From: Eledone cirrhosa
Lineage: Eukaryota
Length of the DNA: 64,000 nucleotides
Reading direction: 5' to 3'
Assembly (NCBI GenBank): GCA_964016885.1
Contig: OZ024757.1
Span: 10,106,001 to 10,170,000 of the forward strand
The translations under genes and the position numbers were made by a program. Positions 1 through 64,000 of this stretch are shown one piece after another. Below the pieces are notes generated by a model that saw only the letters and a list, made by a program, of their open reading frames with translations, did no database searches and was not told the DNA's origin. Position 1 is the stretch's first letter. The number at the start of each line of letters is the position of its first letter.

Positions 1-3000
1 ATTTAAGTTGGGGTTAAGTTAAGTTGGGGTTAAGTTAAGTTGGGGTTAAATTAAGCTGGGGTTAACTTAAGTAGGGGTTAAGTTAAGTTGGGTTAAGTTG
101 GGATTAACTTAAGTTTGGGTTAAGTTAAGTTGGGGTTAAGTTAAGTTCGGATTGAGTCAAGTGTGGGGTTAAGTCAAGTTGGGGTTAAGTCAAGTTGGGT
201 TTAAGTTAAGTTGGGGTTAAGTTAAGTTGGGGTTAAGTTAAGTTGGTGTTAAGTTAAGTTGGGGTTAAGTTAAGTTGGGGTTAAGTTAATATGGGGTTAA
301 GTTAAGTTGGGGTTAAGTTAAGTTGGGGTTAAGTCAAGTTGGGGTTAAGTCAAGTTGGGGTTAAGTTAAGTTGGGGTTAAGTTAAGTTGGGGTTAAGTTA
401 AGTTGGGGGTAAGTTAATTAAGTCGGGGGTAATTTAAGTTGGGGGTAAGTTAAGCTGGGGTTAAGTTAAATTGGGGTTAAGTTAAGTTGGGGTTAAGTTA
501 AGTAGGGGTTAAGTTAAGTTGGGGTTAAGTTGGGGTTAAGTTAAGTTGGGGTTAAGTTAAGTTGGGGTTAAGTTAAGTTGGGGGTAAGTTAAGTTGGGAT
601 TAAGTCAAGTTGGGGTTAAGTCAAGTTGGGGTTAAGTCAAGTTGGGGTTAATTCAAGTTGGGGTTAAGTCAAGTTGGGATTAAGTCAAGTTGGGGTTAAG
701 TCAAGTTGGGGTTAAGTTAAGTTGGGGTTAAGTTAAGTTGGGGTTAAGTTAAGTTGGGTTTAAGTTAAGTTGGGGTTAAGTTAAGTAGGGGTTAAGTTAA
801 GTTGGGGTTAAGTTGGGGTTAAGTTAAGTTGGGGTTAAGTTAAGTTGGGTTAAGTTAAGTTGGGGTTAATTAAGTTGGGGGTAAGTTAAGTTAGGGGTAA
901 GTTAAGTTGGGGTTAATTTAAGTTGGGGTTAAGTTAAGTTGGGGATAAGTTAAGTTGGGGTTAATTTAAGTTGGGGTTAAGTTATGTTGGGGTTAAGGTA
1001 AGTTGGGGTTAAGTTAAGTTGGGGTTAAGTTAAGTTGGGGTTACGTTAAGTTGGGGTTAAGTTAAGTTGGGGTTAAGTTAAGTTGGGATTAAGTCAAGTT
1101 GGGGTTAATCAAGTTGGGGTTAAGTCAAGTTGGGGTTAAGTCAAGTTTGGGTTAAGTTAAGTTGGGGTTAAGTTAAGTTGGGGTTAAGTTAATTTAGGGG
1201 TAATTTAAGTTGGGGTTAGGTTAAGTTGGGGTTAAGGTAAGTTGGGGTTAAGTTAAGTTGGGGTTAAGTTAAGTTGGGGGTAAGTTAAGTTAGGGGTAAG
1301 TCAAGTTGGGGTTAAATCAAGTTGGGTTTAAGTTAAGTTGGGGTTCAGTTAAGTTGGGGCTAAGTTAAGTTGGGGTTAAGTTGGGGTTAAGTAAAGTTGG
1401 GGTTAAGTTAAGTTGGGGTTAAGTTAAGTTGGGGTTAAGTTAAGTTGGGGTTAAGTTAAGTTGGGGGTAAGTTAAGTTGGGATTAAGTCAAGTTGGGGTT
1501 AAGTCAAGTTGGGGTTAAGTCAAGTTGGGGTTAATTCAAGTTGGGGTTAAGTCAAGTTGGGATTAAGTCAAGTTGGGGTTAAGTCAAGTTGGCTTAAGTT
1601 AAGTTGGGGTTAAGTTAAGTTGGGGTTAAGTTAAGTTGGGTTTAAGTTAAGTTGGGGTTAAGTTAAGTAGGGGTTAAGTTAAGTTGGGGTTAAGTTGGGG
1701 TTAAGTTAAGTTGGGGTTAAGTTAAGTTGGGTTAAGTTAAGTTGGGGTTAATTAAGTTGGGGGTAAGTTAAGTTAGGGGTAAGTTAAGTTGGGGTTAATT
1801 TAAGTTGGGGTTAAGTTAAGTTGGGGATAAGTTAAGTTGGGGTTAATTTAAGTTGGGGTTAAGTTATGTTGGGGTTAAGGTAAGTTGGGGTTAAGTTAAG
1901 TTGGGGTTAAGTTAAGTTGGGGTTACGTTAAGTTGGGGTTAAGTTAAGTTGGGGTTAAGTTAAGTTGGGATTAAGTCAAGTTGGGGTTAATCAAGTTGGG
2001 GTTAAGTCAAGTTGGGGTTAAGTCAAGTTTGGGTTAAGTTAAGTTGGGGTTAAGTTAAGTTGGGGTTAAGTTAATTTAGGGGTAATTTAAGTTGGGGTTA
2101 GGTTAAGTTGGGGTTAAGGTAAGTTGGGGTTAAGTTAAGTTGGGGTTAAGTTAAGTTGGGGGTAAGTTAAGTTAGGGGTAAGTCAAGTTGGGGTTAAATC
2201 AAGTTGGGTTTAAGTTAAGTTGGGGTTCAGTTAAGTTGGGGCTAAGTTAAGTTGGGGTTAAGTTGGGGTTAAGTTAAGTTGGGGTTAAGTTAAGTTGGGG
2301 TTAAGGTAAGTTGGGGCTAAGTTAAGTTGGGGTTAAGTTAAGTTGGGGGTAAGTTAAGTTAGGGGTAAGTCAAGTTGGGGTTAAATCAAGTTGGGTTTAA
2401 GTTAAGTTGGGGTTCAGTTAAGTTGGGGCTAAGTTAAGTTGGGGTTAAGTTGGGGTTAAGTAAAGTTGGGGTTAAGTTAAGTTGGGGTTAAGTTAAGTTG
2501 GGGGTAAGTTAAGTTAGGGGTAATTTAAGTTGGGGTTAAGTTAAGTTGGGGTTAAGTTAAGTTGGGGTTAAGGTAAGTTGGGGTTAAGTTAAGTTGGGGT
2601 TAAGTTAAGTTGGGGTTAAGTTAAGTTGGGTTTAAGTTAAGTTGGGATTAAATCAAGTTGGGGTTAAGTCAAGTTGGGGTTAAGTCAAGTTGGGGTTAAT
2701 TCAAGTTGGGGTTAAGTCAAGTTGGGATTAAGTCAAGTTGGGGTTAAGTCAAGTTGGGGTTAAGTTAAGTTGGGGTTAAGTTAAGTTGGGGTTAAGTTAA
2801 GTTGGGTTTAAGTTAAGTTGGGGTTAAGTTAAGTAGGGGTTAAGTTAAGTTGGGGTTAAGTTGGGGTTAAGTTAAGTTGGGGTTAAGTTAAGTTGGGGTT
2901 AATTAAGTTGGGGGTAAGTTAAGTTAGGGGTAAGTTAAGTTGGGGTTAATTTAAGTTGGGGTTAAGTTAAGTTGGGGTTAAGTTAAGTTGGGGTTAAGTT

Positions 3001-6000
3001 AAGTTGGGGTTAATTTAAGTTGGGGTTAAGTTAAGTTGGGGTTAAGGTAAGTTGGGGTTAAGTTAAGTTGGGGTTAAGTTAAGTTGGGGTTACGTTAAGT
3101 TGGGGTTAAGTTAAGTTGGGGTTAAGTTAAGTTGGGATTAAGTCAAGTTGGTGTTAAGTCAAGTTGGGGTTAAGTCAAGTTGGGGTTAAGTCAAGTTGGG
3201 GTTAAGTCAAGTTTGGGTTAAGTTAAGTTGGGGTTAAGTTAAGTGGGGGTTAAGTTAACTTGGGGTTAAGTTAAGTTGGGGCTAATTTAAGTTGGTGTTA
3301 ATTTAAGTTGGGGTTAAGTTAAGTTGGGGTTAAGTTAAGTTGGGGTTAAATTAAGCTGGGGTTAACTTAAGTAGGGGTTAAGTTAAGTTGGGTTAAGTTG
3401 GGATTAACTTAAGTTTGGGTTAAGTTAAGTTGGGGTTAAGTTAAGTTCGGATTGAGTCAAGTGTGGGGTTAAGTCAAGTTGGGGTTAAGTCAAGTTGGGT
3501 TTAAGTTAAGTTGGGGTTAAGTTAAGTTGGGGTTAAGTTAAGTTGGTGTTAAGTTAAGTTGGGGTTAAGTTAAGTTGGGGTTAAGTTAATATGGGGTTAA
3601 GTTAAGTTGGGGTTAAGTTAAGTTGGGGTTAAGTCAAGTTGGGGTTAAGTCAAGTTGGGGTTAAGTTAAGTTGGGGTTAAGTTAAGTTGGGGTTAAGTTA
3701 AGTTGGGGGTAAGTTAATTAAGTCGGGGGTAATTTAAGTTGGGGGTAAGTTAAGCTGGGGTTAAGTTAAATTGGGGTTAAGTTAAGTTGGGGTTAAGTTA
3801 AGTAGGGGTTAAGTTAAGTTGGGGTTAAGTTGGGGTTAAGTTAAGTTGGGGTTAAGTTAATTTGGGGTTAAGTTAAGTTGGGGTTAAGTTGGGGTTAAGT
3901 TAAGTTGGGGTTAAGTTAAGTTGGGTTTAAGTTAAGTTGGGGTTAAGTTAAGTAGGGGTTAAGTTAAGTTGGGGTTAAGTTGGGGTTAAGTTAAGTTGGG
4001 GTTAAGTTAAGTTGGGTTAAGTTAAGTTGGGGTTAATTAAGTTGGGGGTAAGTTAAGTTAGGGGTAAGTTAAGTTGGGGTTAATTTAAGTTGGGGTTAAG
4101 TTAAGTTGGGGATAAGTTAAGTTGGGGTTAATTTAAGTTGGGGTTAAGTTATGTTGGGGTTAAGGTAAGTTGGGGTTAAGTTAAGTTGGGGTTAAGTTAA
4201 GTTGGGGTTACGTTAAGTTGGGGTTAAGTTAAGTTGGGGTTAAGTTAAGTTGGGATTAAGTCAAGTTGGGGTTAATAAAGTTGGGGTTAAGTCAAGTTGG
4301 GGTTAAGTCAAGTTTGGGTTAAGTTAAGTTGGGGTTAAGTTAAGTTGGGGTTAAGTTAATTTAGGGGTAATTTAAGTTGGGGTTAGGTTAAGTTGGGGTT
4401 AAGGTAAGTTGGGGTTAAGTTAAGTTGGGGTTAAGTTAAGTTGGGGGTAAGTTAAGTTAGGGGTAAGTCAAGTTGGGGTTAAATCAAGTTGGGTTTAAGT
4501 TAAGTTGGGGTTCAGTTAAGTTGGGGCTAAGTTAAGATGGGGTTAAGTTGGGGTTAAGTTAAGTTGGGGTTAAGTTAAGTTGGGGTTAAGGTAAGTTGGG
4601 GTTAAGTTAAGTTGGGGTTAAGTTAAGTTGGGGGTAAGTTAAGTTAGGGGTAAGTCAAGTTGGGGTTAAATCAAGTTGGGTTTAAGTTAAGTTGGGGTTC
4701 AGTTAAGTTGGGGCTAAGTTAAGTTGGGGTTAAGTTGGGGTTAAGTAAAGTTGGGGTTAAGTTAAGTTGGGGTTAAGTTAAGTTGGGGGTAAGTTAAGTT
4801 TGGGGTAATTTAAGTTGGGATTAAGTTAAGTTGGGGTTAAGTTAAGTTGGGGTTAAGGTAAGTTGGGGTTAAGTTAAGTTGGGGTTAAGTTAAGTTGGGG
4901 TTAAGTTAAGTTGGGTTTAAGTTAAGTTGGGATTAAATCAAGTTGGGGTTAAGTCAAGTTGGGGTTAAGTCAAGTTGGGGTTAATTCAAGTTGGGGTTAA
5001 GTCATGTTGGGATTAAGTCAAGTTGGGGTTAAGTCAAGTTGGGGTTAAGTTAAGTTGGGGTTAAGTTAAGTTGGGGTTAAGTTAAGTTGGGTTTAAGTTA
5101 AGTTGGGGTTAAGTTAAGTAGGGGTTAAGTTAAGTTGGGGTTAAGTTGGGGTTAAGTTAAGTTGGGGTTAAGTTAAGTTGGGGTTAATTAAGTTGGGGGT
5201 AAGTTAAGTTAGGGGTAAGTTAAGTTGGGGTTAATTTAAGTTGGGGTTAAGTTAAGTTGGGGTTAAGTTAAGTTGGGGTTAAGTTAAGTTGGGGTTAATT
5301 TAAGTTGGGGTTAAGTTAAGTTGGGGTTAAGGTAAGTTGGGGTTAAGTTAAGTTGGGGTTAAGTTAAGTTGGGGTTACGTTAAGTTGGGGTTAAGTTAAG
5401 TTGGGGTTAAGTTAAGTTGGGATTAAGTCAAGTTGGTGTTAAGTCAAGTTGGGGTTAAGTCAAGTTGGGGTTAAGTCAAGTTGGGGTTAAGTCAAGTTTG
5501 GGTTAAGTTAAGTTGGGGTTAAGTTAAGTGGGGGTTAAGTTAACTTGGGGTTAAGTTAAGTTGGGGCTAATTTAAGTTGGTGTTAATTTAAGTTGGGGTT
5601 AAGTTAAGTTGGGGTTAAGTTAAGTTGGGGTTAAATTAAGCTGGGGTTAACTTAAGTAGGGGTTAAGTTAAGTTGGGTTAAGTTGGGATTAACTTAAGTT
5701 TGGGTTAAGTTAAGTTGGGGTTAAGTTAAGTTCGGATTGAGTCAAGTGTGGGGTTAAGTCAAGTTGGGGTTAAGTCAAGTTGGGTTTAAGTTAAGTTGGG
5801 GTTAAGTTAAGTTGGGGTTAAGTTAAGTTGGTGTTAAGTTAAGTTGGGGTTAAGTTAAGTTGGGGTTAAGTTAATATGGGGTTAAGTTAAGTTGGGGTTA
5901 AGTTAAGTTGGGGTTAAGTCAAGTTGGGGTTAAGTCAAGTTGGGGTTAAGTTAAGTTGGGGTTAAGTTAAGTTGGGGTTAAGTTAAGTTGGGGGTAAGTT

Positions 6001-9000
6001 AATTAAGTCGGGGGTAATTTAAGTTGGGGGTAAGTTAAGCTGGGGTTAAGTTAAATTGGGGTTAAGTTAAGTTGGGGTTAAGTTAAGTAGGGGTTAAGTT
6101 AAGTTGGGGTTAAGTTGGGGTTAAGTTAAGTTGGGGTTAAGTTAAGTTGGGGTTAAGTTAAGTTGGGGGTAAGTTAAGTTGGGATTAAGTCAAGTTGGGG
6201 TTATGTCAAGTTGGGGTTAAGTCAAGTTGGGGTTAATTCAAGTTGGGGTTAAGTCAAGTTGGGATTAAGTCAAGTTGGGGTTAAGTCAAGTTGGGGTTAA
6301 GTTAAGTTGGGGTTAAGTTAAGTTGGGGTTAAGTTAAGTTGGGTTTAAGTTAAGTTGGGGTTAAGTTAAGTAGGGGTTAAGTTAAGTTGGGGTTAAGTTG
6401 GGGTTAAGTTAAGTTGGGGTTAAGTTAAGTTGGGTTAAGTTAAGTTGGGGTTAATTAAGTTGGGGGTAAGTTAAGTTAGGGGTAAGTTAAGTTGGGGTTA
6501 ATTTAAGTTGGGGTTAAGTTAAGTTGGGGATAAGTTAAGTTGGGGTTAATTTAAGTTGGGGTTAAGTTATGTTGGGGTTAAGGTAAGTTGGGGTTAAGTT
6601 AAGTTGGGGTTAAGTTAAGTTGGGGTTACGTTAAGTTGGGGTTAAGTTAAGTTGGGGTTAAGTTAAGTTGGGATTAAGTCAAGTTGGGGTTAATCAAGTT
6701 GGGGTTAAGTCAAGTTGGGGTTAAGTCAAGTTTGGGTTAAGTTAAGTTGGGGTTAAGTTAAGTTGGGGTTAAGTTAATTTAGGGGTAATTTAAGTTGGGG
6801 TTAGGTTAAGTTGGGGTTAAGGTAAGTTGGGGTTAAGTTAAGTTGGGGTTAAGTTAAGTTGGGGGTAAGTTAAGTTAGGGGTAAGTCAAGTTGGGGTTAA
6901 ATCAAGTTGGGTTTAAGTTAAGTTGGGGTTCAGTTAAGTTGGGGCTAAGTTAAGTTGGGGTTAAGTTGGGGTTAAGTAAAGTTGGGGTTAAGTTAAGTTG
7001 GGGTTAAGTTAAGTTGGGGTTAAGTTAAGTTGGGGTTAAGTTAAGTTGGGGGTAAGTTAAGTTGGGATTAAGTCAAGTTGGGGTTAAGTCAAGTTGGGGT
7101 TAAGTCAAGTTGGGGTTAATTCAAGTTGGGGTTAAGTCAAGTTGGGATTAAGTCAAGTTGGGGTTAAGTCAAGTTGGGGTTAAGTTAAGTTGGGGTTAAG
7201 TTAAGTTGGGGTTAAGTTAAGTTGGGTTTAAGTTAAGTTGGGGTTAAGTTAAGTAGGGGTTAAGTTAAGTTGGGGTTAAGTTGGGGTTAAGTTAAGTTGG
7301 GGTTAAGTTAAGTTGGGTTAAGTTAAGTTGGGGTTAATTAAGTTGGGGGTAAGTTAAGTTAGGGGTAAGTTAAGTTGGGGTTAATTTAAGTTGGGGTTAA
7401 GTTAAGTTGGGGATAAGTTAAGTTGGGGTTAATTTAAGTTGGGGTTAAGTTATGTTGGGGTTAAGGTAAGTTGGGGTTAAGTTAAGTTGGGGTTAAGTTA
7501 AGTTGGGGTTACGTTAAGTTGGGGTTAAGTTAAGTTGGGGTTAAGTTAAGTTGGGATTAAGTCAAGTTGGGGTTAATCAAGTTGGGGTTAAGTCAAGTTG
7601 GGGTTAAGTCAAGTTTGGGTTAAGTTAAGTTGGGGTTAAGTTAAGTTGGGGTTAAGTTAATTTAGGGGTAATTTAAGTTGGGGTTAGGTTAAGTTGGGGT
7701 TAAGGTAAGTTGGGGTTAAGTTAAGTTGGGGTTAAGTTAAGTTGGGGGTAAGTTAAGTTAGGGGTAAGTCAAGTTGGGGTTAAATCAAGTTGGGTTTAAG
7801 TTAAGTTGGGGTTCAGTTAAGTTGGGGCTAAGTTAAGTTGGGGTTAAGTTGGGGTTAAGTTAAGTTGGGGTTAAGTTAAGTTGGGGTTAAGGTAAGTTGG
7901 GGCTAAGTTAAGTTGGGGTTAAGTTAAGTTGGGGGTAAGTTAAGTTAGGGGTAAGTCAAGTTGGGGTTAAATCAAGTTGGGTTTAAGTTAAGTTGGGGTT
8001 CAGTTAAGTTGGGGCTAAGTTAAGTTGGGGTTAAGTTGGGGTTAAGTAAAGTTGGGGTTAAGTTAAGTTGGGGTTAAGTTAAGTTGGGGTTAAGTTAAGT
8101 TGGGGTTAAGGTAAGTTGGGGTTAAGTTAAGTCGGGGTTAAGTTAAGTTGGGGTTAAGTTAAGTTGGGTTTAAGTTAAGTTGGGATTAAATCAAGTTGGG
8201 GTTAAGTCAAGTTGGGGTTAAGTCAAGTTGGGGTCAATTCAAGTTGGGGTTAAGTCAAGTTGGGATTAAATCATGTTGGGGTTAAGTCAAGTTGGGGTTA
8301 AGTTAAGTTGAGGTTAAGTTAAGTTGGGGTTAAGTTAAGTTGGGTTTAAGTTAAGTTGGGGTTAAGTTAAGTAGGGGTTAAGTTAAGTTGGGGTTAAGTT
8401 GGGGTTAAGTTAAGTTGGGGTTAAGTTAAGTTGGGTTAAGTTAAGTTGGGGTTAATTAAGTTGGGGGTAAGTTAAGTTAGGGGTAAGTTAAGTTGGGGTT
8501 AATTTAAGTTGGGGTTAAGTTAAGTTGGGGTTAAGTTAAGTTGGGGTTAAGTTAAGTTGGGGTTAAGGTAAGTTGGGGTTAAGTTAAGTTGGGGTTAAGT
8601 TAAGTTGGGGTTAAGTTAAGTTGGGTTTAAGTTAAGTTGGGATTAAATCAAGTTGGGGTTAAGTCAAGTTGGGGTTAAGTCAAGTTGGGGTTAATTCAAG
8701 TTGGGGTTAAGTCAAGTTGGGATTAAGTCAAGTTGGGGTTAAGTCAAGTTGGGGTTAAGTTAAGTTGGGGTTAAGTTAAGTTGGGGTTAAGTTAAGTTGG
8801 GTTTAAGTTAAGTTGGGGTTAAGTTAAGTAGGGGTTAAGTTAAGTTGGGGTTAAGTTGGGGTTAAGTTAAGTTGGGGTTAAGTTAAGTTGGGGTTAATTA
8901 AGTTGGGGGTAAGTTAAGTTAGGGGTAAGTTAAGTTGGGGTTAATTTAAGTTGGGGTTAAGTTAAGTTGGGGTTAAGTTAAGTTGGGGTTAAGTTAAGTT

Positions 9001-12000
9001 GGGGTTAATTTAAGTTGGGGTTAAGTTAAGTTGGGGTTAAGGTAAGTTGGGGTTAAGTTAAGTTGGGGTTAAGTTAAGTTGGGGTTACGTTAAGTTGGGG
9101 TTAAGTTAAGTTGGGGTTAAGTTAAGTTGGGATTAAGTCAAGTTGGTGTTAAGTCAAGTTGGGGTTAAGTCAAGTTGGGGTTAAGTCAAGTTGGGGTTAA
9201 GTCAAGTTTGGGTTAAGTTAAGTTGGGGTTAAGTTAAGTGGGGGTTAAGTTAACTTGGGGTTAAGTTAAGTTGGGGCTAATTTAAGTTGGTGTTAATTTA
9301 AGTTGGGGTTAAGTTAAGTTGGGGTTAAGTTAAGTTGGGGTTAAATTAAGCTGGGGTTAACTTAAGTAGGGGTTAAGTTAAGTTGGGTTAAGTTGGGATT
9401 AACTTAAGTTTGGGTTAAGTTAAGTTGGGGTTAAGTTAAGTTCGGATTGAGTCAAGTGTGGGGTTAAGTCAAGTTGGGGTTAAGTCAAGTTGGGTTTAAG
9501 TTAAGTTGGGGTTAAGTTAAGTTGGGGTTAAGTTAAGTTGGTGTTAAGTTAAGTTGGGGTTAAGTTAAGTTGGGGTTAAGTTAATATGGGGTTAAGTTAA
9601 GTTGGGGTTAAGTTAAGTTGGGGTTAAGTCAAGTTGGGGTTAAGTCAAGTTGGGGTTAAGTTAAGTTGGGGTTAAGTTAAGTTGGGGTTAAGTTAAGTTG
9701 GGGGTAAGTTAATTAAGTCGGGGGTAATTTAAGTTGGGGGTAAGTTAAGCTGGGGTTAAGTTAAATTGGGGTTAAGTTAAGTTGGGGTTAAGTTAAGTAG
9801 GGGTTAAGTTAAGTTGGGGTTAAGTTGGGGTTAAGTTAAGTTGGGGTTAAGTTAATTTGGGGTTAAGTTAAGTTGGGGTTAAGTTGGGGTTAAGTTAAGT
9901 TGGGGTTAAGTTAAGTTGGGGTTAAGTTAAGTTGGGGGTAAGTTAAGTTAGGGGTAATTTAAGTTGGGGTTAAGTTAAGTTGGGGTTAAGTTAAGTTGGG
10001 GTTAAGGTAAGTTGGGGTTAAGTTAAGTCGGGGTTAAGTTAAGTTGGGGTTAAGTTAAGTTGGGTTTAAGTTAAGTTGGGATTAAATCAAGTTGGGGTTA
10101 AGTCAAGTTGGGGTTAAGTCAAGTTGGGGTCAATTCAAGTTGGGGTTAAGTCAAGTTGGGATTAAATCATGTTGGGGTTAAGTCAAGTTGGGGTTAAGTT
10201 AAGTTGAGGTTAAGTTAAGTTGGGGTTAAGTTAAGTTGGGTTTAAGTTAAGTTGGGGTTAAGTTAAGTAGGGGTTAAGTTAAGTTGGGGTTAAGTTGGGG
10301 TTAAGTTAAGTTGGGGTTAAGTTAAGTTGGGTTAAGTTAAGTTGGGGTTAATTAAGTTGGGGGTAAGTTAAGTTAGGGGTAAGTTAAGTTGGGGTTAATT
10401 TAAGTTGGGGTTAAGTTAAGTTGGGGTTAAGTTAAGTTGGGGTTAAGTTAAGTTGGGGTTAATTTAAGTTGGGGTTAAGTTAAGTTGGGGTTAAGGTAAG
10501 TTGGGGTTAAGTTAAGTTGGGGTTAAGTTAAGTTGGGGTTACGTTAAGTTGGGGTTAAGTTAAGTTGGGGTTAAGTTAAGTTGGGATTAAGTCAAGTTGG
10601 TGTTAAGTCAAGTTGGGGTTAAGTCAAGTTGGGGTTAAGTCAAGTTGGGGTTAAGTCAAGTTTGGGTTAAGTTAAGTTGGGGTTAAGTTAAGTGGGGGTT
10701 AAGTTAACTTGGGGTTAAGTTAAGTTGGGGCTAATTTAAGTTGGTGTTAATTTAAGTTGGGGTTAAGTTAAGTTGGGGTTAAGTTAAGTTGGGGTTAAAT
10801 TAAGCTGGGGTTAACTTAAGTAGGGGTTAAGTTAAGTTGGGTTAAGTTGGGATTAACTTAAGTTTGGGTTAAGTTAAGTTGGGGTTAAGTTAAGTTCGGA
10901 TTGAGTCAAGTGTGGGGTTAAGTCAAGTTGGGGTTAAGTCAAGTTGGGTTTAAGTTAAGTTGGGGTTAAGTTAAGTTGGGGTTAAGTTAATATGGGGTTA
11001 AGTTAAGTTGGGGTTAAGTTAAGTTGGGGTTAAGTCAAGTTGGGGTTAAGTCAAGTTGGGGTTAAGTTAAGTTGGGGTTAAGTTAAGTTGGGGTTAAGTT
11101 AAGTTGGGGGTAAGTTAATTAAGTCGGGGGTAATTTAAGTTGGGGGTAAGTTAAGCTGGGGTTAAGTTAAATTGGGGTTAAGTTAAGTTGGGGTTAAGTT
11201 AAGTAGGGGTTAAGTTAAGTTGGGGTTAAGTTGGGGTTAAGTTAAGTTGGGGTTAAGTTAATTTGGGGTTAAGTTAAGTTGGGGTTAAGTTAAGTTGGGG
11301 TTAAGTTAAGTTGGGGGTAAGTTAAGTTAGGGGTAAGTTAAGTTGGGGTTAAGTTAAGTTGGGGTTACGTTAAGTTGGGGATAAGTTAAGTTGGGGTTAA
11401 TTTAAGTTGGGGTTAAGTTAAGTTGGGGTTAAGGTAAGTTGGGGTTAAGTTAAGTTGGGGTTAAGTTAAGTTGGGGTTACGTTAAGTTGGGGTTAAGTTA
11501 AATTGGGGTTAATTTAAGTTGGGATTAAGTCAAGTTGGGGTTAAGTCAAGTTGGGGTTAAGTCAAGTTGGGGTTAAGTCAAGTTTGGGTTAAGTTAAGTT
11601 GGGGTTAAGTTAAGTTGGGGTTAAGTTAAGTTGGGGTAAGTTAAGTTGGAATTAAGTCAAGTTGGGGTTAAATCAAGTTGGGGTTAAGTCGAGTTGGGTT
11701 TAAGTTAAGTTGGGGTTCAGTTAAGTTGGGGCTAAGTTAAGTTGGGGTTAAGTTGGGGTTAAGTTAAGTTGGGGTTAAATCAAGTTGGGGTTAACTCAAG
11801 TTGGGGTTAAGTCAAGTTGGGGTTAAGTCAAGTTGGGATTAAGTCAAGTTGGGGTTAAGTCAAGTTGGGGTTAAGTTAAGTTGGGGTTAAGTTAAGTTGG
11901 GGTTAAGTTAAGTTGGGGTTAAATTAAGTTGGGGGTAAGTTAATTAAGTCGGGGGTAATTTAAGTTGGGGGTAAGTTAAGCTGGGGTTAAGTTAAGTTGG

Positions 12001-15000
12001 GGTTAAGTTAAGTTGGGGTTAAGTTAAGTAGGGGTTAAGTTAAGTTGGGGTTAAGTTGGGGTTAAGTTAAGTTGGGGTTAAGTTAATTTGGGGTTAAGTT
12101 AAGTTGGGGTTAAGTTAAGTTGGGGTTAAGTTAAGTTGGGGATAAGTTAAGTTCGGGTTAATTTAAGTTGGGGTTAAGTTATGTTGGGGTTAAGGTAAGT
12201 TGGGGTTAAGTTAAGTTGGGGTTAAGTTGGGGTTACGTTAAGTTGGGGTTAAGTTAATTTAGGGGTAATTTAAGTTGAGGTTAGGTTAAGTTGGGGTTAA
12301 GGTAAGTTGGGGTTAAGTTAAGTTGGGGTTAAGTTAAGTTGGGGGTAAGTTAAGTTAGGGGTAAGTCAAGTTGGGGTTAAATCAAGTTGGGTTTAAGTTA
12401 AGTTGGGGTTCAGTTAAGTTGGGGCTAAGTTAAGTTGGGGTTAAGTTGGGGTTAAGTTAAGTTGGGGTTAAGTTAAGTTGGGGTTAAGGTAAGTTGGGGT
12501 TAAGTTAAGTTGGGGTTAAGTTAAGTTGGGGGTAAGTTAAGTTGGGATTAAGTCAAGTTGGGGTTAAGTCAAGTTGGGGTTAAGTCAAGTTGGGGTTAAT
12601 TCAAGTTGGGGTTAAGTCAAGTTGGGATTAAGTCAAGTTGGGGTTAAGTCAAGTTGGGGTTAAGTTAAGTTGGGGTTAAGTTAAGTTGGGGTTAAGTTAA
12701 GTTGGGTTTAAGTTAAGTTGGGGTTAAGTTAAGTAGGGGTTAAGTTAAGTTGGGGTTAAGTTGGGGTTAAGTTAAGTTGGGGTTAAGTTAAGTTGGGTTA
12801 AGTTAAGTTGGGGTTAATTAAGTTGGGGGTAAGTTAAGTTAGGGGTAAGTTAAGTTGGGGTTAATTTAAGTTGGGGTTAAGTTAAGTTGGGGATAAGTTA
12901 AGTTGGGGTTAATTTAAGTTGGGGTTAAGTTATGTTGGGGTTAAGGTAAGTTGGGGTTAAGTTAAGTTGGGGTTAAGTTAAGTTGGGGTTACGTTAAGTT
13001 GGGGTTAAGTTAAGTTGGGGTTAAGTTAAGTTGGGATTAAGTCAAGTTGGGGTTAATCAAGTTGGGGTTAAGTCAAGTTGGGGTTAAGTCAAGTTTGGGT
13101 TAAGTTAAGTTGGGGTTAAGTTAAGTTGGGGTTAAGTTAATTTAGGGGTAATTTAAGTTGGGGTTAGGTTAAGTTGGGGTTAAGGTAAGTTGGGGTTAAG
13201 TTAAGTTGGGGTTAAGTTAAGTTGGGGGTAAGTTAAGTTAGGGGTAAGTCAAGTTGGGGTTAAATCAAGTTGGGTTTAAGTTAAGTTGGGGTTCAGTTAA
13301 GTTGGGGCTAAGTTAAGTTGGGGTTAAGTTGGGGTTAAGTTAAGTTGGGGTTAAGTTAAGTTGGGGTTAAGGTAAGTTGGGGTTAAGTTAAGTTGGGGTT
13401 AAGTTAAGTTGGGGGTAAGTTAAGTTAGGGGTAAGTCAAGTTGGGGTTAAATCAAGTTGGGTTTAAGTTAAGTTGGGGTTCAGTTAAGTTGGGGCTAAGT
13501 TAAGTTGGGGTTAAGTTGGGGTTAAGTAAAGTTGGGGTTAAGTTAAGTTGGGGTTAAGTTAAGTTGGGGGTAAGTTAAGTTAGGGGTAATTTAAGTTGGG
13601 GTTAAGTTAAGTTGGGGTTGAGTTAAGTTGGGGTTAAGGTAAGTTGGGGTTAAGTTAAGTTGGGGTTAAGTTAAGTTGGGGTTAAGTTAAGTTGGGTTTA
13701 AGTTAAGTTGGGATTAAATCAAGTTGGGGTTAAGTCAAGTTGGGGTTAAGTCAAGTTGGGGTTAATTCAAGTTGGGGTTAAGTCAAGTTGGGATTAAGTC
13801 AAGTTGGGGTTAAGTCAAGTTGGGGTTAAGTTAAGTTGGGGTTAAGTTAAGTTGGGGTTAAGTTAAGTTGGGTTTAAGTTAAGTTGGGGTTAAGTTAAGT
13901 AGGGGTTAAGTTAAGTTGGGGTTAAGTTGGGGTTAAGTTAAGTTGGGGTTAAGTTAAGTTGGGGTTAATTAAGTTGGGGGTAAGTTAAGTTAGGGGTAAG
14001 TTAAGTTGGGGTTAATTTAAGTTGGGGTTAAGTTAAGTTGGGGTTAAGTTAAGTTGGGGTTAAGTTAAGTTGGGGTTAATTTAAGTTGGGGTTAAGTTAA
14101 GTTGGGGTTAAGGTAAGTTGGGGTTAAGTTAAGTTGGGGTTAAGTTAAGTTGGGGTTACGTTAAGTTGGGGTTAAGTTAAGTTGGGGTTAAGTTAAGTTG
14201 GGATTAAGTCAAGTTGGTGTTAAGTCAAGTTGGGGTTAAGTCAAGTTGGGGTTAAGTCAAGTTGGGGTTAAGTCAAGTTTGGGTTAAGTTAAGTTGGGGT
14301 TAAGTTAAGTGGGGGTTAAGTTAACTTGGGGTTAAGTTAAGTTGGGGCTAATTTAAGTTGGTGTTAATTTAAGTTGGGGTTAAGTTAAGTTGGGGTTAAG
14401 TTAAGTTGGGGTTAAATTAAGCTGGGGTTAACTTAAGTAGGGGTTAAGTTAAGTTGGGTTAAGTTGGGATTAACTTAAGTTTGGGTTAAGTTAAGTTGGG
14501 GTTAAGTTAAGTTCGGATTGAGTCAAGTGTGGGGTTAAGTCAAGTTGGGGTTAAGTCAAGTTGGGTTTAAGTTAAGTTGGGGTTAAGTTAAGTTGGGGTT
14601 AAGTTAAGTTGGTGTTAAGTTAAGTTGGGGTTAAGTTAAGTTGGGGTTAAGTTAATATGGGGTTAAGTTAAGTTGGGGTTAAGTTAAGTTGGGGTTAAGT
14701 CAAGTTGGGGTTAAGTCAAGTTGGGGTTAAGTTAAGTTGGGGTTAAGTTAAGTTGGGGTTAAGTTAAGTTGGGGGTAAGTTAATTAAGTCGGGGGTAATT
14801 TAAGTTGGGGGTAAGTTAAGCTGGGGTTAAGTTAAATTGGGGTTAAGTTAAGTTGGGGTTAAGTTAAGTAGGGGTTAAGTTAAGTTGGGGTTAAGTTGGG
14901 GTTAAGTTAAGTTGGGGTTAAGTTAATTTGGGGTTAAGTTAAGTTGGGGTTAAGTTGGGGTTAAGTTAAGTTGGGGTTAAGTTAAGTTGGGGTTAAGTTA

Positions 15001-18000
15001 AGTTGGGGGTAAGTTAAGTTAGGGGTATATTTAAGTTGGGGTTAAGTTAAGTTGGGGTTAAGTTAAGTTGGGGTTAAGGTAAGTTGGGGTTAAGTTAAGT
15101 TGGGGTTAAGTTAAGTTGGGGTTAATTTAAGTTGGGGTTAAGTTAAGTTGGGGTTAAGGTAAGTTGGGGTTAAGTTAAGTTGGGGTTAAGTTAAGTTGGG
15201 GTTACGTTAAGTTGGGGTTAAGTCGAGTTTGGGTTAAGTTAAGTTGGGGTTAAGTTAAGTGGGGGTTAAGTTAACTTGGGGTTAAGTTAAGTTGGGGCTA
15301 ATTTAAGTTGGTGTTAATTTAAGTTGGGGTTAAGTTAAGTTGGGGTTAAGTTAAGTTGGGGTTAAATTAAGCTGGGGTTAACTTAAGTAGGGGTTAAGTT
15401 AAGTTGGGTTAAGTTGGGATTAACTTAAGTTTGGGTTAAGTTAAGTTGGGGTTAAGTTAAGTTCGGATTGAGTCAAGTGTGGGGTTAAGTCAAGTTGGGG
15501 TTAAGTCAAGTTGGGTTTAAGTTAAGTTGGGGTTAAGTTAAGTTGGGGTTAAGTTAAGTTGGTGTTAAGTTAAGTTGGGGTTAAGTTAAGTTGGGGTTAA
15601 GTTAATATGGGGTTAAGTTAAGTTGGGGTTAAGTTAAGTTGGGGTTAAGTCAAGTTGGGGTTAAGTCAAGTTGGGGTTAAGTTAAGTTGGGGTTAAGTTA
15701 AGTTGGGGTTAAGTTAAGTTGGGGGTAAGTTAATTAAGTCGGGGGTAATTTAAGTTGGGGGTAAGTTAAGCTGGGGTTAAGTTAAATTGGGGTTAAGTTA
15801 AGTTGGGGTTAAGTTAAGTAGGGGTTAAGTTAAGTTGGGGTTAAGTTGGGGTTAAGTTAAGTTGGGGTTAAGTTAATTTGGGGTTAAGTTAAGTTGGGGT
15901 TAAGTTAAGTTGGGGTTAAGTTAAGTTGGGGGTAAGTTAAGTTAGGGGTAAGTTAAGTTGGGGTTAAGTTAAGTTGGGGTTACGTTAAGTTGGGGATAAG
16001 TTAAGTTGGGGTTAATTTAAGTTGGGGTTAAGTTAAGTTGGGGTTAAGGTAAGTTGGGGTTAAGTTAAGTTGGGGTTAAGTTAAGTTGGGGTTACGTTAA
16101 GTTGGGGTTAAGTTAAGTTGGGGTTAAGTTAAGTTGGGATTAAGTCAAGTTGGGGTTAAGTCAAGTTGGGGTTAAGTCAAGTTGGGGTTAAGTCAAGTTT
16201 GGGTTAAGTTAAATTGGGATTAAGTTAAGTTGGGGTTAAGTTAAGTTGGGGTAAGTTAAGTTGGAATTAAGTCAAGTTGGGGTTAAATCAAGTTGGGGTT
16301 AAGTCGAGTTGGGTTTAAGTTAAGTTGGGGTTCAGTTAAGTTGGGGCTAAGTTAAGTTGGGGTTAAGTTGGGGTTAAGTTAAGTTGGGGTTAAATCAAGT
16401 TGGGGTTAACTCAAGTTGGGGTTAAGTCAATTTGGGGTTAAGTCAAGTTGGGATTAAGTCAAGTTGGGGTTAAGTCAAGTTGGGGTTAAGTTAAGTTGGG
16501 GTTAAGTTAAGTTGGGGTTAAGTTAAGTTGGGGTTAAATTAAGTTGGGGGTAAGTTAATTAAGTCGGGGGTAATTTAAGTTGGGGGTAAGTTAAGCTGGG
16601 GTTAAGTTAAGTTGGGGTTAAGTTAAGTTGGGGTTAAGTTAAGTAGGGGTTAAGTTAAGTTGGGGTTAAGTTGGGGTTAAGTTAAGTTGGGGTTAAGTTA
16701 ATTTGGGGTTAAGTTAAGTTGGGGTTAAGTTAAGTTGGGGTTAAGTTAAGTTGGGGATAAGTTAAGTTCGGGTTAATTTAAGTTGGGGTTAAGTTATGTT
16801 GGGGTTAAGGTAAGTTGGGGTTAAGTTAAGTTGGGGTTAAGTTGGGGTTACGTTAAGTTGGGGTTAAGTTAAGTTGGGGTTAAGTTAAGTTGGGATTAAG
16901 TCAAGTTGGGGTTAAGTCAAGTTGGGGTTAAGTCAAGTTGGGGTTAAGTTAATTTAGGGGTAATTTAAGTTGGGGTTAAGTTAAGTTGGGGTTAAGGTAA
17001 GTTGGGGTTAAGTTAAGTTGGGGTTAAGTTAAGTTGGGGGGTAAGTTAAGTTAGGGGTAAGTCAAGTTGGGGTTAAATCAAGTTGGGTTTAAGTTAAGTT
17101 GGGGTTCAGTTAAGTTGGGGCTAAGTTAAGTTGGGGTTAAGTTGGGGTTAAGTTAAGTTGGGGTTAAGTTAAGTTGGGGTTAAGGTAAGTTGGGGTTAAG
17201 TTAAGTTGGGGTTAAGTTAAGTTGGGGGTAAGTTATGTTAGGGGTAATTCAAGTTGGGGTTAAATCAAGTTGTGTTTAAGTTAAGTTGGGGTTCAGTTAA
17301 GTTGGGGCTAAGTTAAGTTGGGGTTAAGTTAAGTTGGGGTTAAGTTAAGTTGGGGTTAAGTTAAGTTGGGGGTAAGTTAAGTTAGGGGTAATTTAAGTTG
17401 GGGTTAAGTTAAGTTGGGGTTAAGGTAAGTTGGGGTTAAGTTAAGTTGGGGTTAAGTTAAGTTGGGGGTAAGTTAAGTTAGGGGTAAGTTAAGTTGGGGT
17501 TAAGTTAAGTTGGGGTTAAGTTAAGTTGGGGATAAGTTAAGTTGGGGTTAATTTAAGTTGGGGTTAAGTTATGTTGGGGTTAAGGTAAGTTGGGGTTAAG
17601 TTAAGTTGGGGTTAAGTTAAGTTGGGGTTACCTTAAGTTGGGGTTAAGTTAAGTTGGGGTTAAGTTAAGTTGGGATTAAGTCAAGTTGGGGTTAAGTCAA
17701 GTTGGGGTTAAGTCAAGTTGGGGTTAAGTCAAGTTTGGGTTAAGTTAAGTTGGGGTTAAGTTAAGTTGGGGTTAAGTTAAGTTGGGATTGAGTCAAGTTG
17801 GGGTTAAGTTAAGTTGGGGTTAAGTCAAGTTGGGGTTAAATCAAGTTGGGTTTAAGTTAAGTTGGGGTTCAGTTAAGTTGGGGCTAAGTTAAGTTGGGGT
17901 TAAGTTGGGGTTAAGTTAAGTTGGGGTTAAGTTAAGTTGGGGTTAAGTTAAGTTGGGGGTAAGTTAAGTTAGGGGTAATTTAAGTTGGGGTTAAGTTAAG

Positions 18001-18800
18001 TTGGGGTTAAGGTAAGTTGGGGTTAAGTTAAGTTGGGGTTAAGTTAAGTTGGGGTTAAGTTAAGTTGGGTTTAAGTTAAGTTGGGATTAAGTCACGTTGG
18101 GGTTAAGTCAAGTTGGGGTTAAGTCAAGTTGGGGTTAATTCAAGTTGGGGTTAAGTCAAGTTGGGATTAAGTCAAGTTGGGGTTAAGTCAAGTTGGGGTT
18201 AAGTTAAGTTGGGGTTAAGTTAAGTTGGGGTTAAGTTAAGTTGGGTTTAAGTTAAGTTGGGGTTAAGTTAAGTAGGGGTTAAGTTAAGTTGGGGTTAAGT
18301 TGGGGTTAAGTTAAGTAGGGGTTAAGTTAAGTTGGGGTTAAGTTGGGGTTAAGTTAAGTTGGGGTTAAGTTAAGTTGGGTTAAGTTAAGTTGGGGTTAAT
18401 TAAGTTGGGGGTAAGTTAAGTTAGGGGTAAGTTAAGTTGGGGTTAATTTAAGTTGGGGTTAAGTTAAGTTGGGGTTAAGTTAAGTTGGGGTTAAGTTAAG
18501 TTGGGGTTAATTTAAGTTGGGGTTAAGTTAAGTTGGGGTTAAGGTAAGTTGGGGTTAAGTTAAGTTGGGGTTAAGTTAAGTTGGGGTTACGTTAAGTTGG
18601 GGTTAAGTTAAGTGGGGGTTAAGTTAACTTGGGGTTAAGTTAAGTTGGGGCTAATTTAAGTTGGTGTTAATTTAAGTTGGGGTTAAGTTAAGTTGGGGTT
18701 AAGTTAAGTTGGGGTTAAATTAAGCTGGGGTTAACTTAAGTAGGGGTTAAGTTAAGTTGGGTTAAGTTGGGATTAACTTAAGTTTGGGTTAAGTTAAGTT
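1..18800 (+). repeat. Left satellite sub-domain: mosaic of re-shuffled sub-kb to multi-kb blocks
   Basis: The marker TTCGGATTGAGTCAAGTGTGGGG recurs at ~148, 3448, 5733, 9443, 10897, 14514 and 15464 and was not seen further right. The domain is rich in TCAAG runs and TAGGGG; GGCG, GGAG and TTGAG runs are essentially absent. The right boundary is approximate. Confidence 0.8.
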
Positions 18801-21800
18801 GGGGTTAAGTTAAGTTGGGGTTAATTTAAGTTGGGGTTAAGTTAAGTTGGGGTTAAGTTAAGTTGGGGTTTAGTTAAGTTGGGGTTAAGTCAAGTTGGGG
18901 TTAATTCAAGTTGGGGTTAAGTTAAGTTGGGGTTAAGCTAAGTTGGGGTTAAGTTAAGTTGGGATTAAGTTAAGTTGGGGTTAAATCAAGTTGGGGTAAA
19001 GTTAAGTTGGGGTTAAGTTAAGTTGGGGGTAAGTTAGGTTGGGGGTAAGTTAAGTTGGGGGTAAGTTAAGTTGGGGTGAAGTTAAGTTGGGGTTAAGCTA
19101 AGTTGGGGTTAAGTTAAGTTGGGGTTAAGTTAAGTAGGGGTTGAGTTAAGTTGGGGGTAAGTTAAGTTGGGGTTAAGTTAAGTTGGGGTTAAGTTAAGTT
19201 GGGGTTAAGTTAAGTTGGGGCTAATTTAAGTTGGTGTTAATTTAAGTTGGGGTTAAGTTAAGTTGGGATTAAGTTAAGTTGGGGTTAAGTTAAGCTGGGG
19301 TTAACTTAAGTAGGGGTTAAGTTAAGTTGGGGTTAAGTTGGGATTAACTTAAGTTTGGGTTAAGTTAAGTTGGGGTTAAGTTGGGGTTAATTTAAGTTGG
19401 GTTTAAGTTAAGTTGGGGTTAAGTTAAGTTGGGGTTTAGTTAAGTTGGGGTTAAGTCAAGTTGGGGTTAATTCAAGTTGGGGTTAAGTTAAGTTGGGGTT
19501 AAGCTAAGTTGGGGTTAAGTTAAGTTGGTGTTAGTTAAGTTGGGGTTAAGTTAAGTTGGGGTTAAGTTAAGTTGGGGTTAAGTTAAGTTGGTGTTAACTT
19601 AAGTAGGGGTTAAGTTAAGTTGGGGTTAACTTAAGTTGGGATTAACTTAAGTTGGGGTTAACTTAAGTTGGGGTTAAGTTGGGGTTAAGTTAAGTTGGGG
19701 TTAATTTAAGTTGGGGTTAAGTTGGGATTAACTTAAGTTTGGGTTAAGTTAAGTTGGGGTTAAGTTAAGTTGGGGTTAATTTAAGTTCGGGTTAAGTTAA
19801 GTTGGGGTTAAGTTAAGTTGGGGTTTGGTTAAGTTGGGGTTAAGTCAAGTTGGGGTTAAGTCAAGTTGCGGTAAAGTCAAGTTGGGATTAAGTCAAGTTG
19901 GGGTTAAGTCAAGTTGGGGTTAAGTTACGTTGGGGTTAATTTAAGTTGGGGTTAAGTTAAGTTGGGGTTTAGTTAAGTTGGGGTTAAGTTAAGTTGGTGT
20001 TAACTTAAGTAGGGGTTAAGTTAAGTTGGGGTTAACTTAAGTTGGGATTAACTTAAGTTGGGGTTAACTTAAGTTGGGGTTAAGTTGGGGTTAAGTTAAG
20101 TTGGGGTTAATTTAAGTTGGGGTTAAGTTGGGATTAACTTAAGTTTGGGTTAAGTTAAGTTGGGGTTAAGTTAAGTTGGGGTTAATTTAAGTTCGGGTTA
20201 AGTTAAGTTGGGGTTAAGTTAAGTTGGGGTTTAGTTAAGTTGGGGTTAAGTCAAGTTGGGGTTAAGTCAAGTTGGGGTTAAGTCAAGTTGGGATTAAGTC
20301 AAGTTGGGGTTAAGTCAAGTTGGGGGTAAGTTAAGCTGGGGTTAAGTTAAGTTGGGGTTAAGTTAAGTTGGGGTAAAGTTAAGTTGGGGTTAAGTTAAGT
20401 TGGGGTTAAGTTAAGTTGGGGTTAAGTCAAGTTGGGGGTAAGTTAAGTTGGGGTTAAGTTAAGTTGGGGTTAAGTTAAGTTGGGGTTAAGTTAAGTTGGT
20501 GTTAATTTAAGTTGGTGTTAAGTTAAGTTGGGGTTAAGTTAAGTAGGGTTTAAGTTAAGTTGGGGTTAAGTTGGGGTTAAGTTAAGTTGGGGTTAAGTTA
20601 ATTTGGGGTTAAGTTAAGTTGGGGTTAAGTTAAGTTGGGGGTAAGTTAAGTTAGGGGTAAGTTAAGTTGGGGTTAAGTTAAGTTGGGGTTAAGTTAAGTT
20701 GGGGTTAAGTTAAGTTGGTGTTAATTTAAGTTGGTGTTAAGTTAAGTTGGGGTTAAGGTAAGTTGGGGTTAAGTTAAGTTGGGGTTAAGTTAAGTTGGGG
20801 TTACGTTAAGTTGGGGTTAAGTTAAGTTGGGGTTAAGTTAAGTTGGGATTAAGTCAAGTTGGGGTTAAGTCAAGTTGGGGTTAAGTCAAGTTGGGGTTAA
20901 GTCAAGTTTGGGTTAAGTTAAGTTGGGGTTAAGTTAAGTTGGGGTAAAGTTAAGTTGGGGTAAAGTAGAGTTGGAATTAAGTCAAGTTGGGGTTAAATCA
21001 AGTTGGGGTTAAGTCAAGTTGGGGTTACGTCAAGTTGGGGTTAAGTCAAGTTGGGATTAAGTCAAGTTGGGGTTAAGTCAAGTTGGGGTTAAGTTAAGTT
21101 GGGGTTAAATTAAGTTGGGGTTAAGTTAAGTTGGGGGTAAGTTAAGTTGGGGTTAAGTTAAGTTGGGGTTAAGTTAATTTGGGGTTAAGTTAAGTTGGGG
21201 TTCAGTTAAGTTGGGGTTAAGTTAAGTTGGGGGTAATTTATGTTGGGGGTAAGTTAAGTTGGGGTTAAATTAAGTTGGGGATAAGTTAAGTTGGGGGTAA
21301 GTTAAGTTGGGGGTAAGTTAAGTTGGGGTTAAGATAAGTTGGGGTTAAGTTAAGTTGGGGTTAACATAAGTTGGGGTTAACTTATAGTTGGGGTTAAATT
21401 AAGTTGGGGTTAAGTTGTGGTTCAGTTGGGGTTAAGTTAAGTTGGGGTTAAGTTAAGTTGGGGTTAAGTTAAGTTGGGGTTAAGTTAAGTTGTGGTTAAG
21501 TTAAGTTGGGGTTAATTTAAGTTGGGGTTAAGTTAAGTTGGGGTTAATTTAAGTTGGGGTTAATTTAAGTTGGGGTTAATTTAAGTTGGGGTTAAGTTAA
21601 GTTGGGGTTAAGTTAAGTTGGGGTTAAGTTAAGTTGGGGTTAAGTTGGGGTTAAGTTAACTTGGGGTTAAGTTGGGGTTAAGTTAAGTTGGGGTTAAGTT
21701 AAGTTGGGGTTAAGTTAAGTTGGGGTTAAGTCAAGTTGGGGTTAAGTCAAGTTGGGGTTAAGTTAAGTTAGGGTTAAGTTAAGTTGGGGTTAAGTCAAGT

Positions 21801-23119
21801 TGGGGTTAAGTCAAGTTGGGGTTAAGTCAAGTTGGGGTTAAGTTAAGTTAGGGTTAAGTTAAGTTGGGGTTAAGTTAAGTTGGGGATAAGTTAAGTTGGG
21901 GTTAAGTTAAGTTGGGGTTAAGTTAAGTTGGGGTTAATTTAAGTTGGGGTTAAGTTAAGTTGGGGTTAAGTTAAGTTAGGGTTAAGTTAAGTTGGGCTTA
22001 AGATAAGTTGGAGTTAAGTTAAGTTGGGGTTAAGTTAAGTTGGGGTTAAGTTAAGTTGGGGTAAATTTAAGTTGGGGTTAAGTTAAGTTGGGGCTGAGTT
22101 AAGTTGGGGTTAAGTTAAGTTGGGGTTAATTTATGTTGGGGTTAAGTTTAGTTGGGGTTAAGTTAAGTTGGGGTTAAGATATGTTGGGGCTAAGTTAAGT
22201 TGGTGTTAATTGAAGTTGGGGTTAAGTTAAGTTGGGGTTAAGTTAAGTTGGGGTTAAGTTAAGTTGGGGTTAAGTTAAGTTGGTGTTAACTTAAGTAGGG
22301 GTTAAGTTATTTGGGGTTAACTTAAGTTGGGGTTAACTTAAGTTGGGGTTAAGTTGGGGTTAACTTAAGTTGGGGTTAAGTTAAGTTGGGGTTAAGTTAA
22401 GTTGAGGTTAAGTTAATTTGGGGTTAAGTTGAGTTGGGGGTAAGTTAAGTTGGGGGTAAGTTAAGTTGGGGTTAAGTTAAGTTGGGGTTAAGTTAAGTTG
22501 GGGGTAAGTTAAGTTGGGGTTAAGTTGGGGTTAAGTTAAGTTGGGGTTAAGTTGGGGTTAAGTTAAGTTGGGGTTAAGTTAAGTTGGGGTTAAGTTAAGT
22601 TGGGGTTAAGTTAAGTTAGGGGTAAGTTAAGTTGGGGTTAAGTTAAGTTGGGGTTAAATTAAGTTGGGGTTATTTTAAGTTGGGGTTAAGTTAAGTTGGG
22701 GTTAATTTAAGTTGGGGTTAAGGTAAGTTGGGGTTCAGTTAAGTTGGGGTTAAGTTAAGTTGGGGGTAATTTATGTTGGGGGTAAGTTAAGTTGGGGTTA
22801 AGTTAAGTTGGGGATAAGTTAAGTTGGGGGTAAGTTAAGTTGGGGGTAAGTTAAGTTGGGGGTAAGTTAAGTTGGGGTGAAGTTAAGTTGGGGTTAAGCT
22901 AAGTTGGGGTTAAGTTAAGTAGGGGCTGAGTTAAGTTGGAGGTAAGTTAAGTTGGGCTTAAGTTAAGTTGGGGTTAAGTTAAGTTGGGGTTAACTTAAGT
23001 TGGGTTTAACTTAAGTTGGGGTTAAATTAAGTTGGGGTTAAGTTGGGGTTAAGATAAGTTGGGGTTAAGTTAAGTTGGGGTTAAGTTAAGTTGGGCTTCA
23101 GTTAAGTTGGGGTTAAGTT

Positions 23120-23263
23120 AACTTAACCCCAACTTAACTTAACCCCAACTTAACTTAACCCCAACTTAACTGAAGCCCAACTTAACTTAACCCCAACTTA
23201 ACTTAACCCCAACTTAACTTAACCCCAACTTAAATAACCCACAACTTAACTTAACCCCAACTT
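23120..23263 (-). repeat. Inverted satellite segment, copy 1 (144 bp = 9 x 16; AACTTAACTTAACCCC units)
   Basis: Orientation flips at GTT|AAC (23119/23120) and flips back at CTT|AAG (23263/23264). It contains TGAAGCCC, the reverse complement of GGGCTTCA at 23093-23100. Confidence 0.97.
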
Positions 23264-25769
23264 AAGTTGGGGTAAATTTAAGTTGGGGTTAAGTTAAGTT
23301 GGGGCTGAGTTAAGTTGGGGTTAAGTTAAGTTGGGGTTAATTTAAGTTGGGGTTAAGTTTAGTTGGGGTTAAGTTAAGTCGGGGTTAAGTTAAGTTGGGG
23401 TTAAGTTAAGTTGGGGTAAGTTAAGTTGGGGTTAAGTTAAGTTGGGGTTAAGTCAAGTTGGGGTTAAGTCAAGTTGGGGTTAAGTCAAGTTGGGGTTAAC
23501 TTAAGTTGGGGTTAAGTTAAGTTGGGGTTAAGTTAATTTGGGGTTAAGTTAAGTTGGCGTTCAGTTAAGTTGGGGTTAATTTAATTTGGGGTTAAGTTAA
23601 GTTGGGGTTAAGTTAAGTTGGGGTTAAGTTAAGTTAGGGTTAAATTAAGTTGGGGTTAAGTTAAGTTGGCGTTAAGTTAATTTGGGGTTAAGTTAAGTTG
23701 GGGTTAAGTCAAGTTGGGTTTAAGTCAAGTTGGGGTTAAATCAAGTTGGAGTTAACTTAAGTTTGGATTAACTTAAGTTGGGTTAACTTAAGTTGGGGTT
23801 AAGTTGGGGTTGACTTAAGTTGGGGTTGAGTTAAGTTGCGGTCGAGTTAAGTTGGGGTTGAGTTAAGTTGGGGTTAAGTTAAGTTGGGGGTAACTTTAAG
23901 TTGGGGTTAAGTTAAGTTGGGGTTAATTTAAGTTGGGGTTAAGTTAAGTTGGGGTTAAGTTAAGTTGGGGTTAAGTTAAGTTGGGGTTAAGTAAAGTTGG
24001 GGTTGAGTTAATTTGGGGTTGAATTAAGTTGGGGTTAGGTTAAGTTGGGGTTAAGTTAAGTTTGGTTTAAGTTAAGTTGGGGTTAAGTTAAGTTGGGGTT
24101 AAGTTAAGTTGGGATTAGGTTAAGTTGGGGTTAAGTTAAGTTAGGGTTAAGTTAAGTTGGGGTTAAGTCAAGTTGGGGTTAAGTCAAGTTGGGGTTAAGT
24201 CAAGTTGGGGTTAAGTTAAGTTAGGGTTAAGTTAAGTTGGGGTTAAGTTAAATTGGGGTTAAGTTGGGGTTAAGTTAAGTTGGGGTTAAGTTAAGTTGGG
24301 GTTAATTTAAGTTGGGGTTAAGTTAAGTTGGGGTTAAGTTAAGTTGGGGTTAAGTTAAATGGGCTTAAGTTAAGTTGGGGTTAAGTTAAGTTGGGGTTAA
24401 GTTAAGTTGGGGTTAAGTTAAGTTGGGGTAAATTTAAGTTGGGGTTAAGTTAAGTTGGGGCTGAATTAAGTTGGGGTTAAGTTAAGTTGGGGTTAATTTA
24501 TGTTGGGGTTAAGTTTAGTTGGGGTTAAGTTAAGTTGGGGTTAAGATAAGTTGGGGCTAAGTTAAGTTGGTGTTAATTGAAGTTGGGGTTAAGTTAAGTT
24601 GGGGTTAAGTTAAGTTGGGGTTAAGTTAAGTTGGGGTTAAGTTAAGTTGGTGTTAACTTAAGTAGGGGTTAAGTTAAGTTGGGGTTAACTTAAGTTGGGG
24701 TTAACTTAAGTTGGGGTTAACTTAAGTTGGGGTTAAGTTGGGGTTAACTTAAGTTGGGGTTAACTTAAGTTGGGGTTAAGTTAAGTTGGGGTTAAGTTAA
24801 GTTGGGGTTAAGTTAAGTTGGATTAAGTTACGTTGGGGGTAAGTTAAGTTGGGGATAAGTTAAGTTGGGGTTAAGTTAAGTTGAGGTTAAGTTAATTTGG
24901 GGTTAAGTTGAGTTGGGGGTAAGTTAAGTTGGGGGTAAGTTAAGTTGGGGTTAAGTTAAGTTGGGGTTAAGTTAAGTTGGGGGTAAGTTAAGTTGGGGTT
25001 AAGTTGGGGTTAAGTTAAGTTGGGGTTAAGTTGGGGTTAAGTTAAGTTGGGGTTAAGTTAAGTTGGGGTTAAGTTAAGTTGGGGTTAAGTTAAGTTGAGG
25101 GTAAGTTAAGTTAGGGGTAAGTTAAGTTGGGGTTAAGTTAAGTTGGGGTTAAATTAAGTTGGGGTTATTTTAAGTTGGGGTTAAGTTAAGTTGGGGTTAA
25201 TTTAAGTTGGGGTTAAGGTAAGTTGGGGTTCAGTTAAGTTGGGGTTAAGTTAAGTTGGGGGTAATTTATGTTGGGGGTAAGTTAAGTTGGGGTTAAGTTA
25301 AGTTGGGGATAAGTTAAGTTGGGTGTAAGTTAAGTTGGGGGTAAGTTAAGTTGGGGGTAAGTTAAGTTGGGGTGAAGTTAAGTTGGGGTTAAGCTAAGTT
25401 GGGGTTAAGTTAAGTAGGGGCTGAGTTAAGTTGGAGGTAAGTTAAGTTGGGGTTAAGTTAAGTTGGGGTTAAGTTAAGTTGGGGTTAACTTAAGTTGGGT
25501 TTAACTTAAGTTGGGGTTAAATTAAGTTGGGGTTAAGTTGGGGTTAAGATAAGTTGGGGTTAAGTTAAGTTGGGATTAAGTTAAATTGGGGTTAAGTTGT
25601 GGTTCAGTTGGGGTTAAGTTAAGTTGGGGTTAAGTTAAGTTGGGGTTAAGTTAAGTTGTGGTTAAGTTAAGTTGGGGTTAATTTAAGTTGGGATTAATTT
25701 AAGTTGGGGTTAATTTAAGTTGGGGTTAATTTAAGTTGGGGTTAATTTAAGTGGGGGTTAAGTTAAGTT

Positions 25770-25806
25770 GGGGTTAAGTTGGGGTTAAGTTGGGGTTAAG
25801 TTGGGG
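25770..25806 (+). other. Canonical G-quadruplex motif (G4 N7)3 G4 formed by three consecutive 11-mer variants
   Basis: The sequence GGGGTTAAGTTGGGGTTAAGTTGGGGTTAAGTTGGGG fits G3+N1-7 x4. This is a motif match only; folding is not shown. Confidence 0.55.
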
Positions 25807-26219
25807 TTAAGTTAACTTGGGGTTAAGTTGGGGTTAAGTTAAGTTGGGGTTAAGTTAAGTTGGGGTTAAGTTAAGTTGGGGTTAAGTTATGTTGGGGTTA
25901 AGTCAAGTTGGGGTTAAGTCAAGTTGAGGTTAAGTCAAGTTGGGGTTAATTTAAGTTAGGGTTAAGTTAAGTTGGGGTTAAGTCAAGTTGGGGTTAAGTC
26001 AAGTTGGGGTTAAATCAAGTTGGGGTTAAGTTAAGTTAGGGTTAAGTTAAGTTGGGGTTAAGTTAACTTGGGGTTAAGTTGGGGTTAAGTTAAGTTGGGG
26101 TTAAGTTAAGTTGGGGTTAATTTAAGTTGGGGTTAAGTTAAGTTGGGGGTTATTTAAGTTGGGGTTAAGTTAAGTTGGGGTTAAGTTAAGTTGGGCTTCA
26201 GTTAAGTTGGGGTTAAGTT

Positions 26220-26363
26220 AACTTAACCCCAACTTAACTTAACCCCAACTTAACTTAACCCCAACTTAACTGAAGCCCAACTTAACTTAACCCCAACTTA
26301 ACTTAACCCCAACTTAACTTAACCCCAACTTAAATAACCCCCAACTTAACTTAACCCCAACTT
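26220..26363 (-). repeat. Inverted satellite segment, copy 2 (144 bp), 3100 bp downstream of copy 1
   Basis: Same junctions and sequence as copy 1 except one base (AATAACCCCC here, AATAACCCAC in copy 1). It mirrors two upstream markers, GGGCTTCA (26193-26200) and GGGGGTTATTT (26145-26155). Confidence 0.97.
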
Positions 26364-26469
26364 AAGTTGGGGTAAATTTAAGTTGGGGTTAAGTTAAGTT
26401 GGGGCTGAGTTAAGTTGGGGTTAAGTTAAGTTGGGGTTAATTTAAGTTGGGGTTAAGTTAATTTGGGGT

Positions 26470-29400
26470 TAAGTTAAGTTGGCGTTAAGTTAAGTTGGGG
26501 TTAAATTAAGTTGGGGTTAAGTTAAGTTGGGGTAAGTTAAGTTGGGGTTAAGTTAAGTTGGGGTTAAGTCAAGTTGGGGTTAAGTCAAGTTGGGGTTAAG
26601 TCAAGTTGGGGTTAACTTAAGTTGGGGTTAAGTTAAGTTGGGGTTAAGTTAATTTGGGGTTAAGTTAAGTTGGCGTTAAGTTAAGTTGGGGTTAAGTTAA
26701 TTTGGGGTTAAGTTAAGTTGGGGTTAAGTTAAGTTGGGGTTAAGTTAAGTTAGGGTTAAATTAAGTTGGCGTTAAGTTAAGTTGGCGTTAAGTTAAGTTG
26801 GGGTTAAGTTAAGTTGGGGTTAAGTCAAGTTGGGTTTAAGTCAAGTTGGGGTTAAATCAAGTTGGAGTTAACTTAAGTTTGGATTAACTTAAGTTGGGTT
26901 AACTTAAATTGGGGTTAAGTTGGGGTTGACTTAAGTTGGGGTTGAGTTAAGTTGGGGTCGAGTTAAGTTGGGGTTGAGTTAAGTTGGGGTTAAGTTAAGT
27001 TGGGGGTAACTTTAAGTTGGGGTTAAGTTAAGTTGGGGTTAATTTAAGTTGGGGTTAAGTTAAGTTGGGGTTAAGTTAAGTTGGGGTTAAGTAAAGTTGG
27101 GGTTGAGTTAATTTGGGGTTGAATTAAGTTGGGGTTAGGTTAAGTTGGGGTTAAGTTAAATTTGGTTTAAGTTAAGTTGGGGTTAAGTTAAGTTGGGGTT
27201 AATTTAAGTTGGGATTAGGTTAAGTTGGGGTTAAGTTAAGTTAGGGTTAAGTTAAGTTGGGGTTAAGTCAAGTTGGGGTTAAGTCAAGTTGGGGTTAAGT
27301 CAAGTTGGGGTTAAGTTAAGTTAGGGTTAAGTTAAGTTGGGGTTAAGTTAAATTGGGGTTAAGTTGGGGTTAAGTTAAGTTGAGGTTAAGTTAAGTTGGG
27401 GTTAATTTAAGTTGGGGTTAAGTTAAGTTGGGGTTAAGTTAAGTTGGGGTTAAGTTAAGTTGGGGTTGAGATAAGTTGGGGCTAATTTAAGTTGGTGTTA
27501 ATTGAAGTTGGGGTTAAGTTAAGTTGGGGTTAAGTTAAGTTGGGGTTAAGTTAAGTTGGGGTTAAGTTAAGTTGGTGTTAACTTAAGTAGGGGTTAAGTT
27601 AAGTTGGGGTTAACTTAAGTTGGGGTTAACTTAAGTTGGGGTTAACTTAAGTTGGGGTTAAGTTGGGGTTAACTTAAGTTGGGGTTAAGTTAAGTTGGGG
27701 TTAAGTTAAGTTGGGGTTAAGTTAAGTTGGGGTTAAGTTAAGTTGTATTAAGTTACGTTGGGGGTAAGTTAAGTTGGGGATAAGTTAAGTTGGGGTTAAG
27801 TTAAGTTGAGGTTAAGTTAATTTGGGGTTAAGTTGAGTTGGGGGTAAGTTAAGTTGGGGGTAAGTTAAGTTGGGGTTAAGTTAAGTTGGGGTTAAGTTAA
27901 GTTGGGGGTAAGTTAAGTTGGGGTTAAGTTGGGGTTAAGTTAAGTTGGGGTTAAGTTGGGGTTAAGTTAAGTTGGGGTTAAGTTAAGTTGGGGTTAAGTT
28001 AAGTTGGGGGTAAGTTAAGTTAGGGGTAAGTTAAGTTGGGGTTAAGTTAAGTTGGGGTTAAATTAAGTTGGGGTTATTTTAAGTTGGGGTTAAGTTAAGT
28101 TGGGGTTAATTTAAGTTGGGGTTAAGGTAAGTTGGGGTTCAGTTAAGTTGCGGTTAAGTTAAGTTGGGGGTAATTTATGTTGGGGGTTAGTTAAGTTGGG
28201 GTTAAGTTAAGTTGGGGATAAGTTAAGTTGGGGGTAAGTTAAGTTGGGGGTAAGTTAAGTTGGGGGTAAGTTAAGTTGGGGGTAAGTTAAGTTGGGGTTA
28301 AGTTAAGTTGGGGTTAAGTTAAGTTGGGGTTGAGTTAAGTTGGGGTTGAGTTAAGTTGGGGTCGAGTTAAGTTGGGGTTGAGTTAAGTTGGGGTTAAGTT
28401 AAGTTGGGGTTAAGTTAAGTTGGGGTTAAGTTAAGTTGGGATTAGGTTAAGTTGGGGTTAAGTTAAGTTGGGGTTAAGTTAAGTCGGAGTAAAGTTAAGT
28501 TGGGGTTAAGTTAAGTTGGGGGTAAGTTAAGTTGTGGTTAAGTTAAGTTGGGGTTAAGTTGGGGTTAAGTTAAGTTGGGGTTGAGTTAAGTTGGGGTTGA
28601 ATTAAGTTGGGATTGAGTTAAGTTGGAGTTAAGTTAAGTTGGGGTTAAGTTAAGTTGGGGTTAAGTTAAGTTGGCGTTAAATTAAGTTGGGGTTAAGTTA
28701 AGTTGGGGTTACGTTAAGTTGGGGTTAAGTTAAGTTGGGGTTAAGTCAAGTTGGGGTTAAATCAAGTTGGGGTTAACTTAAGTTTGGATTAACTTAAGTT
28801 GGGTTAACTTAAGTTGGGATTAAGTTGGGGTTAACTTAAGTTGGGGTTAAGTTAAGTTGAGGCTAAGTTAAGTTGGGGCTGAGTTAAATTGGGGTTAAGT
28901 TAAGTTAGGGTTAAGTTAAGTTGGGGTTAAGGTAAGTTGGGGTTAAGTTAAGTTGGGGTTAAGTTAAGTTGGGGTTAAGTTAAGTTGGGGTTAACTTAAG
29001 TTGGGGTTAACTTAAGTTGGGGTTAAGTTGGGGTTAACTTAAGTTGGGGTTAATTTAAGTTGGGGTTGAGTTAAGTTGGGGTTGATTTCAGTTTGGGTTG
29101 AGTTAAGTTGGGGTCGAGTTAAGTTGGGGTTGTGTTAAGTTGGGGTTAAGTTAAGTTGGGGTTAAGTTAAGTTGGGGTTGAGTTAAGTTGGGATCGAGGT
29201 AAGTTGGGGTTGAGTTAAGTTGGGGTTAAGTTAAGTTGGGGTTAACTTCAGTTGGGGTTAACTTAAGTTGGGGTTAAGTTAAGTTGGGGTTAAGTTTAGG
29301 TAGGGTTAAGTTAAGTTGGGGTTAAGTTAAGTTGGGGTTAAGTTAAGTTGGGGTTAAGTTAAGTTGGGGTTGAGTTAAGTTAGGGTCGAGTTAAGTTGGG

Positions 29401-32400
29401 GTTGAGTTAATTTGAGGTTGAATTAAGTTGGGGTTAGGTTAAGTTGGGGTTAAGTTAAATTTGGTTTAAGTTAAGTTGGGGTTAAGTTAAGTTGGGGTTA
29501 AGTTAAGTTGGGATTAGATTAAGTTGGGGTTAAGTTAAGTTGGGGTTGAGTTAAGTTGGGGTTAAGTTAAGTTGGCGTTAAGTTAAGTTGGGGTTAAGTT
29601 AAGTTGGGGTTAAGTTAAGTTGGGGTTAATTTAAGTTGGGGTTAAGTTAAGTTGGGGTTAAGTTAAGTTGGGGTTAAGTTAAGTTGGGGTTAAGTTAAGT
29701 TGGAGTTAAGTTAAGTTGGGGTTAATTTAAGTTGGGGTTAAGTTAAGTCGGGGTAAAGTTAAGTTGGGGTTAAGTTAAGTTGGGGGTAAGTTAATTTGGG
29801 GTTAAGTTAAGTTGGGGTTTAGTTTATTTGGGGTTAAGTCAAGTCGGGGTTAAGTCAAGTTGGGGTTAAGTTAAGTTGGGGTTAAGTTAAGTCGGGGTTA
29901 AGTTAAGTTGGGATTAAGTTAAGTCGGGGTTAAGTTAAGTTGGGGTTAAGTTAAGTTGGGGTAAGTTAAGTTGGGGTTAAGTTAAGTTGGGGTTTACTTA
30001 AGTTGGGGTTAAGTCAAGTTGGGGTTAAGTCAAGTTGGGGTTAAGTCAAGTTGGGGTTAAGTTAAGTTGGGGTTAAGTTAAGTTGGGGTTAAATTAAGTT
30101 GGGGTTAAGTTAAGTTGGGGTTAAGTTAAGTTGGCGTTAAGTTAAGTTGGTGTTAAGTTAACTTGGGGTTAAGTTAACTTGGGGTTAAGTTAAGTTGGGG
30201 TTAAGTCAAGTTGGGGTTAAATCAAGTTGGGGTTAACTTAAGTTTGGATTAACTTAAATTGGGTTAACTTAAGTTGGGGTTAAGTTGGGGTTAACTTAAG
30301 TTGGGGTTAAGTTAAGTTGGGGTTAAGTTAAGTTGGGGTTGAGTTAAGTTGGGGTTGAGTTAAGTTGGGGTTGAGTTAAGTTGGGGTTGATTTAAGTTGG
30401 GGTTGAGTTAAGTTGGGGTCGAGTTAAGTTGGGGTTGAGTTAAGTTGGCGTTAAGTTAAGTTGGGGTTAAATTAAGTTGGGGTTAAGTTAAGTTGGCGTA
30501 AGTTAAGTTGGGGTTAAGTTAAGTTGGGGTTAAGTCAAGTTGGGGTTAAGTCAAGTTGGGGTTAAGTCAAGTTGGGGTTAACTTAAGTTGGGGTTAAGTT
30601 AAGTTGGGGTTAAGTTAATTTGGGGTTAAGTTAAGTTGGCGTTAAGTTAAGTTGGGGTTAAGTTAATTTGGGGTTAAGTTAAGTTGGGGTTAAGTTAAGT
30701 TAGGGTTAAATTAAGTTGGCGTTAAGTTAAGTTGGCGTTAAGTTAAGTTGGGGTTAAGTTAAGTTGGGGTTAAGTCAAGTTGGGTTTAAGTCAAGTTGGG
30801 GTTAAATCAAGTTGGAGTTAACTTAAGTTTGGATTAACTTAAGTTGGGTTAACTTAAATTGGGGTTAAGTTGGGGTTGACTTAAGTTGGGGTTGAGTTAA
30901 GTTGGGGTCGAGTTAAGTTGGGGTTGAGTTAAGTTGGGGTTAAGTTAAGTTGGGGGTAACTTTAAGTTGGGGTTAAGTTAAGTTGGGGTTAATTTAAGTT
31001 GGGGTTAAGTTAAGTTGGGGTTAAGTTAAGTTGGGGTTAAGTAAAGTTGGGGTTGAGTTAATTTGGGGTTGAATTAAGTTGGGGTTAGGTTAAGTTGGGG
31101 TTAAGTTAAATTTGGTTTAAGTTAAGTTGGGGTTAAGTTAAGTTGGGGTTAATTTAAGTTGGGATTAGGTTAAGTTGGGGTTAAGTTAAGTTAGGGTTAA
31201 GTTAAGTTGGGGTTAAGTCAAGTTGGGGTTAAGTCAAGTTGGGGTTAAGTCAAGTTGGGGTTAAGTTAAGTTAAGGTTAAGTTAAGTTGGGGTTAAGTTA
31301 AATTGGGGTTAAGTTGGGGTTAAGTTAAGTTGAGGTTAAGTTAAGTTGGGGTTAATTTAAGTTGGGGTTAAGTTAAGTTGGGGTTAAGTTAAGTTGGGGT
31401 TAAGTTAAGTTGGGGTTGAGATAAGTTGGGGCTAATTTAAGTTGGTGTTAATTGAAGTTGGGGTTAAGTTAAGTTGGGGTTAAGTTAAGTTGGGGTTAAG
31501 TTAAGTTGGGGTTAAGTTAAGTTGGTGTTAACTTAAGTAGGGGTTAAGTTAAGTTGGGGTTAACTTAAGTTGGGGTTAACTTAAGTTGGGGTTAAGTTGG
31601 GGTTAACTTAAGTTGGGGTTAAGTTAAGTTGGGGTTAAGTTAAGTTGGGGTTAAGTTAAGTTGTATTAAGTTACGTTGGGGGTAAGTTAAGTTGGGGATA
31701 AGTTAAGTTGGGGTTAAGTTAAGTTGAGGTTAAGTTAATTTGGGGTTAAGTTGAGTTGGGGGTAAGTTAAGTTGGGGGTAAGTTAAGTTGGGGTTAAGTT
31801 AAGTTGGGGTTAAGTTAAGTTGGGGGTAAGTTAAGTTGGGGTTAAGTTGGGGTTAAGTTAAGTTGGGGTTAAGTTGGGGTTAAGTTAAGTTGGGGTTAAG
31901 TTAAGTTGGGGTTAAGTTAAGTTGGGGGTAAGTTAAGTTAGGGGTAAGTTAAGTTGGGGTTAAGTTAAGTTGGGGTTAAATTAAGTTGGGGTTATTTTAA
32001 GTTGGGGTTAAGTTAAGTTGGGGTTAATTTAAGTTGGGGTTAAGGTAAGTTGGGGTTCAGTTAAGTTGCGGTTAAGTTAAGTTGGGGGTAATTTATGTTG
32101 GGGGTTAGTTAAGTTGGGGTTAAGTTAAGTTGGGGATAAGTTAAGTTGGGGGTAAGTTAAGTTGGGGGTAAGTTAAGTTGGGGGTAAGTTAAGTTGGGGG
32201 TAAGTTAAGTTGGGGTTAAGTTAAGTTGGGGTTAAGTTAAGTTGGGGTTGAGTTAAGTTGGGGTTGAGTTAAGTTGGGGTCGAGTTAAGTTGGGGTTGAG
32301 TTAAGTTGGGGTTAAGTTAAGTTGGGGTTAATTTAAGTTGGGGTTAAGTTAAGTTGGGATTAGGTTAAGTTGGGGTTAAGTTAAGTTGGGGTTAAGTTAA

Positions 32401-35400
32401 GTCGGAGTAAAGTTAAGTTGGGGTTAAGTTAAGTTGGGGGTAAGTTAAGTTGTGGTTAAGTTAAGTTGGGGTTAAGTTGGGGTTAAGTTAAGTTGGGGTT
32501 GAGTTAAGTTGGGGTTGAATTAAGTTGGGATTGAGTTAAGTTGGAGTTAAGTTAAGTTGGGGTTAAGTTAAGTTGGGGTTAAGTTAAGTTGGCGTTAAAT
32601 TAAGTTGGGGTTAAGTTAAGTTGGGGTTACGTTAAGTTGGGGTTAAGTTAAGTTGGGGTTAAGTCAAGTTGGGGTTAAATCAAGTTGGGGTTAACTTAAG
32701 TTTGGATTAACTTAAGTTGGGTTAACTTAAGTTGGGATTAAGTTGGGGTTAACTTAAGTTGGGGTTAAGTTAAGTTGAGGCTAAGTTAAGTTGGGGCTGA
32801 GTTAAATTGGGGTTAAGTTAAGTTAGGGTTAAGTTAAGTTGGGGTTAAGGTAAGTTGGGGTTAAGTTAAGTTGGGGTTAAGTTAAGTTGGGGTTAAGTTA
32901 AGTTGGGGTTAACTTAAGTTGGGGTTAACTTAAGTTGGGGTTAAGTTGGGGTTAACTTAAGTTGGGGTTAATTTAAGTTGGGGTTGAGTTAAGTTGGGGT
33001 TGATTTCAGTTTGGGTTGAGTTAAGTTGGGGTCGAGTTAAGTTGGGGTTGTGTTAAGTTGGGGTTAAGTTAAGTTGGGGTTAAGTTAAGTTGGGGTTGAG
33101 TTAAGTTGGGATCGAGGTAAGTTGGGGTTGAGTTAAGTTGGGGTTAAGTTAAGTTGGGGTTAACTTCAGTTGGGGTTAACTTAAGTTGGGGTTAAGTTAA
33201 GTTGGGGTTAAGTTTAGGTAGGGTTAAGTTAAGTTGGGGTTAAGTTAAGTTGGGGTTAAGTTAAGTTGGGGTTAAGTTAAGTTGGGGTTGAGTTAAGTTA
33301 GGGTCGAGTTAAGTTGGGGTTGAGTTAATTTGAGGTTGAATTAAGTTGGGGTTAGGTTAAGTTGGGGTTAAGTTAAATTTGGTTTAAGTTAAGTTGGGGT
33401 TAAGTTAAGTTGGGGTTAAGTTAAGTTGGGATTAGATTAAGTTGGGGTTAAGTTAAGTTGGGGTTGAGTTAAGTTGGGGTTAAGTTAAGTTGGCGTTAAG
33501 TTAAGTTGGGGTTAAGTTAAGTTGGGGTTAAGTTAAGTTGGGGTTAATTTAAGTTGGGGTTAAGTTAAGTTGGGGTTAAGTTAAGTTGGGGTTAAGTTAA
33601 GTTGGGGTTAAGTTAAGTTGGAGTTAAGTTAAGTTGGGGTTAATTTAAGTTGGGGTTAAGTTAAGTCGGGGTAAAGTTAAGTTGGGGTTAAGTTAAGTTG
33701 GGGGTAAGTTAATTTGGGGTTAAGTTAAGTTGGGGTTTAGTTTATTTGGGGTTAAGTCAAGTCGGGGTTAAGTCAAGTTGGGGTTAAGTTAAGTTGGGGT
33801 TAAGTTAAGTCGGGGTTAAGTTAAGTTGGGATTAAGTTAAGTCGGGGTTAAGTTAAGTTGGGGTTAAGTTAAGTTGGGGTAAGTTAAGTTGGGGTTAAGT
33901 TAAGTTGGGGTTTACTTAAGTTGGGGTTAAGTCAAGTTGGGGTTAAGTCAAGTTGGGGTTAAGTCAAGTTGGGGTTAAGTTAAGTTGGGGTTAAGTTAAG
34001 TTGGGGTTAAATTAAGTTGGGGTTAAGTTAAGTTGGGGTTAAGTTAAGTTGGCGTTAAGTTAAGTTGGTGTTAAGTTAACTTGGGGTTAAGTTAACTTGG
34101 GGTTAAGTTAAGTTGGGGTTAAGTCAAGTTGGGGTTAAATCAAGTTGGGGTTAACTTAAGTTTGGATTAACTTAAATTGGGTTAACTTAAGTTGGGGTTA
34201 AGTTGGGGTTAACTTAAGTTGGGGTTAAGTTAAGTTGGGGTTAAGTTAAGTTGGGGTTGAGTTAAGTTGGGGTTGAGTTAAGTTGGGGTTGAGTTAAGTT
34301 GGGGTTGATTTAAGTTGGGGTTGAGTTAAGTTGGGGTCGAGTTAAGTTGGGGTTGAGTTAAGTTGGCGTTAAGTTAAGTTGGGGTTAAATTAAGTTGGGG
34401 TTAAGTTAAGTTGGCGTAAGTTAAGTTGGGGTTAAGTTAAGTTGGGGTTAAGTCAAGTTGGGGTTAAGTCAAGTTGGGGTTAAGTCAAGTTGGGGTTAAC
34501 TTAAGTTGGGGTTAAGTTAAGTTGGGGTTAAGTTAATTTGGGGTTAAGTTAAGTTGGCGTTAAGTTAAGTTGGGGTTAAGTTAATTTGGGGTTAAGTTAA
34601 GTTGGGGTTAAGTTAAGTTAGGGTTAAATTAAGTTGGCGTTAAGTTAAGTTGGCGTTAAGTTAAGTTGGGGTTAAGTTAAGTTGGGGTTAAGTCAAGTTG
34701 GGTTTAAGTCAAGTTGGGGTTAAATCAAGTTGGAGTTAACTTAAGTTTGGATTAACTTAAGTTGGGTTAACTTAAATTGGGGTTAAGTTGGGGTTGACTT
34801 AAGTTGGGGTTGAGTTAAGTTGGGGTCGAGTTAAGTTGGGGTTGAGTTAAGTTGGGGTTAAGTTAAGTTGGGGGTAACTTTAAGTTGGGGTTAAGTTAAG
34901 TTGGGGTTAATTTAAGTTGGGGTTAAGTTAAGTTGGGGTTAAGTTAAGTTGGGGTTAAGTAAAGTTGGGGTTGAGTTAATTTGGGGTTGAATTAAGTTGG
35001 GGTTAGGTTAAGTTGGGGTTAAGTTAAATTTGGTTTAAGTTAAGTTGGGGTTAAGTTAAGTTGGGGTTAATTTAAGTTGGGATTAGGTTAAGTTGGGGTT
35101 AAGTTAAGTTAGGGTTAAGTTAAGTTGGGGTTAAGTCAAGTTGGGGTTAAGTCAAGTTGGGGTTAAGTCAAGTTGGGGTTAAGTTAAGTTAAGGTTAAGT
35201 TAAGTTGGGGTTAAGTTAAATTGGGGTTAAGTTGGGGTTAAGTTAAGTTGAGGTTAAGTTAAGTTGGGGTTAATTTAAGTTGGGGTTAAGTTAAGTTGGG
35301 GTTAAGTTAAGTTGGGGTTAAGTTAAGTTGGGGTTGAGATAAGTTGGGGCTAATTTAAGTTGGTGTTAATTGAAGTTGGGGTTAAGTTAAGTTGGGGTTA

Positions 35401-38284
35401 AGTTAAGTTGGGGTTAAGTTAAGTTGGGGTTAAGTTAAGTTGGTGTTAACTTAAGTAGGGGTTAAGTTAAGTTGGGGTTAACTTAAGTTGGGGTTAACTT
35501 AAGTTGGGGTTAAGTTGGGGTTAACTTAAGTTGGGGTTAAGTTAAGTTGGGGTTAAGTTAAGTTGGGGTTAAGTTAAGTTGTATTAAGTTACGTTGGGGG
35601 TAAGTTAAGTTGGGGATAAGTTAAGTTGGGGTTAAGTTAAGTTGAGGTTAAGTTAATTTGGGGTTAAGTTGAGTTGGGGGTAAGTTAAGTTGGGGGTAAG
35701 TTAAGTTGGGGTTAAGTTAAGTTGGGGTTAAGTTAAGTTGGGGGTAAGTTAAGTTGGGGTTAAGTTGGGGTTAAGTTAAGTTGGGGTTAAGTTGGGGTTA
35801 AGTTAAGTTGGGGTTAAGTTAAGTTGGGGTTAAGTTAAGTTGGGGGTAAGTTAAGTTAGGGGTAAGTTAAGTTGGGGTTAAGTTAAGTTGGGGTTAAATT
35901 AAGTTGGGGTTATTTTAAGTTGGGGTTAAGTTAAGTTGGGGTTAATTTAAGTTGGGGTTAAGGTAAGTTGGGGTTCAGTTAAGTTGCGGTTAAGTTAAGT
36001 TGGGGGTAATTTATGTTGGGGGTTAGTTAAGTTGGGGTTAAGTTAAGTTGGGGATAAGTTAAGTTGGGGGTAAGTTAAGTTGGGGGTAAGTTAAGTTGGG
36101 GGTAAGTTAAGTTGGGGGTAAGTTAAGTTGGGGTTAAGTTAAGTTGGGGTTAAGTTAAGTTGGGGTTGAGTTAAGTTGGGGTTGAGTTAAGTTGGGGTCG
36201 AGTTAAGTTGGGGTTGAGTTAAGTTGGGGTTAAGTTAAGTTGGGGTTAATTTAAGTTGGGGTTAAGTTAAGTTGGGATTAGGTTAAGTTGGGGTTAAGTT
36301 AAGTTGGGGTTAAGTTAAGTCGGAGTAAAGTTAAGTTGGGGTTAAGTTAAGTTGGGGGTAAGTTAAGTTGTGGTTAAGTTAAGTTGGGGTTAAGTTGGGG
36401 TTAAGTTAAGTTGGGGTTGAGTTAAGTTGGGGTTGAATTAAGTTGGGATTGAGTTAAGTTGGAGTTAAGTTAAGTTGGGGTTAAGTTAAGTTGGGGTTAA
36501 GTTAAGTTGGCGTTAAATTAAGTTGGGGTTAAGTTAAGTTGGGGTTACGTTAAGTTGGGGTTAAGTTAAGTTGGGGTTAAGTCAAGTTGGGGTTAAATCA
36601 AGTTGGGGTTAACTTAAGTTTGGATTAACTTAAGTTGGGTTAACTTAAGTTGGGATTAAGTTGGGGTTAACTTAAGTTGGGGTTAAGTTAAGTTGAGGCT
36701 AAGTTAAGTTGGGGCTGAGTTAAATTGGGGTTAAGTTAAGTTAGGGTTAAGTTAAGTTGGGGTTAAGGTAAGTTGGGGTTAAGTTAAGTTGGGGTTAAGT
36801 TAAGTTGGGGTTAAGTTAAGTTGGGGTTAACTTAAGTTGGGGTTAACTTAAGTTGGGGTTAAGTTGGGGTTAACTTAAGTTGGGGTTAATTTAAGTTGGG
36901 GTTGAGTTAAGTTGGGGTTGATTTCAGTTTGGGTTGAGTTAAGTTGGGGTCGAGTTAAGTTGGGGTTGTGTTAAGTTGGGGTTAAGTTAAGTTGGGGTTA
37001 AGTTAAGTTGGGGTTGAGTTAAGTTGGGATCGAGGTAAGTTGGGGTTGAGTTAAGTTGGGGTTAAGTTAAGTTGGGGTTAACTTCAGTTGGGGTTAACTT
37101 AAGTTGGGGTTAAGTTAAGTTGGGGTTAAGTTTAGGTAGGGTTAAGTTAAGTTGGGGTTAAGTTAAGTTGGGGTTAAGTTAAGTTGGGGTTAAGTTAAGT
37201 TGGGGTTGAGTTAAGTTAGGGTCGAGTTAAGTTGGGGTTGAGTTAATTTGAGGTTGAATTAAGTTGGGGTTAGGTTAAGTTGGGGTTAAGTTAAATTTGG
37301 TTTAAGTTAAGTTGGGGTTAAGTTAAGTTGGGGTTAAGTTAAGTTGGGATTAGATTAAGTTGGGGTTAAGTTAAGTTGGGGTTGAGTTAAGTTGGGGTTA
37401 AGTTAAGTTGGCGTTAAGTTAAGTTGGGGTTAAGTTAAGTTGGGGTTAAGTTAAGTTGGGGTTAATTTAAGTTGGGGTTAAGTTAAGTTGGGGTTAAGTT
37501 AAGTTGGGGTTAAGTTAAGTTGGGGTTAAGTTAAGTTGGAGTTAAGTTAAGTTGGGGTTAATTTAAGTTGGGGTTAAGTTAAGTCGGGGTAAAGTTAAGT
37601 TGGGGTTAAGTTAAGTTGGGGGTAAGTTAATTTGGGGTTAAGTTAAGTTGGGGTTTAGTTGATTTGGGGTTAAGTCAAGTCGGGGTTAAGTCAAGTTGGG
37701 GTTAAGTTAAGTTGGGGTTAAGTTAAGTCGGGGTTAAGTTAAGTTGGGATTAAGTTAAGTCGGGGTTAAGTTAAGTTGGGGTTAAGTTAAGTTGGGGTAA
37801 GTTAAGTTGGGGTTAAGTTAAGTTGGGGTTTACTTAAGTTGGGGTTAAGTCAAGTTGGGGTTAAGTCAAGTTGGGGTTAAGTCAAGTTGGGGTTAAGTTA
37901 AGTTGGGGTTAAGTTAAGTTGGGGTTAAATTAAGTTGGGGTTAAGTTAAGTTGGGGTTAAGTTAAGTTGGCGTTAAGTTAAGTTGGGGTTAAGTTAACTT
38001 GGGGTTAAGTTAACTGGGGGTTAAGTTAAGTTGGGGTTAAGTCAAGTTGGGGTTAAATCAAGTGGGGGTTAACTTAAGTTTGGATTAACTTAAATTGGGT
38101 TAACTTAAGTTGGGGTTAAGTTGGGGTTAACTTAAGTTGGGGTTAAGTTAAGTTGGGGTTAAGTTAAGTTGGGGTTGAGTTAAGTTGGGGTTGAGTTAAG
38201 TTGGGGTTGAGTTAAGTTGGGGTTGATTTAAGTTGGGGTTGAGTTAAGTTGGGGTCGAGTTAAGTTGGGGTTGAGTTAAGTTGG
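26470..38284 (+). repeat. Higher-order repeat: three tandem near-identical copies of a ~3918-bp unit
   Basis: GTATTAAGTTACG occurs at 27745, 31663 and 35581. CGGAGTAAAG occurs at 28485, 32403 and 36321. All spacings are 3918 bp. The first copy is about three monomers longer. Confidence 0.9.
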
Positions 38285-38519
38285 GGTTAAGTTAAGTTGG
38301 GGTTAAGTTAAGTTGGGGTTAAGTTAAGTTTGGTTTAAGTTAAGTTGGGGTTAAGTTAAGTTGGGGTTAAGTTAAGTTGGGATTAGGTTAAGTTGGGGTT
38401 AAGTTAAGTTGGGGTTAAGTTAAGTTGTGGTTAATTTAAGTTGGGGTTAAGTTAAGTTGGGGTTAAGTTAAGTTGGTGTTAAGGTAAGTTGGGGTTAAGT
38501 TAAGTTGGGGTTAAGTTAA

Positions 38520-41500
38520 GTTGGGGTTAAGTTAAGTTGGGGTTAACTTAAGTTGGGGTTAACTTAAGTTGGGGTTAAGTTGGGGTTAACTTAATTGGGG
38601 TTAAGTTGGGGTTAACTTAAGTTGGGGTTAAGTTAAGTTGGGGTTGAGTTAAGTTGGGGTTGATTTAACTTGGGGTTGAGTTAAGTTGGAGTCGAGTTAA
38701 GTTGGGGTTGAGTTAAGTTGGGGTTAAATTAAGTTGGGGTTAAGTTAAGTTGGAGTTAAGTTAAGTTGGGGTTATGTTAAGTTGGGGTTAAGTTAAGTTG
38801 GCGTTAAATTAAATTGGGGTTAAGTTAAGTTGGGGTTACGTTAAGTTGGGGTTAAGTTAAGTTGGGGTTAAGTCAAGTTGGGGTTAAATCAAGTTGGGGT
38901 TAACTTAAGTTTGGATTAACTTAAGTTGGGTTAACTTAAGTTGGGGTTAAGTTGGGCTTAACTTAAGTTGGGGTTAAGTTAAGTTGGGGTTGAGTTAAGT
39001 TGGGGTTGAGTTAAGTTGGGGTTGAGTTAAGTTGGGGTTGAGTTAAGTTGGGGTCGAGTTAAGTTGGGGTTGAGTTAAGTTGGGGTTAAGTTAAGTTGGG
39101 GTTAAGTTAAGTTGGGGTTAAGTTAAGTTGGGATTAGGTTAAGTTGGGGTTAAGTTAAGTTGGGGTTAAGTTAAGTCGGAGTAAAGTTAAGTTGGGGTTA
39201 AGTTAAGTTGGGGGTAAGTTAAGTTGTGGTTAAGTTAAGTTGGGGTTAAGTTGGGGTTAAGTTAAGTTGGGGTTGAGTTAAGTTGGGGTTGAATTAAGTT
39301 GGGATTGAGTTAAGTTGGAGTTAAGTTAAGTTGGGGTTAAGTTAAGTTGGGGTTAAGTTAAGTTGGCGTTAAATTAAGTTGGGGTTAAGTTAAGTTGGGG
39401 TTACGTTAAGTTGGGGTTAAGTTAAGTTGGGGTTAAGTCAAGTTGGGGTTAAATCAAGTTGGGGTTAACTTAAGTTTGGATTAACTTAAGTTGGGTTAAC
39501 TTAAGTTGGGATTAAGTTGGGGTTAACTTAAGTTGGGGTTAAGTTAAGTTGAGGCTAAGTTAAGTTGGGGCTGAGTTAAATTGGGGTTAAGTTAAGTTAG
39601 GGTTAAGTTAAGTTGGGGTTAAGGTAAGTTGGGGTTAAGTTAAGTTGGGGTTAAGTTAAGTTGGGGTTAAGTTAAGTTGGGGTTAACTTAAGTTGGGGTT
39701 AACTTAAGTTGGGGTTAAGTTGGGGTTAACTTAAGTTGGGGTTAATTTAAGTTGGGGTTGAGTTAAGTTGGGGTTGATTTCAGTTTGGGTTGAGTTAAGT
39801 TGGGGTCGAGTTAAGTTGGGGTTGTGTTAAGTTGGGGTTAAGTTAAGTTGGGGTTAAGTTAAGTTGGGGTTGAGTTAAGTTGGGATCGAGGTAAGTTGGG
39901 GTTGAGTTAAGTTGGGGTTAAGTTAAGTTGGGGTTAACTTAAGTTGGGGTTAACTTAAGTTGGGGTTAAGTTAAGTTGGGGTTAAGTTTAGGTAGGGTTA
40001 AGTTAAGTTGGGGTTAAGTTAAGTTGGGGTTAAGTTAAGTTGGGGTTAAGTTAAGTTGGGGTTGAGTTAAGTTAGGGTCGAGTTAAGTTGGGGTTGAGTT
40101 AATTTGAGGTTGAATTAAGTTGGGGTTAGGTTAAGTTGGGGTTAAGTTAAATTTGGTTTAAGTTAAGTTGGGGTTAAGTTAAGTTGGGGTTAAGTTAAGT
40201 TGGGATTAGATTAAGTTGGGGTTAAGTTAAGTTGGGGTTGAGTTAAGTTGGGGTTAAGTTAAGTTGGCGTTAAGTTAAGTTGAGGTTAAGTTAAGTTGGG
40301 GTTAAGTTAAGTTGGGGTTAATTTAAGTTGGGGTTAAGTTAAGTTGGGGTTAAGTTAAGTTGGGGTTAAGTTAAGTTGGGGTTAAGTTAAGTTGGAGTTA
40401 AGTTAAGTTGGGGTTAAGTCAAGTTGGGGTTGAGTTAATTTGGGGTTAAGTTAAGTTGGGGTTAAGTTAAGTTGGAGTTAAGTTAAGTTGGGGTTAAGTC
40501 AAGTTGGGGTTGAGTTAATTTGGGGTTGAATTAAGTTGGGGTTAGGTTAAGTTGGGGTTAAGTTAAGTTTGGTTTAAGTTAAGTTGGGGTTAAGTTAAGT
40601 TGGGGTTAAATTAAGTTGGGGTTAAGTTAAGTTGGGGTTGATTTAAGTTGGGGTTGATTTAAGTTGGGGTTGAATTAAGTTGGGGTCGAGTTAAGTTGGG
40701 GTTGAGTTAAGTTGGGGTTAAGTTAAGTTGGGGTTAAGTTAAGTTGGAGTTAAGTTAAGTTGGGGTTAAGTTAAGTTGGGGTTAAGTTAAGTCGGAGTAA
40801 AGTTAAGTTGGGTTTAAGTTAAGTTGGGGGTAAGTTAAGTTGTGGTTAAGTTAAGTTGGGGTTAAGTTGGGGTTAAGTTAAGTTGGGGTTGAGTTAAGTT
40901 GGGGTTGAATTAAGTTGGGATTGAGTTAAGTTGGAGTTAAGTTAAGTTGGGGTTAAGTTAAGTTGGGGTTAAGTTAAGTTGGCGTTAAATTAAGTTGGGG
41001 TTAAGTTAAGTTGGGGTCACGTTAAGTTGGGGTTGAGTTAAGTTGGGGTCGAGTTAAGTTATGGTTGAGTTAAGTTGGGGTTAAGTTAAGTTGGGGTTAA
41101 GTTAAGTTGGGGTTAAGTTAAGTTGGGATTAGATTAAGTAGGAGTTAAGTTAAGTTGGGGTTAAGTTAAGTTGTGGTTAAGTTAAGTTGGTGTTAAGTTA
41201 AGTTGGTGTTAAGTTAAGTTGGGGTTAAGTTAAGTTGGGGTTAACTTAAGTTGGAGTTAAGTTAAGTTGGGGTTAAGTTAAGTTGAGGCTAAGTTAAGTT
41301 GGGGCTGAGTTAACTTGGGGTTAAGTTAAGTTGGGGTTAAGTTAAGTTGGGGTTAAGGTAAGTTGGGGTTAAGTTAAGTTGGGGTTAAGTTCAGTTGGGG
41401 TTAAGTTAAGTTGGGGTTAACTTAAGTTGGGGTTAAGTTGGGGTTAACTTAAGTTGGGGTTAATTTAAGTTGGGGTTGAGTTAAGTTGGGGTTGATTTCA

Positions 41501-44500
41501 GTTTGGGTTGAGTTAAGTTGGGGTCGAGTTAAGTTGGGGTTGTGTTAAGTTGGGGTTAAGTTAAGTTGGGGTTAAGTTAAGTTGGGGTTGAGTTAAGTTG
41601 GGATCGAGGTAAGTTGGGGTTGAGTTAAGTTGGGGTTAAGTTAAGTTTGGTTTAAGTTAAGTTGGGGTTAAGTTAAGTTGGGGTTAACTTAAGGTGGGAT
41701 TAGGTTAAGTTGGGGTTAAGTTAAGTTGGGGTTAAGTTAAGTTGTGGTTAAGTTAAGTTGGGGTTAAGTTAAGGTGGGGTTAAGTTAAGTTGGGGTTAAG
41801 GTAAGTTGGGGTTAAGTTAAGTTGGGGTTAAGTTAAGTTGGGGTTAAGTTAAGTTGGGGTTAACTTAAGTTGGGGTTAAGTTGGGGTTAACTTAAGTTGG
41901 GGTTAAGTTGGGGTTAACTTAAGTTGGGGTTAAGTTAAGTTGGGGTTGAGTTAAGTTGGGGTTGATTTAAGTTGGGGTTGAGTTAAGTTGGAGTCGAGTT
42001 AAGTTGGGGTTGAGTTAAGTTGGGGTTAAGTTAAGTTGGGGTTAAGTTAAGTTGGGGTTAAGTTAAGTCGGAGTTAAGTTAAGTTGGGGTTAAGTTAAGT
42101 TGGGGGTAAGTTAAGTTGTGGTTAAGTTAAGTTGGGGTTAAGTTGGGGTTAAGTTAAGTTGGGGTTAAGTTAAGTGGGGTTGAGTTAAGTTGGAGTTAAG
42201 TTAAGTTGGGGTTAATTTAAGTTGGGGTTAAGTTAAGTCGGGGTAAAGTTAAGTTGGGGTTAAGTTAAGTTGGGGGTAAGTTAATTTGGGGTTAAGTTAA
42301 GTTGGGGTTTAGTTAATTTGGGGTTAAGTCAAGTTGGGGTTAAGTCAAGTTGGGGTTAAGTTAAGTTGGGGTTAAGTTAAGTCGGGGTTAAGTTAAGTTG
42401 GGGTTAAGTTAAGTCGGGGTTAAGTTAAGTTGGGGTTAAGTTAAGTTGGGGTAAGTTAAGTTGGGGTTAAGTTAAGTTGGGGTTTACTTAAGTTGGGGTT
42501 AAGTCAAGTTGGGGTTAAGTCAAGTTGGGGTTAAGTCAAGTTGGGGTTAAGTTAAGTTGGGGTTAAGTTAAGTTGGGGTTAAATTAAGTTGGGGTTAAGT
42601 TAAGTTGGGGTTAAGTTAAGTTGGCGTTAAGTTAAGTTGGGGTTAAGTTAACTTGGGGTTAAGTTAACTTGGGGTTAAGTTAAGTTGGGGTTAAGTCAAG
42701 TTGGGGTTAAATCAAGTTGGGGTTAACTTAAGTTTGGATTAACTTAAGTTGGGTTAACTTAAGTTGGGGTTAAGTTGGGGTTAACTTAAGTTGGGGTTAA
42801 GTTAAGTTGGGGTTAAGTTAAGTTGGGGTTCAGTTAAGTTGGGGTTGATTTAAGTTGGGGTTGAGTTAAGTTGGGGTCGAGTTAAGTTGGGGTTGAGTTA
42901 AGTTGGGGTTAAGTTAAGTTGGGGTTAAGTTAAGTTGGGGTTAAGTTAAGTTTGGTTTAAGTTAAGTTGGGGTTAAGTTAAGTTGGGGTTAAGTTAAGTT
43001 GGGATTAGGTTAAGTTGGGGTTAAGTTAAGTTGGGGTTAAGTTAAGTTGGGGTTAACTTAAGTTGGGGTTAACTTAAGTTGGGGTTAAGTTGGGGTTAAC
43101 TTAATTGGGGTTAAGTTGGGGTTAACTTAAGTTGGGGTTAAGTTAAGTTGGGGTTGAGTTAAGTTGGGGTTGATTTAACTTGGGGTTGAGTTAAGTTGGA
43201 GTCGAGTTAAGTTGGGGTTGAGTTAAGTTGGGGTTAAATTAAGTTGGGGTTAAGTTAAGTTGGAGTTAAGTTAAGTTGGGGTTATGTTAAGTTGGGGTTA
43301 AGTTAAGTTGGCGTTAAATTAAATTGGGGTTAAGTTAAGTTGGGGTTACGTTAAGTTGGGGTTAAGTTAAGTTGGGGTTAAGTCAAGTTGGGGTTAAATC
43401 AAGTTGGGGTTAACTTAAGTTTGGATTAACTTAAGTTGGGTTAACTTAAGTTGGGGTTAAGTTGGGCTTAACTTAAGTTGGGGTTAAGTTAAGTTGGGGT
43501 TGAGTTAAGTTGGGGTTGAGTTAAGTTGGGGTTGAGTTAAGTTGGGGTTGAGTTAAGTTGGGGTCGAGTTAAGTTGGGGTTGAGTTAAGTTGGGGTTAAG
43601 TTAAGTTGGGGTTAAGTTAAGTTGGGGTTAAGTTAAGTTGGGATTAGGTTAAGTTGGGGTTAAGTTAAGTTGGGGTTAAGTTAAGTCGGAGTAAAGTTAA
43701 GTTGGGGTTAAGTTAAGTTGGGGGTAAGTTAAGTTGTGGTTAAGTTAAGTTGGGGTTAAGTTGGGGTTAAGTTAAGTTGGGGTTGAGTTAAGTTGGGGTT
43801 GAATTAAGTTGGGATTGAGTTAAGTTGGAGTTAAGTTAAGTTGGGGTTAAGTTAAGTTGGGGTTAAGTTAAGTTGGCGTTAAATTAAGTTGGGGTTAAGT
43901 TAAGTTGGGGTTACGTTAAGTTGGGGTTAAGTTAAGTTGGGGTTAAGTCAAGTTGGGGTTAAATCAAGTTGGGGTTAACTTAAGTTTGGATTAACTTAAG
44001 TTGGGTTAACTTAAGTTGGGATTAAGTTGGGGTTAACTTAAGTTGGGGTTAAGTTAAGTTGAGGCTAAGTTAAGTTGGGGCTGAGTTAAATTGGGGTTAA
44101 GTTAAGTTAGGGTTAAGTTAAGTTGGGGTTAAGGTAAGTTGGGGGTAAGTTAAGTTGGGGTTAAGTTAAGTTGGGGTTAAGTTAAGTTGGGGTTAACTTA
44201 AGCTGGGGTTAACTTAAGTTGGGGTTAAGTTGGGGTTAACTTAAGTTGGGGTTAATTTAAGTTGGGGTTGAGTTAAGTTGGGGTTGATTTCAGTTTGGGT
44301 TGAGTTAAGTTGGGGTCGAGTTAAGTTGGGGTTGTGTTAAGTTGGGGTTAAGTTAAGTTGGGGTTAAGTTAAGTTGGGGTTGAGTTAAGTTGGGATCGAG
44401 GTAAGTTGGGGTTGAGTTAAGTTGGGGTTAAGTTAAGTTGGGGTTAACTTAAGTTGGGGTTAACTTAAGTTGGGGTTAAGTTAAGTTGGGGTTAAGTTTA

Positions 44501-46170
44501 GGTAGGGTTAAGTTAAGTTGGGGTTAAGTTAAGTTGGGGTTAAGTTAAGTTGGGGTTAAGTTAAGTTGGGGTTGAGTTAAGTTAGGGTCGAGTTAAGTTG
44601 GGGTTGAGTTAATTTGAGGTTGAATTAAGTTGGGGTTAGGTTAAGTTGGGGTTAAGTTAAATTTGGTTTAAGTTAAGTTGGGGTTAAGTTAAGTTGGGGT
44701 TAAGTTAAGTTGGGATTAGATTAAGTTGGGGTTAAGTTAAGTTGGGGTTGAGTTAAGTTGGGGTTAAGTTAAGTTGGCGTTAAGTTAAGTTGAGGTTAAG
44801 TTAAGTTGGGGTTAAGTTAAGTTGGGGTTAATTTAAGTTGGGGTTAAGTTAAGTTGGGGTTAAGTTAAGTTGGGGTTAAGTTAAGTTGGGGTTAAGTTAA
44901 GTTGGAGTTAAGTTAAGTTGGGGTTAAGTCAAGTTGGGGTTGAGTTAATTTGGGGTTAAGTTAAGTTGGGGTTAAGTTAAGTTGGAGTTAAGTTAAATTG
45001 GGGTTAAGTCAAGTTGGGGTTGAGTTAATTTGGGGTTGAATTAAGTTGGGGTTAGGTTAAGTTGGGGTTAAGTTAAGTTTGGTTTAAGTTAAGTTGGGGT
45101 TAAGTTAAGTTGGGGTTAAATTAAGTTGGGGTTAAGTTAAGTTGGGGTTGATTTAAGTTGGGGTTGATTTAAGTTGGGGTTGAATTAAGTTGGGGTCGAG
45201 TTAAGTTGGGGTTGAGTTAAGTTGGGGTTAAGTTAAGTTGGGGTTAAGTTAAGTTGGAGTTAAGTTAAGTTGGGGTTAAGTTAAGTTGGGGTTAAGTTAA
45301 GTCGGAGTAAAGTTAAGTTGGGTTTAAGTTAAGTTGGGGGTAAGTTAAGTTGTGGTTAAGTTAAGTTGGGGTTAAGTTGGGGTTAAGTTAAGTTGGGGTT
45401 GAGTTAAGTTGGGGTTGAATTAAGTTGGGATTGAGTTAAGTTGGAGTTAAGTTAAGTTGGGGTTAAGTTAAGTTGGGGTTAAGTTAAGTTGGCGTTAAAT
45501 TAAGTTGGGGTTAAGTTAAGTTGGGGTCACGTTAAGTTGGGGTTGAGTTAAGTTGGGGTCGAGTTAAGTTATGGTTGAGTTAAGTTGGGGTTAAGTTAAG
45601 TTGGGGTTAAGTTAAGTTGGGGTTAAGTTAAGTTGGGATTAGATTAAGTAGGAGTTAAGTTAAGTTGGGGTTAAGTTAAGTTGTGGTTAAGTTAAGTTGG
45701 TGTTAAGTTAAGTTGGGGTTAAGTTAAGTTGGGGTTAACTTAAGTTGGAGTTAAGTTAAGTTGGGGTTAAGTTAAGTTGAGGCTAAGTTAAGTTGGGGCT
45801 GAGTTAACTTGGGGTTAAGTTAAGTTGGGGTTAAGTTAAGTTGGGGTTAAGGTAAGTTGGGGTTAAGTTAAGTTGGGGTTAAGTTCAGTTGGGGTTAAGT
45901 TAAGTTGGGGTTAACTTAAGTTGGGGTTAAGTTGGGGTTAACTTAAGTTGGGGTTAATTTAAGTTGGGGTTGAGTTAAGTTGGGGTTGATTTCAGTTTGG
46001 GTTGAGTTAAGTTGGGGTCGAGTTAAGTTGGGGTTGTGTTAAGTTGGGGTTAAGTTAAGTTGGGGTTAAGTTAAGTTGGGGTTGAGTTAAGTTGGGATCG
46101 AGGTAAGTTGGGGTTGAGTTAAGTTGGGGTTAAGTTAAGTTTGGTTTAAGTTAAGTTGGGGTTAAGTTAA
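38520..46170 (+). repeat. Segmental duplication, offset 4510 bp (~38520-41670 vs ~43030-46170)
   Basis: CGGAGT at 39177/43687 and 40793/45303. The private marker TTGGGGTCAC is at 41011/45521. All offsets are 4510 bp. Confidence 0.85.
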
Positions 46171-47299
46171 GTTGGGGGTAAGTTAATTTGGGGTTAAGTT
46201 AAGTTGGGGTTTAGTTAATTTGGGGTTAAGTCAAGTTGGGGTTAAGTCAAGTTGGGGTTAAGTTAAGTTGGGGTTAAGTTAAGTCGGGGTTAAGTTAAGT
46301 TGGGGTTAAGTTAAGTCGGGGTTAAGTTAAGTTGGGGTTAAGTTAAGTTGGGGTAAGTTAAGTTGGGGTTAAGTTAAGTTGGGGTTTACTTAAGTTGGGG
46401 TTAAGTCAAGTTGGGGTTAAGTCAAGTTGGGGTTAAGTCAAGTTGGGGTTAAGTTAAGTTGGGGTTAAGTTAAGTTGGGGTTAAATTAAGTTGGGGTTAA
46501 GTTAAGTTGGGGTTAAGTTAAGTTGGCGTTAAGTTAAGTTGGGGTTAAGTTAACTTGGGGTTAAGTTAACTTGGGGTTAAGTTAAGTTGGGGTTAAGTCA
46601 AGTTGGGGTTAAATCAAGTTGGGGTTAACTTAAGTTTGGATTAACTTAAGTTGGGTTAACTTAAGTTGGGGTTAAGTTGGGGTTAACTTAAGTTGGGGTT
46701 AAGTTAATTTGGGGTTAAGTTAAGTTGGGGTTCAGTTAAGTTGGGGTTGATTTAAGTTGGGGTTGAGTTAAGTTGGGGTCGAGTTAAGTTGGGGTTGAGT
46801 TAAGTTGGGGTTAAGTTAAGTTGGGGTTAAGTTAAGTTGGGGTTAAGTTAAGTTTGGTTTAAGTTAAGTTGGGGTTAAGTTAAGTTGGGGTTAAGTTAAG
46901 TTGGGATTAGGTTAAGTTGGGGTTAAGTTAAGTTGGGGTTAAGTTAAGTTGTGGTTAATTTAAGTTGGGGTTAAGTTAAGTTGGGGTTAAGTTAAGTTGG
47001 TGTTAAGGTAAGTTGGGGTTAAGTTAAGTTGGGGTTAAGTTAAGTTGGGGTTAAGTTAAGTTGGGGTTAACTTAAGTTGGGGTTAACTTAAGTTGGGGTT
47101 AAGTTGGGGTTAACTTAATTGGGGTTAAGTTGGGGTTAACTTAAGTTGGGGTTAAGTTAAGTTGGGGTTGAGTTAAGTTGGGGTTGATTTAACTTGGGGT
47201 TGAGTTAAGTTGGAGTCGAGTTAAGTTGGGGTTGAGTTAAGTTGGTGTTAAATTAAGTTGGGGTTAAGTTAAGTTGGAGTTAAGTTAAGTTGGGGTTAA

Positions 47300-50200
47300 G
47301 TTAAGTTGGGGTTAAGTTAAGTTGGCGTTAAATTAAATTGGGGTTAAGTTAAGTTGGGGTTACGTTAAGTTGGGGTTAAGTTAAGTTGGGGTTAAGTCAA
47401 GTTGGGGTTAAATCAAGTTGGGGTTAACTTAAGTTTGGATTAACTTAAGTTGGGTTAACTTAAGTTGGGGTTAAGTTGGGCTTAACTTAAGTTGGGGTTA
47501 AGTTAAGTTGGGGTTGAGTTAAGTTGGGGTTGAGTTAAGTTGGGGTTGAGTTAAGTTGGGGTTGAGTTAAGTTGGGGTCGAGTTAAGTTGGGGTTGAGTT
47601 AAGTTGGGGTTAAGTTAAGTTGGGGTTATGTTAAGTTGGGGTTAAGTTAAGTTGGGATTAGGTTAAGTTGGGGTTAAGTTAAGTTGGGGTTAAGTTAAGT
47701 CGGAGTAAAGTTAAGTTGGGGTTAAGTTAAGTTGGGGGTAAGTTAAGTTGTGGTTAAGTTAAGTTGGGGTTAAGTTGGGGTTAAGTTAAGTTGGGGTTGA
47801 GTTAAGTTGGGGTTGAATTAAGTTGGGATTGAGTTAAGTTGGAGTTAAGTTAAGTTGGGGTTAAGTTAAGTTGGGGTTAAGTTAAGTTGGCGTTAAATTA
47901 AGTTGGGGTTAAGTTAAGTTGGGGTTACGTTAAGTTGGGGTTAAGTTAAGTTGGGGTTAAGTCAAGTTGGGGTTAAATCAAGTTGGGGTTAACTTAAGTT
48001 TGGATTAACTTAAGTTGGGTTAACTTAAGTTGGGATTAAGTTGGGGTTAACTTAAGTTGGGGTTAAGTTAAGTTGGGGTTGAGTTAAGTTGGGGTTGAGT
48101 TAAGTTGGGGTTGAGTTAAGTTGGGGTTAAGTTAAGTTGGGGTTAAGTTAAGTTGGGGTTAAGTTAAGTTGGGATTAGATTAAGTAGGAGTTAAGTTAAG
48201 TTGGGGTTAAGTTAAGTTGTGGTTAAGTTAAGTTGGGGTTAAGTTAAGTTGGGGTTAAGTTAAGTTGGGGTTAACTTAAGTTGGGTTAACTTAAGTTGGG
48301 ATTAAGTTGGGGTTAACTTAAGTTGGGGTTAAGTTAAGTTGAGGCTAAGTTAAGTTGGGGCTGAGTTAACTTGGGGTTAAGTTAAGTTGGGGTTAAGTTA
48401 AGTTGGGGTTAAGGTAAGTTGGGGTTAAGTTAAGTTGGGGTTAAGTTAAGTTGGGGTTAACTTAAGTTGGGGTTAACTTAAGTTGGGGTTAAGTTGGGGT
48501 TAACTTAAGTTGGGGTTAATTTAAGTTGGGGTTGAGTTAATTTGGGGTTGATTTCAGTTTGGGCTGAGTTAAGTTGGGGTCGAGTTAAGTTGGGGTTGTG
48601 TTAAGTTGGGGTTAAGTTAAGTTGGGGTTAAGTTAAGTTGGGGTTGAGTTAAGTTGGGATCGAGGTAAGTTGGGGTTGAGTTAAGTTGGGGTTAAGTTAA
48701 GTTCGGGTTAACTTAAGTTGGGGTTAAGTTAAGTTGGGGTTAAGTTAAGTTGGGGTTAAGTTAAGTTGGGGTTAAGTTAAGTTGGGGTTAAGTTAAGTTG
48801 GGGTTAAGTTAAGTTGGGGTTAAGTTAAGTTGGGGTTGAGTTAAGTTAGGGTCGAGTTAAGTTGGGGTTGAGTTAATTTGGGGTTGAATTAAGTTGGGGT
48901 TAGGTTAAGTTGGGGTTAAGTTAAATTTGGTTTAAGTTAAGTTGGGGTTAAGTTAAGTTGGGGTTAAGTTAAGTTGGGATTAGATTAAGTTGGGGTTAAG
49001 TTAAGTTGGGGTTGAGTTAAGTTGGGGTTAAGTTAAGTTGGCGTTAAGTTAAGTTGGGGTTAAGTTAAGTTGGGGTTAAGTTAAGTTGGGGTTAAGTTAA
49101 GTTGGGGTTAAGTTAAGTTGGGGTTAAGTTAAGTTGGAGTTAAGTTAAGTTGGGGTTAAGTCAAGTTGGGGTTGAGTTAATTTGGGGTTAAGTTAAGTTG
49201 GGGTTAAGTTAAGTTGGAGTTAAGTTAAGTTGGGGTTAAGTCAAGTTGGGGTTGAGTTAATTTGGGGTTGAATTAAGTTGGGGTTAGGTTAAGTTGGGGT
49301 TAAGTTAAGTTTGGTTTAAGTTAAGTTGGGGTTAAGTTAAGTTGGGGTTAAGTTAATTTGGGGTTAAGTTAAGTTGGGGTTGAGTTAAGTTGGGGTTGAT
49401 TTAAGTTGGGGTTGAATTAAGTTGGGGTCGAGTTAAGTTGGGGTTGAGTTAAGTTGGGGTTAAGTTAAGTTGGGGTTAAGTTAAGTTGGAGTTAAGTTAA
49501 GTTGGGGTTAAGTTAAGTTGGGGTTAAGTTAAGTCGGAGTAAAGTTAAGTTGGGGTTAAGTTAAGTTGGGGGTAAGTTAAGTTGTGGTTAAGTTAAGTTG
49601 GGGTTAAGTTGGGGTTAAGTTAAGTTGGGGTTGAGTTAAGTTGGGGTTGAATTAAGTTGGGATTGAGTTAAGTTGGAGTTAAGTTAAGTTGGGGTTAAAT
49701 TAAGTTGGGGGTAAGTTAAGTTGTGGTTAAGTTAAGTTGGGGTTAAGTTGGGGTTAAGTTAAGTTGGGGTTGAGTTAAGTTGGGGTTGAATTAAGTTGGG
49801 ATTGAGTTAAGTTGGAGTTAAGTTAAGTTGGGGTTAAGTTAAGTTGGGGTTAAGTTAAGTTGGCGTTAAATTAAGTTGGGGTTAAGTTAAGTTGGGGTTA
49901 CGTTAAGTTGGGGTTAAGTTAAGTTGGGGTTAAGTCAAGTTGGGGTTAAATCAAGTTGGGGTTAACTTAAGTTTGGATTAACTTAAGTTGGGTTAACTTA
50001 AGTTGGGATTAAGTTGGGGTTAACTTAAGTTGGGGTTAAGTTAAGTTGGGGTTGAGTTAAGTTGGGGTTGAGTTAAGTTGGGGTTGAGTTAAGTTGGGGT
50101 TAAGTTAAGTTGGGGTTAAGTTAAGTTGGGGTTAAGTTAAGTTGGGATTAGATTAAGTAGGAGTTAAGTTAAGTTGGGGTTAAGTTAAGTTGTGGTTAAG

Positions 50201-53200
50201 TTAAGTTGGGGTTAAGTTAAGTTGGGGTTAAGTTAAGTTGGGGTTAACTTAAGTTGGAGTTAAGTTAAGTTGGGGTTAAGTTAAGTTGAGGCTAAGTTAA
50301 GTTGGGGCTGAGTTAACTTGGGGTTAAGTTAAGTTGGGGTTAAGTTAAGTTGGGGTTAAGGTAAGTTGGGGTTAAGTTAAGTTGGGGTTAAGTTAAGTTG
50401 GGGTTGAATTAAGTTGGGATTGAGTTAAGTTAGAGTTAAGTTAAGTTGGGGTTAAGTTAAGTTGGGGTTAAGTTAAGTTGGCGTTGAATTAAGTTGGGGT
50501 TAAGTTAAGTTGGGGTTACGTTAAGTTGGGGATAAGTTAAGTTGGGGTTAAGTCAAGTTGGGGTTAAATCAAGTTGGGGTTAACTTAAGTTTGGATTAAC
50601 TTAAGTTGGGTTAACTTAAGTTGGGATTAAGTTGGGGTTAACTTAAGTTGGGGTTAAGTTAAGTTGGCGTTGAGTTAAGTTGGGGTTGAGTTAAGTTGGG
50701 GTTGAGTTAAGTTGGGGTTGAGTTAAGTTGGGGTCGAGTTAAGTTGGGGTTGATTTAAGTTGGGGTTAAGTTAAGTTGGGGTTAAGTTAAGTTGGGGTTA
50801 AGTTAAGTTGGGATTAGATTAAGTAGGAGTTAAGTTAAGTTGGGGTTAAGTTAAGTTGTGGTTAAGTTAAGTTGGGGTTAAGTTAAGTTGTGGTTAAGTT
50901 AAGTTGGGGTTAAGTTAAATTTGGTTTAAGTTAAGTTGGGGTTAAGTTAAGTTGGGATTAGATTAAGTTGGGGTTAAGTTAAGTTGGGGTTGAGTTAAGT
51001 TGGGGTTAAGTTAAGTTGGCGTTAAGTTAAGTTGGGGTTAAGTTAAGTTGGGGTTAAGTTAAGTTGGAGTTAAGTTAAATTGGGGTTAAGTCAAGTTGGG
51101 GTTGAGTTAATTTTGGGTTAAGTTAAGTTGGGGTTAAGGTAAGTTGGAGTTAAGTTAAGTTGGGGTTAAGTCAAGTTGGGGTTGAGTTAATTTGGGGTTG
51201 AATTAAGTTGGGGTTAGGTTAAGTTGGGGTTAAGTTAAGTTTGGTTTAAGTTAAGTTGGGGTTAAGTTAAGTTGGGGTTAAGTTAAGTTGGGGTTAAGTT
51301 AAGTTGGGGTTGATTTAAGTTGGGGTTGATTTAAGTTGGGGTTGAATTAAGTTGGGGTCGAGTTAAGTTGGGGTTGAGTTAAGTTGGGGTTAAGTTAAGT
51401 TGGGGTTAAGTTAAGTTGGAGTTAAGTTAAGTTGGGGTTAAGTTAAGTTGGGGTTAAGTTAAGTCGGAGTAAAGTTAAGTTGGGGTTAAGTTAAGTTGGG
51501 GGTAAGTTAAGTTGTGGTTAAGTTAAGTTGGGGTTAAGTTGGTGTAAGTTAAGTTGGGGTTGAGTTAAGTTGGGATTGAATTAAGTTGGGATTGAGTTAA
51601 GTTGGAGTTAAGTTAAGTTGGGGTTAAGTTAAGTTAGCGTTAAATTAAGTTGGGGTTAAGTTAAGTTGGGGTTACGTTAAGTTGGGGTTGAGTTAAGTTG
51701 GGGTCGAGTTAAGTTGGGGTTGAGTTAAGTTGGGGTTAAGTTAAGTTGGGGTTAAGTTAAGTTGGGGTTAATTTAAGTTGGGGTTAAGTTAAGTTGGGGT
51801 TCAGTTAAGTTGGGGTTAAGTTAAGTTGGGGTTAAGTTAAGTTGGAGTTAAGTTAAGTTGGGGTTAAGTCAAGTTGGGGTTGAGTTAATTTGGGGTTGAA
51901 TTAAGTTGGGGTTAGGTTAAGTTGGGGTTAAGTTAAGTTTGGTTTAAGTTAAGTTGGGGTTAAGTTAAGTTGGGGTTAAGTTAAGTTGGGGTTAAGTTAA
52001 GTTGGGGTTGATTTAAGTTGGGGTTGATTTAAGTTGGGGCTGAATTAAGTTGGGGTCGAGTTAAGTTGGGGTTGAGTTAAGTTGGGGTTAAGTTAAGTTG
52101 GGGTTAAGTTAAGTTGGAGTTAAGTTAAGTTGGGGTTAAGTTAAGTTGGGGTTAAGTTAAGTCGGAGTAAAGTTAAGTTGGGGTTAAGTTAAGTTGGGGG
52201 TAAGTTAAGTTGTGGTTAAGTTAAGTTGGGGTTAAGTTGGGGTTAAGTTAAGTTGGGGTTGAGTTAAGTTGGGGTTGAATTAAGTTGGGATTGAGTTAAG
52301 TTGGAGTTAAGTTAAGTTGGGGTTAAGTTAAGTTGGGGTTAAGTTAAGTTGGCGTTAAATTAAGTTGGGGTTAAGTTAAGTTGGGGTTACGTTAAGTTGG
52401 GGTTGAGTTAAGTTGGGGTCGAGTTAAGTTGGGGTTGAGTTAAGTTGGGGTTAAGTTAAGTTGGGGTTAAGTTAAGTTGGGGTTAAGTTAAGTTGGGATT
52501 AGATTAAGTAGGAGTTAAGTTAAGTTGGGGTTAAGTTAAGTTGTGGTTAAGTTAAGTTGGGGTTAAGTTAAGTTGGGGTTAAGTTAAGTTGGGGTTAACT
52601 TAAGTTGGAGTTAAGTTAAGTTGGGGTTAAGTTAAGTTGAGGCTAAGTTAAGTTGGGGCTGAGTTAAGTTGGGGTTGAGTTAAGTTGGGGTTGAGTTAAG
52701 TTGGGGTTGAGTTAAGTTGGGGTCGAGTTAAGTTGGGGTTGAGTTAAGTTGGGGTTAAGTTAAGTTGGGGTTAAGTTAAGTTGGGGTTAAGTTAAGTTGG
52801 AATTAGGTTAAGTTGGGGTTAAGTTAAGTTGGGGTTAAGTTAAGTTGTGGTTAATTTAAGTTGGGGTTAAGTTAAGTTGGGGTTAAGTTAAGTTGGTGTT
52901 AAGGTAAGTTGGGGTTAAGTTAAGTTGCGGTTAAGTTAAGTTGGGGTTAAGTTAAGTTGGGGTTAACTTAAGTTGGGGTTAACTTAAGTTGGGGTTAAGT
53001 TGGGGTTAACTTAATTGGGGTTAAGTTGGGGTTAACTTAAGTTGGGGTTAAGTTAAGTTGGGGTTGAGTTAAGTTGGGGTTGATTTAACTTGGGGTTGAG
53101 TTAAGTTGGAGTCGAGTTAAGTTGGGGTTGAGTTAAGTTGGGGTTAAATTAAGTTGGGGTTAAGTTAAGTTGGAGTTAAGTTAAGTTGGGGTTAAGTTAA

Positions 53201-56200
53201 GTTGGGGTTAAGTTAAGTTGGCGTTAAATTAAATTGGGGTTAAGTTAAGTTGGGGTTACGTTAAGTTGGGGTTAAGTTAAGTTGGGGTTAAGTCAAGTTG
53301 GGGTTAAATCAAGTTGGGGTTAACTTAAGTTTGGATTAACTTAAGTTGGGTTAACTTAAGTTGGGGTTAAGTTGGGCTTAACTTAAGTTGGGGTTAAGTT
53401 AAGTTGGGGTTGAGTTAAGTTGGGGTTGAGTTAAGTTGGGGTTGAGTTAAGTTGGGGTTGAGTTAAGTTGGGGTCGAGTTAAGTTGGGGTTGAGTTAAGT
53501 TGGGGTTAAGTTAAGTTGGGGTTAAGTTAAGTTGGGGTTAAGTTAAGTTGGGATTAGGTTAAGTTGGGGTTAAGTTAAGTTGGGGTTAAGTTAAGTCGGA
53601 GTAAAGTTAAGTTGGGGTTAAGTTAAGTTGGGGGTAAGTTAAGTTGTGGTTAAGTTAAGTTGGGGTTAAGTTGGGGTTAAGTTAAGTTGGGGTTGAGTTA
53701 AGTTGGGGTTGAATTAAGTTGGGATTGAGTTAAGTTGGAGTTAAGTTAAGTTGGGGTTAAGTTAAGTTGGGGTTAAGTTAAGTTGGCGTTAAATTAAGTT
53801 GGGGTTAAGTTAAGTTGGGGTTACGTTAAGTTGGGGTTAAGTTAAGTTGGGGTTAAGTCAAGTTGGGGTTAAATCAAGTTGTGGTTAAGTTAAGTTGGGG
53901 TTAAGTTAAGTTGGGGTTAAGTTAAGTTGGGGTAAACTTAAGTTGGAGTTAAGTTAAGTTGGGGTTAAGTTAAGTTGAGGCTAAGTTAAGTTGGGGCTGA
54001 GTTAACTTGGGGTTAAGTTAAGTTGGGGTTAAGTTAAGTTGGGGTTAAGGTAAGTTGGGGTTAAGTTAAGTTGGGCTTAAGTTAAGTTGGGGTTAAGTTA
54101 AGTTGGGGTTAACTTAAGTTGGGGTTAACTTAAGTTGGGGTTAAGTTGGGGTTAACTTAAGTTGGGGTTAATTTAAGTTGGGGTTGAGTTAAGTTGGGGT
54201 TGATTTCAGTTTGGGTTGAGTTAAGTTGGGGTCGAGTTAAGTTGTGGTTGTGTTAAGTTGGGGTTAAGTTAAGTTGGGGTTAAGTTAAGTTGGGGTTGAG
54301 TTAAGTTGGGATCGAGGTAAGTTGGGGTTGAGTTAAGTTGGGGTTAAGTTAAGTTGGGGTTAACTTAAGTTGGGGTTAACTTAAGTTGGGGTTAAGTTAA
54401 GTTGGGGTTAAGTTAAGTTGGGGTTAATTTAAGTTGGGGTTAAGTTAAGTTGGGGTTAAGTTAAGTTGGGGTTGAGTTAAGTTAGGGTCGAGTTAAGTTG
54501 GGGTTGAGTTAATTTGGGGTTGAATTAAGTTGGGGTTAGGTTAAGTTGGGGTTAAGTTAAGTTGGGGTTAAGTTAAGTTGGGGTTGATTTAAGTTGGGGT
54601 TGATTTAAGTTGGGGCTGAATTAAGTTGGGGTCGAGTTAAGTTGGGGTTGAGTTAAGTTGGGGTTAAGTTAAGTTGGGGTTAAGTTAAGTTGGAGTTAAG
54701 TTAAGTTGGGGTTAAGTTAAGTTGGGGTTAAGTTAAGTCGGATTAAAGTTAAGTTGGGGTTAAGTTAAGTTGGGGGTAAGTTAAGTTGTGGTTAAGTTAA
54801 GTTGGGGTTAAGTTGGGGTTAAGTTAAGTTGGGGTTGAGTTAAGTTGGGGTTGAATTAAGTTGGGATTGAGTTAAGTTGGAGTTAAGTTAAGTTGGGGTT
54901 AAGTTAAGTTGGGGTTAAGTTAAGTTGGCGTTAAATTAAGTTGGGGTTAAGTTAAGTTGGGGTTACGTTAAGTTGGGGTTGAGTTAAGTTGGGGTCGAGT
55001 TAAGTTGGGGTTGAGTTAAGTTGGGGTTAAGTTAAGTTGGGGTTAAGTTAAGTTGGGGTTAAGTTAAGTTGGGATTAGATTAAGTAGGAGTTAAGTTAAG
55101 TTGGGGTTAAGTTAAGTTGTGGTTAAGTTAAGTTGGGGTTAAGTTAAGTTGGGGTTAAGTTAAGTTGGGGTTAACTTAAGTTGGAGTTAAGTTAAGTTGG
55201 GGTTAAGTTAAGTTGAGGCTAAGTTAAGTTGGGGCTGAGTTAAGTTGGGGTTGAGTTAAGTTGGGGTTGAGTTAAGTTGGGGTTGAGTTAAGTTGGGGTC
55301 GAGTTAAGTTGGGGTTGAGTTAAGTTGGGGTTAAGTTAAGTTGGGGTTAAGTTAAGTTGGGGTTAAGTTAAGTTGGAATTAGGTTAAGTTGGGGTTAAGT
55401 TAAGTTGGGGTTAAGTTAAGTTGTGGTTAATTTAAGTTGGGGTTAAGTTAAGTTGGGGTTAAGTTAAGTTGGTGTTAAGGTAAGTTGGGGTTAAGTTAAG
55501 TTGGGGTTAAGTTAAGTTGGGGTTAAGTTAAGTTGGGGTTAACTTAAGTTGGGGTTAACTTAAGTTGGGGTTAAGTTGGGGTTAACTTAATTGGGGTTAA
55601 GTTGGGGTTAACTTAAGTTGGGGTTAAGTTAAGTTGGGGTTGAGTTAAGTTGGGGTTGATTTAACTTGGGGTTGAGTTAAGTTGGAGTCGAGTTAAGTTG
55701 GGGTTGAGTTAAGTTGGGGTTAAATTAAGTTGGGGTTAAGTTAAGTTGGAGTTAAGTTAAGTTGGGGTTAAGTTAAGTTGGGGTTAAGTTAAGTTGGCGT
55801 TAAATTAAATTGGGGTTAAGTTAAGTTGGGGTTACGTTAAGTTGGGGTTAAGTTAAGTTGGGGTTAAGTCAAGTTGGGGTTAAATCAAGTTGGGGTTAAC
55901 TTAAGTTTGGATTAACTTAAGTTGGGTTAACTTAAGTTGGGGTTAAGTTGGGCTTAACTTAAGTTGGGGTTAAGTTAAGTTGGGGTTAAGTTAAGTTGGG
56001 GTTAAGTTAAGTTGGGATTAGATTAAGTAGGAGTTAAGTTAAGTTGGGGTTAAGTTAAGTTGTGGTTAAGTTAAGTTGGGGTTAAGTTAAGTTGGGGTTA
56101 AGTTAAGTTGGGGTTAACTTAAGTTGGAGTTAAGTTAAGTTGGGGTTAAGTTAAGTTGAGGCTAAGTTAAGTTGGGGCTGAGTTAACTTGGGGTTAAGTT

Positions 56201-59200
56201 AAGTTGGGGTTAAGTTAAGTTGGGGTTAAGGTAAGTTGGGGTTAAGTTAAGTTGGGGTTAAGTTAAGTTGGGGTTGAGTTAAGTTGGGGTTAACTTAAGT
56301 TGGGGTTAACTTAAGTTGGGGTTAAGTTGGGGTTAACTTAAGTTGGGGTTAATTTAAGTTGGGGTTGAGTTAAGTTGGGGTTGATTTCAGTTTGGGTTGA
56401 GTTAAGTTGGGGTCGAGTTAAGTTGGGGTTGTGTTAAGTTGGGGTTAAGTTAAGTTGGGGTTAAGTTAAGTTGGGGTTGAGTTAAGTTGGGATCGAGGTA
56501 AGTTGGGTTGAGTTAAGTTGGGGTTAAGTTAAGTTGGGGTTAACTTAAGTTGGGGTTAACTTAAGTTGGGGTTAAGTTAAGTTGGGGTTAAGTTAAGTTG
56601 GGGTTAAGTTAAGTTGGGGTTAAGTTAAGTTGGGGTTGAGTTAAGTTAGGGTCGAGTTAAGTTGGGGTTGAGTTAATTTGGGGTTGAATTAAGTTGGGGT
56701 TAGGTTAAGTTGGGGTTAAGTTAAATTTGGTTTAAGTTAAGTTGGGGTTAAGTTAAGTTGGGGTTAAGTTAAGTTGGGATTAGATTAAGTTGGGGTTAAG
56801 TTAAGTTGGGGTTGAGTTAAGTTGGGGTTAAGTTAAGTTGGCGTTAAGTTAAGTTGGGGTTAAGTTAAGTTGGGGTTAAGTTAAGTTGGGGTTAAGTTAA
56901 GTTGGGGTTAAGTTAAGTTGGGGTTAAGTTAAGTTGGAGTTAAGTTAAGTTGGGGTTAAGTCAAGTTGGGGTTGAGTTAATTTGGGGTTAAGTTAAGTTG
57001 GGGTTAAGTTAAGTTGGAGTTAAGTTAAGTTGGGGTTAAGTCAAGTTGGGGTTGAGTTAATTTGGGGTTGAATTAAGTTGGGGTTAGGTTAAGTTGGGGT
57101 TAAGTTAAGTTTGGTTTAAGTTAAGTTGGGGTTAAGTTAAGTTGGGGTTAAGTTAATTTGGGGTTAAGTTAAGTTGGGGTTGAGTTAAGTTGGGGTTGAT
57201 TTAAGTTGGGGTTGAATTAAGTTGGGGTCGAGTTAAGTTGGGGTTGAGTTAAGTTGGGGTTAAGTTAAGTTGGGGTTAAGTTAAGTTGGAGTTAAGTTAA
57301 GTTGGGGTTAAGTTAAGTTGGGGTTAAGTTAAGTCGGAGTAAAGTTAAGTTGGGGTTAAGTTAAGTTGGGGGTAAGTTAAGTTGTGGTTAAGTTAAGTTG
57401 GGGTTAAGTTGGGGTTAAGTTAAGTTGGGGTTGAGTTAAGTTGGGGTTGAATTAAGTTGGGATTGAGTTAAGTTGGAGTTAAGTTAAGTTGGGGTTAAGT
57501 TAAGTTGGGGTTAAGTTAAGTTGGCGTTGAATTAAGTTGGGGTTAAGTTAAGTTGGGGTTACGTTAAGTTGGGGATAAGTTAAGTTGGGGTTAAGTCAAG
57601 TTGGGGTTAAATCAAGTTGGGGTTAACTTAAGTTTGGATTAACTTAAGTTGGGTTAACTTAAGTTGGGATTAAGTTGGGGTTAACTTAAGTTGGGGTTAA
57701 GTTAAGTTGGCGTTGAGTTAAGTTGGGGTTGAGTTAAGTTGGGGTTGAGTTAAGTTGGGGTTGAGTTAAGTTGGGGTCGAGTTAAGTTGGGGTTGATTTA
57801 AGTTGGGGTTAAGTTAAGTTGGGGTTAAGTTAAGTTGGGGTTAAGTTAAGTTGGGATTAGATTAAGTAGGAGTTAAGTTAAGTTGGGGTTAAGTTATTTG
57901 TGGTTAAGTTAAGTTGGGGTTAAGTTAAGTTGGGGTTAAGTTAAGTTGGGGTTAACTTAAGTTGGAGTTAAGTTAAGTTGGGGTTAAGTTAAATTTGGTT
58001 TAAGTTAAGTTGGGGTTAAGTTAAGTTGGGGTTAAGTTAAGTTGGGATTAGATTAAGTTGGGGTTAAGTTAAGTTGGGGTTGAGTTAAGTTGGGGTTAAG
58101 TTAAGTTGGCGTTAAGTTAAGTTGGGGTTAAGTTAAGTTGGGGTTAAGTTAAGTTGGGGTTAATTTAAGTTGGGGTTAAGTTAAGTTGGGGTTAAGTTAA
58201 GTTGGGGTTAAGTTAAGTTGGGGTTAAGTTAAGTTGGAGTTAAGTTAAGTTGGGGTTAAGTCAAGTTGGGGTTGAGTTAATTTGGGGTTAAGTTAAGTTG
58301 GGGTTAAGTTAAGTTGGAGTTAAGTTAAGTTGGGGTTAAGTCAAGTTGGGGTTGAGTTAATTTGGGGTTGAATTAAGTTGGGGTTAGGTTAAGTTGGGGT
58401 TAAGTTAAGTTGGGGTTAAGTTAAGTTGGCGTTAAGTTAAGTTGGGGTTAAGTTAAGTTGGGGTTAAGTTAAGTTGGGGTTAAGTTAAGTTGCGGGTAAG
58501 TTAATTTGGGGTTAAGTTAAGTTGGGGTTTAGTTAATTTGGGGTTAAGTCAAGTTGGGGTTAAGTCAAGTTGGGGTTAAGTTAAGTTGGGGTTAAGTTAA
58601 GTCGGGGTTAAGTTAAGTTGGGGTTAAGTTAAGTCGGGGTTAAGTTAAGTTGGGGTTAAGTTAAGTTGGGGTAAGTTAAGTTGGGGTTAAGTTAAGTTGG
58701 GGTTTACTTAAGTTGGGGTTAAGTCAAGTTGGGGTAAGTTAAGTTGGGGTTAAGTTAAGTTGGGGTTTACTTAAGTTGGGGTTAAGTCAAGTTGGGGTTA
58801 AGTCAAGTTGGGGTTAAGTCAAGTTGGGGTTAAGTTAAGTTGGGGTTAAGTTAAGTTGGGGTTAAATTAAGTTGGGGTTAAGTTAAGTTGGGGTTAAGTT
58901 AAGTTGGCGTTAAGTTAAGTTGGGGTTAAGTTAACTTGGGGTTAAGTTAACTTGGGGTTAAGTTAAGTTGGGGTTAAGTCAAGTTGGGGTTAAATCAAGT
59001 TGGGGTTAACTTAAGTTTGGATTAACTTAAGTTGGGTTAACTTAAGTTGGGGTTAAGTTGGGGTTAACTTAAGTTGGGGTTAAGTTAAGTTGGGGTTAAG
59101 TTAAGTTGGGGTTGAGTTAAGTTGGGGCTGAGTTAAGTTGGGGTTGAGTTAAGTTGGGGTTGATTTAAGTTGGGGTCGAGTTAAGTTGGGGTTGAGTTAA

Positions 59201-62200
59201 GTTGCGGTTAAGTTAAGTTGGGGTTAAGTTAAGTTGGGGTTAAGTTAAGTTTGGTTTAAGTTAAGTTGGGGTTAAGTTAAGTTGGGGTTAAGTTAAGTTG
59301 GGATTAGGTTAAGTTGGGGTTAAGTTAAGTTGGGGTTAAGTTAAGTTGTGGTTAATTTAAGTTGGGGTTAAGTTAAGTTGGGGTTAAGTTGGTGTTAAGG
59401 TAAGTTGGGGTTAAGTTAAGTTGGGGTTAAGTTAAGTTGGGGTTAAGTTAAGTTGGGGTTAACTTAAGTTGGGGTTAACTTAAGTTGGGGTTAAGTTAAG
59501 TTGGGGTTCAGTTAAGTTGGGGTTAAGTTAAGTTGGGGTTAAGTTAAGTTGGGGTTGATTTAACTTGGGGTTGAGTTAAGTTGGAGTCGAGTTAAGTTGG
59601 GGTTGAGTTAAGTTGGGGTTAAATTAAGTTGGGGTTAAGTTAAGTTGGGGTTGAGTTAAGTTGGGGTTGATTTAACTTGGGGTTGAGTTAAGTTGGAGTC
59701 GAGTTAAGTTGGGGTTGAGTTAAGTTGGGGTTAAATTAAGTTGGGGTTAAGTTAAGTTGGAGTTAAGTTAAGTTGGGGTTAAGTTGGGGTTAAGTTAAGT
59801 TGGCGTTAAATTAAATTGGGGTTAAGTTAAGTTGGGGTTACGTTAAGTTGGGGTTAAGTTAAGTTGGGGTTAAGTCAAGTTGGGGTTAAATCAAGTTGGG
59901 GTTAACTTAAGTTTGGATTAACTTAAGTTGGGTTAACTTAAGTTGGGGTTAAGTTGGGCTTAACTTAAGTTGGGGTTAAGTTAAGTTGGGGTTGAGTTAA
60001 GTTGGGGTTGAGTTAAGTTGGGGTTGAGTTAAGTTGGGGTTGAGTTAAGTTGGGGTCGAGTTAAGTTGGGGTTGAGTTAAGTTGGGGTTAAGTTAAGTTG
60101 GGGTTAAGTTAAGTTGGGGTTAAGTTAAGTTGGGATTAGGTTAAGTTGGGGTTAAGTTAAGTTGGGGTTAAGTTAAGTCGGAGTAAAGTTAAGTTGGGGT
60201 TAAGTTAAGTCGGGGGTAAGTTAAGTTGTGGTTAAGTTAAGTTGGGGTTAAGTTGGGGTTAAGTTAAGTTGGGGTTGAGTTAAGTTGGGGTTGAATTAAG
60301 TTGGGATTGAGTTAAGTTGGAGTTAAGTTAAGTTGGGGTTAAGTTAAGTTGGGGTTAAGTTAAGTTGGCGTTAAATTAAGTTGGGGTTAAGTTAAGTTGG
60401 GGTTACGTTAAGTTGGGGTTAAGTTAAGTTGGGGTTAAGTCAAGTTGGGGTTAAATCAAGTTGGGGTTAACTTAAGTTTGGATTAACTTAAGTTGGGTTA
60501 ACTTAAGTTGGGATTAAGTTGGGGTTAACTTAAGTTGGGGTTAAGTTAAGTTGGGGTTGAGTTAAGTTGGGGTTGAGTTAAGTTGGGGTTGAGTTAAGTT
60601 GGGGTTAAGTTAAGTTGGGGTTAAGTTAAGTTGGGGTTAAGTTAAGTTGGGATTAGATTAAGTAGGAGTTAAGTTAAGTTGGGGTTAAGTTAAGTTGTGG
60701 TTAAGTTAAGTTGGGGTTAAGTTAAGTTGGGGTTAAGTTAAGTTGGGGTTAACTTAAGTTGGGTTAACTTAAGTTGGGATTAAGTTGGGGTTAACTTAAG
60801 TTGGGGTTAAGTTAAGTTGAGGCTAAGTTAAGTTGGGGCTGAGTTAACTTGGGGTTAAGTTAAGTTGGGGTTAAGTTAAGTTGGGGTTAAGGTAAGTTGG
60901 GGTTAAGTTAAGTTGGGGTTAAGTTAAGTTGGGGTTAACTTAAGTTGGGGTTAACTTAAGTTGGGGTTAAGTTGGGGTTAACTTAAGTTGGGGTTAATTT
61001 AAGTTGGGGTTGAGTTAATTTGGGGTTGATTTCAGTTTGGGCTGAGTTAAGTTGGGGTCGAGTTAAGTTGGGGTTGTGTTAAGTTGGGGTTAAGTTAAGT
61101 TGGGGTTAAGTTAAGTTGGGGTTGAGTTAAGTTGGGATCGAGGTAAGTTGGGGTTGAGTTAAGTTGGGGTTAAGTTAAGTTCGGGTTAACTTAAGTTGGG
61201 GTTAAGTTAAGTTGGGGTTAAGTTAAGTTGGGGTTAAGTTAAGTTGGGGTTAAGTTAAGTTGGGGTTAAGTTAAGTTGGGGTTAAGTTAAGTTGGGGTTA
61301 AGTTAAGTTGGGGTTGAGTTAAGTTAGGGTCGAGTTAAGTTGGGGTTGAGTTAATTTGGGGTTGAATTAAGTTGGGGTTAGGTTAAGTTGGGGTTAAGTT
61401 AAATTTGGTTTAAGTTAAGTTGGGGTTAAGTTAAGTTGGGGTTAAGTTAAGTTGGGATTAGATTAAGTTGGGGTTAAGTTAAGTTGGGGTTGAGTTAAGT
61501 TGGGGTTAAGTTAAGTTGGCGTTAAGTTAAGTTGGGGTTAAGTTAAGTTGGGGTTAAGTTAAGTTGGGGTTAAGTTAAGTTGGGGTTAAGTTAAGTTGGG
61601 GTTAAGTTAAGTTGGAGTTAAGTTAAGTTGGGGTTAAGTCAAGTTGGGGTTGAGTTAATTTGGGGTTAAGTTAAGTTGGGGTTAAGTTAAGTTGGAGTTA
61701 AGTTAAGTTGGGGTTAAGTCAAGTTGGGGTTGAGTTAATTTGGGGTTGAATTAAGTTGGGGTTAGGTTAAGTTGGGGTTAAGTTAAGTTTGGTTTAAGTT
61801 AAGTTGGGGTTAAGTTAAGTTGGGGTTAAGTTAATTTGGGGTTAAGTTAAGTTGGGGTTGAGTTAAGTTGGGGTTGATTTAAGTTGGGGTTGAATTAAGT
61901 TGGGGTCGAGTTAAGTTGGGGTTGAGTTAAGTTGGGGTTAAGTTAAGTTGGGGTTAAGTTAAGTTGGAGTTAAGTTAAGTTGGGGTTAAGTTAAGTTGGG
62001 GTTAAGTTAAGTCGGAGTAAAGTTAAGTTGGGGTTAAGTTAAGTTGGGGGTAAGTTAAGTTGTGGTTAAGTTAAGTTGGGGTTAAGTTGGGGTTAAGTTA
62101 AGTTGGGGTTGAGTTAAGTTGGGGTTGAATTAAGTTGGGATTGAGTTAAGTTGGAGTTAAGTTAAGTTGGGGTTAAATTAAGTTGGGGGTAAGTTAAGTT

Positions 62201-62880
62201 GTGGTTAAGTTAAGTTGGGGTTAAGTTGGGGTTAAGTTAAGTTGGGGTTGAGTTAAGTTGGGGTTGAATTAAGTTGGGATTGAGTTAAGTTGGAGTTAAG
62301 TTAAGTTGGGGTTAAGTTAAGTTGGGGTTAAGTTAAGTTGGCGTTAAATTAAGTTGGGGTTAAGTTAAGTTGGGGTTACGTTAAGTTGGGGTTAAGTTAA
62401 GTTGGGGTTAAGTCAAGTTGGGGTTAAATCAAGTTGGGGTTAACTTAAGTTTGGATTAACTTAAGTTGGGTTAACTTAAGTTGGGATTAAGTTGGGGTTA
62501 ACTTAAGTTGGGGTTAAGTTAAGTTGGGGTTGAGTTAAGTTGGGGTTGAGTTAAGTTGGGGTTGAGTTAAGTTGGGGTTAAGTTAAGTTGGGGTTAAGTT
62601 AAGTTGGGGTTAAGTTAAGTTGGGATTAGATTAAGTAGGAGTTAAGTTAAGTTGGGGTTAAGTTAAGTTGTGGTTAAGTTAAGTTGGGGTTAAGTTAAGT
62701 TGGGGTTAAGTTAAGTTGGGGTTAACTTAAGTTGGAGTTAAGTTAAGTTGGGGTTAAGTTAAGTTGAGGCTAAGTTAAGTTGGGGCTGAGTTAACTTGGG
62801 GTTAAGTTAAGTTGGGGTTAAGTTAAGTTGGGGTTAAGGTAAGTTGGGGTTAAGTTAAGTTGGGGTTAAGTTAAGTTGGG
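47300..62880 (+). repeat. Long-range duplication, offset 12478 bp (~47300-50400 vs ~59780-62880)
   Basis: CGGAGT at 47701/60179 and 49535/62013, CGGGTTAAC at 48704/61182, and GGCGTTAAATTAAATT (C at 47326/59804). All offsets are 12478 bp. Confidence 0.85.
51970..55980 (+). repeat. Segmental duplication, offset 2576 bp (~51970-53400 vs ~54545-55980)
   Basis: The private marker GGAATTAGG (first A at 52801/55377) and CGGA at 52163/54739 share the same offset. Confidence 0.8.
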
Positions 62881-64000
62881 GTTAACTTAAGTTGGGGTTA
62901 ACTTAAGTTGGGGTTAAGTTGGGGTTAACTTAAGTTGGGGTTAATTTAAGTTGGGGTTGAGTTAAGTTGGGGTTGATTTCAGTTTGGGTTGAGTTAAGTT
63001 GGGGTCGAGTTAAGTTGGGGTTGTGTTAAGTTGGGGTTAAGTTAAGTTGGGGTTAAGTTAAGTTGGGGTTGAGTTAAGTTGGGATCGAGGTAAGTTGGGG
63101 TTGAGTTAAGTTGGGGTTAAGTTAAGTTGGGGTTAACTTAAGTTGGGGTTAACTTAAGTTGGGGTTAAGTTAAGTTGGGGTTAAGTTAAGTTGGGGTTAA
63201 GTTAAGTTGGGGTTAAGTTAAGTTGGGGTTAAGTTAAGTTGGGGTTGAGTTAAGTTAGGGTCGAGTTAAGTTGGGGTTGAGTTAATTTGGGGTTGAATTA
63301 AGTTGGGGTTAGGTTAAGTTGGGGTTAAGTTAAATTTGGTTTAAGTTAAGTTGGGGTTAAGTTAAGTTGGGGTTAAGTTAAGTTGGGATTAGATTAAGTT
63401 AGGGTTAAGTTAAGTTGGGGTTGAGTTAAGTTGGGGTTAAGTTAAGTTGGCGTTAAGTTAAGTTGGGGTTAAGTTAAGTTGGGGTTAAGTTAAGTTGGGG
63501 TTAAGTTAAGTTGGGGTTAAGTTAAGTTGGGGTTAAGTTAAGTTGGAGTTAAGTTAAGTTGGGGTTAAGTCAAGTTGGGGTTGAGTTAATTTGGGGTTAA
63601 GTTAAGTTGGGGTTAAGTTAAGTTGGAGTTAAGTTAAGTTGGGGTTAAGTCAAGTTGGGGTTGAGTTAATTTGGGGTTGAATTAAGTTGGGGTTAGGTTA
63701 AGTTGGGGTTAAGTTAAGTTTGGTTTAAGTTAAGTTGGGGTTAAGTTAAGTTGGGGTTAAGTTAATTTGGGGTTAAGTTAAGTTGGGGTTGAGTTAAGTT
63801 GGGGTTGATTTAAGTTGGGGTTGAATTAAGTTGGGGTCGAGTTAAGTTGGGGTTGAGTTAAGTTGGGGTTAAGTTAAGTTGGGGTTAAGTTAAGTTGGAG
63901 TTAAGTTAAGTTGGGGTTAAGTTAAGTTGGGGTTAAGTTAAGTCGGAGTAAAGTTAAGTTGGGGTTAAGTTAAGTTGGGGGTAAGTTAAGTTGTGGTTAA

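What the first reader, a model, noticed from the sequence alone, without database searches (positions are those of the whole stretch)
23040..26410. TTAA-to-TTAA inverted duplication with its pre-event allele still in the array: a reconstructable template switch
Seen: the only C-rich tracts in 64 kb are two 144-bp segments. Both of their breakpoints sit at the exact centre of the palindromic TTAA. They are not simple flips, because the rare marker GGGCTTCA is present both forward (just upstream) and reversed (TGAAGCCC) inside the segment; in copy 2 so is GGGGGTTATTT. Seen: uninverted paralogues at ~21994-22100 and ~24361-24465 read GGGCTT-unit + 3 units + GGGGTAAATTT..GGGGCTGA. In the inverted allele the last 32 bp before AAGTTGGGGTAAATTT are missing in forward orientation, and the same length of repeat begins the inverted tract. 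Inference: synthesis left at one TTAA, jumped two units ahead onto the opposite strand, copied 144 nt backwards past its exit point, then resumed at the same TTAA it had jumped to. This fits an inter-strand, microhomology-mediated template switch, a known mechanism class that is seldom resolvable inside a simple satellite. One unit-count mismatch between the markers (2 forward vs 3 inverted) requires a later slippage.
Basis: partly seen in the sequence, partly recalled or inferred. Interest (0 to 1): 0.75.

Follow-up and report, generated by a model that had tools for sequence, protein, structure and literature searches.

The report
Template-switch inversion in a 16-base satellite
A 144-base piece of a simple repeat lies back-to-front in three near-identical copies, and was most likely made once, when DNA copying briefly jumped to the other strand at the repeat's own four-letter palindrome; this is a known kind of copying error, seen here unusually clearly inside repetitive DNA.

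Summary
The two 144-bp reversed tracts (23120-23263, 26220-26363) are there, in an uninterrupted 637-kb array of a 16-bp satellite; a third copy lies 57 kb downstream, and the array has no other strand switch. All three share both junctions, so they are likely copies of one event. Both junctions overlap by TTAA (chance 7.8% each), so a break at its 'exact centre' cannot be read. Rare markers are mirrored across the left junction, the shape of a '3-1-2-4' inter-strand template switch (Löytynoja and Goldman 2017). The title overstates: the copies at 21994 and 24361 are true paralogues but lack both markers; they are sisters, and the pre-event allele is absent. Two-step histories need only one or two more events, so the one-step model gets 0.55. 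On contig C28 the same satellite holds three further families of inverted tracts; 10 of 11 junction types are at TTAA (5 of 6 found without a TTAA pattern), but one end of the commonest family is not. Raw reads were not examined. The scan earlier noted an amplified founder junction in another satellite of this genome. Known mechanism, clean new example.

The parts
1..64000 (+). 16-bp satellite, unit AAGTTGGGGTTAAGTT (two TTAA palindromes per unit), with 11-bp variants and kilobase higher-order repeats; part of an uninterrupted array of about 637 kb (G000:C18:9896556-10533200)
   Evidence: (1442 of 4037 forward pieces canonical)
23120..23263 (-). Inverted tract, copy 1 (9 units; ends placed only to within the 4-bp TTAA overlaps); one private substitution
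23118..23121 (.). Left junction of copy 1, TTAA overlap (second TTAA of the unit on both arms)
23262..23265 (.). Right junction of copy 1, TTAA overlap
23056..23119 (+). Remnant of the forward arm of copy 1 (marker GGGCTTCAG at 23093); upstream of it the flank comes from another place in the higher-order repeat, the exchange lying within about 23056-23087
26220..26363 (-). Inverted tract, copy 2 (9 units): markers reversed at 26270 (GGGCTTCAG) and 26332 (GGGGGTTATTT)
26218..26221 (.). Left junction of copy 2, TTAA overlap
26362..26365 (.). Right junction of copy 2, TTAA overlap
26108..26219 (+). Forward arm of copy 2: a GGGGTTAATTT unit, then GGGGGTTATTT (26145) and GGGCTTCAG (26193), mirrored in the tract with one unit fewer between them
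26364..26443 (+). Right anchor (GGGGTAAATTT unit ... GGGGCTGA), shared by the three inverted copies and the two sisters only
21909..22132 (+). Uninverted sister 1: colinear with the tract turned back plus right anchor, but without the two diagnostic markers
   Evidence: 6 mismatches in 224 bp, no gap
24277..24499 (+). Uninverted sister 2: colinear with the tract turned back (4 mismatches and a 1-bp gap in 144 bp), without the two diagnostic markers

Best explanation
Three near-identical 144-bp reversed tracts with TTAA at both ends sit in this satellite array, and they likely descend from one replication error in which the growing strand likely left its template at a TTAA, annealed to a TTAA two units ahead on the opposite strand, copied eight or nine units backwards past its exit point and returned at the TTAA where it had landed. 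Shown: the tracts, their junctions, the mirrored markers, the colinear sisters, the three copies. Inferred: the single origin, the order of switches (type 3-1-2-4), one later one-unit slip (in the forward arm if GGGGGTTATTT is a changed GGGGTTAATTT unit, as the alignment to the sisters suggests), and the spread to three places by ordinary segmental copying inside the array. No function is proposed; it is a neutral scar.
For: Both junctions overlap by TTAA; a random forward-to-reverse join of this unit does so in 20 of 256 phase pairs. Two markers found nowhere else in the 637-kb array stand forward and reversed on the two sides of the left junction. The tract ends exactly at the right anchor that follows the same 144 bp in two uninverted sisters. 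No foreign bases at the junctions, and no gap of 80 bp without repeat words inside the array. Copies differ as real duplicates do: copy 1 against copy 2, 12 mismatches and two 16-bp gaps in 1 kb of right flank and 1 substitution in the tract; copy 2 against copy 3, 0, 2 and 4 mismatches in three successive kb. [quoted passage not shown] An unrelated family on C28 has the same shape at its turn: marker mirrored in 29 of 30 copies, inverted arm reaching about four units further, both ends at TTAA in 29 of 30. One-unit slips are common among those copies.
Against: The ancestor that the model needs (both markers once, forward, then three units and the anchor) is not in the array. The unit count does not fit without a later slip, and the forward arm holds an extra GGGGTTAATTT unit that needs an earlier two-unit duplication. 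Rival two-step histories cost only one or two more events in an array where unit gains, losses and unequal exchanges are common; copy 1 itself shows such an exchange two units from the marker. In the C28 family the mirror covers only the five or six units next to the turn, its return point is a different TTAA from its landing point, and no uninverted copy was found. One copy of the large C28 family shows a later flip across the turn (C28:130478317), so arms do exchange after the first event. One end of that large family is not at TTAA.
Confidence: 0.55

Rival explanations
1. Inversion first, mirror later: the 144 bp were inverted in place between two TTAA (type 1-3-2-4), and the markers reached the left flank afterwards, by copying from the inverted arm or by unequal exchange with a paralogue.
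For: The tract turned back is exactly colinear with both sisters. It would explain why the markers never occur outside inverted loci. Plain inversion is the commonest switch type, 45% (PMC5453318). Arms exchange after the event on C28, and copy 1 had its left flank replaced.
Against: Needs one or two more events; no copy with an inverted tract and an unmarked left flank among 3 of 3 copies; the one flip seen on C28 is reciprocal and does not duplicate markers.
Confidence: 0.2
2. Tandem duplication of about seven units first, then a plain inversion between two TTAA that starts between the two copies.
For: Short tandem duplications are everywhere in the unit map; the spacing mismatch is just as easy here.
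Against: One more event than the best model; the all-forward intermediate is absent; the left break must fall between the duplicates, and the same coincidence would be needed for the C28 family.
Confidence: 0.15
3. Assembly or library artefact (fold-back or chimeric read).
For: Raw reads were not examined; satellite assemblies can be wrong.
Against: Two switches 144 bp apart, three copies with the same junctions but separately diverged flanks and a private change inside one tract; hundreds of diverged tracts of other families on C28.
Confidence: 0.04
4. Cut and rejoin at TTAA by an enzyme (a piggyBac-type transposase leaves TTAA ends; recalled knowledge, not from a call), or an inversion made while a retroelement landed.
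For: All clean junctions are TTAA; earlier notes of this scan describe retroelement-linked inversions in other satellites of this genome (unchecked).
Against: No transposon remnant or foreign base at either junction or anywhere in the array; cutting and rejoining alone does not duplicate markers; TTAA is the only overlap of 4 bp or more that this unit offers, so it needs no enzyme.
Confidence: 0.04
5. Intra-strand fold-back at the TTAA where synthesis also resumed, with later loss of two units at the tip and one further up.
For: The left junction is a palindrome without spacer.
Against: The uninverted sequence folds weakly (-24.5 kcal/mol for 301 nt against -133.6 for the inverted copy, no shuffles), so there is little stem to prime from; two later deletions are needed; no intra-strand events were found in the human data (PMC5453318).
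Confidence: 0.02

Closest known systems
Short-range template switch, type 3-1-2-4 of the four-point model (Löytynoja and Goldman 2017, PMC5453318; Walker et al. 2021, PMC7954356; passages read)
   Same: A reverse-complement copy of nearby sequence giving an inverted repeat with an inverted spacer; inter-strand; return point not before exit point.
   Different: Here it lies inside a simple satellite, which both studies filtered out (repeat-masked donors excluded); the ancestor is known only from sisters; the product was later copied to three places.
Strand switches in human satellite arrays (HSat3 on chr9, beta satellite: over 200 breakpoints; 10.1101/2021.07.12.452052 and 10.64898/2026.07.22.740206; passages read)
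   Same: Orientation changes inside satellite arrays, rare in some arrays and counted in hundreds in others, as C18 (3 tracts) against C28 (hundreds).
   Different: In the passages read those switches are counted, not resolved to a junction sequence or a mechanism ('template switch' and 'microhomology' have 0 occurrences in the second paper's main text).
Tribolium macro-dyad satellites (PMC13081366; passages read)
   Same: A few conserved inversion junctions amplified to many copies with the array, as in the C28 families.
   Different: Arms of kilobases to tens of kilobases with degenerate units at the turn; here the C18 tract is 144 bp with clean TTAA junctions and only three copies.
FoSTeS / MMBIR rearrangements (as described in the introduction of PMC5453318)
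   Same: Short microhomology at both junctions, inverted duplicated segment.
   Different: Far smaller, both switches within about 150 bp, no inserted foreign bases.

Membership tests
Short-range template switch, type 3-1-2-4 | Middle fragment is the reverse complement of sequence next to the exit point | tested here: met
   Tract turned back matches the sisters' 144 bp before the anchor with 6 mismatches (sister 1) or 4 and a 1-bp gap (sister 2)
Short-range template switch, type 3-1-2-4 | Product is an inverted repeat plus an inverted spacer (order 3, 1, 2, 4) | tested here: met
   Both markers mirrored in copies 2 and 3, one in copy 1; two units present only in the tract
Short-range template switch, type 3-1-2-4 | An observed ancestral sequence gives the product in one step | tested here: inconclusive
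   No allele with the markers uninverted in 637 kb; from the sisters four other changes are needed, one of them after the event
Short-range template switch, type 3-1-2-4 | Arises during replication at one fork | not testable with these tools
   Sequence alone cannot separate it from repair or two-step histories
Microhomology-mediated rearrangement (FoSTeS/MMBIR-like) | Microhomology at both junctions above chance | tested here: met
   TTAA at 2 of 2 junctions; 20 of 256 random joins do so; 5 of 6 junctions found without a TTAA pattern, 10 of 11 junction types in all
Amplified inversion junctions in satellites (Tribolium macro-dyads) | Conserved junction repeated through the array | tested here: met
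   3 copies on C18; 1417 pattern matches per strand genome-wide, the listed ones on C18 and C28
Amplified inversion junctions in satellites (Tribolium macro-dyads) | Arms of kilobases forming array-scale symmetry | tested here: not met
   C18 tracts are 144 bp; the rest of the 637 kb has one orientation
Fold-back or chimeric-read artefact | Unique, not inherited with diverged flanks | tested here: not met
   Three copies with shared junctions and separate mutations
Fold-back or chimeric-read artefact | Absent from raw reads | not tested
   No reads were laid on the stretch
piggyBac-type cut at TTAA (recalled) | Element ends or remnants at the TTAA sites | tested here: not met
   No foreign bases at the junctions, no interruption of 80 bp or more in the array

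The most novel reading that the evidence does not exclude
A satellite whose unit carries its own short palindromes makes its own polarity switches: one-step template switches at TTAA create short inverted tracts, array expansion multiplies them (3 copies on C18, about 30 and several hundred on C28), and the tracts then serve as crossover points for flips and long inversions. This would be a general, sequence-predictable origin for the hundreds of strand switches counted but not explained in human and beetle satellites.
Probability: 0.3. Interest if true: 0.6.

Novelty: new member of a known kind. Interest (0 to 1): 0.36.

Why it matters
Strand switches are common in satellite arrays, but the papers read count them without a junction-level origin, and the two genome-wide template-switch scans read here excluded repeat-masked DNA. 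This array gives four independent tract families whose junctions can be read to the base, nearly all at the unit's own palindrome. That makes a simple prediction testable in complete assemblies: switches should fall at self-complementary words of the monomer. The mechanism itself is known, and nothing suggests a function.

Tried and rejected
Public runs: three runs hold 0.60 of 15 sampled words of 26190-26400, but 87 of 138 distinct 31-mers of that stretch (0.63) occur elsewhere in the sampled satellite, so the share says nothing on the junctions; no reads were laid, so read support is open. Search for the pre-event allele: 1 forward match genome-wide, on C28 at 134175761, none on C18; I did not analyse that place further and take it as a recurrent mutation. 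Search for an uninverted copy of the second C28 family: none (0 matches; 30 of 30 matches lie at the family's turn). An early idea that junctions use only the symmetric register (same TTAA of the unit on both arms) was rejected: two C28 families use the mixed register at both ends. The two single C28 turns at 131964581 and 132859241 are not mirror images, so they are not inverted duplications. Literature: six 16-letter rotations of the unit, 0 papers; satellite + inversion + microhomology or template switching, 1 unrelated listing; palindromic monomer + TTAA + junction, 0 papers; two searches listed 18 and 9 papers, of which I opened two; a search on the organism label from earlier notes gave 2 unrelated listings. 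Supplements were not seen (length distribution in PMC5453318 Fig. S3; breakpoint tables of the two preprints) and may bear on how unusual a 144-bp tract and such junctions are.
Full report
Setting. The whole window is one tandem array with a 16-bp period. Written from the second TTAA, the unit is AAGTTGGGGTTAAGTT; 1442 of 4037 forward pieces are canonical, the rest carry substitutions or are 11 bp long. The window is G000:C18:10106001-10170000 in a 3.0-Gb genome. I fetched 849 kb around it; the array runs without a break from 9896556 to 10533200, about 637 kb. Earlier AI notes of this scan call the animal a probable octopus; I did not test that and nothing here rests on it. The unit was not found in print.

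The observation. An orientation scan finds exactly two reversed stretches in the window: 23120-23263 and 26220-26363, nine units each, differing at one base. A pattern search found a third at C18:10188796, and the scan of the whole array finds these three and no other. Each end is a TTAA that can be read in either orientation, so each breakpoint is placed only within four bases; the 'exact centre' is a convention. A random join of a forward and a reversed array gives such an overlap in 20 of 256 phase pairs, and TTAA is the only overlap of 4 bp or more that the unit allows.

Unit map ('.' is a canonical unit, T is GGGGTTAATTT, M1 is GGGGGTTATTT, M2 is GGGCTTCAG, m is GGGCTTAAG, A is the GGGGTAAATTT anchor). 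Sister 2 (anchor at 24420) reads.. T... m... A; sister 1 (anchor at 22053) has the same layout with three private changes. Copy 2 reads.. T. M1.. M2. then the tract, which turned back reads. M1... M2.. ., then A. Copy 3 is the same with one unit fewer upstream. Copy 1 keeps only.. M2. before the tract; further left it continues as another part of the higher-order repeat. The anchor occurs five times in 637 kb, at these five loci. The tract turned back plus 80 bp of right flank matches sister 1 without a gap at 6 mismatches in 224 bp (next best 12; sister 2 needs a 1-bp gap and so is not in that list).

What does not hold is the title's 'pre-event allele'. Neither sister has M1 or the C of M2. 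Within the array both markers occur only at the three inverted loci, and M2 followed by further forward units has no match on C18. The sisters differ by 4 mismatches in 1 kb of right flank, copies 1 and 2 by 12, copies 2 and 3 by 0 to 4 per kb; so the inversion is likely older than the split of the sisters, and they are cousins of its ancestor. The alignment also puts M1 on the T unit (two changes) and keeps the spacing from M1 to M2 to A of the tract equal to that of the sisters. The arm that slipped by one unit may thus be the forward one, and the forward arm needs an earlier duplication of 'T .'. If M1 arose on its own instead, the copied tract was 128 nt and gained a unit.

Mechanism. From the sister state the shortest path that I could count has five steps: duplication of two units, the M1 change, the M2 change, one template switch, one unit lost. 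In the switch the new strand leaves at the TTAA after 'M2 .', lands on the opposite strand two units ahead, copies back past its exit and returns where it landed. This is type 3-1-2-4 of Löytynoja and Goldman, an inverted repeat with an inverted spacer, 23% of their human-chimp events; they found only inter-strand types and worked on unmasked sequence (PMC5453318, passages), as did Walker et al. (PMC7954356, passages). Duplication followed by plain inversion takes six steps, inversion followed by exchange up to seven. That margin is thin in an array where unit slips and unequal exchanges are common, hence 0.55. The three copies with separately diverged flanks make an artefact unlikely, but no reads were examined.

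Census elsewhere. Two patterns with a free gap gave 1417 and 521 matches per strand; only the first 100 rows of each were listed, all on C18 and C28, and many junctions match twice. In 400 kb sampled from C28 a script found 120 switches in 26 junction strings, which I grouped by eye with their flanking markers. Family 1 (most rows; tracts of about 120-490 bp inside the higher-order repeat) turns at GGGGTTAACCCC, but its other end reads CCC(A/T)AAGTCGG and has no TTAA overlap. Family 2 (128.6-129.6 Mb, 30 copies by marker) has TTAA at both ends in 29 of 30, the thirtieth running on as a long reversed arm, and mirrors a rare marker across its turn in 29 of 30; the mirror covers only five or six units and no uninverted copy was found. 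Family 3 (127.42 Mb, 2 copies seen) is a 69-bp tract with TTAA at both ends. Three single junctions (130474811, 131964581, 132859241) are at TTAA; the first sits on a family 1 tract and is likely a deletion that removed the old end, which shows that a TTAA junction alone does not prove a template switch. With the two C18 junctions, 10 of 11 junction types are at TTAA. Several were found by patterns that ask for or favour TTAA; among the six that were not (C18 both ends, family 1 both ends, far ends of families 2 and 3) it is 5 of 6 (binomial 1.6e-5 at 0.078; the two ends of one event are not independent, and unlisted rows may hide other types).

Later life of tracts. One family 1 copy (C28:130478317) has the segment around its turn flipped relative to its neighbours; at 132857198 a reversed stretch of at least 7 kb ends at the family 1 far junction; one family 2 turn opens a long reversed arm. 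These suggest that short tracts act as crossover points for larger inversions (inference). They also keep alive the rival in which the C18 markers were mirrored after a plain inversion.

Comparison and verdict. A junction-level template-switch account inside a simple satellite was not found, which cover open full texts only. The finding is real, the mechanism class is known, and the reconstruction is weaker than its title says. What the follow-up adds is the census, which points to the unit's own palindrome as the usual switch point. Interest 0.36; new member of a known kind.

Noticed in passing
L003:1512-1655 (G000:C18:10188796-10188939): Third copy of the same inverted tract, 56.6 kb beyond copy 2, in a segment of about 4 kb nearly identical to that of copy 2.
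   Followed up: yes
G000:C28, about 124.6-134.2 Mb (L039-L087): A much larger array of the same 16-bp satellite with hundreds of short inverted tracts built into its higher-order repeats and with long stretches in opposite orientation.
   Followed up: partly
L049, G000:C28:130478317: The segment around the turn of one family 1 tract is flipped, swapping markers between the arms.
   Followed up: partly
L055, G000:C28:132857198 and 132859241; L053, 131964581: Junctions of long inversions: one reuses the family 1 far junction, two are new TTAA turns that are not mirror images.
   Followed up: partly
L039-L042, G000:C28:124560001-124598000: A different, longer-unit satellite built of TTGGGG and TAAGTC-like words adjoins the 16-bp array; possibly related to it.
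   Followed up: no
L059-L064, G000:C28:128.56-128.65 Mb: The higher-order repeat of family 2 includes a non-satellite, AT-rich piece of several hundred bases about 800 bp from each turn.
   Followed up: no
window 1-64000: The frequent variants GGGGTTAACTTAAG (151 units) and AACTTGGGG (26 units) turn the unit's near-palindrome AAGTTAAGTT into a perfect 10-bp palindrome; they could be small template-switch corrections, and they would lengthen the microhomology at a junction.
   Followed up: no
window 27361-27480 and G000:C18:10189800-10190000: Relatives of sister 2 from which the stretch between the GGGGTTAATTT unit and the units after the anchor has been deleted.
   Followed up: partly
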